Assembly (NCBI GenBank): GCA_963514005.1
Contig: OY740812.1
Coordinates: 30,380,001-30,444,000 of the forward strand
DNA from: Raja brachyura
Lineage: Eukaryota
Reading direction: 5' to 3'
Length of the DNA: 64,000 nt
Numbering within the stretch: position 1 is the first letter of the stretch; each line of letters begins with the position of its first letter. Shown here piece after piece: positions 1-64,000 of this stretch. A program made the translations under genes and the position numbers. The notes beneath the pieces were generated by a model, which did no database searches, was not told the DNA's origin, and was given only the letters and a program-made list of their open reading frames with translations.

Positions 1-3000
1 CCTGCCATCCTAGGAATCAGTCTGGTGAACCTTCTCTGTACTCCCTCTATGGCAAGAATGCATTTCCTCAGATTAGGTGACCAAAACTGTACACAATACT
101 CCAGGTGTGGCCTCACCAAGACCCTGTACAACTGCAGTAGAACCCCCCCTGCTCTTGTACTCAAATCCTTTTGCTATGAATGCCAACATACCATTCACTT
201 ACTTCACTGCCTGCTGCACCTGCATGCCTACTTTCAATGACTGGTGTACCATGCCACCCAGGTCTCGTTGCATCAACCTTTTTCCTAATCGGCCACCATT
301 CAGATAATAGTCTACTTTCCTGTTTTTGCCACCAAAGTGGATAACCTCACATTTATCCACATTATACTACATCTGCCATGCATTTGCCCACTCACCCAAC
401 CTATCCAGGTCACCTTGCAGCCTCCTAGCATCCTCCTCACAACTAACACTGCCCCCCAGCTTTGCGTCATCCGCAAACTTGCAGATATTGCATTCAATTC
501 CCTCATCCAAATCATTAATATATATTGTAAACAGCTGGGGTCCCAGCACTGAGCCTTGCGGTACCCCACTAGTCACTGCCTGCCATTCCGAAAAGAACCC
601 GTTTACTCCTACTCTTTACTTCCTGCCAGCCAGTTCTCTATCCACATCAATACTGAACCCCCAATACCATGTGCTTTAAGTTTGCATACTAATTTATTAT
701 GTGGGACTTTGTCGAAAGCCTTCTGAAAGTCCAGATATAACGCATCGACTGGTTCTCCCTTTTCCACTATACTAGTTACATCCTCGATAAATTCTATAAG
801 ATTCGTCAGACATGATTTACCTTTCATAAATCCATGCGGACTTTGTCCAATGATTTCACCACTTTCCAAATGTGCTGCTATCCTATCTTTAATAACTGAC
901 TAGCATTTTCCCCACTACCGATGTTAGACTAACTGGTCTGTAATTCCCCGTTTTCTCTCTCCCTCCCTTTTTAAAAAGTGGGGTTACATTAGCTACCCTC
1001 TAATCCTCAGGTACTACTCCAGAATCTAAAGAGTTTTGAAACATTATCACTAATGCATCTACTATTTCTGGGGATAATTCCTCAAGTACTCTGGGATGCA
1101 GACTATCTGGCCCTGGGGATTTATCCACCTTTAATCTAGTCAATTTACCCAACACCACTTCCCAGCTAACCTGGATTTCACTCAATTCCTCCATCTCATT
1201 TGACCCCCGGTCCCTTGCTATTTCTGGCAGATTATTTATGTCTTCCTTAGTGAAGACAGAACCAAAGTAGTTATTCAATTGGTCTGCCATGTCCTTGTTC
1301 CCCATGACCAATTCACCCGTTTCTGACTGCAAGGGACCTACATTTGTTTTAACTAATCTTTTTCTCTTCACATATCTATAAAATATTTTGCAGTCAGTTT
1401 TTATGTTCCCTGCCAGTTTTATTTCATAATCTATTTTCCCTTTCCTAATTAAGCCCTTTGTCCTCCTCTGCTGGACTCGCTGGAATTTTTCCCTGTCCTC
1501 TGGTAGGCTGCTTTTTCTGGCTAATTTGTATGCTTCATCTTTTGTTTTGATACTATCCCTGATTTCCCTTGCTATCCCCAGATGCACTACCTTCCTTGAT
1601 TTATTCTTTTACCAAACTGGGATGAACAATTGTTGTAGTTCATCCATGCAGTCTTTAAATGCCTTCCATTGCATATCCACTGTCAACCCTTTAAGGATCA
1701 ATTGCCAGTCTATCTTGGCCAATTCACGTCTCATATCCTCAAAGTTACCTTTCTTTAAGTTCAGAACCCTTGTTTCTGAATTAACTATGTCACTCTCCAT
1801 CCTAATGAAGAACTCAACCATATTATGGTCACTCTTGCCCAATGGGCCACGCACAACAAGACTGCTAACTAACCCTTCCTCATTACTCAATACCCAGTCT
1901 AGAATAGCCTGTTCTCTCGTTGGTTCCTCTACATGTTGGTTTAGAAAACTATCCCACATACATTCCAAGAAATCCTCTTCCTCAGCACCCCTGCCAATTT
2001 GATTCACCCAATCTATATGTAGATTGAAGTCACCCATTATAACTGTATTACCTTTGTTGCACACATTTCTAATTTCCTGTTTGGTGCTATCCCCAACTCC
2101 ACTACTACTGTTAGGTGGCCTGTACACAACTCCCATTAGCGTTTTCTGCCCGTTAGTGTTTCGCAGCTCTACCCATATTGAGTCCACATCCTCCAAGCTA
2201 ATGTCCTTCCTTTCTATTGCGTTAATCTCCTCTCTAACCAGCAACGCTACCCCACCTTCTTTTCCTTTCTGTCTAGCCCTCCTGAATATTGAATATCCCT
2301 GGATGTTCAGCTCCAAGCCTTGGTCACCCTGGAGCCATGTCTCCGTGACCCCAACTATGTCATATTCATTAACAACTATCTGCACATTCAACTCATCCAC
2401 CTTATTACGAATGCTCCTTGCATTGAGACACAAAGCCTTCAGGCTTGTTTTTACAACACTCTTACTGCTTATACAATTATGTTGAAAAGTGAACCTTTTT
2501 GATTTTTGCCCTGGATTTGTCTGCCTGCCACTTTTACTTTTCACCTTGCTACCTATTGCTTCTACCCTCATTTTACACCCCTCTGTCTCTCTGCTCATGC
2601 TCCCATCCCTCTGCCACATTAGTTTAAATCCTTCCGAAAGCACTAGCAAACACTCCCCCAAGGACATTGGTTCCATTCCAGACCAGGTGCAGACCGTCCT
2701 GTTTGTACTGGTCCCACCTCCCCCAGAACAGGTTCCAATGCCCTAGAAATTTGAATCCCTCCCCCTTGCACCATTTTTCAAGCCACGTACTCATCTTCAA
2801 TATCCTCCTATTTCTACTCTGATTAGCATGTGGCTCTGGTAGTAATCCAGAGATTATTACCTTTGAGGTCCCACTTTTAACTTTATCTCCTAGCTCCCTA
2901 AATTCACCTTGTAGGACCTCATCCCGTTTTTTACCTATATCGTTGGTGCCAATGTGCACCATGACAATGGCTGTTCACCCTTCCCCTGCAGAATGTTCTG

Positions 3001-3560
3001 CAGCCACTCAGTGACATCCCTGGCCATTGCACCAGGGAGGCAACATACCATCCTGGAGTCTCGTTTGCTGCCGCAGAAACGCCTATCTATTCCTCTTACA
3101 ATTGAATCCCCTATTACTATAGCCGTTCCACTCTTTTTCCTCCTCTCCTGTGCCGCAGAGCCACCCACGGTGCCATGAACTTGGCTGTTGCTGCCTTCCC
3201 CTGATGAGCCATCTCCCCCAACAGTATCCAAAATGGTAAATCTGTTTAAGAGGGAGATGACCGCAAGGGACTCCTAACTACTTGTCTACTGCTATGCTGG
3301 GTAGTCGCCAACAATTCCCTTTCTGTCTGCTTAACTTTTACCTGCGGTATTGCCAACTCACTGTACGTGCTATTCACGACTTTCTCAGCATCGTGGATGC
3401 TCCAGTATGAATCCAACCGCAGCTCCAACCGTTCAATGCAGTCTGCCAGGAGCTGCAGCTGGACACACTTCCTGCACACGTAGTCACCAGGGACACCGAC
3501 CATATCCCTGATCTCCCACGTTGCAGGATGAGCAATGCATGGGGCCGATCTCAACTGATA
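1..3560 (-). mobile_element. Near full-length decayed CR1 LINE (ORF1 esterase + ORF2 APE/RT), continues past window start
   Basis: Frameshifted ORF pieces in the expected order: CRKCVQL Zn-finger remnant, IVIGDSIVRG / VHIGTND / DGLHL (SGNH esterase), CLNARS..VTETW..MGDFN..SDH (APE), [33 protein letters not shown] (RT). Confidence 0.95.
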
Positions 3561-4379
3561 TGGCTTACCCCCAAAATTAAATCAACTCACTCCCACTATA
3601 AAAATATAATCATTTAAACTGTACCTTTACTAAAAAACACTATACTCTTAACTCACTGAACCCTTAACTAAAAAGTACGAACAGAAAGCAGAAATACAAA
3701 CCTGTGGTTAGTCCCAATCAGCAGCTTCCTCTAGTCCGTTTCCCCAATCAGCGGCTTCCTCCAGATCACTTCTTTTGAAATGTGATGGAACGTTGCGGAA
3801 TGGGGACTCCAACCGCTGCTGGGCCTCTGTGGAACAAAGCCCCGCGCTCCGTTTTTAAACTCACCACCCGGACGCTGTACCAGCCGCTCCTGGGCCTGAT
3901 GTGATTTGTTCTATTACAAATCTCAAATTGTGGAGTACAGAGGCAAATAAACAAATGATGGGTCTTTGTCCCAAACATTATGGAGGGCATTGTAGCAGCA
4001 CTGGGATATTTAAAGACCCATGATCTGCAAGGCATTTAACCTAGTTCCGGAATGTGCGTTTAGACAGTAGCTTTTCTCAATTGTGATGTACATAATCACG
4101 ATTTTAAATAAGCCTATAAAAAATGTAAGGCATTAACAGATCAGCAAAAAAACAAGTCATCGATGAATGATAGGTGAATTGGATACCAGGAGTGATGTTA
4201 GAGTAAGTTTAAGGATGGTATTATTAAGGATGATATTTTTAAAGATGGGAATAGAGTGATTCGGTTTCCAAATGTAGGCAGGGAAACAGCGGAAGGCAAG
4301 GAGGTGTTTAGTGAGAAAATAAATGTAAAATTCAGCTAAAATCTGTAGGTTATGAATTATACATTTTTTAATAATTTAT

Positions 4380-4600
4380 ATGCAGGAAAAATGTTGCCAA
4401 TGTCGTCGAGAGGGGGGTGCAGTCCAGAACCAGGGGTCACAGTGGAGGCCAATTCACTGGCTGTTTTCAAGAGAGAGGTAGATAGAGCTCTACGGGTTAA
4501 AGGAATCAAGAGATATGGGGAAAAAACTGGAACGGGGCACTGATTCTGGACTGATCAGCCAAGATCATATTACTCCTGCACCTATTTTCTATGTTTCTAT
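4380..4600 (+). mobile_element. CR1 3' end fragment
   Basis: gtggaggccaattcactgg...atcagcc...ctcctgcacctattttctatgtttctat, the same tail as other CR1 copies here. Confidence 0.8.
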
Positions 4601-4695
4601 ATGCAAGTCTTCAAATTTGACCAACATTTTAAAATAGAATTTTACTGTGACAAAAGCTTAATTTTATATGTTCTTAGTTGAAAGGCAAAGCTTAA

Positions 4696-6277
4696 TGGCC
4701 CTGTCTCACGGTGCACCCACGAGTGGTCCCGAGTTTAAAACAAATCAAACTCGTGGTAATCACATAGAATTAACGTGGGAATGTCGCAACGCTAACGGCA
4801 AGTACTCGGGAAACTTGTTAACTCATGAAAATCTTTCAACATGATGAAAGATTTTCATGGGTCAAATTTACTCTTGAAGTGAAAATTTTAAACTTTTAAA
4901 CTCGTTGTAAGAACGTAGTAGCCCATGAGTTTACCGTAACTCAGCGGGACAGGCAGCATCTCTGGAGAGAAGGAATGGGTGACGGGATGACGTTTCCAAA
5001 ATTCCGCTGCGTCTTTGTGTTACTCCAGCACCGTGTGTTCACTTTTTGTCAACCAGCATCTGCCCTTTCTTGTGTGTGGCAATTATTTGTATCTGTGGCG
5101 GTTGATTGTCGCTTCCTGCAGTTTCCCAGGGGGTTGGGACGGGACTGGAGTTGGGAGGGAAAGGTTGGGGGGGGGGGGGGGGAGGGAGTTGGGGTGACTT
5201 AGTACGGGAGACAAGTGTAGGAGGTGTACTGACTGTGTGGGCAGACACTTTGGTATTGATTGCCCATGGGGTTCACTGTCGAGGACTTCATAATGTAGAG
5301 AGCATTATAAACAGTTGCCGCAAAAAAAGATTGTGTGTGGATCTGGTATATCTGGGTATTAAAGGCACTTCAGGTCTGCAGTGTGCAATAGTCACCAAAA
5401 TACACTGCATCTTTAGAAAGGAAAAATACAAAATATGTCGATCCCACTGGATAGACCTTAGTCATGGTGCACTACAACACGGAAACAGGTCCTTCGGCCC
5501 AGCTTAGCCATGCCGTCCGTTGGCGTCTTGGGGAAGTCCTATAAACCTTTCCCATCCATTTATCTGTTGTTAATAACCTCAAGAAAATATGAAGTCTGTG
5601 AGCCTGCTTCGGTTTCCTGGGTCCAACTCAGAGAGGTCTCCCCCCTTTCCAGGGTTAATCGCTCCACTGTTTATAATGCTCTCTGCATTATGAAGTCCTC
5701 GACAGTGAACCCCATGGGCAATCATTACCAAAGTGTCTGCCTACACAGTCAGTACACGTCTCCTACACTTGACTCCCATACTGAGTTACCCCGACCCCCC
5801 TACACACCCCCCCCCCCCCCCCCCCCCACCTTTCCCTCCCAACTCCAGTCCCGTTCCAACCCCCTGGGAAACTGAAGGGAGCGACAATGCTGGTTGACAA
5901 AAAGTGAACACACGGTGCTGGAATAACACAAAGTCGCAGCAGAAATTTGGAAACGTCATCCCATCACCCATTCCTTCTCTCCAGAGATGCTACCTGTCCC
6001 GCTGAGTTAAAGAGTGCCCACGGTAAACTCACGGGCTACTACATTCTTACAACGAGTTTAAAAGTTTAACATTTTTACTTCAAGAGTAAATTTAACCCGT
6101 GGAAATCTTTCATCATGTTGAAAGTTTTCCACGAGTTAACAATTTTCCAGAGTACCTGCCGTTAGTGTTATGCGTTCCGACGTTCCCGCTACGTTAATTC
6201 TACGTGAGTACCAAGAGTTTGATTTGTTTTAAATTCGGGATCACTCGTGGGTGGACTCGCGCCGTGGGACAGGGGTT
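4696..6277. mobile_element. Foldback non-autonomous PIF/Harbinger-type element with ~615-bp inverted arms
   Basis: Arms 4696-5315 and 5666-6277 are reverse complements with small indels; termini tggccctgtctcacgg / ccgtgggacaggggtt; TAA on both flanks. Confidence 0.85.
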
Positions 6278-6764
6278 TAAGGCTGGGACAAATAAATAAA
6301 CTGAAGAGGAAGAAATGGAAATAATTATAATTCTAGTCAAATGGCAAAGATGAATCAGATGAGGGAAAATCGAACACCAAGGGCATGTGAAGACCATCAC
6401 CGACTGTCGGGGGGAGAAGTGTGGCAGATTGAGAGGGGGAGAACTGGAGCTGTCTTAGGAAGTTTGACTTGTTTTTAGTTTTGATTCGGTAGCATTTGGC
6501 AATTCCTCCTTCAGCCTCAGGACCAAAAGGATGCCAAATATCAAACTGGCTTCCACTGTGGCTAATCAGATGTGTAAAGTTTCTGCATTTTAACGGGAAG
6601 TTAGCAGAAGAATTCCTCCAACCCAAGGTAAAGGACAATTCTGCAGCATGCTTGCACTGGTGCGTGAACATTACTACACCAGTGACAGACTTGCTGACTT
6701 CATTTTATTCACATTCATTACTTTAGCAGCATGGGAACAGAAGCACTCATGTTATCAACCCTAC

Positions 6765-6827
6765 CTGAAGATTACACAAGGACACATTGGGACAGCAGTG
6801 TACAAGATCTTCACAGCACATTGCAGG
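6765..6827 (-). pseudogene. Degenerate granulin C-half exon (pseudo-exon or atypical exon)
   Basis: tttgctgcag|PAMCCEDLVHCCPNVSLCNLQ|gtaggg; keeps CC-D-HCCP-C but lacks the last Cys; read-through hits TGA five codons later. Confidence 0.6.
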
Positions 6828-8176
6828 CTGCAGCAAAGTTAAATCAATTTAAATGTGACTGCCAAGAGACAACTCAATGTTTGCCGTAAGAGTCTATGTG
6901 AAACCCAAAAGTCCTAATTCTGAAATAAGGATACTGGGACAGTATCATAATCTCAGTTTGATACCCATCCACCTGCACGTCAGAATCCCACTCCAGGCTT
7001 TTGTCCATTTCCCCTTACAATAATGCAGCTTGACATTTTCTGGCTCTGCTTCCCATGGTCAGTAAATCCCATGGCCCAGCACGTTTTAAACCTAATCTGT
7101 ACCCGAGTAACTCTTACCAGTATCCCTTTTGCAATCTCAGCAGACAGCCAATGCTGCCGATTTAACGGAAACAGGTTACAAACAGTTCTTGGAACCCATA
7201 CGTAACCTGGGGATACCTATATGTAAGAATAGTTCTCCTGCTCAGAGGACAATCGGGGACAATTTTTGTGGTCCAGCATCAGTCAGGCCTCAAGGGTGAC
7301 AGACTAAATAGTGTCGACTAATTTAAACACAATCTAATTTAAACATAAGATAGACCAGTTATTTGAAAACTGCATACTGGTTGAACCGTACGTCTCTTCC
7401 ACCAGCTATTGCATAATCACTGCAGTGACTGTTAGCAAAGCTTGCAGATGTCCTCCAGAAAGAATGTGGGTTGGCCCTCGTATAGAGGATTGAAGAGGCA
7501 TTTAGATAGTTACAAGGATATGCCGAGAATAGAGGGATATAGATTACGTGCAGGTAAATAAGAATTGATCTTGACATCATGTTCAGCACACGCATTGTGG
7601 GCCAAGGGTACAATAGGTACACAAAATGCTGCCGTAACTCAACGGGTCAGGCAGCATCTTTGGGGAAAAGGAATACTCTTCTTCAGACCCATTTCCATGT
7701 TCGACATAATGCCTCATACCAGTCATAGCTGTTGAAAATTCAAGGACTGTATGGTTTCACTCTAATTTAGTTCCCAAAATACAAACACAAGAAACTGTAG
7801 ATGCTGGAATCTTGAGCAAAAAACAAATTGCTGGAGGATCACAGCAGCCCGAGCAACATCTGCAGAAAGGGAATGGACAGGCAACGTTTTGGGTCTTGAT
7901 CAAAACGTCATCCGTCCATTTCCCTCCACAGATGCTGCTTGACCTGTGGAGCCCCTCAATAAATGACATCACATTAACTTTTCTGTTCACAAAATGTCAA
8001 TGGAATGGAGGTTGTTTGACCTGAAACTGCTATAGCACCCATAACCCCAGTTGGAGCTGTACATATACAGAATGAACTCTCCAAACCTACATGAGCTAGT
8101 AAATACGCAGAAGACAGTAATTCAATAGGACCCTCATTTCCTGAACATTATTTTTTTCAGGTAACAACTGAATCTA

Positions 8177-9531
8177 CAGTGCATTCAGAAAGTATTCAGA
8201 CCCCTTCACTTTTTCCACATATTATGTTACAGATTTATTCGAAAACTGATTAAATTTGTTTTTTTAAATCATCAATCTACGCACAATGCCCCATAATAAA
8301 AAAGCAAAATCAACTGTTTAGAAATTTTTGCAAAGTAATTAAAAAGAAATAACTGAAATATCACATTTACATAAGTATTCAGACCCTTTACTTTGTTGAG
8401 GCACTTTTGGCAGCGATTACAGCCTCAAAACATCTTGGGAATGACGCTACAAGCTTGGCACATCTGTATTTGGGTCATTTCTGATTCTTCTCTGCAGATC
8501 CTCTCAATCTCTGTCAGGTTGGATGAGGAGCGTCGATGCAGTTATATTCAGGTCCCTCCAGAGATGTTCGATCCGGCTCAAGTCCAGGCTCTGGCTGGGC
8601 CACTCAAGGTCATTCACAGACTTGTCATGAAGCCACTCCTGGATTGTCTTGGCTGTGTGCTTAGGGTCGTTGTCCTGTTGGAAGGTGAACCTCCGCCCAA
8701 GTCTGAGGTCCAGAACGCTCTGGAGCAGGTTTTCATCAAGGATCTCTCTGTACTTTGCTCCGTTCATCTTTCCCTCGATCCTGACTAGTCTCCCAGTTCT
8801 TGCCGCTGAAAAACATCCCACAGCACGATGCTGCCACCACTATGCTTCACCGTAGGTATGGTATTGGCCAGGTGATGAGCGGTGCCAGGTGTCCTCTAGA
8901 TGTGACACTTGCCATTCAGGCCAAAGAGTTCAACCTTGGTTTCATCAGACCAGAGAATCTTGCTTCTCATGGTCTGAGAGTCCTTTAGGTGATTTAGGCA
9001 AACTCCAAATGGACCGTCATGTGCCTTTTACTGAGGAGTGCATTCTGTCTGGCCATTCTACCATAAAGGCCTGAATGGTGGAGTGTTGCAGATATAGTTG
9101 TCCTTCTGGAAGGTTCTCCCATCTCCAGAGGAACTCTGGAGCCCTGTCAGAGTGACCATTCGGTTCTTGGTCACCTCCCTGACCAAGGCTCTTCTCCCCG
9201 ATTTCTCAGTTTGCCCAGACGGCCAGCTCTATCAAGAGTTCTGGTGGTTCCATTGTATTCGATGGAGGCCATTGTACTGTTCGGGACCTGCAATGCTGCA
9301 GAGATTGTTTTATACCGTTCCCCAGATTTGTGTCTCGACATAATCCTGTCTCGGAGGACCACGGACAATTGTCTGTTTTCGCTTCTGCATTCTGGGGTAT
9401 TGTGTGTAGATTGATGATTAAAAAAACAATTTTTCATGGATTTTTTAATGGATTTAATCCATTTAAAAATAAGGCTGCAACGCAACAAAATGTGGAAAAA
9501 GTGAAGGTCTGAATACTTTCAGAATGCACTG
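8177..9531 (-). mobile_element. Tc1-family DNA transposon, decayed DD34E transposase
   Basis: TA|cagtgcattcagaaagtattcagacc ... ggtctgaatactttcagaatgcactg TIRs; inner direct repeat aagtattcagaccc at ~8373; FQQDNDPKH...[15 protein letters not shown] with 34 residues between D and E; frameshifts. Confidence 0.95.
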
Positions 9532-9792
9532 CATGCTGTAGATAACATTAACTCACTCTATAACATCCCTGATCCAGATAAAGCTGTACAAGTGTGCCTT
9601 CCAATGGGACTATACGTCTGACCCAGCCGACTTGCATTACAAACGAGCCACTTTTACATCCATTTCATATGGGAAACATTAATGCTTGTACCAATGAAGA
9701 TTCCTTAAATTAATTGGATAGCTAGTCTCCATAATAGATACAAATGTCAGTGTTCGCCCATTACAATGAAAGATTTTGTTTTTAGAACTAAC

Positions 9793-10017
9793 CAATGGGC
9801 TCGCGCAGCATCCCCAGTCCCCAGAAGGTTGCTTGCAGCAGGTGTCACCTGCGGGGCAGCTCGTGGTATCATCACACTTCACATCCATCATGGCACCTTT
9901 CAGAACAGCTGGCATTTTGGTCCTCCAGCGCATTGAAGCACGCTTCTCCGTACAACCTCCAGCTACACAGGTCGATCCTTGTGGACAGCAGTGTATTTTA
10001 TCACTACAACAAACTGC
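9793..10017 (-). CDS. grn: Progranulin coding exon 9 (C-half module 5 + N-half module 6)
   Basis: ttctcccatcag|AVCCSDKIHCCPQGSTCVAGGCTEKRASMRWRTKMPAVLKGAMMDVKCDDTTSCPAGDTCCKQPSGDWGCCASPL|gttagt; 225 nt, phase 0-0. Confidence 0.93.
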
Positions 10018-10130
10018 CTGATGGGAGAATAAAGAAAACGTATTATAGTACAATTAAATATTGTCACAAAAATAATAAGTAGTTATTTTAAATCATTACA
10101 ATGTTTAGACTTTATATTCCTGACTATTAT

Positions 10131-10340
10131 AGTCATACAGCATGGAAACAGGCCCTGCGACCCAACTTGCTCACACCGACTAACATGTCCCATCTACACT
10201 AGTCCCACCTGCCCATCTTTGGCCCATATCACTCAAAACCTGCCCTATCCATGTACACAATTGTTTCTTAAACGTTACAATAGTCCCTGCCTCAACCAAC
10301 CCCTCTGGTAACCCGTTCCATACACCCACCTCCCTTTGGG
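10131..10340 (-). mobile_element. CR1-type 3' tail fragment
   Basis: VGVWNGLPEGLVEAGTIVTFKK (CR1 ORF2 C-terminus) in ORF 10180..10461, followed by the tail. Confidence 0.75.
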
Positions 10341-13300
10341 TCCGAGTTAAGACCAAAGTTGGACCCTTGAAGACTGAAAAGGGTGAATTTATTATGGGGA
10401 ACAAGGAAATGGCAAATGAGTTGAACAGGTACTTTTGATCAGTCTTCAATAAGGAGGACAAACAATCTTCCTGATGTACTAGCCAGAGGATCTGGGGTGA
10501 CAGAAGAACTGAAGGAAATGCACATTAGACAAGAAATGGTGTTGGATAGACTGATGGGACTGAAGGCTGACAAATCCCCAGGGCCTGATGGTCTACATCC
10601 TAGGGTACTTAAGGAAGTGGCTCTAGAAATCGTGGCCACATTGGTGATCATTTTCCAATGTTCTATAGAATCAGGATCAGTTCCTGTGGATTGGAGGGTA
10701 ACTAATGTTATTCCACTTTTTAAGAAAGGTGGGAGAGAGAAAACAGGGAATTATAGATCAGTTAGCCTGACATCGGTGGTGGGGAAGTTGCTGGGGTCCT
10801 GAGCATGCGCCGAACTGAAAGGCAGCAAGTCCTTGTAGCTCCGGGTTTTGTTTTAGTGTTTTAGCATGTTAGTGTAGCAATGTTATAAAATTTTGAGATT
10901 TTAAAAATCAAGTCTGCAATTTATCCCATCAGATAAAGCATAAAAAGAAGTTTAATTTGACACCTAATTTACTTTCATATCTTCAGTATTAGGAAAGTTA
11001 TGGCCATTTTCATACTCGGAAATGAGCATCTTGCTTCCCATTGCCTTTCAATTGACTTAACTCAAAAGCTGTGATCTGGAAAAGTTAAAAGCCCATAACA
11101 TTCTTAAAAATTAAGAGAACTCAATGAAATTTTCAGTTATTATAGATTGAAGCATTCTGAAACAAATATTAAACAATCTTACTTGGATTACCTGAAATTA
11201 AAGCATATAATTAGTTAGTTATCTAATTGTAGCTAATTACAAAATTCAATGAGTAGATCTAAACATCTATCAATTTCTTAAGAAAAGATAAACTTTTGTT
11301 AAATTGCCTAAGTGTCCAAATAACATTCACACAATAATCCACAATATAACATAATTTTTAAATCTCATTTTCATGAATTTCTGGGCCAAATGGAAGGAAT
11401 TTAGTGTTTTATGCCTGTAAATTAATGGCCATTTAAATCAACTAGCGAGTGGGTTTTGTGGAATGCGGTGGATTAGAACGTTGCGGTTAGCGGTGAAGTC
11501 GGCAGGAAAAATACTGTTCATACATTTTTTGGGAACCCATTTCGCAACATAAAAATATTATTAAAGCCTCCCGAAAAACCAACTTTTAATATAAAAATAA
11601 ACTACCTTTTTTTCTCCCCTACGGAAAATCCTTCCGGTTGTCAGTGCTCACGGCTTTTGAAGGTGATTTTTAAATTACTCTAGTTAATAAATAATTTAGA
11701 GTAATTTAAAAATACCTTCATTGATGAAATGTCGGAGCGATTTTTCTTCCGCAACGAAATCGCCCGACATTCATCAATTATCCAGGTCTGTGGAAAAACG
11801 GCACTTTAAGCCCGCCCCCCCTCTGAAAGGCGCTAAAGTCGCGCACACGGGGAGCGGCAGAAGTGCAGCGCCGCTAAAGGTAAGTTTTGCAACATACCTA
11901 GTTAGTGTCCTTTGTTTAGTGTTTTGTTTAGTTTAGTTTAGTTTTTTGTGAAGGACAAGGACAAGGACTTGGATACAAGTCCTTGTAGCTTTTAAGTATT
12001 TATTGCTCTCAGGTAGTGTCCACATTGTATTTTATGTATTTTCTGTCTGCGTTCGTTTTGGATGTGTGGGTTTGTTAGTTGGGGGCTTCTGGACATCTGA
12101 ATTTCCCTGAGGAGATCAATAAAGTATTTATTATTATTATTACTATTGGAGTTAATCTTAAAAGATGAAATAGCGGCACATTTGGACAGCAGTAACAGGA
12201 TCGGTCAGTGTCAGCACGGATTTACAAAGGGGAAAATCATGCTTGACTAATCTTCTAGAATTTTTGGAGATGTAACTAGGAAAATGGACAAGGGAGAGCC
12301 AGTGGATGCAGTGTACCCGGACTTTCAGAAAGCATTTGCTAAGGTACCACATTGGAGATTAGTGGGCAAAATTAGGGCACTTGGTATTGGGGGTAGTGTG
12401 CTGACATGGATAGAAAATTGGTTGGCAGGCAGGAAACAGAGAGTGGGGATTAACGGGTCCCTTTCAGAATGGCAGGCAGTGACTAGTGGGGTACCGCAAG
12501 GCTCGGTTCTGGGACCACTGCTATTTATAATATATATTAATGATTTGGATGAAGGGATTACAAGTAACATTAGCAAATTTTCAGATGACGCAAAGTTGGG
12601 TGGCAGTGTGAACAGTGAGGAGGATGCCATAAGAATGCAGGGTGACTTTGACAGGTTGGGTGGGTGGGCAGATGGATGGCAGATGCAGTTTAATGTAGAT
12701 ATATGTGTGGTTATCCACTTTTGCAGCAAAAAAAGTCAGATTATCTAAATGGTGTCAAGTTTGAGAAAAGGGGAAGTACATGGGGATTTGGGGGTCCTTA
12801 TTCATCAGTCCATGAAAGCAAGCATGCAGGTACAGCAGGCCTTGAAGAAAACGAATGGCATGTTGGCCTTCATAACAAGAGGAGTTGAGTATTGGAACAA
12901 AGAGGTCCTTCTGCAGTTGTACAGGGCCCTAGTGAGACCACACCTGGAGTGTTGTGTGCAGTTTGGTCTCCAAATTTGAGGAAGGACATTCTTGCTATTG
13001 AGGGAGTGCAGTGAGTGTAGGTTCACAAGGTTAATTCCCGGGATGGCGGGACGGTCATATGCTGAGAGAATGGAATGGCTGGACTTGTATACTCTGGAAT
13101 TTACAGGGATGAGAGGGGATCTTATTGAAACATATTAAAGGTTTGAGTATTTGAGTATTAAAGGTTTGGACACACTAGAGGCTGGAAACATGTTCCCAAT
13201 GTTGGGGGAGTCCAGAATCAGAGGCCACAGTTTAATAATAAGGGGTAAGCCTTTTAGAACGGAGACAAGAAACAGTTTTTCACACTGAGAGTTGTGAGTC

Positions 13301-13504
13301 TGTGGAATTCTCTGCCACCGAGGGCGGTGGAGGCCAGTTTTCTGGATACTTTCAAGAGAGAGCAAGATAGGGCTCTTGATGATAGCAGAGTCAGGGGATA
13401 TGGGGAACAGGGTACTGATTGTGGATGATAACCCATGATCACATTGAATGGCGGTGCTGGCTTGAAGGGCCAAATGGCCTACTCCTGCGCCTATAGTCTA
13501 TTGT
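10341..13504 (+). mobile_element. 5'-truncated CR1 ORF2 + tail, split by a nested insertion at ~10800-12145
   Basis: KADKSPGPDGLHPRVLKE..NYRSVSLTSVVGKLL breaks at 10800 and resumes at ~12147 (tggagttaatcttaaaagatg); [28 protein letters not shown], then CR1 tail. Confidence 0.92.
10875..11900. mobile_element. Non-autonomous DNA transposon (imperfect 19-bp TIR, 7-bp TSD)
   Basis: gttagtg|tagcaatgttataaaattt ... aagttttgcaacataccta|gttagtg; TIRs match 14/19; AT-rich, no coding remnant seen. Confidence 0.7.
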
Positions 13505-14120
13505 GTGAAGGTATTCTTCTGGACAAACCCAAGCAAATGAGAGAATGAGAGAAGCAGGCAGAGGTGAGCACCAAGTGTTTTGTTAACAGTCCCAGGGGTA
13601 AATGCCGCTGGTAATTGCAATCCATGAAGTATCTTAACTTTTGGTAAGGAAATGACTTAAAGTTTATGACACATTGATCTCGATTTTGGGTTACAAAAAC
13701 GACACAACTATTAACGTTTGCCATAACAGTGCGAAATCAAGCAATTTCTGAAGTGTATGCAGTTGGACACAGGAATGACAACATTAAACTAATGGATAAT
13801 TAATTCTTACATTTTGTGCAGCAACATTACATTTTGCTTTCACCTAAATAAATTCCGTACACATCTTCCCAAAAGCTGGAACCTTATACGCTACAGGTGC
13901 ACCTTTTATGGGTCTTTACGAGATTAGCAGAGTCATGTTTGCAGGTCAAGTTCAAGCCTGCTCTTACCCAACAAACATGTAAATATTGTCAGCTCGATGC
14001 ACTACAGCGATCGTAATAATCAAATCACTTTTCCCCAGAACCCAGACAACTGAAATATGATGCAGCATTCGTCAGACTCCTAATAAAGAGCCACTAACTC
14101 AGCATAAATTAGCAGAGAAT

Positions 14121-15202
14121 TGATGAATTGCTTACCAAGCATCCAAATACAGAAAAACTAATAGCGTACATATATAATACTCTTTTGGATAGGGAAGTCC
14201 CAACAACAGAATCATACCGACAGATATGGGAAAATGAAATGGGTCTATCTATAATGAAAGACACTTGGGAAGAAAGTTTACAACGTATACACCGTTGCTC
14301 GTTAAATACCAGACCTTGATACAATTTAAAGTATTACATAGATTACACTATTCAATAACGAAATTAAATAAAATATTTCCTAACATCTCTTCTATTTGCG
14401 ATAAATGTCAGAATTTAGAAGCTAACTTAACGCATAGCTTTGTAACATGCATAAAACTTAATAGTTATTGGGCTGATATTTTAGAATCATTTCTGATGTT
14501 CTTAAAACTAAATTGGTCCTCGATCCAAAGATAAAATAGTAGGAGTTCCTGATTCAAGCCTAATATTAACAGTAAGTCAAATAAATTTTCTTGATTATTG
14601 TTTGATAATTGGAAACAAATTAATATTAAAATTCTGGAAGGGAACATTATCCCCCACAATCAAAATGTGGACAGTGGAAATGTCGGAGACATTGCAATTG
14701 GAGAGAATCAAGTTTGTCCTAATGGACAAATACGAACTTTTTGAACAAATATGGTCTCCATTCATTGACTATTTGAAGGGGTAGCTGAGCTCAGCATTGT
14801 AACTCAATAAGTACCCTGGTGTAGGATTCGATGAAAAAATCTATTCTGGGATTTGTATACACGTCTCTATAGATATTGTTATGTGAAATTGCTCCATTCG
14901 TTGATAAGATGTATACTTCATTTTTTAATTATATAATAATAGTTTTTTCCCTCATATTTGTTTATTTTTATAATTTTTTTTTTTTTTTTAAATTTCCCTC
15001 ATATAATCATAAACATTATTATTTAATCACCACCTCCATTGATTATAGATCTATTCTTTTACTTCTTTACTTTCCAAAAAAAATAGAAGCATACATAAAT
15101 TTCATAATATTTGTATAATTTTTGAAACAAGTTAAATTTGTATTTGAAGAACTGTTATACTGTGGACAATATGCATTTCTTCCAATAAAAATATTTAAAA
15201 AA
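14121..15202 (+). mobile_element. L1/Tx1-like LINE 3' fragment with TSD
   Basis: LIQFKVLHRLHYS..CDKC..LTHSFVTC (CCHC knuckle); AATAAA + A-rich end; TSD ataaat(t/c)agcagagaat at 14104-14120 and 15203-15219. Confidence 0.88.
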
Positions 15203-15524
15203 ATAAATCAGCAGAGAATCATTCCTCAGTCTGTGGGGCTCAGGCGCTCAATGTTTTTTGAAAGGAGGAGGAGATAGTTGAGGTAGGGACTATCTCAACG
15301 CTTAAGAAACAATTAGACAGGTGCATGGACAGGACAGGTTTAAGGTGATACGGGCCAAATGCACGCAGGTGGGTCTAGTGTCGATGGGCCATGTTGGTCG
15401 GTGTGGGCAAGTTGGGCCAAAGGGCCACCTCAAGGTTGTCAACCTATTGTGTCAGGAGATTCCCAACATTACAGATGGGCTCAAAAGAAAGTAGTTACAC
15501 ATTTCAAGTGTGCAAATCTCTTAC

Positions 15525-15622
15525 ATTTGGCGCAGGACAACACCCATAATCTCCCGAGGCCATCACACAGCAGGTTTCATTTCCAGGGCAGTACACAGTC
15601 TCGTTGCACTGCACATTATGAA
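15525..15622 (-). CDS. grn: Progranulin coding exon 8 (N-half module 5)
   Basis: ttttctttgcag|(V)HNVQCNETVYCPGNETCCVMASGDYGCCPAPN|gtaaga; 98 nt, phase 1-0. Confidence 0.92.
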
Positions 15623-16034
15623 CTGCAAAGAAAACATGATAAAGGTAATAAACAGTTGAACAAAACTAGAAAATCATCAAGGGAGGAAGAAAATAAAAGG
15701 GCAATGAGAAAGGAAAAGGGGGCAGAAATAATTAAATTCTCATGTGTGATGAATTTACAAAAACTCAAGACATTAGCAAGTTCAAACATCTCTCAGGCTA
15801 CAAACTTGAAATAGTTTATTTATTTGAAAGTCTGAAATCAAGATTTTGTATTCCATCAATTGGCTGAAGGTCTACAACAATTGGAGCATATGTTTTATCA
15901 TAGCAAAGAACACTTTCATTCAACCAAACCATCTCAGCATTGAAGGGTTATAATCAGTCAAAGAGGATGTACAATTTGTGCCTATTTATTGAGCAAGTCA
16001 AGAGCACAGTATAAGTTATAAATGTTGGGAAGTT

Positions 16035-16420
16035 CAGAGTCATAGCTGTACAACACGGAAACAGGCCCTTTGGCCCACCTTGTCCATGCCTACTTGGCAT
16101 TATGGGCTAGTCCCATTTACCTCCAATTGGCCCATATCCCTCTAAACTCTGCCTACCCATATTTCTGTCTATATGTCCTTAAAAACTCATGTTTATATCT
16201 GATTCAATACTTCCTCTGGCAGCTTGTTCCAGATATGGAGTGAAAAAGCTGCCCCCGAGGTCTCTCTTCGATCCCTCCCCACTCATCTTAAGCCTATGTC
16301 CTCTAAGTCTAGTTTTATAATCCTCTACCTTGGGAAAACGACTGTGACCGTTCACTTTATCCATGCCCCTCATGATCTGGTGCACCTCAATTACGCCACC
16401 CCTCAGCCTCCCACATTCCA
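16035..16420 (-). mobile_element. CR1 3' fragment
   Basis: SLECGRLRGGVIEVHQIMRGMDKV..RGHRLK in ORF 16179..16460, followed by the tail. Confidence 0.8.
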
Positions 16421-16832
16421 AACTGTACGCAAACTCGAGGTTCGGATTGAAGGGCTTCAAATGTCTTCACATTTACCAAGTTCAATGCCTTGAATACATT
16501 AAAATTCTGCCATTCCGCCCCGGGGCCTCTCCTGCCGTTTGCTCACTCATGAATGTTTCCTTGTGACGTCATTCGTGGCTGATGGGCAGGGCAAGTGGAA
16601 AAGTGATTTTTGTAAAAGTATTTTAGTAAAGTTTAAAATGTGAATAACTTATAAAATATACCATCAATCTGAACAAAACTTGTTTCTTTTACATCGCAGG
16701 ACAATGGTAAGGTGGGTCAAAAATTATAGCGCTATCATGTACCGTTTTTGCGGAGTTTCGGAATCTCACGCAATCGCACGCATATAAACAAACAAGATGA
16801 GAGTTTTAATAATATAATATATACTATATAGA
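16420..16832 (-). mobile_element. Probable Helitron 5' fragment
   Basis: Minus strand starts a|TCTATATAG..TATTAAAACTCTCATCTTG, resembling the 5' end at 51441 (tctatattactaaaagtctcatcttg); no 3' hairpin-CTAG seen. Confidence 0.5.
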
Positions 16833-17037
16833 TGAAGCAATAAGCCACATCACCCCAGAAGGAGCAGTCCCTGATAAACAAAAAATTGAAGTTGTGTCCT
16901 GCGGTGGCTCGTGTTGTAGTTCAACATTCAGTTGACCTCACTGAAGTTTTCATATTAGAACACTCAAAGAAGTAATGACATCCATTTAAAATAAAGTCTA
17001 ATTTAGGGTGTGAGAAACAGTAATAAGAATAAAAAAC

Positions 17038-17185
17038 CTTGTGTGTTTTTCATGGTAAATCGTCTGCGGGCTGGAAATTTTGTCCACATTTCCATCACTC
17101 CATACTCAGACAAACACCTGGATTGCTTCAGGTCGCACTTGGTGTCTGATGGGCAACAATGCAGGTGGTCCTCACAGCATATAGC
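17038..17185 (-). CDS. grn: Progranulin coding exon 7 (C-half module 4)
   Basis: atatacag|[49 protein letters not shown]+G|gttttt; 148 nt, phase 0-1; donor is weak but gives the phase the next exon needs. Confidence 0.88.
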
Positions 17186-17633
17186 CTGTATATGCAAAAT
17201 AATATGGGAAATGAAAAGTACAGAAGCATATTCAAATCCACCATATGGCCAAAATATTTACATAGAAAAACAGAAGCTGCTAATACAAACCCTTTTTTAA
17301 TAATAAACATATTCTATAATCTGCAAAAATAACTATAGGACTCAGAAAACACCATCGGCTCATGGAAATACAATATTTTATCTTGCAATCCCTCCGCAAA
17401 TTTTGCAATAGTTAGTGCTCAAATTGTTAAGTGTGTTGAAATGAATTTCATAATTCACATCACGAGGTCTAAATTTTAAATTTATGGATCTCCACCATCT
17501 CTACCCTAGACCTCTACCATGCTACTGTCATAATTACAACATTTGGCCCTTGCATTTAATTAAAATGTTCAGCAGTCCACTGTTAGAAATTATTGTTGGA
17601 AGTTTAGAGTCTTCCAGTAAACCTAACTAATAC

Positions 17634-17743
17634 CTTTTCCAAAGGGCAGCATCCCCATTGCTGATCCGAAAGTTGACAACATGTGGAACCATCTGGACAC
17701 TCCGATGCCCCGTCCGGGCAAATTACCGCCTTCATATTTTCAG
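17634..17743 (-). CDS. grn: Progranulin coding exon 6 (N-half module 4, granulin-B-like)
   Basis: ttgttcatag|(A)ENMKAVICPDGASECPDGSTCCQLSDQQWGCCPLEK|gtatta; 110 nt, phase 1-0, matches phase of the previous exon. Confidence 0.92.
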
Positions 17744-19129
17744 CTATGAACAAATCTTATTTCAGTAATTGGAAACAAATTAGAAAAACTCAAAATACAA
17801 ATGAAATGGTGGAAATAATGAGGTCAGGCTTCATCTGCGTTCTCACATCAATGACTTTTTGATGGAGCTTGGGGAAAAAGTTAGAACACAAGCATGCTTT
17901 AAGTTGGAGTGAAGGCATGCAGAGAGGAAAGGACATAACTGTGATAGACTGAGTGACAAGTGGCAGGGGTGCTGGTGCCCACAAAGAGGGCAAAGAAACA
18001 TCAATATATCTGGGAGATGATGAATGAGAGCACGGGAGAAATTGGGAAGTGCAGGACACAAATAAAAATGATTAGCTCAACGACTCACAATGGCTCCTTG
18101 CCCAAGAAAAAGTAAGATTGCTATTTGTCACAAAGCCAACCAATAAACTCATGGACATTTATTTACAATAAAAATCAATAAGGATCACTGCTCGGCAAAT
18201 ACTCCAAAATAAAAACCCCAGGGCAGGTCTGGTTCCTTATAATTAGTCACAGTTGTTTGCAATTAACCTTGCACTGGTCTTTGGCAGAGCAATGAAGATT
18301 CCCTACAAACAATCCAACTTAATATAATTTGCCATTCATAACTCAAGCTCTCTTCAAGCACTTCTTTAAAATCAATGAATGAAATAGCTTCCATCATTTG
18401 TTCAAGCTTACGGATCACAATAATTGGAATATTTTGCAAACAGTTTCAAATTTATGATCTCTGGTTACTAACACTCTTGCCAGAGCCCATGATCTTGCTT
18501 TAACTTGTCAAAATCCATCAACCTGTATGATGCCAATTAACAAAGAGGGAACAGGGCATTACAGACCAGTTGCAGAGAGGTTTACTGTGGAGCATTCACA
18601 ATGGCGAGTTGCATGTGGATATCACATGACAAGGTGGTTCTACTACTGGTAAAGACTGCAAGGACACCAGGCAGAGTTAAGGAAGTAGTGTAGGATTAGT
18701 CTGAAAACGGGTACTGACCTTAAAGTTCACCTACCTATTTTCTCCAGAGATGCTGCCAAACCAGCTTAGTTACTCAAGCATTTTGTGTTGATGTATGGCA
18801 TAGGAATATCATAGGTATCCCCTCTCTAAATGATGGACTAAATGATGCACTGCTGTGGACACTGATAAGGGATGATGGTTTCAGGGAAAGGCAGCAGCAA
18901 CCACGTTTATGCTGCCATAAGCTATTGCACAATAGGGAGGACACAAGTCCGAAAGCTGAAGTGATTGCGGATGCAATCTTAAACTAATAGATGGGTGTTC
19001 CTTTGGTCACAAACGCAACTTTGGGATGATATGTTGCCATTCTGATGCAGATTTTAAAGATATCTTAGAGGAGCTGCAGGAAATTTCAGGAGGGGAGGCA
19101 AACAGCAAATTACTGTGCATACCAGTACC

Positions 19130-19870
19130 AGGGGAGGTGCAACAAGACCTGGGTGTCCTTTTACATCAGTCACTGAAAATAAGCATGCAAGTACAGCAGG
19201 CAGTGGAGAAAGCTAATGGCATGTTGGCCTTCATTGCGAGAGGATTTGAGTTTAGGAGCAAGGAGGTCCTACTGCAGTTGCACAGGGTCCTGGTGAGACC
19301 GAACCTGGAGTATTGTGTGTAATTTTGGTCTCCTGATTTGAGGAAGGCCATTATTGATATTGAGTGAGTGCAGCGTAGGTTCACCAGGTTAATTCCCAGG
19401 ATGGCAGGACTGACATATGATGAAAGAATGGGTCGACTGGATTTGTATTCACTGGAATTTAGAAGGATGAGAAACGAATATGGAATTTAGAAGGATTATA
19501 GAAACATAAAATTCTTAAAGGATTAGACAGGCTAGATGAAGGAAAAATGTTCCCGAAGTTGGGAGAGTCCAGAACCAGGGGTCACAGTTTAAGAATAAGG
19601 GGTAGGCCATTACAAATAAATGAGGAAAAACATTTTCACCCAGAGTTGTGAATCTGTGGAATGATCTGCCACAGAAGGCAGTGGAGGCCAATTCACTGGA
19701 TGTTTTCAAGAGTTAGATTTAGTTCTTAGATTTACGGCTGAAGGAATCAAGGGATATGGGGAAAAGCAGGAATGGGGCAATGATTTTAGATGATCAGCCA
19801 TGATCATATTGAATGGCAGTGCTGGCTCGAAAGGCCGAATCCCCTCCTCCTGCACCTATTTTTCTATCTT
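19130..19870 (+). mobile_element. CR1 ORF2 3' fragment + tail
   Basis: DLGVLLHQSLK..KANGMLAFIARG..VLVRPNLEYC; same tail as 4380-4600. Confidence 0.9.
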
Positions 19871-21169
19871 TCAATTAAACTAGTTAAAAAGAGGCAATGT
19901 CCTACAAACAATACAGGGAGGTAAAAGGCAAGTTGAAAAGGACTCTATAATTTTCGGATTACCTTGGACGTCACAAACCAGTATGATGAAATGTAAAAAT
20001 ATATCAAATGAATGTTGGGCTGGAGAGGTGTGCGTCGTCAGGAACTGATTCCTGGAACACATTTGTGGGGAGGTGAGACCATGAAACCAGTACAAATGGA
20101 TGCTGGGCAGGATTAGACCAATGGGTGTTAAGTGGTGTCAGCTGGAAAGGTTAGAACCAGGGAAAGAGGAACTTGAGCAGGGCCCTTGGGACGGGGAGGA
20201 GAGAAAACCAGTAGAGAAGTGAAAGACAAAAGCAGAAGTGAAAACACAGAAAACATGTAGAAATACGCAAACTGGGCCACAATACAAAAAACAACTGAAA
20301 TGATTCACGAGATTGAAAAATCTAAAGGCTTTTTTAAATGTACAATAAGATATGAATCACAGCACAGAGGTATAAATGGTATAATATTGTTGTTTATAAC
20401 TGAGGTCTGTCTGGTTGGAGGATAACCAGGATTAGGAAATGAATATTGAGGAATATTCAATAAGAAAAGGAAGTACATGATGTTGGTAGAAAAAGATGAA
20501 CTCACTGCATAACGAGGTTGGATTGGAAATTTAAACGCCGTTCAGTATGGGTGACCATAAGAAACACCAAGGGCAACAAACATTGGCGGGGGTTATCTAC
20601 AATCCCCCAAACATTCGTAGTGATGCAGAGGATGGAATTAAATAGGAAACTAAAGATTAGTGCAATAAAGGGTACAGCTGCAATCAAGACTGACTTTAGT
20701 CTATGTAGACTGGTCAAACCAAACTAACGCTGATGCCAAGCGTGTGCCCTTAGCATCAGCTGCTGCCTCACAACACCAGAGACTAACTTTGGATAGAATA
20801 CTCTTCACTTGTCTGATGTGAAAAACTTCAATAACACTCAAGAAGGTTGACATCAGGACATAGCGTCCTGCTTGGATAGGCAGCCCATGCACAACCAGGC
20901 ACTCGCACAACTACTGATGCACAGTTGTAGCTGTTTATACCGTCTACGGGACGTACTGTAGTAACTCACCAAGACTCCTTAGACATCTTCCAAACCCACA
21001 TCCTCCACCAGCTAGAATGACCTGGGCGTCAAAAGAATGGGAATACAACCAGCTTGATGCAAGCTGGTGGTATTCCAAGGCACCAGGGCACACGCATTCC
21101 TGACTACGAAATATCATTGTTTCTTCAAAGTTACTGGGTCAAAATCCTGGGACTCTTCCTGAGCATTGG

Positions 21170-22240
21170 AACTTGGATGTAAATGTAGATGGTTGGTGAG
21201 TAAATTTGCAGATGACACCAAGATTGCTGGAATGAAGGACTGTGATGAAGGCTGTCCTAGTATACAGATATAGATCAGGTACAGAAGTGGGTGGAGAAGT
21301 GACAAATGGAGTTTAATCCAAGCATGTGTGAAGGCTTGTACTTTGGGAGATCAAGGGGGAAAATATTCAATTAATGACATGCCCCTTAAAAGTATTGATA
21401 TATAGAGGGATTCTAGTGTCCGGAAGTGGCAACAGAAGTAGATTGAGTGGTAAAGACTGCATATAGTATGCTCACCTTCATTGGTTGAGTCATTTAGTAT
21501 TCAGAAAGTCATGATGCAACTTTATAGAACTTGGTTAGGTCACATTTGGAATATTGCATGCAGATCTGGTTGCCTCAAAACAAATAGGATGTGGAGGCTT
21601 TGGAAAGGGTGCTGAGGATAATTACCTGAATGATGCTTGGATTCGACGCTATTAGATTTGGGTCAGACAAACTAAAAGCCCTGTTTCATGGTACAAGTTC
21701 ATTCCAAGAGCTCTCCCGAGTTTGCCCTGATTCGAACTCTGAGATTTACGGTAATGGCCACTCGTCGGTACTCGGGGCTAAGAGACATCCCCAAGCTCTG
21801 ACGTACCCGCTACGTTCATTCTCCGTGCTTACAAGTTTGATTTTTTTTAAACTCGGGAGAGCTCTTGGAATGAACTCATACCATGGGACAGGGCTATTAG
21901 ATTATTTTCTCCAGAACATCAGGATATGCGGGAGACATGATAGAAGTATATAAAATTGAGAGGCATGGATAGGGTAGGCACAGATCTTGTTTCCCCAGAT
22001 GGAAACTCAAATTCTAGAGGGCAAAGTTTAAAAGTAGATGTGTATGGGCAAGTTTTCATCTTTATAAAGGCTTGTGGGTGCCTGGAACATGCGGCCAGGG
22101 TGGTAATTCAGGCAGATGCAATGGTGGCATTTTAGATATGCCTGGTTCGGCATATGAATATGTAGGTGAATGAAGAGATATCAATTATGTGCACCAGAAG
22201 AGTTGGTCTTGGCATCATGTTCAACAAGGACGTTGTTGGC
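21170..22240 (+). mobile_element. Old decayed CR1 RT fragment containing a MITE
   Basis: aaatttgcagatgacacc (KFADDT); ttggttaggtcacatttggaatattgc (LVRSHLEYC). Confidence 0.75.
21676..21896. mobile_element. Harbinger-type MITE (~220 bp)
   Basis: TIR agccctgtttcatggtacaagttcattccaagagctctcccgagttt / aaactcgggagagctcttggaatgaactcataccatgggacagggct; TAA/TTA flanks. Confidence 0.8.
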
Positions 22241-22903
22241 CAAAGTTAGTAGATCTGTAGTTCAGGCAGCTTCTGTGGAGCGAAACTGACAGACCACATT
22301 TCACACCATTTCACATCACTGTGAAGAAGGATCCCCACCCAAAATATCATCTGTGCATTTCCCTCCACAAAGTCTGTCTGGCCAGCCAAGTTCCCCAAGC
22401 AATTTTTTTTTGCTCAATTTCTTCTGGGCTATGCCTTACACAGGCCTATCGTTTGTGTACGAAGGAACTGCAGATGCTGTTTAAACCAAAGATAGACGCA
22501 AAATGCTGGAGTAATTCATTGGTACTTAATCCCATGTTCCCATGACGCACCATCCTTTAATGCTGACACTGCCCCCAGTGCATTAGCCAACATTGAGAAA
22601 TGTTGGGAGGCAGTTCCTTGCACAAGACTGCATCCTGAATGACCACTTGGGCCAAGGACAGGCAACTGGTGATTAGGGAGTGAGAACACATCTGACCCAG
22701 CCTGCAGTAGCTGCCAATAACTTAAGGCTTTTGGAACAGTTATATCATTCACAGTAAAACATAGCTTGAAATTCATCCAGCAAAGATAATTGAAAATATA
22801 TCCATTCTGGCTTGAACAGACAAACATGAAGTTTGAATATATTGGAAAGGCTATAATGAAGGGAGTCAAAATACTTGCCAGGATCAATCTTGCAGCAACT
22901 TAC

Positions 22904-22982
22904 CAATGGGTTTGATGCAGGTTTTCCGTGCCTTATCACACTGGAAGCCCTTTGGACAACAGTGATCACCACAACATACAGC
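22904..22982 (-). CDS. grn: Progranulin coding exon 5 (C-half module 3)
   Basis: ctgattccag|AVCCGDHCCPKGFQCDKARKTCIKPI+G|gtaagt; 79 nt, phase 0-1. Confidence 0.9.
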
Positions 22983-23044
22983 CTGGAATCAGATGGAATT
23001 GTGGGCAAGTTCAGGAAAGAGTGCAATGGTTAAAAACTAAAACA

Positions 23045-23340
23045 TGCTGAGAGAATGGAGCAGCTGGGCTTGTACACTCTGGAGTTTAGAAGGATGAGAG
23101 GATATCTCATTGAAACATATAAGATTGTTAAGGGCTTGGACACACTAGAGGCAGTGCAGGCAGGTTCTCTGGATGCTTTCAAGAGAGAGCTAGATAGGGT
23201 TCTTACAAATAGTGGAGTCAGGGGATATGGGGAGAAGGCAGGAATGGGGTTCTGATTGGGGATGATCAGCTATGATCACATTAAATGACGGTGCTGGCTC
23301 GAAGGGCCAAATGGCCTACTCCTTCACCTATTGTCTATTG
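23045..23340 (+). mobile_element. CR1 3' fragment with internal deletion
   Basis: LGLYTLEFRRMRGYLIETYKI; tail matching 13400-13504. Confidence 0.85.
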
Positions 23341-25187
23341 TCATAAAACAATATTTCTTCCATTCAACCTGATAGACAAAAAAGTTAAAAATAATATTTA
23401 GTGGTGTCTGTTTTATGTACAAAGGATGTAATATTGCAGGCCGCATTAAAATATATATTTAAAAATCAACTATTGACAGCATAGATAAAACTAAAGTTGT
23501 TAAAGTTAAACTAAAACTAATGTTCTCATTTCACAGCCAAGTGAACCACTGATGGGCAGGTTGAGGCGGTCTTTTAAAAGTTATTGTGTATTGAACAGGT
23601 ACATGAATAGGAAGGGTTTAGAGGAATACGTGTAAAATGCATGCAAATGGCATAGATGAGAATTTTGTCAGCATGGACGACTTGGGCTCCAAGGCATGTT
23701 TCTGTGCTGTATGACTATGACAACCAAACATGTGGAGAAGAGGAAAGTCCAGAATGTATAGCGGTACTGCTCTTTTAAGGTGATCGTAATCTAAACCCAT
23801 TTCCTTCATTCCTCAAACCCTACAATGGGCCTGGTTTGCAGAGGAGATTATTTTATAACAAGTATGCAATGATATGGAATGAGAATCTTGCAAAAGCTCT
23901 CCAATTGCCTGAACAAAGGACATGGGAGGCATTTCAGATCCTTTAACTCGTGATCTCAGTCATGTCAGATGTTCTGCCCAAACAAGAGTTTCAAGCTCAG
24001 TGGTGAAGGAATGTGAGGTGTTGGTTGGCTTTCCTGTTCCTTTCTGAAGGCAAAAAAACGACAAAGGCTTATTATACTGCAGTAATAGCTAGTGACAATC
24101 CAGGACTTGAAAGATCAATAATACCCATGTTAAAATTATCCTTTGCATATTCAAGGTCAAACCCTTCATCAGTAATAGTAGCTTAATGTCATAATCTGCA
24201 TATATTATTTGTTTCAGAGCTTTTCTGAAGACCACTAATAACAATGTCTGGTTCAAGGTGCAGAGTGCCAGAGTGCATGCACAACAGCACACCTGAATAC
24301 AGATAGCTGAATCTGTTTTTCATACATTGGAATGAGACTCTACTTGCTGTGTAATGAAGTGATATTTTGCAACATTTTTGAAATTCTCTCATCACAGGAG
24401 CTCCTGAACATTGACAGCTGAGTGTCTATCTGCTACGTTCAGCATTAAGCTTCAATAATTGAAGATGTTTTGATGAGCAGTCCAAAGCAAGGCACATTTT
24501 TCAAGGAGCTAGAGGAAAGGTCAGCTAAATACCCAGACATAAGCTACCAAATAGCCTCTTTGGCAGTAAGGTGCTTGAAATCAAAGATAGAGAAGCATAA
24601 AAAACAATGATTAAATATGACCCCAATACATGGTTAGGCTAAATGGCTAATTTCTCAGCCAGATTTCCTATGAATTCCTGTCAATAGAGATGTTTTGACC
24701 AAGTTAAATGCGAGAACATCAGAAAAAACGCGGACGTGCATTCTTCATTTTGTATCATTACAGAAAAGTGAATTACTAAGTGAATCTGCCAACAGTTGGT
24801 AAACATGTTCACTGACTGTAAAAGAGAGCAGCTTCAATGCTCAGTTTCAGGCCTTACGTTGCAGGGTAGTTTATTAAGCCTATGTTGGAGAGAAGAATGA
24901 GCTCCACCTTCAAAAACCCACAGGTTAGTGTTTCCCACCATTTACTGCATTAGCCAAGTCAATGGCTATCAGAGCAAAATATACTAAACCCAAAAAGGCA
25001 TTCATAGTACAAGTTTCTAATCATATGCAAATACTTGATAAAGGATGTAAACCCAAACCTCAATTCAAAAGCAAAATAATGCAAATAACGGAATTAAGAG
25101 ATAGAAATAAAATGCTTTAAATATTCCGGTTTGTTTCCACATCTTTCAGATCAAACATTTAAATCAACCCAGAAAAGCTATTAAAGA

Positions 25188-26407
25188 GGGTTACACAAAA
25201 AGCTGGAGAAACTCAGCGGGTGCAGCAGCATCTAAGGAGCGAAGGAGATAGGCGACGTTTTGGGTCGAGACCCTTCTTCAGACTGGTCAGGGATCAGGGA
25301 AACGAGAGATATAGACAGTGATGTGGAGAGATAAAGAACAATGAATGAAAGATATGCAAAAAAGTATCGATGATAAAGGAAACAGGCCATTGTAAGCTGT
25401 TTGTAGTGTGAAAATGAGAAGCTAGTGCGACTTGGGTGGGGGGGGGGGAGATAGAGAGAGAAGGAATGCCAGGGCCCGAGGGCTGAGGGGGAGGTGGGAA
25501 GGGGAGGAGGCAGCCTGGGTTAACAGAATTGAGAAAATTCAATGTTTAAGCCCAGAGGATGCAGACTCCCCAAGCGGAATGTGAGGTGCTGTTCCTCAAA
25601 CTTGCGATGTTGCTCACTGGCCGTGGAGGAGGCCCAGGACCGAGAGGTCGGATACGGAATGGGAGGGGGAGTTGAAGTGCTGAGCCACTGGGAGGTCGGG
25701 TTGGTTATTGCGGACCGAGCGGAGGTGTTCAGCGAAACGATCGCCCAGCCTCCGCTTGGTCTCACCGATGTAGATCAGCTGGCATCTGGAGCAACGGATG
25801 CAGTAGATGAGGTTGGAGGAGGTGCAGGTGAACCTCTGTCAGACTTGGAAGGACTGCTTGGGTCCCTGAAAGGAATGGATGGGGGAGGTGAAGAGACAAG
25901 TGTAGCATCTCTTGCGGTTGCAAGGGAAAGTGCCCGGGGAAGTGGTGGAGCGGGAGGGAAGGGAAGAATTGACAAGGGAGTTGCGGAGGGAGCGGTCTTT
26001 GCGGAAGGCAGATGGGGGGGGGAGATGGGAAGATGTGGCGAGTGGAGGGGTCACGTTGGAGGTGGCGAAACTGGCGGAGGACTATCTGTTGTATGCGCCA
26101 GCTGGTGGGGTGAAAGGTGAGGGCCAGGGGAACTCTGCCCTTGTTGTGAGTGGGGGAATGGGGAGAGAGGGCAGTGTTGCGGGGTATGGAGGAGACCCTG
26201 GTGCGAGCCTCATCTATAGTGGGGGAGGGGAAACCCCGTTCTCTGAAGAACGAGGACATTTGTGATGACCTGGTGTAGAACACCTCATCCTGGGAGCAGA
26301 TGCGGCGTAGACGGAGGAATTGGGAATAGGGGATGGAGTCCTTACAGGAAGCAGGGTGGGAGGAAGAGTAGTCCAGGTAGCTGTGGGAGTCAGTTGGTTT
26401 GTAGTGG
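25188..26407 (-). mobile_element. Penelope-like retroelement, 5'-truncated (RT C-terminus + GIY-YIG region + tail)
   Basis: FRERGFP, VPLALTFHP, GTFPCNRKRCYTC, EQHLTFRLGSLHPLGLN motifs; 12-bp TSD agctattaaaga at 25176-25187 and 26408-26419; tail holds a hammerhead-like core. Confidence 0.9.
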
Positions 26408-26880
26408 AGCTATTAAAGAAACGTGTTCAATTGCAGAAATAGCTGGTAGGGACTGTGAACAAAATTAAAATGATGTGCGACTATACAATTAATATTTCAT
26501 TCTTGTCGCACTGACATCTCCTGACATTCCTCTTCTATTGTTTCAATCAACAACCACATTAAATCTTTCCTGCTCTCCATACTATCGCAGCACTTCCTTG
26601 TGGTTCACTCTTCCTCTTCTTCCTTTTTCTGCCATTTCCCATAATTTAATTCCTAACTTTTCCCCACAAGATACGACAAAAGGTCTTTGGCCTAACACAC
26701 CAATTCTCCACAGTTCGTGGTTAACCTACAGATTTGTAGCATTTTGCTTTCACATAAAATTAAAAAAATTAAAACGCTCAGTCTCAATATATGTATGGAA
26801 AATTAGTTATGAATTATAGGTGTTGTATTGGTACTTGTTTCAAAGAGAAACCATAAAAGGTAATTTCATTCAGGGCTTAC

Positions 26881-27108
26881 ATCTTTCATAGGACAGCATC
26901 CCCAACCAAAGTCTGTAGAGGTACAACAGGTATATCCCTCAGAGCAAGACATGTTCCCACAAAGCTCGCTCTCAGCGGTACGCAGGTTTCCGACTGCAGA
27001 AACCAATGGCAATTCTTCATCAACTCCAGTCCTTTTGCATCTGGCCTTGACAAGATCACACTCGTATCCCTTTGGACAACAGTGCTCCCAATCCTTGCAA
27101 ATGGTTGC
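26881..27108 (-). CDS. grn: Progranulin coding exon 4 (C-half module 2 + N-half module 3)
   Basis: ctgttaag|ATICKDWEHCCPKGYECDLVKARCKRTGVDEELPLVSAVGNLRTAESELCGNMSCSEGYTCCTSTDFGWGCCPMKD|gtaagc; 228 nt, phase 0-0. Confidence 0.92.
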
Positions 27109-27400
27109 CTTAACAGAAAGGAAAAAAAATTAAAACCAGCATTTTATATTTAAGAAAAAAACATCCGAGTAGATAAAAGGCTTGAGTAAATATATGAAAA
27201 ATTAATATTCTGAGGTTCTACAAAAGCATTTACTCATTAAAACACGTGTTCCATTGCGTTTTACTTGCATTAAACTGGTGACAGCAAGTAATGGTGCAAA
27301 ATGTTCAGTGAAAAAGCCATTGTGGTGTGCACAAGATGAGTACTTGGTGTGCACAAGATAGTACTCATGAAGGAAGGACATTAAAACAAAGTAATCTTAC

Positions 27401-27550
27401 ATCAGTGAGTGGGCAACAGCCGTAGACTCCTTTAGAAGTAGGCATGCACGTGTACTGAGGCGGGCATTCAGTATTATCCAGACACACATTTTCAGTCACT
27501 GCATTCGCTGTTCCTGCTTGCACAAGTGGGGTGGTTTTGACTTCTTCCCA
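27401..27550 (-). CDS. grn: Progranulin coding exon 3 (linker + N-half of 10-Cys module 2)
   Basis: ctctaattccag|WEEVKTTPLVQAGTANAVTENVCLDNTECPPQYTCMPTSKGVYGCCPLTD|gtaaga; 150 nt, phase 0-0. Confidence 0.9.
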
Positions 27551-27779
27551 CTGGAATTAGAGAGACAAGATCTAATTTCTCATTTGAAAACATTTTTGTT
27601 CACCATGGTCTATGGTTCTGGTTCTAAGCCAAGCATCTATTTTGTCATAATATCTATTGTAAATCTTCAGCAACAAATATTTAATCCCCAAAATGAATTA
27701 TCTGATAACAGCTCAGGGGATTCAGATTACCCGTTTAATTTTCACATCAGATGATTGATCTCCATCTGCATTCCTGCTG

Positions 27780-28425
27780 AGGCGCCTGTAATGGCTGCCT
27801 CGCCAACAGTCTGTCTGTTGTTTCTTTCCTTTGCCTTTAATAGTGTGTTAAATGTATGTTTTTATTGTTCTTTAGCTTGTTTTATGTGGGGGGTGGGGGG
27901 AATGGGGAAACTTTATCTAATCTCTTACCTGGACGGAGATGCGATTTTTTTCTGTATCGTATCTCCTTCCGCACTGCGGCCTAACATCGAGGAATTGGCG
28001 GCCTTTGCTGGAGACCCTCTTCAAGAAGCTCCGCCGCGGAGTCTGCGGACTTAACATCATGGAGCTCGCAATCCCTTTTCCAGGGATCAACCTCCGAGCT
28101 CCACCGTGGGTGCTTGCGGACTTTAACATCAAGGAGCCTACGGTCAGAGAACGACTTTGGGGACTCCAAGACGCGGGAGTTTCGACCGCCCCGACGCGGG
28201 AGTTTCGACCACCCCGACTGCGGATGTTTCGACTGCCCCGACCGCGGGAGAATAAAGAGGAAGAAGATTGGACTATTTTGCCTTCCATCATGGAATGTGG
28301 GGAATCCACTGTGGTGGATGTTTATGTTAACTTTTATGTAATTATGCGTCTTGTTGCTTTTTTCTCGTATGGCTATTTGGTAGTTCGCATATCACTGGTA
28401 CATGTGACAATAAAAGACTTTTGAA
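27780..28425 (+). mobile_element. Non-autonomous GC-rich retroposon-like repeat
   Basis: Internal repeats (gcggactttaacatc; gagtttcgaccgccccgac x3); ends gtgacaataaaa; shares blocks with 36620-37495. Confidence 0.6.
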
Positions 28426-28439
28426 ACCTTTGATTTCCC

Positions 28440-29250
28440 TGCAAAATAAAAATACTACAGTACTTTTACAGTGAAGATGGTTGTCAAACATTGCAGCAAG
28501 ATCTTGATCAATTGGGCAGTTCAGCCAAGGATGGTATTCAATGGAGAGGAATGAGGCGTGTTGCATTTTGGGAAGACTAACATGGACAGGACCTACATAG
28601 TGAATGATAGGTCTCTGGGGAGTATTGTAGAGCAGAGGATCTAGGAATGCAGGTACATAGCTTGTTAAAAGTGGCACCACAGGTTTTTGGAACATTGGTC
28701 TTCATCAGAGCATTGACCATAGAGGTTTGGAGGTCATGTGGCAGTTATATAAGGTGTTTGTGCGGCCACATTTAGTATTGTGCTCAGTTATAGGGATCAT
28801 GTTATTGGTCAGGCTGGAAAACGTGCAGAAAAGATTTACAAAGTTGTTGCCAGGATTCGTGGGCCTGACCTATAGGGAGCGATTGAGCAGGCTAGGACTA
28901 TTCCTTGGAGTGCAGGAGGATGAGAGGTGATCTTGGAGTGGTGTACAAAATCATGAAAGGAATAGATCAACTCCACAGTCTCTTGCCCAGAGTAGGGGAA
29001 TCGAGGAACCAGAGGACATAGTCTTAAGGTGAGGGGGGAAAGATTTAGTAAGACCCTGAGGGGTAATTTTTCACGAGCTGCCAGAGGAGGTATTTGAAGC
29101 AGGTAATGTCACAATGTTTAAGAAACATTTGGACAGGTACATGGCTAGGACAGGATTAGAGGGATATGGGCCAAACACAGGTAGTGTAGGTACCAAAAAC
29201 TAGTGTAGTAGGTACATGTTTGTTGGTGTGGGCAATTTGGGCCACTGTAT
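28440..29250 (+). mobile_element. Decayed CR1 3' fragment
   Basis: LYKVFVRPHL..LENVQKRFTKLLPG..LTYRERLSRLGL. Confidence 0.8.
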
Positions 29251-29339
29251 GACTATAAACAGCGACTAATGAACAGAATTGTTTTCTTGAGCAGGGATAA
29301 CTGGCTTGATAAATTACCGAGATTAGGAAACTAAATGAT

Positions 29340-31000
29340 GGGACCAAAAAATGCTGGGACCTGATGGTCTGCATCACAGGGTACTTAAGGAAGTGGCTCC
29401 AGAAATCATTGATGCATTGGTGATAATTTTCCAACGTTCTATAGACTTAGGATAAGCTCCTGTGGATTGGAGGGTAACTAATGTTATCCCACTTTTTAAG
29501 AAAGGCAGGAGAGAGAAAATAGGGAATTATAGACCAGTTAGCCTGACATCGGTGATGTGGAAGATGCTGGAGTCAATTATAAAAGACGAAAAAACCGCAC
29601 ATTTGGATAGCAGTAACAGGTCCAAGTCAGCATGGATTTACGAAGGATAATAAAATGCTTGACTAATCTTCTGGAATTGTTTGAAGATGTAACTAGGAAA
29701 ATGGGCAAGGTAGAGCCAGTGGATGTAGTGTACCTGAACTTTCAGAAAGCATTCGATAAGGTCCCACATAGGAGATTAGTGGGCAAAATTAGGGCACATG
29801 GTATTGGGGGTGGAGTGCTGACATGGATAGAAAATTGGTTGGCAGACAGGAAACAGAGAGTGGGGATTAACGGATCCCTTTCAGAAGGGCAGGCATGGAC
29901 TAGTGGGGTACCGCAAAGCTCGGTGCTGGGATCTCAGCTATTTACAATTGACATCAATGATTTCGATGAACGGATTCAAAGTAACATTAGCAAATTTGCA
30001 GATGACACAAAGCTGGGTGGCAGTGTGAACTGTGAGCAGGATGCTATGAGCATGCAGGGTGACTTGGACAGGTTGGGGGAGTGGGCGGATGCATGGCAGA
30101 TTACGTTTAATGCTGAGAAATGTGAGGTTATCCACTTTGGTAGCAAAAACAGGAAGGTATATTACTATCTAAATGGCATCAAGTTGGGAAAAGGGGAAGC
30201 ACAGCGGGATCTGGGGGTCCTTGTACATCAGTCTATGAAAGTAAGCATGCAGGTGCAGCAGGCAGTGAAGAAAGCAAATGGCATGTTGGCCTTTATAACA
30301 AGAGGAGTAGAGCATAGGAGCAAAGAGGTCCTTCTGCTTCTAGGTTGTGAGACCTAGTGAGGAAGGGTCTCGACCCGAAACGTCGCCTAGAGTCTGAAGA
30401 AGGGTCTCGACCCGAAACGTCGCCTATCTCCTTCGCTCCTTAGATGCTGCTGCACCCGCTGAGTTTCTCCAGCTTTTTGTGTAACCCTAGTGAGACCATA
30501 CCTGGAGTATCGTGTGCAGCTTTGGCCCCCTAATTTGAGGAAGAACATTCTTGCTATTGAGGGAGTGCAGCGTAGGTTTATAAGGTTAATTCTCTGGATG
30601 GCGGGACTGTCCAATGCTGAGAGGATGAAGCAGCTAGCTTGTACACTCTGGAGTTTAGAAGAACGAGAAAGGATCTTGCTGAAACATATAAGATTGTTAA
30701 GGGTTTGCACACGCTGGAGGCAGGAACTATGTTCCCAATGTTGAGGGAGTCCAGACCAGGGGCCACAGTTTAAGAATAAGGGGCAAGCCATTTCAAACGG
30801 AGATGAGGAAACATTTTTTCTCACAGAGAGTTGTGACTGTGGAATTCTCTGCCTCAGAGGGCGGTGGAGGCAGGTTCTCTGGTTGCTTTCAAGAGCGAGC
30901 TAGATAGGGAAAGGCAGGAAAGGGGTACTGCTTGGGGATGATCACACTGAATGGCGATGCTGGCTCGAAGGGCTAAATGGCCTACTGCACCTATTGTCTA
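29340..31000 (+). mobile_element. CR1 ORF2 RT half + tail, interrupted at 30362-30485
   Basis: NYRPVSLTS, FQKAFDKV, SGVPQSSVLG, KFADDTKL, RPYLEY. Confidence 0.93.
30394..30426 (+). ncRNA. Minimal type I hammerhead-ribozyme-like motif (Penelope tail)
   Basis: CTGAAGA-A-GGGT CTCG ACCC-GAAAC-GTC; both conserved core boxes flank a hairpin; stems I and III are very short, activity untested. Confidence 0.65.
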
Positions 31001-31377
31001 AAAAGTGCTCAGAATGTCATCAGCAAAGCTTATTCCTTGCTATTACAAATAAACCATATAGGAAGACTGTCATGGCTTGTCAAACAATGGCAGAATGTAA
31101 GCGAGGTCTGCATAAAAACTAGTTCACATCACAATGTCTTAGACAGAAAATTGTGAAGCGATATACCTCGAGAAATAAAATTATTAATAAAGTACAAGTC
31201 CTCAAGTTCAAAATATCAAGAATACTGAAAAAGCAAAAAAATTGAAATGAAAGAATTTTTAACGACAAAAATGTAAAAAGTATAATTTGGCTTGAAAATT
31301 ACTTAATATATTTCTGAACACAATTTAATGGCATTTCTGTTGCTTGATTTACAGCATAGAACTTAATCTTGATTTAC

Positions 31378-31506
31378 CAGGGTAGTGCTGATTGCTGGGA
31401 CTTTCTCCACCCAGGGTACAGTAGTCACACTGGTGCACCTTGAATGCTCTGTATCACAAGTGGTATTTTCAGGACAGCAATGCAACATATCGGAACAACA
31501 AACTGC
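31378..31506 (-). CDS. grn: Progranulin coding exon 2 (C-half of module 1)
   Basis: tttctctgttgcag|AVCCSDMLHCCPENTTCDTEHSRCTSVTTVPWVEKVPAISTTL|gtaaat; 129 nt, phase 0-0; not in the ORF track, translated by hand. Confidence 0.92.
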
Positions 31507-31759
31507 CTGCAACAGAGAAATATGCAATCTTGAGTGGAAAATACAAAACCTTATGCTTTGCAGACAGTCTTAACAAGCAAGCGATTCAATCCATATTAAA
31601 TTATTTTGACTATAAAATGACACCAGGAATTTATATACCTGCAGGAATACAGAGTCTATATTTCAAATAATAATCGCCCCAAACTAAACCCACATACTCT
31701 CCCTTCACTTTAATTAGCTGAAGTAGATTTGCAGTCCACTTCTAACCTTTCCCTGTAGC

Positions 31760-33700
31760 TAATCATTCTGGTAAGCCTCCTTTGCACCCTTTACAAAGCC
31801 TCCACATCATTCTTGTTTCGGTCCGACCAGAACTACATGCAATTCTCAAATGTAGCTAATCAAAGTCCGAAAAAGCTACATCATGATATCCTGACACACT
31901 CAATGCCTTGACTAACGAAGGGATGCAAATTATATGCCTTCTTTATCACTATCTACTTGTGATGCCACTTTCAGGGAGTTATGGACTTGGACTCCAAGAT
32001 CCCCATTACATAAAATGCAACACTTCACATTTGCTCTGAATAAAATCTCCATTAGCCATTTCTCTGCCTATTTTTAATACCTAAAATCTGCAGTATATGC
32101 CGCTGTATAATTTGACAGCCTTCCAAGTCCACAACTCCAGCAATCTTAGTGTCATCTGCAAACTTACTAACCAATTTATCTAATCTTACTAACCAATTTA
32201 TCTATGTCGGAGTCGTTTATATATATTAGAAATAGAGGTCCCTGCCGATCCCCATGGGACATCACTGACCGCAGACCTCCAGCCACAATATTGTCCTTCC
32301 ACCACAACCTTCTATCAGTAAGCCAATAATGAATCCATACCACCAAAACACTCACTGTTAAACCTGTGCACCTGAATCTTTTAGATCAGCCTACCATGGA
32401 GGATGACCAAATGAAGCCAACATCCAAAATCCTACCATCATCAATCACCTTCATCACCTCTTTTAAAAAAAACTCAAAGAAGTTAGTAAGACACAATCTG
32501 CCATGTACAAAGCTATGCTAACTATCCCCAATTAAATTATTCTCTTCTATATGGGAGTAGTGTACTCCACACCGATCTCACTGTCCTCCATCTTGGTAAA
32601 AACAGCTGCAAAGTACTAATTTAGTACCCCGTCTATGTCCCCTGACTCCAAGCACAAATTCCATCCTTTATCCTGGAGCTTGTACTGTTTACCGTAGTTT
32701 TTTTAATGTAAAGTATAAAAAAAAACATGGGATTTTCTTTAATCTGATTTTCCAAAGCCATTTTATGGCCCCAATCGCCTGAATGTTTCCTCCTTGCTTT
32801 ATATTCCTCAACGGCTGTCTGATTTTATCTTTTAAAAACTTGTTTATGCTTTCTCTTTTGACCAAATTTACGACCTCTTTGGTTATCCAATTTTCCTTTA
32901 CTTTGACATACTAATCACTCTCCTTACTGGAACTTGTCACTTTTGATCAATTGCCCTTTAAACACTTCCCACACGTAACTTTCTGCTCAATAACGTTGCA
33001 ATTTACCTTAATTCAGTACTTTCTCACTCGGTCCAGCCTTGTCCCTATTCCAAATAATCTTAACAATTATGGAGTTGTGGTCACTGTTCCCAAAATGCTC
33101 TTCCACTGAAACACCAGTTACCTGGCCAGGTGTGTTTCCTCAACACACGTCTGAAGAAGGGTCACGACCCGAAACATCACACCATTCCTTCTCTCCAGAG
33201 ATGCTGCTTGTCCCGCTGAGTTGCTCCAGCATTTTGTGTCTCCCAAAACGTAATGTACAGGACTATCCACATACTGCTTCAAGAAACCTCTTGGATACAC
33301 CTAACAAATTCTGCCCCATCCAAGTCTTTGGAACCGAGCAAGACCCAGTGGACATAGATGAAGTTAGGTCACCAACTAAGATAGCCCTGCTCCTTTGGTA
33401 TCTTTCAGTAATCCCTCTACATATCTATTTCCCATTGGTTATTGGGAAGCCTATAGTACAATCCCATTTGAGTGCTTGCACTTTTCTTATTTTTGAGCCA
33501 CTATCATCTCAGCAGATAAACCCTCCACCGTGTCCTTTGAGTGTACCATGATATTCTTCATGGTCAGTGAAGCAGCTCCTCCATCTCTTTTCCCTCCCTC
33601 TCTATCACATCTGCAATATCAAAACCCTGGAAACATTGAGCTGTCAGTCACATCCCTCATGCAACAAAGTTTCCAGAATGGCCACAACGTCAGTCCTAAG
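31760..33700 (-). mobile_element. Old, heavily decayed CR1
   Basis: gtgtcatctgcaaacttact (reverse of SKFADDT); ttgtggtcactgttccc (reverse of GNSDHN). Confidence 0.7.
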
Positions 33701-34978
33701 CACTGATCTACGCTAAGTTAATCTGTTCTTCCCCCCCCCCCCTCCGAATACTCCTTAAATTATATGAAATAATTCAAATATGATTAATTAACTATCAAAC
33801 TTTTCAAAGCACCTGTTGTGCTTTGGGGAGCGATGGTAGACGTAGCATTTTGAGTTGAGTTTAGTTTATTGTCACGTGTACAGTGAAAAGCAAAAGCTTT
33901 TTTCAGCGGAAAGACAATACATGATTACAATCAAGCTATCTACAGTGTGCAGAAACATGATAAAGGGGAATAACACACCTGGTTTCTTTCTGGGTCATTG
34001 GTTTTGAGGAACAAAGCCTCTTCTGGCAGAAAAAAAAAGCAATGGACTAAAACAGTGCCCTCATGTGCCAGACCAAAAAGGGTTTAAGCTTCAATTGTGC
34101 TTACTGAAGCTTTTCAAAGTTGATTTAACTTTGTTATTAGATAGTAGGGAGAGGTAGTAAGGAATTTAAAAAAAATTGATAAGCTATGGTTCTGGTGGCA
34201 TAGTAAAAAACTGAATGCTAAATTCAACTTTAAAAACACGACCTGAACCCAGTTCTCATAAGTGATGACACACTAATTGGCAAGTCATATCTGGCAGAGA
34301 CAGTTTTCAACTCTCACACATCCACATTTTACAAATATTTGAAAAACACCCATGAACAAAGGAGGAAAGTACACCATTATTGGGATATTTGGGAACTAAA
34401 AACAACTTAGAAATGTACATGGAAGGAAATGACATTTGAAAAATGTACATATCAGTTATTTAAGCATTCTAATTGTTAGGTCACTTTCTGGTTGGAGGCA
34501 AACACCGATCTGAAAGCTGCAGACATAGATGAGCAAATTGTTGACAAGGTCAATTTACTGCAAGCTTTACGAATGAGCAAAAAGGATGCAGGTTGGATTA
34601 CAACCCGAATGTTTTACATTTGGATATACAAAGATGCTTATTCTTAAAACTGACTTGTGGGCAAAGAAAAAGACGAGGGGAATTAAAGCAAATATGTAAA
34701 CTCAAGATAAAATAATAAACTGGCATTATTAAGTTTATTCACATTAAGGCAAAAAGGTGGATTTTCTTCCCTCTGAACCAATAAACTATTGAGTGGAGTT
34801 GAGATTAACAAATGACCTAGTATCAACTACCCTTAGAACCGTTCGAAAATTCTACCAGTTTCTTTAAAGTAAACTTTAAAGGAATTTGTAGAAAATTACT
34901 ACTAGCAATTCAACCCGAGTGGCAAAGCCTTAAGAGTGACTAGAAGCAATTTATTAAAGAGCAACAAGTGGAACGTAC

Positions 34979-35122
34979 TTTGGATAAAGGGCAGCAGGCA
35001 TATGTTCCATCTGATTTCTTACAGCAGGTGCTGTTATCGCCGCAGTCGTGCCCATCTGGACAAATGACTGCTGAAGCCAGGCCAGCAACCAGGCACAGGA
35101 GCAGAAACTTTGGAATCATCAT
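34979..35122 (-). CDS. grn: Progranulin coding exon 1 (signal peptide + N-half of module 1)
   Basis: ttttag|ATG start; MMIPKFLLLCLVAGLASA (hydrophobic signal) VICPDGHDCGDNSTCCKKSDGTYACCPLSK|gtacgt; 144 nt, phase 0; granulin C-C-CC-CC pattern. Confidence 0.93.
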
Positions 35123-35214
35123 CTAAAACAGAACAGAAAAGTGCACAAATTGAGTGAATAATGCCTTTATCTGCTTATACATAAACTGGATACTTCGTAT
35201 TGAAAATATTTTCT

Positions 35215-35712
35215 TTTTTTTCCTTTTTAAAACATTTTTGTTAGAAGCAATTGTACAAAGAAAATGATCGACGCAACAGTTATACAATTTTCGTACTGGT
35301 TCAGTTTTAACATTTTATAAACTAATAACTAGATAGTGAAAAAAAGGAAAAAAGGGAAAGAAAGAAGAAAAAAGAGAAAGAAAAAAATGTTTAAAGAAAA
35401 AAAAGAAAAAAAACCCCTCAGAACTAAAAGGTGTAAAAGAAGCGGAGATATATCCAACTACCCTTCCATACGCCCGCTCACCCGACCCTACCATCGGTTT
35501 TGAGTTTGTGTTCAACCATTATGTTGTTGAAGAAATTCAATAAAAGGAGACAATATTTTTGAAAATTGATCTGTTTTGTCAGTCAAGACAAACCTTATTT
35601 TTTCTAGATGTAGCGTCTCAATCATTTATGTGATCCATATTTTCACTGTGGGAACTGTTATCTTTTTCCAGAATTTAAGTATAAGATTTTTCGCAGTTAT
35701 TAAACCGTAGTC
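35215..35712 (-). mobile_element. L1/Tx1-like 3' fragment
   Basis: Reverse strand reads KNLILKFWK..ETLHLEK, paralleling ORF 14602..14784; T-rich end near 35215. Confidence 0.7.
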
Positions 35713-36619
35713 AGGGAAAAAAGCTTTCTCGAATGAGTATTATGAAACTGCGCAAACTTAATCACGTTGGTTGAGCGAATTTATTTAAGGCAGGAAAGTA
35801 TAATTTAGGAGCATTCACCTTCTCTAAAAAGGTACCTTTGACGACTCTCTACAATACTGAATAAAACTACTTCCCCCTTCATTCTACTCAAAACTGAACA
35901 GCTTTATGGATCTTTGCTCAATTCAGAAATACCCTAGTTAATATCAATTCAAATCCATTTATTCAACAGTTCAATGAAGATGCAGTTCAGGAACAATGGG
36001 CAATATTGACTATGGAAACAAGGGGAGAGTCTAGGTTTCCCCCTGCTCAGAGATGCCCATTGGAAACGTGTTTTATAAGAACAAATTTAGGCCCAGCTGA
36101 AATGTCATATTATCACAGTTGCTGTTGAGGCTTTACACAAAATGTGATGAATCATTGGGATAATGAATGCAGATATACTAGAAAACACCAGGCTGCTGCA
36201 AAATCAATTATTTATCAAAACTAGCTGAAGAGCTTAAGTCATTGCATTGTGTTTTTTTCAAAGGGAAACATCATTTTTGGAAGATGTATATCAAAAGAAA
36301 ACCTAGGTCAATACATTAAATTCCACAATACCAAAACACATACAAGAGATACTAAAAGTTTAACATGCCGACACCACAGCATTTGACTTAAGGAAGCAAT
36401 TCTTTTGCCTTAATAGTTTGTTGCTCAATGAGATTAAGCATTGACCTGCAGCATGATTCAGAACTGCATTTGGCATTGGCTTGTAAAATTAGCTATCAAA
36501 ATGGGGGCTGTAAGCAAGCTCACAGTGGAGTCAAGTCAAAACATTAAGGCTCTTCCCTTTGATTATCGAGTTGTAAGCTTCTCATGCTCGAAGTCGGTGG
36601 GAGATCTGTTAGATCTGTA

Positions 36620-37495
36620 ACCCTGCCAGCAGCGTGTCAGTTTTTTTCTACTTAGTTTTGTTTTTTTTGTGCGTTTAAATGTATGTTTTTAATGTTTCTT
36701 TGTGTGTCTTGTGTGGGTGGTAAGGGGGAAACCACTTCAGTCGCCTCCTCCATGGAGAGGCGACTTTTTCCATGACGTCTCCCACGTGGCCTAACATCGA
36801 GGATTGGTGCGGCCTTTCCCAGAGACGCGCCGGGGCTTCAGACGTGGGCGCAGCGTGGACTCTCATCGTGGAGCGGGCGAGCACACGCTGGGGCTCCCCA
36901 GAGGGCAGCGCTCCATTCGCTGGCCCGCTGCAGCCTGAAGCCAGGGTCTGCAGAACTCCAACTGGTGACATCCTGGGCTTGGGATCCCTCGTTGGGGACC
37001 CCGGAGAAGAGCTCCGACAGCCGGCCCGCGGCCAACTTCTATTGCGGGCGCAGCGGGGACTTACCACCCTGAGCGGGGTCCCTCGCCGGGGATCCCTGGA
37101 GGGGAGCTTCGACCGCCGGCACTGCGGTCTGTGGTGCATCTGGCCGCGGCGCGGCGGGAACTTTAAATCTTCGACCGCCGGCCTACACCAACCTGAAGCC
37201 GCAGTCTCCGGTGGGGAGGCACCGATTCAGGACTAACCTGGACTTTTACCTTGTCTACTCATCTGGACGCCCGCAGCGACGGCTGAGGAGGGTTGAGGTC
37301 CCGACCACGGGGGAAAGTGGAGGAGGACTGGCCAAATTCTCTGCCTTCCACCACAGTGATGAATGCTGTGGTTGATGTTTATGTTAAATATTTATTGCGT
37401 TTTTGTGTGTTCTTTTTCATTGTACCGCTGCTGGCAAATTAATTTCACTTGCACTTTATGTGCAAGTGACGAATAAAACTGATTGATTGATTGAT
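36620..37495 (+). mobile_element. Non-autonomous CpG-rich retroposon-like repeat
   Basis: GC/CpG-rich core; ends gtgacgaataaaac(tgat)n; shares ggcctaacatcgagga and gccttcca..gatgtttatgttaa blocks with 27780-28425. Confidence 0.6.
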
Positions 37496-40336
37496 GGTGG
37501 ACATGTACAAGATCCGGGAAGAACATTTAAACAGCCTATAATGCACATCTTAAAGCTTTGAGAGAGTTCTGTATCAACCTGCGCAGCAACAATACGATAC
37601 TTAGTATGATTGTTTCTTATATATTGGATTGTCACTGAATTGTATGAAAAAAAAGAATTTCACTGTACACATGACAAATAAGTACCATTGAACCATTGAA
37701 AAGGATTTTGAATTTTAAGATCAAATTTCCCTTTTGAAGGGGACAGTGAATTTTATTTCTAGCCGTTGCTTTCCAGATCACTCAATCCTCCTATATCCCT
37801 AATTCTTTTGCACTAAAGCCACAAATTGGTATTTTTTAGTCAAAAGGAAAATTCAATCAAGGGCTTTAATGACAAACCAAAAATATTATGACACTTCCAC
37901 AAAATAATGTACATTTTGTACATAGCAAGTCACGACAAATAGCAATGCAATAACCAGTGGACTGAGGAATACACATTGCCAAAGACATCAGATAGATCAC
38001 ACCTTTGCTCTTTTTATTTTTGGGATCTGAGGGTCATCTGAGGACAACATTTATTGCCCATCTCTAACCGCACATTACATGGAAGTAATTTTTGAGCCAT
38101 TGTATTATGATATTGGATAGGGAGTTCTAGGATTTAGACCCAACAGTGAAGGACTGGCAATGCATTTGCAAATCAAGATATGACTTGAGACCAGAATCTG
38201 CAGATGGTGATATTTCTCAGGCAACTGCTGCCCTTAACTTTCAGATGGCAAATAAAAATCCACAGGTTTAGGAAGAGATGCAGAAGCCAAGACAAGTAAC
38301 AGCCTTAAGTTGTATATGAAGGAATGAATACCTGGTGGCATACGAGTGCAAATCAAATAGGCCACGTAGCGAGCAGGGAGATGGGATTTTGAGGGAGAGA
38401 AAGGCAGAGATGTATCGAATATAATTGCACATGCAGAGATGTATCGAATATCAAGTCCAGTAAAACTTGATTAAAGAATATACCGAGGGTCTCCAATGAG
38501 GTAGATGGTAGGTCTGGACCATTCTCTAGTTGGTGATAGGAAGGTTCAGTTGCCTGATAACAGCTGGGAAGAAACTGTCCGAGTCTGGAGGTGTGTGTTT
38601 TCACACTTCTGTACCTCTTGGCTGATGGGCGAGGGGAGAAGAGGAAGTGTCTGGGGTGAGACTCGTCCTAGATTATACGAGTGGCCTTGCCAAGGCAGCA
38701 TAAAGTATAGATGGAGTCAATAGAAGGGAGGTTGGTTTCTCGAATGGACGTCAAGACAAGTCACTCAGATCAAGATACCCAGTCACTGACCTGCTGTGAT
38801 AACGATGGTATTTGTGACTGGTCCCAGTTGGGTTTGTAGTTATTGGCAACACATGGGCTAGAAACAACTATTGAAGTTAAATAAAATGGAATTACAATGG
38901 TTGAGGATAACTCGTGGAATAAGCAGTCAGGTTAGCAAGCATTAATGCATAGCAAAAATATATCAAAATGAGGAAATATATTATGGGACAGATGAATCAA
39001 CCATGGTTAACCAAGGAAAGTATTGACTAAAAAGGAAAACAGGAGGCAAAATAAATCAGTAAATCCAAAGATGGAGACAATTCAAAATTGAGAAGGAGGA
39101 TGAAAGAAAATGAACACAAGCAGCAAGATGGAAGAACAATGACTATTTTAGGCCAAAGATCCTTTAGACTTTTATACGAAACTCTTTGCCAGAGTAGATC
39201 AATGGGAACCAATGCCCCGTATTCGGCTTTCCAGAAGACATGCAGCAAGGTGTCTCAGAAGGTTAGGAAACCTAAAGGATTTTATTAGAGGCAAAATACT
39301 GGCATGGGTAGAGGAATGACTAATGGGCAGGAAGCAGCAAGTACGGATAGGGAGGGACATTTTCCAGTTGGCAGTTCAAAGCTATTAGTACAGCATTACT
39401 ACAGTTAAAAATGTAGAATATTGAAGGTAACTGCAACCCTGCTCATTATGGAAGAATAATGAAATTAACCTAATTTAAAAGGAGCAGAGATCATTTTTGC
39501 GTTAAAAGCTAAAGTACTGGGGAACCGACACAAAGGAAATGAGGCATGGGACAGATCGTAGTAAATGGCAGGGCAGGCACGAGGGAGAGAGCAGCCTAGT
39601 TATGCTTCTGTTGTTAAATGCTGCAGGAGAATCTTAGACTAGACACTAAATGCTGAGTGAATGATACATCTCATGAAGCTAAGCCATAACAAGAGAGCAT
39701 GGTCTCAGAACAAGGGGTGAACCATTTAAGACCAAGGTGACTTGGAATGAGTGTTTGATAGATTTCTAATCAACAAGAGAATCAGAGGTTATGAGCGAAG
39801 AACAAAAGAGTGATATTGAATATGGAATCGGCCATGATCCTATTAATGGTAGGGCAAGCTCAAAGGGCCGAATGGCCTAATATTCCCACATCTTGTCTCT
39901 AAACAATGCCACTTGTTATTTTATGTTCAACCTACAGCAGGTATAACCTTGTCTTAAATGCAATCTTTCAGATGAGACCATGCAGCAACCCAGCATGCAC
40001 TGTAATAAAATGTCTAGAAGTTTAGTCCTGGAACTCCAGCGTGGAACTTCAAACCATATTCTATAACTCTGGTATCAGTGCTTTAACATCCAAGCAACGG
40101 AGGACACCACTGCTCATTTCTGGCAAAAGCCTGCAACCCTTCTACTTGTGTGCTGCCCAGATTTGGACCGAGACCCAAATTCTGCAGCTGATTTAATTCA
40201 CCGTTAATTTTTGTGCCTGATTATACCAAACATCTACTGTTCATTTAAAAAAAAAAAAAAATTCAAAAATTATGCATGACACTCTAAACTGTACTATTTA
40301 ATTACGATTCCTAACACATTCCCTTCGAGAATTTCA

Positions 40337-40645
40337 GGGCAGCACAGTGGTGCAGCAGAGAGTTGCTGCATTATAGTCCCAGAGAACAGGGCTTGAACCT
40401 GACTGTTGGTACTATCTTCACAGAGTTTGTATGTTCCCCCTGTGACCACGTGGGTTTTCTCCGGGTGCTCCGGTTTCATCACAGTCCAAAGACATACAGG
40501 TTTGTAAGTTAATTGGTTTCGGCAAAAATTGTAAAATTGTCCCTAGTGTATAGGATACTGTTAGTGGGCGGAATGTTTGCTGGTCGACGCGGACTCGGTG
40601 TGTCGAAGGGCTTTTTTCCACATTGTATCAGCAAAGCAAAAGTCT
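40337..40645 (+). mobile_element. tRNA-derived SINE, HE1/V-SINE type
   Basis: gggcagcacagtggtgcagc head; core gtgggttttctccgggtgctccggtttc..ccaaagac. Confidence 0.8.
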
Positions 40646-43199
40646 AAAATATTAATCTAGATAATTCTCAGTTTTCTGCATTAAATTCTATCTAACATGC
40701 ATAGTCACATTAGTTTACCCACTTGGTGTCAGCTGCTCTCGGGTTGGGTGATAATCATGGTCAGGTCAAACTGTGATGCAGAGACTGTAGTTAAGCTTAT
40801 TGTTTGTTAACTTGCATCAGAAACTATTCCAGTAGTTTTAATTCACCTCAACTGAGAAAGTTTTTAGACACAGTTCACAGCAGTTTCCATAACATTCAAG
40901 TTCTCTATAACATCAGTTAGTTTTGTTTCCAGTACTGCTGAGGCAATAGAGCAGAATGAGAATTGGTTTGCAAGGGAGTTTCCACATTATGCAAGAACAC
41001 AACATAAGTTGGCAGGGGGGTTACACAAAAAGCTGGAGAAACTCAGCGGGTGCAGCAGCATCTAAGGAGTGAAGGAGATAGGCGAGGAGATAAGTTGGCA
41101 GGGACCCAGCTCTTCATGCCTGTTCGACCATTTTAAATTGTCATGGCTGATCTATGCTGGCCTTAACTCGTCTGTACAAATTCCCATACGTAATATTGAA
41201 AGAGGATTTAACAGCTATCTCAAAGTTAAATATTTTTTAATGATCTAGCCTTCACCATCCACTGCGTCAGAGAATACGACCCTCATGAAATGTGTGCACC
41301 TCCATTTTAAATGACTTGTCTTCAGGTCAATTTATATTTCAGAGAGGCTGACTGCACAAACTTTAAACTTTCATCACTACATCAAAAGCGGCAAAGGCAC
41401 AGAACTGTAGCTTTACTTCAAAAGGATTTCATTCAACTTTCATAAAGCTGATCATAGTCAAAGTGCTAAAAGGTGCTTAGTAAATAAAAGTCCTTTCTTC
41501 CTTGTGGCGTCTACCAGGGACCAATCCTGCCAATTAACTCATCTACATGTTGTTCTTTAGCAAAATCTAAAATTTTGCACACTCACTGATTACATCCAAT
41601 TACACCTCACTTTCTTTGCTCATGTCTGAATCTTATTCCAGTGACATAACAATATTTTGAACTTGTATACCTTTAAGAACATGATGATGGTATGACTTTG
41701 TTCTTGTACCCAAAGATACTAGCGCTCCTCTAGTATCTTTGGTGGTACCTGCCATTCATTGGTGACTGGCTTCAATAAAGATAAACTTAAGGTTATCAAA
41801 TATTGGTTGCTTATGCCAATCATTATCCTAAAATGTATTAACTCATAATGCTGTTCATTATCTCCTTTCTGGCTAAGCAATGCAGAGTTGTTTGAAAAAA
41901 TCTTATCCCCATTTCAAAGTCATTCCATGGCCTCGACCTCCCGCTAACCTAAACTATTCTAGTCCTACATTAATTAATTATAAAAAATGAAATAAAGTGC
42001 TAGAGTAACTCAGCAGGTCAGACAGCATCTCTGGAGAACATTGACAGGGAGACATTTTGTGTCAGGACCATTCTTCAGAGCCAACCAGAAACATCACCTA
42101 TCCGCGTTCTACAGAGATGCTGCCTGACCCACTGAGTTACTCCAGCACTTTGACATTTTTTGTAAACTAGCATCCGCAGTCCATTATTTCTACATTCATT
42201 TACTCTATCTGTGCCCCTCCAATTCTGTTCTCCAAACATCATGGAACTTGACATCCTCCATCAACATCAGCCGACATCAATTGTCAATGCCCTAAAATGT
42301 TTAGTTACCTTTTTGACTAAGCTGCCCCAAAATCTCATGTAATTTACCCTCAACTTGTTTTTAAATCATAGCTTGAGGAAACAGCAACTACTGACCAGGC
42401 ACTAATTCTAACCCAGATCAGGATAGACTGCTTAAAGTACAGAGCCAGCCTGGCACAGCACAGCCCAACCTAACCAATGATTCAACAGAAAATACACTCA
42501 ACACAAGCCAGATACATTTAGTCAGGTTCCTCATTTCCCCTTTTTCTGAGGTCCAATCGATTTTAAAAAAAGCTTTTAGAATTATATGTCCTTTTTGCTT
42601 ACTAAATCCATTTAATGTGGACAGAAATGTCAAGGATTGCATTTACAAACATAGATAAATCAAATATTAATACCCAAGAACACTGATGGAAAAGCCAATA
42701 TAATTCAAGACCTTGAGCAAAAATCAATGTTACTTTTGTTAGCAATTTAAAAATGGTGCTACTTATCCACTTCATATGGTTATGCCCAAAAAAATGTTTG
42801 GTCTCCAGGGTAAAAGTGAAGGTACTCTGAAGATATGCACTTTTTTGTTTAAACATAATTACTTCCACCTGCACTTTCCAATTCACAAAGGACTATATTT
42901 AGACCATCAATTCATAAGATCATGTGATAGGAGCAGATTTAGGCCATTCGGCCCATCAAGTCTAGTCTGCCATTCAATTCTGGCTGAACTATCTCTCCTT
43001 CCTAACCCCATTCTCCTTCCTTCTCCCCATATCCTCTGATACATGTCCTAATTAAATTCAACACAACACTTTAACAGCCATCAATTTCAATTTTTATTAC
43101 TTAAAAATATTAACTTCGATGACATGATAAATCCTTTGATGACGAGAGAAATTGAGGCTCTGGTCAGGAAAAAGGCTTGAGATGCCAATTGGCAGCTGA

Positions 43200-45060
43200 C
43201 ACGAAGGAATTACAGGGACTGAGGAGAGTACTTAAGGAAATGAGGGTAAAAAGGAGGCAGGAGATAGCTCTGACAGATAATATTAAGAATAATCCAAAGA
43301 GAATTTATGTAAATTAAGGAAAAGAGGGAACTTATAGCCCCCGCAGAAATCAAAGTAGTCATCTGTGTGTGGAGCTACAGGAGATGGTCAAGATCTCCAA
43401 TGAGTATTTCCCCTTTGCTTTTACTGCGGAGAAAGACATGATGACTGGGGAACTTTGGACGGTTAATGGAAGAGTCTCAAGGACAATTTGATTTGCAGTC
43501 GAGGAGATGCTTGACATCCTAAGGTGTATGAAGGCAGATAAATCTTATGGCCCGATCAGATATATCCAAGGACACTGTGGGAAGCTAAAGAAATTGCAGG
43601 CACCCGGGCTGAGATATACAAATCATCGTTGTGCATGGGTGCAGTGCCAGAAGACTGGAGGGTGTCTAATGCTGTGTCTCTATTTAGGAAAGGCTGTAAG
43701 GAAAAGCCTGGGAACTATACATCAGTGAGCTTCACATCTGTGCATTTGGGCTGATTATGGATAGTCAGCATGGTTTTGTACATGAGAGATTGTATCTTAC
43801 GAATCTGATTGAGTTTTGTTTTAAGTAACCAAATAGGTTGTTGATAAAGTAGACGAGCAAGGTTTCTGATAAGATTCTTGGTGGTTAGTGGCTGTGGAAA
43901 GTCAGATTGCATGAGATACAGCGAGAGCTAGCGAACTGGCGCCTATTTCCTTCGCTCTACAGATGCTGCCTCACCCGCTAAGTTTCTCCAGCATTTTTGT
44001 CTACCTTCAATTTTCCAGCATCTGTAGTTCCTTCTTAAACAACTGGATAGAGAATTGGCTTCATGGAAGAATGCAGAGAGTGATGGTGGAAGGTTGTTTT
44101 AGAACTGGAGCCCCATGCCTAGTGGTGTGGCTCAAGGATCAGTGCTCGGCCCATTGCTGGTTGTGGTTTATGTCAAAAATTTGGATGAGAATGTAGAATG
44201 CACGATTAATAAGCTTGAAGATTGCATTAAAGAGGGTAGTATTGCAGATAGCAAAGATGGTTATCAAATATTATAGCAGGATCGGTTGGGCAAGTGGGCT
44301 GAGGAATAAGAGTGAGGTGATGCATTTTGGGAAGCCAAAACAAGGCAGGAACTTCACAGTGAAGAGCATTGTAGAACAAAGGGAGTACAGGTACAGTGTT
44401 CCTTGAAAGTGGCATCACAGGTAGATAGGATGGTCAAGAAGGCTAACAGTACATTAGCCTTCATCAGACAGGGTATATTAAGTTTAGAGGCTGTGATGTT
44501 ATGTTACAGTTGTAGAAGACGTTGGCGATGCTGCATTTGGAATGGTGTTCAGTTTTGGTCACCCTGTTACAGGAAGGATGTTGTTAAGCTAGAAAGGGTG
44601 CGGAAACAATTTACAAGGATGTTGCCGTGACTCGAGGGCTTGAGCTATGGGGAAGAGGCTGGGCAAGCCAGAACTTTATTCTTTGAAGAGCAAAGCTGAG
44701 CAAGAATGTTATAGAGGCACCCAAGATCATGAGGGGAACAGATTTGGTAAAATAGTGGAATCAAGGACGTAGGTGGAAGTGAATATAGGAAATATTTAAT
44801 AGAAACCAGAGGGGCAACTTTTACCACAGTATATGGAACATGGTATATGGAATATGGAATATGGTGGGTATATGGAACAAGTTGCCATTAAAAGTAGGTG
44901 TGACAGGTACATTTAAAACACATTGGGACAGCTACATGGACAGGAAAGGTTTAGAGGGATATGGGACAAATGCAGGCTGCTTGCGTAGATGGGGGGTCTT
45001 GGTTGGCATGGGCAGGTTGGGTCGAATTGCTTATTTCCATGGTGTTGATTTTGTGACTAT
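43200..45060 (+). mobile_element. Decayed CR1 ORF2 + tail
   Basis: KADKSYGP, WIENWL, QFWSPCYRKDVVKLERVRKQFTRMLP. Confidence 0.85.
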
Positions 45061-45845
45061 GACACTTAAATCAATCCCAGTTTTTATTAATGCTCTATCT
45101 TCATCCCCACAATTTGAAGCTACAAATATCCCAAACGCAGGTATGCCATAAACTGCCTTCTATTCGCACGTTTGTGTTCCATGTTTGTGTACTATAATAT
45201 CCAAGACTCCACTCATTTTGTTTGGATTTTTTCTTTCGTCTCTATTCTAATAAATCCATGGAGAACAAATGCTTTTTAGTCTTCCATGTTTACTGCCTGA
45301 CATCCTGCATTTTCTGTAAAAATTGCCTTCTGATACTCCCTTAAATACATTAGCTCAAGAGTCCAAATCAAATTATTTTTCCTACTTACAGCTTTATTAA
45401 TGATAGCACAAGTTCAAATAAAACGTACTTTTTTTTTTAAAACACAAAGTCATGAAGTTAGCAATCAGGTTGTACACCAAAATCCTACTTCCTTAAAATG
45501 TCAAATTGGCAAGAATAGACATCAGCTATAAAAAAACTAGTTTCTGTTAATTTTGAGGTTTACTGCCTGAATGAGATTTGAAAGTCTGAAGCATATTGAT
45601 TACTTAAAGGAGTCAAAATAGTCTGAAAGCCAAGTCACATTTTCCACATGGTGAAATAGAAACACTAGAGTATTCTCTTGTTTTCAACATTGCTGAACAC
45701 CTGTAGTAAAATAAGACTAAACGATCACTACATACTAATTAAGTGATGGCAGAAACTCACAGAAGGTCTACTCTGATACTGACGACATTGAAACCGAAAT
45801 TAGGACATTCAAAAGGCAGGCCATCCAGCTTGTCCCAAAGCCTTA

Positions 45846-46505
45846 TGGGCCTGTCCCACTTAGACGATTTTTCAGGCGACTGCAGGAGACTCTGCAGTCG
45901 CCACATTTGCCGGGGAATCGCCTTCGTGGTTGTGAGGAGTTCCCGCATTCTGGAAACCAGTTGCGGCCTCATTATGGTCGCCAGAATGAAGCCGCCATGG
46001 AGAGTAGCGAGAATTCTCGTGTCGTAGGTGGGTCGCCAGCAGGTCCTAGTGGGTTGCCAGGAGGTCGAAGGTTCGTGTAGGTTGTAGCCGGTGGTGACCG
46101 GTGGATTTAATTGGGTCATTGGGAAATAAAAACATAAACTATAGTTTTCAGAACCGAGGATAACCGGCCGGTAATGTTAATGTCTGACGAGCTTCACATC
46201 CGTGTATCTGTGGCTTATTAAAAGTGGTCTCCACTCCTTCTGCCCACCCCATCTCTTTGAAAGGACTTGCGTGATCCTTCCCGTACACAGTGCTTTGACC
46301 GTCTTAATTGGAGCGCCAACCTTCTTGTTCATCACGGTGTGTGTCTGTATCGCATTGGTTTGCACCATCTGCATTTCACTCAGACAGCGTTCCCCTGCTT
46401 GCCCTGTCCCCTGCCATGAGTGAGTGGATTTTTTTTTTTTTAAGGGGACTGCCGGTGATTTGAGTCGCCAGCAGTCACCTGAAAAATCAAAGTGGGACAC
46501 GCCAC
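45846..46505. mobile_element. Harbinger-type MITE (~660 bp)
   Basis: tta|tgggcctgtcccacttagacgatttttcaggcgactgc ... gcagtcacctgaaaaatcaaagtgggacacgccac|tta. Confidence 0.8.
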
Positions 46506-47632
46506 TTAGTATATATAAAAAACATTAGTATATAACTTTCAATTCACATACCGAGATACCCGAGGCTCAGTAATGGGCCATAAATCACTGTAGCTCCATG
46601 ATACATACCAACTAAACTCAAAGGATTGTCGATTCTACCACTTAATGATGATCAAACTGCTTTATCACTTAAACTCAGTATTCAGTTTTAATAATCTCCA
46701 ACATTAGTTATAAAGATCTATTTTTAGCATCCAATTCACGTCCATTTTCTGTTTTTCTAACAAAATCAGCATCAAATTAAATATTCTAGACAAGTTTCGC
46801 AGTTCAGAATCTGTACTCAGGTAGTGAGGTTCCAATCACGTCTCATGTGTCCTAGACTCTTATACACACGATAATGTACCAGAAAGCTTTTCACAAATTC
46901 CACCTATCAAAATGTTAAAAAAAAACAAGGTAACATTGGTCTAAATTGGGACAGGCAGCATCTCGGGAGAGAAGAAATGGGCGACGTTTCAGGTCGAAGC
47001 CCTGCCTCAGAATGTCAGGGGAGAGATTTGGAACCTTCGTGTGAAAAGGACAGATCAAAGCAGACGATGCTCTAAGAAATGTAGAATGGTTGATTTTGGT
47101 CAAGGGGAAGGTGACAAGGCACACAAACAGTAAATTAATCAGGAAGGCAGTGAAACTAGTCAGAGAATTAAGGTGGGAGGGACAGAGAGGGGGGGGGAGC
47201 AAAGGTTACAGATGAATTAATATTAATTAATAAGTTGCTCAGGCGAAATATGAGCGTAATATTCCAATAGCAAAAACAATTCAACCCTCCCAACCTATTC
47301 AAATTATATACCCAGTCTCTATACAAATCATCTGGTTGCAGTCCACCTTTCAAACTTCAATCCAAAATGTTGTCTTTATTCCAACTTGTCTAAATTCATC
47401 CATCACCCTATTGCTCAATTTACACCAGTAATGCCTACAATTCAAAACTGCTTTCATAGCCTGTTCCATCTCCAAACTTATTCAGCTCTGTAATGCTCAG
47501 ATCTCTGCAACCCTTCCATCTCTCTCTCCATCTCCAGAGAGGTTTATACCTCTCTCCATCGGCTGCCACGCCCCACCACAATAAAACAAATGTGAACAAT
47601 ACATTAGAATTTTTTAAAAACCTGCAAATGCT

Positions 47633-48799
47633 GAAACTGCAGCCGCTGCTTTATGAAATAGACACCAACTCAGCAGGTCAGGCAGCATCTCTGGAGAACA
47701 TGACGACATTTGGGGTTGGGGTTCCTTCAGACTAAAGATGGGTCCGAACCCGAAATGTTAGCTATCCATGTTCTCCAGAAATGCTGCCTCACCCACTAAG
47801 TTATTGTCTAGCATTGAAAACACAACAGGTAAAAGGTGCATTAATGTTTCAAAAATGTGCGATTTAGTTTAGAAGAGGGACTTGATGGCTACGGTTGTTA
47901 TATTGGGCACAAGATCCAAAGCAAATTTAACAGGCAAAAAATAGAAGCCTGGATGTAGCGACCAGGAACTACCTAATCTCCTGGGAAAAAAAGTGAGGAA
48001 CTGGAAAGTAAATAGTTAAAATCAGAGGGAAGTGGAGGGGAATTTTATTTTCATTTCAGTGGGACTCTGAACTACTTCTTGAAAAGTGGTGGCAGAGGGG
48101 AGTAACACTCGCCACATTTTAAAAAGTAACTGAATGTGCACTGAAAGTGCTATTATTTTACAGTTGTTAAGGATTTGAGATGTTGGAAACGTCCAAAGCT
48201 TTGTTTTCAAAATAGCCTTGCATCTGACCCACACAATACCACAGTTCTATGAAAGCTCTGGAATTCTCACTCCTTTTCATACAGGCACTCCTTCAAATCT
48301 GCTTCTTTGATTAAACGTTTGGCCACCTATCCTAAGCTCTTTACGTGGCTCATTGCTAAATTTGACAAGATATTCATGTTGTCATTTCTTTTATCCACAC
48401 ATGCTACCTGCTATATCCAACATTTTTATTTTCAACAGCATTTTTCTTTTTTATCCAACCTAATTTAACACGGAATATTAAAACATGAGAAACAATTGAC
48501 TGTGAGAGCTACTATTTTACTGCTGTGCATAAAGGTTCGACGATATTCCCCAAATTACTACAGCGACTCCGCTTCAACGTACTTTACTGCTGGCCACATT
48601 AGAACATCGTGAAGAACGTCAAAATATTAAATCTCCAAAATGCCTAAACAACTTGGACAAAATGTAGACTGCAAGGACACTTTAAAACCAATCATTAGGT
48701 ATCAGACATTCTGACAAAATACCATCAAGCTCAATATGGGTGGCACAGCCGGTAGCCTTGCTGAACTCACTACACCAGAGACACCGGTTCGATTCTGAC
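47633..48799 (+). repeat. Copy A of a ~1.17-kb direct duplication
   Basis: Colinear with 61763-62927 (e.g. aaatagaagcctggatgtagcgaccaggaactacctaatctcctg in both). Confidence 0.92.
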
Positions 48800-49072
48800 G
48801 CCATTTAGAACAGAGATGACGAAAAACCTTTTCATCCAGAGAGTTGTGAATTTGTGGAATTCTCGGCCTCAGAAGGCACTGGAGGCCAATTCACTGGATG
48901 CTTTTAAAAGAGAGTTGGATGGAGCTTTTAGGGCTAGTGGAATCAAGGGATATGGGGAGAAGGCAGGAACGGGGCACTGATTTTGACTGATCAGCCATGA
49001 TCAAATTGAATGGCGGAGCTGGCTCGAAGGGCTGAATGGCCCAGTCCTGCACCTATACTCTATGTTACTATG
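48800..49072 (+). mobile_element. CR1 3' tail
   Basis: gagagttgtgaatttgtggaattctc...cctgcacctat. Confidence 0.85.
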
Positions 49073-50124
49073 ACAGGATCACTGAAAGCAAATGCCTGTA
49101 CAAGAGAGATAAGAGACTGTGCAATTTTCTTTTGCAGATTGGAAAATTATTTAGCACAGTAATGACTTGGACTGCATGCTTGACTGTGAAGATTCTACAT
49201 TAAAAAAAAGTCCCCACTCTAAATTTCTGTTGATATTTGCACACACACACACAAGTGGGAACTCCTCATGACCATGAAAGCCACTACCCGGCAAACACCC
49301 ACGAACATGTGGCGGCCATGTGACGACCGTACAGTCTCCTGCAGTCGCCTAAAAAGTCACCTAAGTGGGACAGGTCCATTAGATTTATCATTTCAGTTGT
49401 GTGACCTTGCATTAGAACTGGAAGTAACTAAAGATAAACTGGTGAGATCATAGAAAGGACAACCTCCTGTAATGTAAACATTAGCCCATCAGGTGTGGAC
49501 TTGGTTCATGCAAGAGTGGCACAAGCAGTTACCCCTTCCCCACATTCTCCCCACAAACATGAACATTCCTTTTCCAGTTCCCTTTTGAAAGTTACTAGAA
49601 CTAGAAAAGGGTAGCAGAGAGAGGTGCACTAGGTGAAAAGCTTCAGAAGAATGAGGATATATTTGCTTTATCTTTATGCTTTGCTTTTTGCTTTATGAAC
49701 AATTTGCTTGTAGCGGCTCAAGCTTGGGGGCAAAGTGCATGTTCCAACTTGCCTGAAACATGCACCAGCTTGGAGTGTTGTCTAAAACAATCTCATAAAA
49801 CAGATGTAGACATGAAAAGATGGAGTAACTCAGTGGGACAGGCAGCATCTCTGGAGAGAATGAATGGGTGACATTTCAGGTCGAGACCCTTCTTCAGACC
49901 TGTCATAAAATAGAATCTTCCTGCTTAAATATCTCTTGAAAAAAAGTTATGTTTGTGATAGGGAAGATGGCTGCAAACTCTGAGTGACCAAAGGGTGATA
50001 GCTGAAAACAAAAATCTTTAAGGGAGAGCACAGAAAATCTAGAATAAAAATCCTGGATTGCCAATTATGCAAAAACGATCAACTCATCGTTATTCAGAAG
50101 ATAAGGTGCCATTTATCAAGCTTA

Positions 50125-50668
50125 AGGGCCTGTCCTACAAGCATGCAACTCCATGCAATGAGCGCGACCTAACGTGGTCGCTTGAGCCGTCCGGCGTCGC
50201 GGGGCCAGTCCCACTTCGATCACCGGAGCCGTGCGGAACTCATCCCGACATCACGCGGGGCTCCGAAAAACTGACTATGTTCAAAAATTCCGCGCGGCAA
50301 CGGCTTGTCGGCTCGCAGTCGCCTCGACGCATTACACACTGCCTCTACGTTGTGCCTCCGTGAACCTATCTGTAGGTGCCTCCGTGACCCTCTATGTGTG
50401 TGGCTCTGTGACCATCTCTGTGTGCCCCTCTCTGTCCTGGCGAACTTACCTTAAGACTTCACTCCAAGTTCGCCTCACTTTGCGCCGCGTTGTGCCACTA
50501 ACCCGACCTCAGTGCGGCCCTCGCTGCCGGTTTGGTCGCGCTTGCCGCATGCAGGCGCATGCTGATGGGAACGGCCCTGTACAGGGGATCACCCGACCTC
50601 CGCGCGGCCCCTGATTCTAGTTTGATCACGCTCATCGCATGGAGTCTGATGCTGGTAGGACAGGCCCT
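50125..50668. mobile_element. Harbinger-type MITE (~545 bp)
   Basis: TTA|agggcctgtcctac ... gtaggacaggccct|TTA; perfect 14-bp termini, imperfect TIR extends ~45 bp. Confidence 0.88.
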
Positions 50669-51440
50669 TTACACTGACATTTGCTGGAACACTTTATGGG
50701 GGGGACCCGAACACGAGTCAGAGTGGGAACAAAATGAAAATAGAAATACAGAGACCGAAATCTTCATAACATGCTGATACACTGAACTGTGACGTAATCT
50801 GTGCTTGGTCTGTGAATGACCTGGACAGAGTGTATGTGGAGAGGATGCTAGTGGGAGAGTCTAGGACCAGAGGGCACAGCCTCAGAATTAAAGGACACAT
50901 GTTTAGAAAAATTAGGACTTTTAGCCAGAAGGTTTGTCATTGTGCCTGTACTTCACCATACTCCTGCATATAAAAACTAACCTCTAATCAGAAATTTTAT
51001 CCAGCAGACAAGTGACATTTGCCAGCTGCACACAGATTAAAAGTGAAATTTGATTTGACTTAACATTTTCTGCAATGGTACAGCACATTTATGCAACAAA
51101 ACTGCAAAGATGCCCTGTCACAAACCACTTAGTCCCACTTATATCTTGAAGACTTTTCATTTAGTTATTTTACAAGCTACTTGGTATATAAAAACATCCA
51201 GTGAATGGACACCAGTAAGGCTACACAATGCTAATTACTAGCTGCTCACATATCTTTCAGCCATTACAGTCCCACCATTAACTCAGTGCAGATGAAAGTA
51301 AAACGGGCATAGTTAAGATGGCTTCTTCCACATGGAGATGATTGCTGTCTCAGATTAGTATTCTTACTATTCCAGTTTTTAGAAGTTAACTTTCAGCAAA
51401 TTCATATTAATAGTATTTAATAAATAGATCCCTTATTCCA

Positions 51441-52808
51441 TCTATATTACTAAAAGTCTCATCTTGACCACTTCCTGGTGCACTGTATATTGATTTTAGA
51501 AAAAACGCTGCCACGTACAGCTGTGATTTTTGGCCATCTTACTCAGAGTCCCCCTCATCAAGACGAGGATTTTTCCCATCGATGATAAATAAAAGACTTA
51601 TTAGTACCTCAGTCAGTCCCTGCAAGATGGGGGAAGAGAGAAGGTCACGTCCCTCAGTCTGAGCTGTGAATAACACTGAACACATGCCTGTGAACTGAAC
51701 TGTGAGTGCTCTTAATGTGGTTTGAAAATGCTTGCTAAAAGTGTTTTTGTTTGAAAATGTTTGCTAAAACTGTTTTTTGGTTTGAAAATGTTTGCTAGAA
51801 GTGTTTCTTGGTTTGAAAATGCTTGCTAAAAGTTGCCTTTGGTTTGAGAATGCTAAAGTTGCCTTGCCTAATTGAAAAGTAGATTTGAGAATGCTCTGCC
51901 TAATTGAAAAGTTGGTTTGAGAATGCTAAAGTTGCCTTGCCTAATTGGAAAAGTTGGTTTGAGAATGCTAAAGTTGCCTTGCCTAATTGGAAAAGTTGGT
52001 TTGAGAATGCTAAAGTTGCCTTGCCTAATTGGAAAAGTTGGTTTGAAAATGCTAAAGTTGCCTTGCCGTCTTGATAATTAAAAGTCTAATCTTGACCACT
52101 TCCTGTTTGCACTGTATATTGACTTTAGGAAAAACGTTACCACGTACGGCAGTGATTTCTGGCCATTTTACTCAGAGTCCCCCTCCGCTCAACAGGTGCC
52201 AAGGATTTTTCATATCGATGAAAAATAAAAGAGTTATTAGTTTTTAAATAAATGTTGAGATTCTACCTCTTGTCAATCACGTCATGAACGCTATGCCCCT
52301 TCTGGTGGGGGGGACTATAAAGCCTGGACGTGTGGGCATGGCTCAGTTTCTGCAAGAAGGGGGAGGGAGAGTTCACAACTCTGTCTTTGGTGGCCTTGCA
52401 CCCTGCTTGAAATGGTATGAAACTGCATTTGAATTTGGTGGCCTTGCACCCAGCTTAAAGTGGTAGGAAACTGCACTCGAATTTGGTGTCCTTCCACCCT
52501 GCTTGAAGTGGCATTTCAGGGAATAGCCTTGAGTCAACTGCCAGTCCACCAGCCTCGAGTGAGCGGCCAGCACACCAGGCTTGAGTGACTGAGCCGCCAG
52601 CCCAAGAATTCATTCAGCCCACAATGTCCATACTAACCCTCTGGAAAACAGTCCCTTCAGCCCACAACACCCATACTAGCACTACAGAACTCCCCCCCCC
52701 CCCCCCCCCCCCCCACCAATGTTGCAATTGGTGATGACGTGGAATATTGTGTTGGGGGACCAGCCCTCCCATGTGAAGCTGGGACCCAATGGGTCCCACT
52801 TAGTCTAG
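51441..52808 (+). mobile_element. Non-autonomous Helitron with internal minisatellites
   Basis: a|TC 5' end; 3' hairpin tgggaccc-aat-gggtccca (52780-52798) followed by CTAG (52805-52808); no TSD. Confidence 0.8.
51718..52066. repeat. Minisatellite (~30-bp units grading into 42-bp units)
   Basis: ggtttgaaaatgcttgctaaaagtgtttt units, then tggtttgagaatgctaaagttgccttgcctaattggaaaagt units. Confidence 0.9.
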
Positions 52809-53554
52809 GTTTTATTAAAGATGTTCATTCTCATCAAAATTAGACCAATAGCAAAACTAATGAATTTCAAGCAATGAGTTATATACCCAAATTTAGCAAG
52901 CTATTATATCAAAACCATTCTACAGTCAATGATACACCATAACAGCCTTCAAATTAGATATAACAGCATAATCCCAATAAACCCAAACTTAAAGGAAGTG
53001 AAGCAAGTAAATGCAACAGGGACATGGACACAAAAGCTGGAGAAGTTCTGCAGGTCAGGCAGCATCTCTGCAGAAAAGGAATAGGTGACGTATTGGGTCG
53101 AGACCCTTCTTCAGACCCAACCCGAAACATCACATTCTCTTCTCCAGAGATGCTGTCTGACCCGTTGAGGTACTCCAGCATTTTGCGTCTATCTTTGGTT
53201 CAATCCAGCATCTGCAGTTCCTTCCGACACAAAACGTAACAGGACAATGCATTGCAACTAGATTTGCTGACAGGTCAGAAAATAATGTTGTTGGTAATTC
53301 AGTTTTATTTCAAGAACAGCAAAATAAAAAGTGACAGCAAAAAATCTGTAGATATTGAATGAAACAAAAATTGACATAAAACTTCATAAGTTTAAAGATT
53401 GGAACTAGACAAATTGAAATTAATGCACATGAACCGTTCCATATCGTGAATTTGTCAGTTATGGAATTCAGCACTTTATATTACTGCATTGCTAGCATGA
53501 CAGACCATTTCAACATTAGGTAATTCAGGCTTTCTAATTCACACCGCAGATGAT

Positions 53555-56500
53555 CCAAGATGGCGTCGCGTGCACAACGCGAGGCTCTGCGTCTCCGTAG
53601 TTTTAGCGAGATAGTTTTTTTTTTCCTATTTATACTTACCTTAGTTTTCGCCCGGAGCACTCGAGCGAAGACTCTGTACGGCCGTCAGGAGCTACTGGAG
53701 CTCGGACGTCTCTACGAACCGAGCACCAGAAGCCACAACTTTAAACTGCCGCCGGAGATCATCAGGTCACCGTGGTCTAGCGGACCCGCTCTCCCAACAG
53801 GTAGTGTCCGGAGGCGGCGCAGGGACCGCAAACAGCGACGGGGGAAACGCGGAGGCCACCGGGCTAGGCTGAGATCAGACCCGCACCAGCCAGCTCTGCC
53901 CAGCATCTTCCTCGCGAACGTCCGGTCCCTGGTGAGTAAAACCGACGAACTTCGGCTGCGCATCACCACACACAGACGGATCGCCGACTGCAACGCCATG
54001 GTCTTCACTGAGACATGGCTCACCGACAACATTCCCGACAACGCCGTCGAGCTGGAGGGGCGCACTGTCTTCAGGGCCGACAGATCTGCAGAGGAATCCG
54101 GTAAGACCAAGGGCGGCGGACTGTGCATCTATGTGAACAACTCATGGTGCACAGACGCTGTCAGGATTGGTAGCCACTGCTCTGCTGACCTGGAATACCT
54201 GATGTTAAAGTGCAGGCCCTTCTATCTGCCCAGGGAATTCACATCGACTGTCATCACTGCAGTCTATGTACCCCCGGACGCTAATGCCAAGCTTGCAATG
54301 GAAGAGCTGCAAGCTGCTATCAGCAAACAACTAACTGCCCACCCAGAGGGGGCTTTTATTGTTGCTGGCGATTTTAACCACTCCAACCTAAAAACTGTGC
54401 TCCCCAGATTCCACCAACATGTCTCCTGCCCAACCAGAGGTAACAATATTTTGGACCTAGTTTATACTAATATTACTGAAGCATACAAAGCCCTTCCCCA
54501 CCCCCACCTGGGACAGTCTGATCACCTCTCTTTGTTCCTGCTCCCCAAATACACACCTCTGATCAGACGTGTGAAACCTACCGCGAGGACAGTGAAGGTC
54601 TGGCCTGAGGGGGCTGTCTCTGTCTTACAGGAACAGTTTCAGCAAACAGACTGGAGTCTGTTTGCCACCCAGGCCACCTTTAACTCCCAAGTGGACATAA
54701 ATTCATACACCTCAACTGTTCTGGACTACATAAGATTCTGCACTGATAACGTCACCACCCATAAAGTGATAAAGACCTTCCCTAATCAGAAGCCGTGGAT
54801 GTGCAGGGAGGTCAGACTCCTGCTGAAGGCTCGAGACGCCGCTTTTAAATCTGGCGACGCTGAGGGATACAGCTCATCCAGGGCCAATCTGAAAAAGGGA
54901 ATTAGGAATGCTAAACTCAATCACAAACAGCGGATTGAGGAGCATTTCCGAAACAACTCCGACCCCAGGCGCATGTGGCAAGGAATTAAGTCCATTGCCG
55001 ACTACCATAAAATCAACACCCCCCCCCCGGACAACGCCTCCCTTCCTAATGAGCTAAACCACTTCTATGCTCGCTTTGACCGGGACAACAAAACTCCCGC
55101 CATCAAAGTTGCTCCACCCCCGAATGAACAACCCCTCAGTCTCTCCACCTCTGCTGTACAAGACGCACTGAGCAAGGTGAATGAGCACAAAGCTGCCGGC
55201 CCCGATGGCATCCCCGGGCGGGTGCTCAGGGCATGTGCCGGACAACTATCCCTGGTCCTCACTGACATTTTCAATCTGTCACTGGCCCAGGGTGTCGTCC
55301 CCACTTGCCTCAAGACATCTACCATTGTGCCAGTGCCCAAACATTCAGCGACAGGGAGTCTCAACGACTACCGGCCAGTGGCACTCACCCCTGTCATCGC
55401 TAAGTGCTTTGAGCGGCTGATCCTGGCTCACCTCAAAGCCAGCCTCCCCCCCACACTGGACTCCCACCAATTTGCCTACCGGTCAAACAGGTCTACAGAG
55501 GACGCCATATCGACGGCCCTACACTCTGCCCTGACCCACCTGGACAGCAACAACACCTACATCAGGCTGCTGTTTATTGACTTCAGCTCTGCCTTTAACA
55601 CTGTCATACCCGCTAGCTTGATCACCAAACTCAGCGGTCTTGGCATCTCCACCTCCCTCTGCAATTGGACACTGGATTTCCTCACTAACAGACCACAGTC
55701 TGTTAGGGTCAACAACCTCACCTCCTCCACTATAACACTGAACACCGGCGTGCCACAGGGCTGTGTGCTCAGCCCTCTCCTCTACTCCCTCTTCACGCAT
55801 GACTGCATCCCCAAGTATGGCTCCAACGCCATCATAAAATTTGCCGATGACACCACGGTGGTAGGACTGATCAGTGATAATGACGAATCAGCCTACAGGG
55901 AGGAGGTCCAGCACCTGACTACCTGGTGTGCCAACAATAACCTCGTCCTCAACTCCCAGAAGACGAAGGAAATAATTGTTGACTTTCGGAAGAACAGAGG
56001 GGGCAGACACACCCCCATCCATATAAACGGGACTGAGGTGGAGCGGGTCTCCAACTACAAATTCCTCGGGGTACACATCTCGGAGGATCTGTCCTGGTCC
56101 CTCAACACCTCAAAGCTAATCAAAAAGGCACAGCAGCGCCTTTACTTTCTGAGGAGGCTCAAAAAAGCCCACCTGTCCCCCCAGATCCTGAAGAACTTCT
56201 ACCGCTGCACCATCGAAAGCATCCTGACCACCTGCTTTACGGTATGGTACAGCAGTTGCACCGTGGCAGACAGGAAGGCACTACAACGGGTGGTGAAAAC
56301 CGCCCAGTACATCATCGGTGCCCCGCTCCCTGCCTTGGATGCCCTCCACCGAAAACGGTGCCTGAAGCGGGCCGGGAAGATCATCAAGGACCCCTCACAG
56401 CCTAATCATGGACTGTTTGCCCTCCTCCCATCAGGGAGGCGGTACAGGAGCCTCAAGTCCCGCACCAGTAGGACGAAGAACAGCTTCTTCAACTACACCA

Positions 56501-56686
56501 TCCGACTGCTGAACTCGGAGCCCAGCTGATAGACTTGTCTGTACCCTGTATTTATTTATTTTCCATATTGCTACCACTGCACTCTGTATTTATTTTTTCA
56601 TATCGCTATCACTAAGATCGACGCTAAACTGCATTTCGTTGTACCTATACTTGTATTTGTGCAATGACATTAAACTTGAATTGAAA
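53555..56686 (+). mobile_element. Apparently full-length Rex1/Babar LINE
   Basis: ccaagatggcg 5' start; short 3' UTR ending gcatttcgttgtac..gtgcaatgacattaaacttgaattgaa; no TSD found. Confidence 0.88.
53560..56529 (+). CDS. Intact APE-endonuclease/reverse-transcriptase ORF of a Rex1/Babar LINE
   Basis: 989 aa uninterrupted; ANVRS, FTETW, AGDFN, SDH (APE); FIDFSSAFNT, GVPQGCVLSPLLYSLFTHDC, KFADD (RT); KKAQQRLYFLRRL C-terminus typical of Rex1. Confidence 0.95.
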   Translation: MASRAQREALRLRSFSEIVFFFLFILTLVFARSTRAKTLYGRQELLELGRLYEPSTRSHNFKLPPEIIRSPWSSGPALPTGSVRRRRRDRKQRRGKRGGHRARLRSDPHQPALPSIFLANVRSLVSKTDELRLRITTHRRIADCNAMVFTETWLTDNIPDNAVELEGRTVFRADRSAEESGKTKGGGLCIYVNNSWCTDAVRIGSHCSADLEYLMLKCRPFYLPREFTSTVITAVYVPPDANAKLAMEELQAAISKQLTAHPEGAFIVAGDFNHSNLKTVLPRFHQHVSCPTRGNNILDLVYTNITEAYKALPHPHLGQSDHLSLFLLPKYTPLIRRVKPTARTVKVWPEGAVSVLQEQFQQTDWSLFATQATFNSQVDINSYTSTVLDYIRFCTDNVTTHKVIKTFPNQKPWMCREVRLLLKARDAAFKSGDAEGYSSSRANLKKGIRNAKLNHKQRIEEHFRNNSDPRRMWQGIKSIADYHKINTPPPDNASLPNELNHFYARFDRDNKTPAIKVAPPPNEQPLSLSTSAVQDALSKVNEHKAAGPDGIPGRVLRACAGQLSLVLTDIFNLSLAQGVVPTCLKTSTIVPVPKHSATGSLNDYRPVALTPVIAKCFERLILAHLKASLPPTLDSHQFAYRSNRSTEDAISTALHSALTHLDSNNTYIRLLFIDFSSAFNTVIPASLITKLSGLGISTSLCNWTLDFLTNRPQSVRVNNLTSSTITLNTGVPQGCVLSPLLYSLFTHDCIPKYGSNAIIKFADDTTVVGLISDNDESAYREEVQHLTTWCANNNLVLNSQKTKEIIVDFRKNRGGRHTPIHINGTEVERVSNYKFLGVHISEDLSWSLNTSKLIKKAQQRLYFLRRLKKAHLSPQILKNFYRCTIESILTTCFTVWYSSCTVADRKALQRVVKTAQYIIGAPLPALDALHRKRCLKRAGKIIKDPSQPNHGLFALLPSGRRYRSLKSRTSRTKNSFFNYTIRLLNSEPS

Positions 56687-58224
56687 AAACTATAATAGTA
56701 ATCGGTCTAATGTAGATAACAGGAATACTGCGTAAACCTTGAAATCAGGATTGAATGTCAACAAACCATAAGTATGAAGTATATTCCTACATATATAAAG
56801 TTCATTTGTAAAATTATGTAAAATTTTCTGGGACCTGGTCAATTTGCGCACCATGCAGTGATCCTCACTGCAAACAGTACAAACCAATATAGGATGTGTA
56901 CAAGAGATTTAGAAAGATAGGACCAGAACGGTCTTAAGCTGCAAATAAGAAGTTTGGAGCATTCATTCAGCAGGAAAAATAATGATTTTGAAAACGAATT
57001 GGAGACCTGACTGAGGTCTTCAAAACCATGAACTAATTAGTGTACAAATAAATGGAGGTCTGCTTCCACAAGTTTAATAAATCAAACCCAAGCCATAAAA
57101 ATTCAAGGTTACTGCAAATCAACTGGCAAGGCAAAAACAAATAAATAATGAAAAAATTGGGAGACAAAATTGGGGCTACTTCTTGGAAATAGGAAAAAGG
57201 AAACTTCTTGGAAATATAAATAGAAATAGAAATAAAAGTTAAAGGGCAGACATTGCGTAAAATACAAGTACAGATGATTTAGCTGAATTATGTTACTAAG
57301 CACTCATTTAAATCCTAATAAATATCACGCAAAATATCACAATGAACCATCCTTGAAAATCAGCCCAATAGACTGCTTAGGTTAAAGATCAGGATCCTTT
57401 AGTTGGAAAAAATTAGCAATGGTGATTAAAACGATTTGGGTTGCTTAAATCATCATGAACTTTTAACTTAACTTGCACCAGAACTTCGGACTCGGATTAA
57501 GATTTAGTCAAATCCTAAATTTCTTTGATATAATTCAAATTAAGATCACCAATATCCATGACCACCACATCCAAAGCAGATGAGAGCATAAAGAGATCTG
57601 GATGACACTACAACATATCTACAGCAGCATTAATGCAGAGCAGAAACCAATTTATAAACATCTTTGTTACTAATCCATTAAAGAAATACAAAGGCATCTC
57701 ACCAAAGATGAGTAACGGCAGCAGCAGAAAATGCACCCCAAATGTTCCGAATGCAAGGTTCCTCCCAAGATTCAGATCTGAAATCAAATATATAACAATT
57801 AGGGTGTTGCAAACTGCAGCCTCAAACCAGCACTTTCAGCAAGTCAACCGCATCAGGCAAAGATAAATCACATGCTGCATAACCGCTGCCAGAGTTTCCT
57901 GATACAAGATCTTGTTTCTGTACTGAAAATACTGAGCTCAGATTTGAACATCCCCATTTTTGTGGTTAACTTTTTCCAAAGAAACACAAAACTTCCCTCT
58001 TCAAGTCCTGAATAACCATAACCAGAAGAGAAGAAAATACCAAAGAAAATGTTACCATTTGGTAGTTGGTAACAAGGACATGTGTATATACAGAACATTT
58101 AACATGGTAAAACATTTTAAGCATCCCACAGTGATGTTATCAGTCAGCGGCTTTAGGTAATTGAGTTCTACAACTGGAAAACGATACAGATATTACTCAG
58201 CTCTTGGTCAAAATGTGCCCAGAA

Positions 58225-58720
58225 CATCCAGGTGCAGAGTGACTGAACGTCCAGAGTAAAGATGAGGGAGTGGGGGCTTGGAAAGCGGAAGTTATTAAAG
58301 AGACGAAGGGCATGTGGAGGTTGTGGAAGGCAGACAGCCAGAAGTGATGAAATCAGTAATGGTGTGTGGGATTGAGGCCTGGTGCTCATCAGTGGGATCA
58401 TGGTCCAAGGATAAATAGGAGGGTGTGTCTGAGAGTTGGCGCCTAGCCTCAGCCAAGAGTTCAGCTCGCCAGACTACCACGGCACCTCCCGTCGGCGGGT
58501 TTGATTATGTCAGCGTTGCTGCAGAGTGAGCGGAGGGCTGTACGTTCAGAGGGGGTGAGGTTGGAGTGGGTAAAGGGAGTGGAAAAGTTGAGATGGTTGA
58601 TGTTACACCAGCAGTTACAAATAAAGAGGTCTAGAGAGGGTAGAAGACCATTCTGGAGTCCAAGATGAGGAGGACCGGTGGAGAAGGGGTCATCACCGGG
58701 TGGTGAGGATTCCTTGAGAA
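58225..58720 (-). mobile_element. Penelope-like RT fragment
   Basis: Reverse strand IIKPAD.(G)GAVVVWR..EARRQLSDT..LIFTLDVQSL. Confidence 0.8.
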
Positions 58721-59469
58721 CGCTGATGCCTCATTCCCTTACAGCCATTTTAACCTCAACTTTGTGTGGGGTTTCCAGGTTCTCCCCATGACCACACAGA
58801 TTTACTCCGAGTGCCACAGTTTTCTTTTACTTCCCTAGAGCTCGAGAGGGATAGAAGTAGAATTAGGCCATTCGGACCATCAAGTCTACTCCAACATTCA
58901 ATCATGGCTGATCTATCTCTTCCATTCCCAAACCTGTCCTAATCAAGAACCCGTCTTAAAAATATCCACTGACTTGGCCTCCACAACCGTCTGCTGTGTC
59001 AAAGAATTCCATAGATTCACCACTCTCCGACTAAAGAAATATCTCCTCATCTCCTTCCTAAATGAATGTCCTTTAATTTAGTTACTAAGACCTCTAGTCC
59101 TCGACTCCCCCACTCAGGAAAGTTAAATGAAGTGAGCAGAAAGTATACACCTGTGGAATTAATATCAGATTAGTCCAAAGAGAGCTTGATGGCAACAGGG
59201 GATTCGGCGGAGTAAAGGTTTTGTGCCATATCAGTAAAACTCCAAAAGTCAGAGTATGAACAGGAAATAAAATATTTCCAAAACAACTTTGGAAAGCGGT
59301 TGTGTCAGAGTCGTCTTAAATTTAATTTGCTTCCTGGTGCGACGCGAGGCAGAATCAGTGAGCTTTGCCAATAGATAATACAATACACAGCTACATTAAA
59401 CTACCCTAATCATGCGGTATGTTTGCTCAAAGGTCAGGAGCGTTGAGCACACGAGACAGCAAGCAAAGT

Positions 59470-59945
59470 CGCAAAAAGCTGGAGTAACTCAGCGGGATAA
59501 ACGGCATATCTGGAGAGGAAGAATGGGTGATGTTTCGGGTCGAGACCCTTCTCCAGAGTGCTCAGGGATAAGGAAGACCAGAGATATCGGGGATGATATG
59601 GAGAGATAAAGAACAATGAATGAAAAATATGCAAAAAAGTAACAAAGATAAAGGAAACAAGCCATTGTTAGCTGTTTGTTAGGTGAAAAAAAGCTGTGCG
59701 ACTTGGGTGGGAGAGGAATAGAGAGAGAGGGAATGCTGGGGCTACCTGAAGTGAGATAAATCAATATTCATACCACTGGGCCATAAGCTGCCCAAGCAAA
59801 ATATGAGATGCTGTTCCTTCAATTTGCAATGAGGCTCACTCTGACAATCGAGGAGATCTAGGACAGAAAAGTCTGCATGGGAAGGGGAAGGGGAATTGAA
59901 GTGTTTAGCAACCGGGAGATCAGGTAGGTTCAGGCGGACTGAGCG
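59470..59945 (-). mobile_element. Penelope-like 3' fragment (GIY-YIG end + tail)
   Basis: DLPVAKHFNSPS..KLKEQHLIFCLGSLWPSGMNID; tail homologous to 25188-25540. Confidence 0.85.
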
Positions 59946-60739
59946 ATGAGAGATCAATGATGCAGTTATATAGGAGTTTGGTTTGGCAACATTTGGAGTA
60001 TTGTAGGCAGTTCTGGTTGCCCCATTACAGTGAGGGCATGAAGGATTAGAAGCATAGAAACATACAAAATAGGTGCAGGAGGAGACCATTCAGCCCTGCG
60101 AGTCAATAAACTGTGCCTGCACTCTCCCCATATCCCTTGACTCCACTAGCCCCTAGAGCTCTATCTAATTCTTATGGTGGGTGCAGGAGATTGACCAAAA
60201 TTCTGCCTGGATTAAAAGGTAGTAGCTATAAGTAGAGGTTAGACAAATTAGATTGTTTTTCTTACAGCTAGCGTGGAGAAGAAGAGCTAACTCCACTGCT
60301 CTGGACTGGTCAGTCCAGGGCTGCCGGTTAACCCGGCGGGACAGGCAGAGTTGAGCTGGAGTTAGCCCTTCTTCTCTGTGCTGGCTGCAAGCCTGGCACT
60401 GCCACTGCTCCGGGCCAGTGTCCATCAGTCCAGGCACACCCTGGACACCTCTGGCCGCCCACGGACAGGGATGGGACACTCAGGAAGGGACGGTCCAGTA
60501 GCAATTCAACAACGCTTGCAGTGCCGGAGACCCAGGTTAGATCCTGACTGCGGATGAAACGCAGGTCTGTATACATGCAGCAGCACAGTTGCCGAGAATG
60601 TTTATTACAACTGACCTATGACCTGAGCATGTGCAGTCGGAATACCAAACTCACTTATCACCAGTAGGATGAACTGTCATTCTGATTTACTGCATCTCCC
60701 ACTGCAAAGGATTTTTCCCAAGTGAAAATAAACACAAAA

Positions 60740-61490
60740 CATAGAATTATAAAACAGCCCACGGTCCCCTAGTCTGTTCCGACCAAGATGCTTCCTCAGC
60801 TTGTCCCATATGTCTGCATTTATCCAATCTCCCTCCAAATCTATCCATGAATCTGGTCAAATGTCCTTTAAACATTGTCATTATACTTCCCTCCACTACT
60901 TCTGGCAGCTCATTCCATATACTTCCTTCAGGTAATAAAAAAACTTGCACCTTGGGTTTCCTTTTAAATCTTTTCCCTCTCACATTAATCCTATCCCCTC
61001 CAGTTGTATATCCCCTATTATGGGGAAGGACTGATTACTAGATACCCCTTATGGATTTTATAAACTTATTTTAAGTTATCTCAGCCACCTGTGCTCCAAG
61101 GTAAAACTATCCAGTCTTTCCTCATACCTTAAACCATTCACAGCAACATCCTTGTATTTTTTTTCTGCACCTCCTCTCGCTTAAATCACATCCTTCCTAT
61201 AGTACTGGTGCCACCACTTTCAGGGACCTCTGTGCTGGTCTCCCCAAACTCGCTCTGCTTCACAATTTTCCCCATAGTACTGACATTCATTATGTATATC
61301 CCATTCCATTTTAACTTCCGAAAATGTAGCATTTCACACTTGCCCGAGTAGATTTCCATCTATCATTCCTTTGCCCAATTTCCCAATTTCCTGTGGTAAC
61401 CTTCCTCACTGCCCGGGACACCACTTTTTGGGTGTTATCTATAAACTTACTAATTATGCAAGCAATACTTTAATCCAAATCATTACTCAT
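60740..61490 (-). mobile_element. Decayed CR1 3' fragment
   Basis: IWNELPEVVEGSIMTMFKGHL in ORF 60747..60983. Confidence 0.7.
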
Positions 61491-61720
61491 CTCTCTTCCC
61501 CCCTCCCATCTCTCTCTCCCCCACCCTCATCTCTCTCCCCCACCCTCATCTCTCAATCTCTCCCCCCACTCATCTCTCAATCTCTCCACCCACTCATCTC
61601 TCAATCTCTCTCCCCTCCCATCTCTCTATCTCCCTCCCCCCATCTCTCCATCTCTCTCTCCCCCCCCCCCCCCCCGCCAATCTCCCTAGATGAGGGGGGG
61701 GGGAGATGAGGGAGGGAGAG
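61486..61720. repeat. CT-rich low-complexity / microsatellite tract
   Basis: (catctctc..cccc)n. Confidence 0.9.
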
Positions 61721-61762
61721 AGCTAAAATAGAAACAATGATATAAAAACTGGTCAATACAAG

Positions 61763-62927
61763 GAACTGCAGCCGCTGGTTTACTAAATAAACACCAACTC
61801 AGCAGGTCAGGCATCATCTCTGGAGAACATGAATAGGTGACGTTTGGGGTTGGGGTTCCTTCAGACTAAAGAAGGGTCCCAACACAAAATGTTCTCCAGA
61901 GATGTTGCCTCACCCACTAAGTTATTGTCTAGCATTGAAAACACAACAGGTAAGCCCACAAAAAATAATGTGCATTAATATTTCCAAAATGTGCGATTTT
62001 AGTTTAGAAGAGGGACTGTGGTTGTTATATTGGGCACAAAATCCAAAGCAAATTTAACAGGCAAAAAATAGAAGCCTGGATGTAGCGACCAGGAACTACC
62101 TAATCTCCTGAAAAAAGTGAGGAACTGGAAAGTAAATAGTTAAAATGAGAAGGAAGTGGAGGGGAATTTTATTTTCATTTCAGTGGGACTCTGAACTACT
62201 TCTTGAAAAGTGGTGGCAGAGGGGAGTAACACTCGCCACATTAAAAAAAAGTAACTGAATGTGCACTGAAAGTGCTTTTATTTTACAGCCATTAAGGATT
62301 TGAGATGTTGGAAACGTCCAAAGTTTTGTTTTTAAAATAGCCTTGCATTTGACCCACACAATTCCACAGTTCTAAGAAAGCTCTGGAATTCTCACTCCTT
62401 TTCATACAGGCACTCCTTCAAATCTACTTCTTTGATTAAACGTTTGGCCACCTATCCTAAGCTCTTTACGTGGCTCATTGCTAAATTTGACAAAAGATTA
62501 TCATGCTGCCATTTCTTCTATCCACACGTGCTACCTGCTATATCCAACATTTTTATTTTCAACAACAGCATTTTTCTTTTTTATCCAATCTAATTTGACA
62601 CTGAATATCAAAACTTGAGAAACAATCGACTGTGAGAGCCACTATTTTACTGCTGTGCATAAAAGTCCGACTATATTCCCCAAATTACTACAGCGACTCC
62701 GCTTCAACGTACTTTACTGATGAAGAAGGTGAAGAACGTCAAAATATTCCATCTCCAAAATGCCTAAACAACTTGTCCAAAATGTAGACTGCAAGGACAC
62801 TTTAAAGCCAATCATTGGGTATCAGACATTCTGACAAAATACCATCAAACTCAATATGGGTGGCACAGTGGCACAGCCGGTAGCCTTGCTGAACTCACCA
62901 CACAAGAGACACCAGTTCGATTCTGAC
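61763..62927 (+). repeat. Copy B of the ~1.17-kb direct duplication
   Basis: Colinear with 47633-48799. Confidence 0.92.
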
Positions 62928-62959
62928 CTCAGGTACTGCCTGTATGGAGTTTCTAAACA

Positions 62960-64000
62960 TAACAATGGTATTGATACATAGGGATCAGGATTACATTAAC
63001 AACTGGTATAACTAATATGAGACCAGTGTCAAAATACACAGTGAATATAGACCTCCCGGTCTCTATGTAAATATCGTTAAATCTTTAAAAGGAAACTTAT
63101 AAATGTAAAAAAAAAACCCAAAGATAAAAAGACAAAAACAAAAGGAAAAAAAAGGAAAAACAAAACCTCCCTGAACTAAAGAGGACAAAAAAAGAAAAAT
63201 TGACAATAATAAAATAAGAATAAAAATAAAATAAATAAACTAAGCAAAGCAAAACCGAATCTGAACTGAGAATTTCAACTATTTAATTCTGTTTATCCTC
63301 AAGTCCGTTCCACCCTATAGAGGTAAATATTTTTTTATAACGGTTAAAGAGGGAGCAATTTATGTTGTATGAAAGTGTTCAATAGATTTTCCCCAAGTCT
63401 TATCAAATTTAACCAAGGGTTCAACAATGTCCCTCCTGTTTTTTTCTAAATTTAAACATGATATTGTTTCTGAAGTGTGGTCGGAGGGTTGGAGTCTTTC
63501 CATTTAAATAAAATAAATCTTTTGGCGATTAATGTGGTAAAAGCAATCAACCGATGGGCGGAGCGGGACAAATTAATAGAATCTGACATTGGTAGCCCAA
63601 AAATTGCAGTAATAGGATGAGGTTGTAAATCTATACCGAAGACTATAGAAATAGGTTCAAAAATGTCTTTCCAATATTTTACCAAAAGAGGGATGGACCA
63701 AAACATATGGGTCAGTGAGGCCACTTCAAAATTACATCTGTCGCAGGTAGAATTTATATGACCATAACAATGAGTTAACTTATCTTTTGACATACGAGCT
63801 CTGTGAACCACCTTGAACTGTATCAAAGCGTGTCTTGCACACATTGAAGAGGTATTAACTAATTGAAGAATCCTCTCCCCTTTCTCTATAAATAAAGACA
63901 TTTGGAGTTCTCTTTCCCAGTCATTCTTAATTTTATCTTTTTTTTAATCAAATGTATCTATTTGTAATTTCAGAATCAACTCATAAATAGTCGTTATTAA
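62960..64000 (-). mobile_element. L1/Tx1-like LINE 3' part, continues past window end
   Basis: LIQFKVVHR..CDRC..SLTHMFW..ILFKWK. Confidence 0.85.

What the first reader, a model, noticed from the sequence alone, without database searches (positions are those of the whole stretch)
30362..49902. Mobile 70-125 bp ribozyme-tail insertions whose 5' ends cluster at a hammerhead core
Seen: at least five very short insertions of the Penelope tail. They are 30362-30485 (+, TSD cctagtgag), ~33149-33240 (+, TSD only approximate), 41018-41089 (-, TSD ataagttggcaggg), 43940-44040 (+, TSD aactgg) and 49805-49902 (-, TSD tcataaaa(c/t)aga). Their 5' ends fall just before, inside or just after CTGAAGA-A-GGGTCTCGACCC-GAAACGTC. 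Known: Penelope-like elements carry minimal type I hammerheads (CUGANGA..GAAA..UH), and retrozymes are non-autonomous ribozyme-bearing retroelements. Inference: this behaves like a Pol III-independent mini-retrozyme/SINE family mobilised by Penelope RT in this lineage. It is my best candidate for an undescribed system in the window.
Basis: partly seen in the sequence, partly recalled or inferred. Interest (0 to 1): 0.8.

Follow-up and report, generated by a model that had tools for sequence, protein, structure and literature searches.

The report
Penelope run-off stubs mark transcription start
These short inserts are end pieces of a known jumping gene (a Penelope-like element) that recur tens of thousands of times in this genome, and their shared starting point lies just before a small ribozyme-like motif rather than at its predicted cut site, so it likely marks where the element's capped RNA begins and the inserts are likely dead-end by-products, not a new self-spreading family.

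Summary
The inserts are real; four of five have the reported target duplications. They are 3' ends of Neptune-type Penelope elements (75,185 exact copies of one young 26-mer). 5' ends do cluster, but at the upstream edge of the hammerhead motif: 51 of 119 young copies end within 6 nt (-5..+1 from CUGA), only 2 at the predicted cut site. Copies ending at -3/-2 carry an extra G (22 of 34), as full-length L1 copies do from the mRNA cap. Short and long copies interleave on a tree, so no short-only family is seen. Rare chimeras show a template that ran on into the ORF start. Best reading (0.65): reverse transcription starts internally about 95 or 130 nt into the Penelope mRNA and runs off its capped 5' end. 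The start site is inferred, not mapped; a splice-acceptor explanation remains. SINE/retrozyme reading: not supported, though a rare 311-bp ORF-less tandem unit occurs at two loci. This scan noted the upstream-edge clustering before on other genomes; the extra G, ORF-start chimeras and counts are tested here.

The parts
30353..30361 (+). 5' copy of 9-bp target duplication of insert 1 (3' copy 30486-30494); the target is a CR1/L2-like LINE copy (label recalled)
   Evidence: paralogues at 12880-12990 and 19230-19330 hold the motif once
30362..30389 (+). Partial second round of copying, +6..+33 (likely template jump after run-off)
30390..30390 (+). Extra G before position -3 (likely copy of the RNA cap)
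30391..30485 (+). Young Penelope end piece -3..+92; minimal hammerhead-like core 30394-30421, predicted cut 30421/30422
   Evidence: 94 of 95 identical to 25284-25190
33149..33240 (+). Older-type end piece starting at -2; TSD not confirmed
41018..41089 (-). Young end piece starting at +27 plus 4 extra nt; exact 14-bp TSD (41004-41017, 41090-41103)
43940..44040 (+). End piece starting at +28 with the ~34-nt tail; exact 6-bp TSD
49805..49902 (-). Older-type end piece starting at -2 (49899), extra G at 49900; 12-bp TSD with one mismatch
25188..26407 (-). 1.2-kb 5'-truncated, broken copy of the parent Penelope-like element: end of ORF, CX4CX2C linker, GIY-YIG domain, pseudo-LTR; 12-bp TSD
25282..25330 (-). 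Pyrimidine tract, weak TATA-like word near -31, and CCAGT: inferred initiator/start site (A at 25284) or, as rival, splice acceptor
53028..53222 (.). Head-to-head pair, one arm with tail; similar pairs at 41992-42152, 47667-47814, 61796-61935
59470..59945 (-). Older, longer truncated Penelope copy

Best explanation
The inserts are short copies of the end module of Neptune-type Penelope elements, and they likely form when the element's own reverse transcriptase starts inside the first ~95 or ~130 nt of the capped Penelope mRNA and runs off its 5' end just upstream of the hammerhead motif. Shown: identity to the parent's end, two fixed 3' ends (~+94 and ~+130), target duplications, pile-up at -5..+1, extra G at -3/-2 ends, chimeras with ORF-start sequence. 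Inferred: (1) Pol II starts at or near the A of CCAGT/TCAGT in the pseudo-LTR; (2) the protein binds the ORF start and primes at +94 or +130 from a nick in target DNA, as shown in vitro for the anole element; (3) on the 5' copy of the module the cDNA ends at the cap, copied as G; (4) the end is joined intact (extra G, no microhomology), or trimmed a few nt to a microhomology (-1, +1), or joined to a second cDNA primed from the other strand (head-to-head pair with one tail), or jumps back onto the RNA near +185..+284; (5) long insertions come from the downstream module of tandem sources or from read-through RNA. The 70-125-bp copies lack the upstream promoter region and the ORF-start region, so they would mostly be dead on arrival. 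Ribozyme cleavage would play no part in setting their ends.
For: Hazard of a 5' end 9.6% per nt at -5..+1 against 0.13% at -11..-100 and 0.5% at +13..+26 (119 young copies). Base before the end in 84 simple short copies of all types: G 11 of 16 at -3 (p 0.001), 11 of 18 at -2 (p 0.007), 2 of 12 at +1 (genome G 22%). Genome-wide G vs A/T before AGTCTG 4,404 vs 5,073 (share 0.46, expected 0.29); G vs C/T before GTCTG 7,553 vs 6,245 (0.55, expected 0.31). TSD then exactly one extra base: 5 of 9 TSD calls in 30 G loci, 0 of 10 in 30 A/T loci. All 5 TSD-called ends at -3 have extra bases; 5 of 7 at -1/+1 overlap the TSD by 1-3 nt. Full-length L1 insertions show the same extra G without microhomology (PMC11702581, passage). 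Of 30 loci with tail joined to ORF start, 24 have the ORF-start piece ending at a junction, 22 of them at +185..+284, in all but one joined to another end piece. All 15 head-to-head pairings found (14 loci) have exactly one tailed arm. Internal initiation at two sites, need for downstream ORF RNA and dispensability of ribozyme cleavage are shown in vitro in PMC11167929. TATA plus initiator-like words in pseudo-LTRs are noted in PMC3846280 (passage).
Against: No start site was mapped: only assembled contigs were available. Ends are spread (-7..+12), and ends at -4 show no G excess (2 of 19). About 11 of 30 G loci and about 8 of 30 A/T loci (by eye) are inverted junctions where microhomology can supply the base, so genome-wide ratios are not clean. 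The feature conserved upstream across families is a pyrimidine tract plus CAG, the TATA-like word only in some; in Drosophila Penelope an intron ends at this position and the start site is about 120 nt further upstream (PMC4209133, PMC2377424). 35 of 119 copies pass the site, which needs tandem or read-through templates that I did not demonstrate. An extra G could be untemplated addition at any RNA end. The in vitro model comes from a Poseidon element, not a Neptune one. The 90-nt tree has little power to reveal a small short-only subfamily.
Confidence: 0.65

Rival explanations
1. The pyrimidine tract plus CAG is a 3' splice site, as in Drosophila Penelope; 5' ends arise from a processed or recapped RNA end there, or from a protein block (splicing factors) that stops the RT.
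For: Pyrimidine tract and CAGT are kept in long copies of unrelated upstream sequence (C-4 92%, A-3 93%, G-2 92%, T-1 95% of 73). The Drosophila intron ends at helix I (PMC4209133).
Against: Ends keep AG or G of the acceptor and add G, where spliced RNA would begin at -1 behind an exon; TSDs abut the element with no constant exon between; I saw no clear GT donor upstream in the pseudo-LTR (by eye).
Confidence: 0.16
2. Ordinary 5' truncation focused by RT stalling after the ribozyme hairpin or by the CAG-T-CTG micro-palindrome and microhomology joining.
For: A shoulder of ends at +2..+12 (18 of 119) and microhomology at -1/+1 ends; inverted junctions centre on the micro-palindrome.
Against: The peak is 5' of the hairpin, after it is copied; the region upstream has no predicted structure (0.0 kcal/mol); stalling does not predict G specifically at -3/-2; 33 of the 51 peak ends are simple, not inverted.
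Confidence: 0.1
3. A non-autonomous SINE/retrozyme family: short copies are themselves transcribed, self-cleave or circularise, and are mobilised in trans.
For: Very high copy number; 84 of 119 young copies end at or after -10; one ORF-less 311-bp unit occurs at two loci, once as a three-unit tandem with its own TSD.
Against: No short-only sequence type with more than 2 copies among the 14 commonest types; no clustering on the tree; ends at the cut site 2 vs 1.8 expected; purine before +29 only 341 vs 242 at control +31, and 9 of 20 such loci are variants of longer copies; the mobile-looking unit is larger and contains promoter region and ORF start, which the inserts lack.
Confidence: 0.06
4. 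Short and fold-back copies come from an antisense template or self-priming, as proposed for rotifer Penelope palindromes.
For: Head-to-head neighbours are the commonest adjacent arrangement (95 of 201 pairs under 400 bp apart); proposal in PMC3846280 (passage).
Against: Fixed 3' ends next to TSDs and the extra G on the sense 5' side fit a sense template; a self-primed mirror copy would not give arms that always differ by the tail (15 of 15).
Confidence: 0.03

Closest known systems
5'-truncated and inverted insertions of endonuclease-positive Penelope-like elements, Neptune type (PMC8557442, PMC3846280)
   Same: RT plus C-terminal GIY-YIG, CX2-5CxxC linker, pseudo-LTR with hammerhead motif, optional 30-40-bp tail on one arm, inverted 5' copy, solo pseudo-LTRs, TSDs or microhomology junctions.
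   Different: In the passages I read, truncation is described as variable and solo pseudo-LTRs are ascribed to recombination or deletion; a sharp 5' pile-up with a cap-like G is not described there.
Anole Poseidon element PAc, internal initiation of reverse transcription (PMC11167929)
   Same: Two RT start sites a tail-length apart; needs RNA downstream in the ORF start; both strands cut and extended; ribozyme cleavage dispensable.
   Different: Different clade; there the ORF starts inside the ribozyme, here the first ATG lies near +163; the main text does not discuss run-off stubs or map the start site.
Minimal type I hammerheads of metazoan PLEs (PMC4209133)
   Same: CUGANGA, extra nucleotide before helix II, G-C closing pair, GAAA, palindromic CG in place of helix III, GUC at the cut site; mostly found as single motifs attributed to truncated PLEs.
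   Different: Helix II is 4-5 bp (7-8 in Schistosoma) and helix I only 2 bp (as in Drosophila); if RNA starts at -3, only 3 nt precede the core. Activity untested.
Non-LTR retrozymes (PMC7229834; bioRxiv 10.64898/2026.07.22.740005)
   Same: Type I hammerhead, relation to PLE pseudo-LTRs, no coding capacity; the preprint already proposes PLE origin, includes one chondrichthyan and counts monomers.
   Different: Retrozymes are tandem units with a ribozyme in each, expressed as cleaved linear and circular RNA; these inserts are single 70-130-bp pieces whose ends ignore the cut site. Only the rare 311-bp tandem (L331) fits the layout.
Full-length L1 insertions with cap-derived G (PMC11702581)
   Same: Extra G and no microhomology at intact 5' ends; microhomology at trimmed ends.
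   Different: In L1 the RT starts at the RNA 3' end, so run-off gives the full element; here internal priming near the 5' end would give a ~100-bp stub.

Membership tests
EN+ Penelope-like element, Neptune/Nematis type (parent) | RT followed by GIY-YIG endonuclease | tested here: met
   RVT_1 E 1.3e-4 (below curated cut-off) in L052, GIY-YIG E 3.5e-5 (above cut-off) in the window copy
EN+ Penelope-like element, Neptune/Nematis type (parent) | CX2-5CxxC linker between RT and EN | tested here: met
   C-X4-C-X2-C; definition in PMC8557442
EN+ Penelope-like element, Neptune/Nematis type (parent) | Pseudo-LTR from partial tandem, 30-40-bp tail, inverted 5' copy | tested here: met
   L060, L051, L054; 3' ends peak at +90..96 and +127..131
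EN+ Penelope-like element, Neptune/Nematis type (parent) | RT phylogeny places it in Neptune rather than Nematis | not tested
   no reference PLE proteins fetched; Neptune preferred because PMC and preprint passages list Neptune and Poseidon in vertebrates
Minimal type I hammerhead | Core nucleotides, helix II, palindromic helix III remnant | tested here: met
   173 of 201 copies ungapped; helix II pairs 86-97% paired, no compensatory double changes beyond CpG decay
Minimal type I hammerhead | Helix I of 4-5 bp | tested here: not met
   only -1/+29 and -2/+30 can pair; predicted minimum-energy fold is not the hammerhead; no Rfam match
Minimal type I hammerhead | Self-cleavage as monomer, dimer or with protein | not testable with these tools
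   needs in vitro assay
Non-LTR retrozyme | Tandem units, at least two with complete ribozyme | tested here: not met
   five inserts are single units or one plus a partial; met only by L331 elsewhere
Non-LTR retrozyme | Unit ends or RNA defined by ribozyme cleavage; circular RNA | tested here: inconclusive
   DNA ends avoid the cut site; RNA not testable, contigs only
SINE (non-autonomous family with own masters) | Own subfamilies with private variants, separate from the autonomous partner | tested here: not met
   limited power on 90 nt and 157 copies
SINE (non-autonomous family with own masters) | Own internal promoter and discrete transcript | not testable with these tools
   no raw RNA reads offered

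The most novel reading that the evidence does not exclude
Most Penelope insertions in this genome are 'strong-stop' run-off products: internal priming near the 5' end of a capped mRNA that starts 3 nt before the hammerhead core. Tens of thousands of stubs thus record the start site, both priming sites, two-strand priming (one tail per pair) and the RNA stretch held by the protein (+185..+284); jumps back onto that stretch create promoter- and ribozyme-bearing ~190-330-bp units that can move again, i.e. the birth route of non-LTR retrozymes caught in the act (L331/L332).
Probability: 0.4. Interest if true: 0.65.

Novelty: new variant of a known kind. Interest (0 to 1): 0.42.

Why it matters
How Penelope-like elements transpose and what their hammerheads do are open questions. 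If the reading holds, genome sequence alone maps the start site and priming sites, gives in vivo support for the internal-initiation model shown in vitro for one element, explains why these elements need tandems to make long copies, shows that ribozyme-cut RNA is rarely the template, and offers a concrete route from pseudo-LTR to retrozyme-like tandems. It also warns against annotating these abundant stubs (about 3% of an 800-kb sample) as a SINE. It is not a new kind of element.

Tried and rejected
DNA search of the own genome with the 95-base end gave nothing because common words are skipped; pattern counts were used instead. Rfam: no hammerhead family hit; the RUF6-5 and miRNA hits are below gathering score and reflect palindromes. 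RNA evidence: all 24 runs were contigs, several only guessed to be RNA; four were laid and cannot show starts, strand or cleavage. Ribozyme cleavage as the source of ends: rejected. Back-splicing from the donor-like word at the ORF start: rejected, junctions are scattered over +185..+284. A universal TATA box: not held, present only in some families. First-pass 5' calls at -170..-228 were alignment breaks at poly-C runs and were redone by chaining. The 2017 RNA Biology paper on dimeric Penelope hammerheads is not held (recalled only). Supplement search of PMC11167929 found no hits in 3 text files; its figures were not seen. No related eukaryote genome is offered, so generality was not tested. 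Repbase and Dfam could not be searched.
Full report
Observation. All five inserts are present at the given coordinates. Four have the reported target duplications (9 bp exact, 14 bp exact, 6 bp exact, 12 bp with one mismatch); for 33149-33240 none was found. With the C of CTGAAGA as +1 and the predicted cut between +28 and +29, they start at +6 (with a second unit at -3 behind an extra G), -2, +27, +28 and -2 (behind an extra G). The window holds 25 HMM hits of this piece, among them a 1.2-kb truncated parent copy at 25188-26407 with its own 12-bp duplication.

The parent. The window lies in a 2.7-Gb genome; shark- or ray-like is my recollection from its repeats, not a tool result. Long copies encode an RT (weak Pfam RVT_1) and a GIY-YIG domain with a C-X4-C-X2-C linker, the mark of Neptune/Nematis elements (PMC8557442, passages). 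L060 has the textbook layout: partial pseudo-LTR, ~34-nt tail, ORF, pseudo-LTR, 15-bp duplication. The 28-mer core has 50,608 exact matches, a young-type 26-mer 75,185, the tail-to-ORF junction only 591.

Where 5' ends fall. I sampled 1.44 Mb: eight arbitrary 100-kb blocks, the window, and loci around the first 100 exact hits of an anchor at +49..+74, which lies downstream of the cut site. Of 156 anchors, 37 were dropped as other subtypes, leaving 119; ends 3' of +48 are invisible. 3' ends peak at +90..96 and +127..131. 5' ends: 1 at +30..48, 3 at +27..29, 8 at +13..26, 18 at +2..12, 51 at -5..+1, 3 at -6..-10, 4 at -11..-100, 31 further up. The hazard is 9.6% per nt in the peak and 0.13% just upstream. 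Two copies end at +28..30 against 1.8 expected. Genome-wide, a purine before +29 occurs 341 times and before control +31 242 times; 9 of 20 inspected +29 loci are variants of longer copies. So the ends cluster at the upstream edge of the motif, and at most a small excess lies at the cut site.

Extra G. Of 580 HMM hits, 201 had an intact start and 3' end (379 dropped); 84 were simple short copies. The base before the end is G in 11 of 16 at -3, 11 of 18 at -2, 2 of 12 at +1 and 2 of 19 at -4. Genome-wide shares are 0.46 (expected 0.29) at -3 and 0.55 (expected 0.31) at -2, though inverted junctions contribute to both classes (about 11 of 30 G and 8 of 30 A/T loci by eye). A duplication followed by exactly one extra base occurs in 5 of 9 called G loci and 0 of 10 A/T loci (six of the G loci overlap the sample above). 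Ends at -3 carry extra bases (5 of 5), ends at -1/+1 mostly overlap the duplication (5 of 7). Full-length L1 insertions show an extra G from the cap and little microhomology, truncated ones microhomology (PMC11702581, passage). The sequence CCAGT/TCAGT fits an initiator (consensus recalled).

What the template was. In 30 loci with tail joined to ORF start, 24 have the ORF-start piece ending at a junction; 22 end at +185..+284 (median of all 24: +226) and all but one are joined to another end piece, often starting at -3..-7; the other six are long or tandem copies or repeats of one locus. These fit an RT that finished a short cDNA and jumped back onto RNA downstream of its priming site, so that RNA included the ORF start. 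All 15 head-to-head pairings (14 loci) have exactly one tailed arm, as expected if the two nicked strands prime at the two sites; a tail on one inverted arm is described in PMC3846280 (passage). In the anole element RT starts at two internal sites, needs the first 172 nt of the ORF, extends both strands and does not need ribozyme cleavage (PMC11167929, parts 1-2 of 4 read).

A family of its own? The commonest sequence types each hold short and long copies (32/33, 7/5, 4/5, 2/7, 3/2). On a tree of 157 copies the short/long label needs 43 changes against 44.3 +/- 2.9 for 300 shuffles. The test is weak on 90 nt but gives no sign of short-only masters. One exception in kind lies outside the finding: L331 is a duplication-flanked insertion of three 311-bp units (-70..+241), and its junction plus two uncommon alleles (3 of 31 long copies each) recur at one other locus; the junction has 4 matches at 2 loci in the genome. 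That unit contains the upstream region and the ORF start, which the 70-125-bp inserts lack.

The ribozyme. Rfam does not detect it. It has the features of minimal PLE hammerheads in PMC4209133 (parts 1-2 of 4 read), with helix II 86-97% paired but no real covariation, a helix I of 2 bp and a predicted minimum-energy fold that is not the hammerhead. Activity is untested.

Against my reading. No start site could be mapped. The conserved upstream feature is a pyrimidine tract plus CAG, which is also a good splice acceptor, and the TATA-like word is not universal. In Drosophila Penelope an intron ends at helix I and transcription starts 46 nt before that 75-nt intron. Ends are spread over several bases; 35 of 119 pass the site. 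An extra G shows an RNA end better than it shows a cap (untemplated addition by RTs: PMC8857657, passages).

Literature. Read: bioRxiv 10.64898/2026.07.22.740005, parts 1-3 of 5, abstract to discussion (supplements not seen, and its chondrichthyan tables may list this family); passages of PMC6155905, PMC2377424, PMC8557442, PMC3846280, PMC7229834, PMC11702581, PMC11371274, PMC8857657. Ten searches found no paper describing a cap-marked 5' pile-up of Penelope stubs; subscription journals, Repbase and Dfam were not covered. Earlier notes of this scan on other genomes reached the same upstream-edge and RNA-start idea; my reading was entered before that look-up, and those notes are not independent evidence.

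Verdict. Real and non-random, but not a new SINE or retrozyme: a by-product class of a known element, with a likely undescribed and testable mechanistic signature. New variant of a known kind; interest 0.42.

Noticed in passing
L331 575-1500 (G000:C1:162.94 Mb) and L332/L291 (G000:C1:28.06 Mb): ORF-less 311-bp unit (-70..+241) with upstream region, hammerhead motif, both priming sites and ORF start; three tandem copies within one target duplication; same junction and two uncommon alleles at a second locus. Best retrozyme-like candidate seen.
   Followed up: partly
L284-L286, L300, L306: Single insertions that repeat one junction (+185/-6, +230/-98, +226/-182) two or more times, as from repeated jumps or a circular template.
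   Followed up: no
window 26866-27129 (-), 27365-27556 (-), 9679-10053 (-): Cysteine-rich exons resembling granulin repeats (label recalled, no search run); the repeats lie in introns of this host gene.
   Followed up: no
window 53554-56529 (+): Uninterrupted 991-codon frame with endonuclease- and RT-like motifs (Rex/L2-like LINE, label recalled), probably a young copy.
   Followed up: no
window 47635-48799 and 61764-62927: 1.16-kb direct repeat, 89% identical, each copy carrying a head-to-head Penelope pair: the pair was duplicated or carried along with flanking DNA.
   Followed up: no
window 30362, 41018, 43940; many loci: Many stubs sit inside copies of a CR1/L2-like LINE, some at the same few sites (flanks repeat between loci); possible target preference.
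   Followed up: no
L051-L060: Long young copies change frame at a poly-C run between RT and linker in most of the ten loci; may be assembly error, slippage or a real frameshift. The ten were picked with a query ending near that run.
   Followed up: no
C1 loci L161, L160, L150; window 30360-30367: Several ends read AG then GAAGAAGGG (start at +3 behind G), a possible minor start site or subtype.
   Followed up: no
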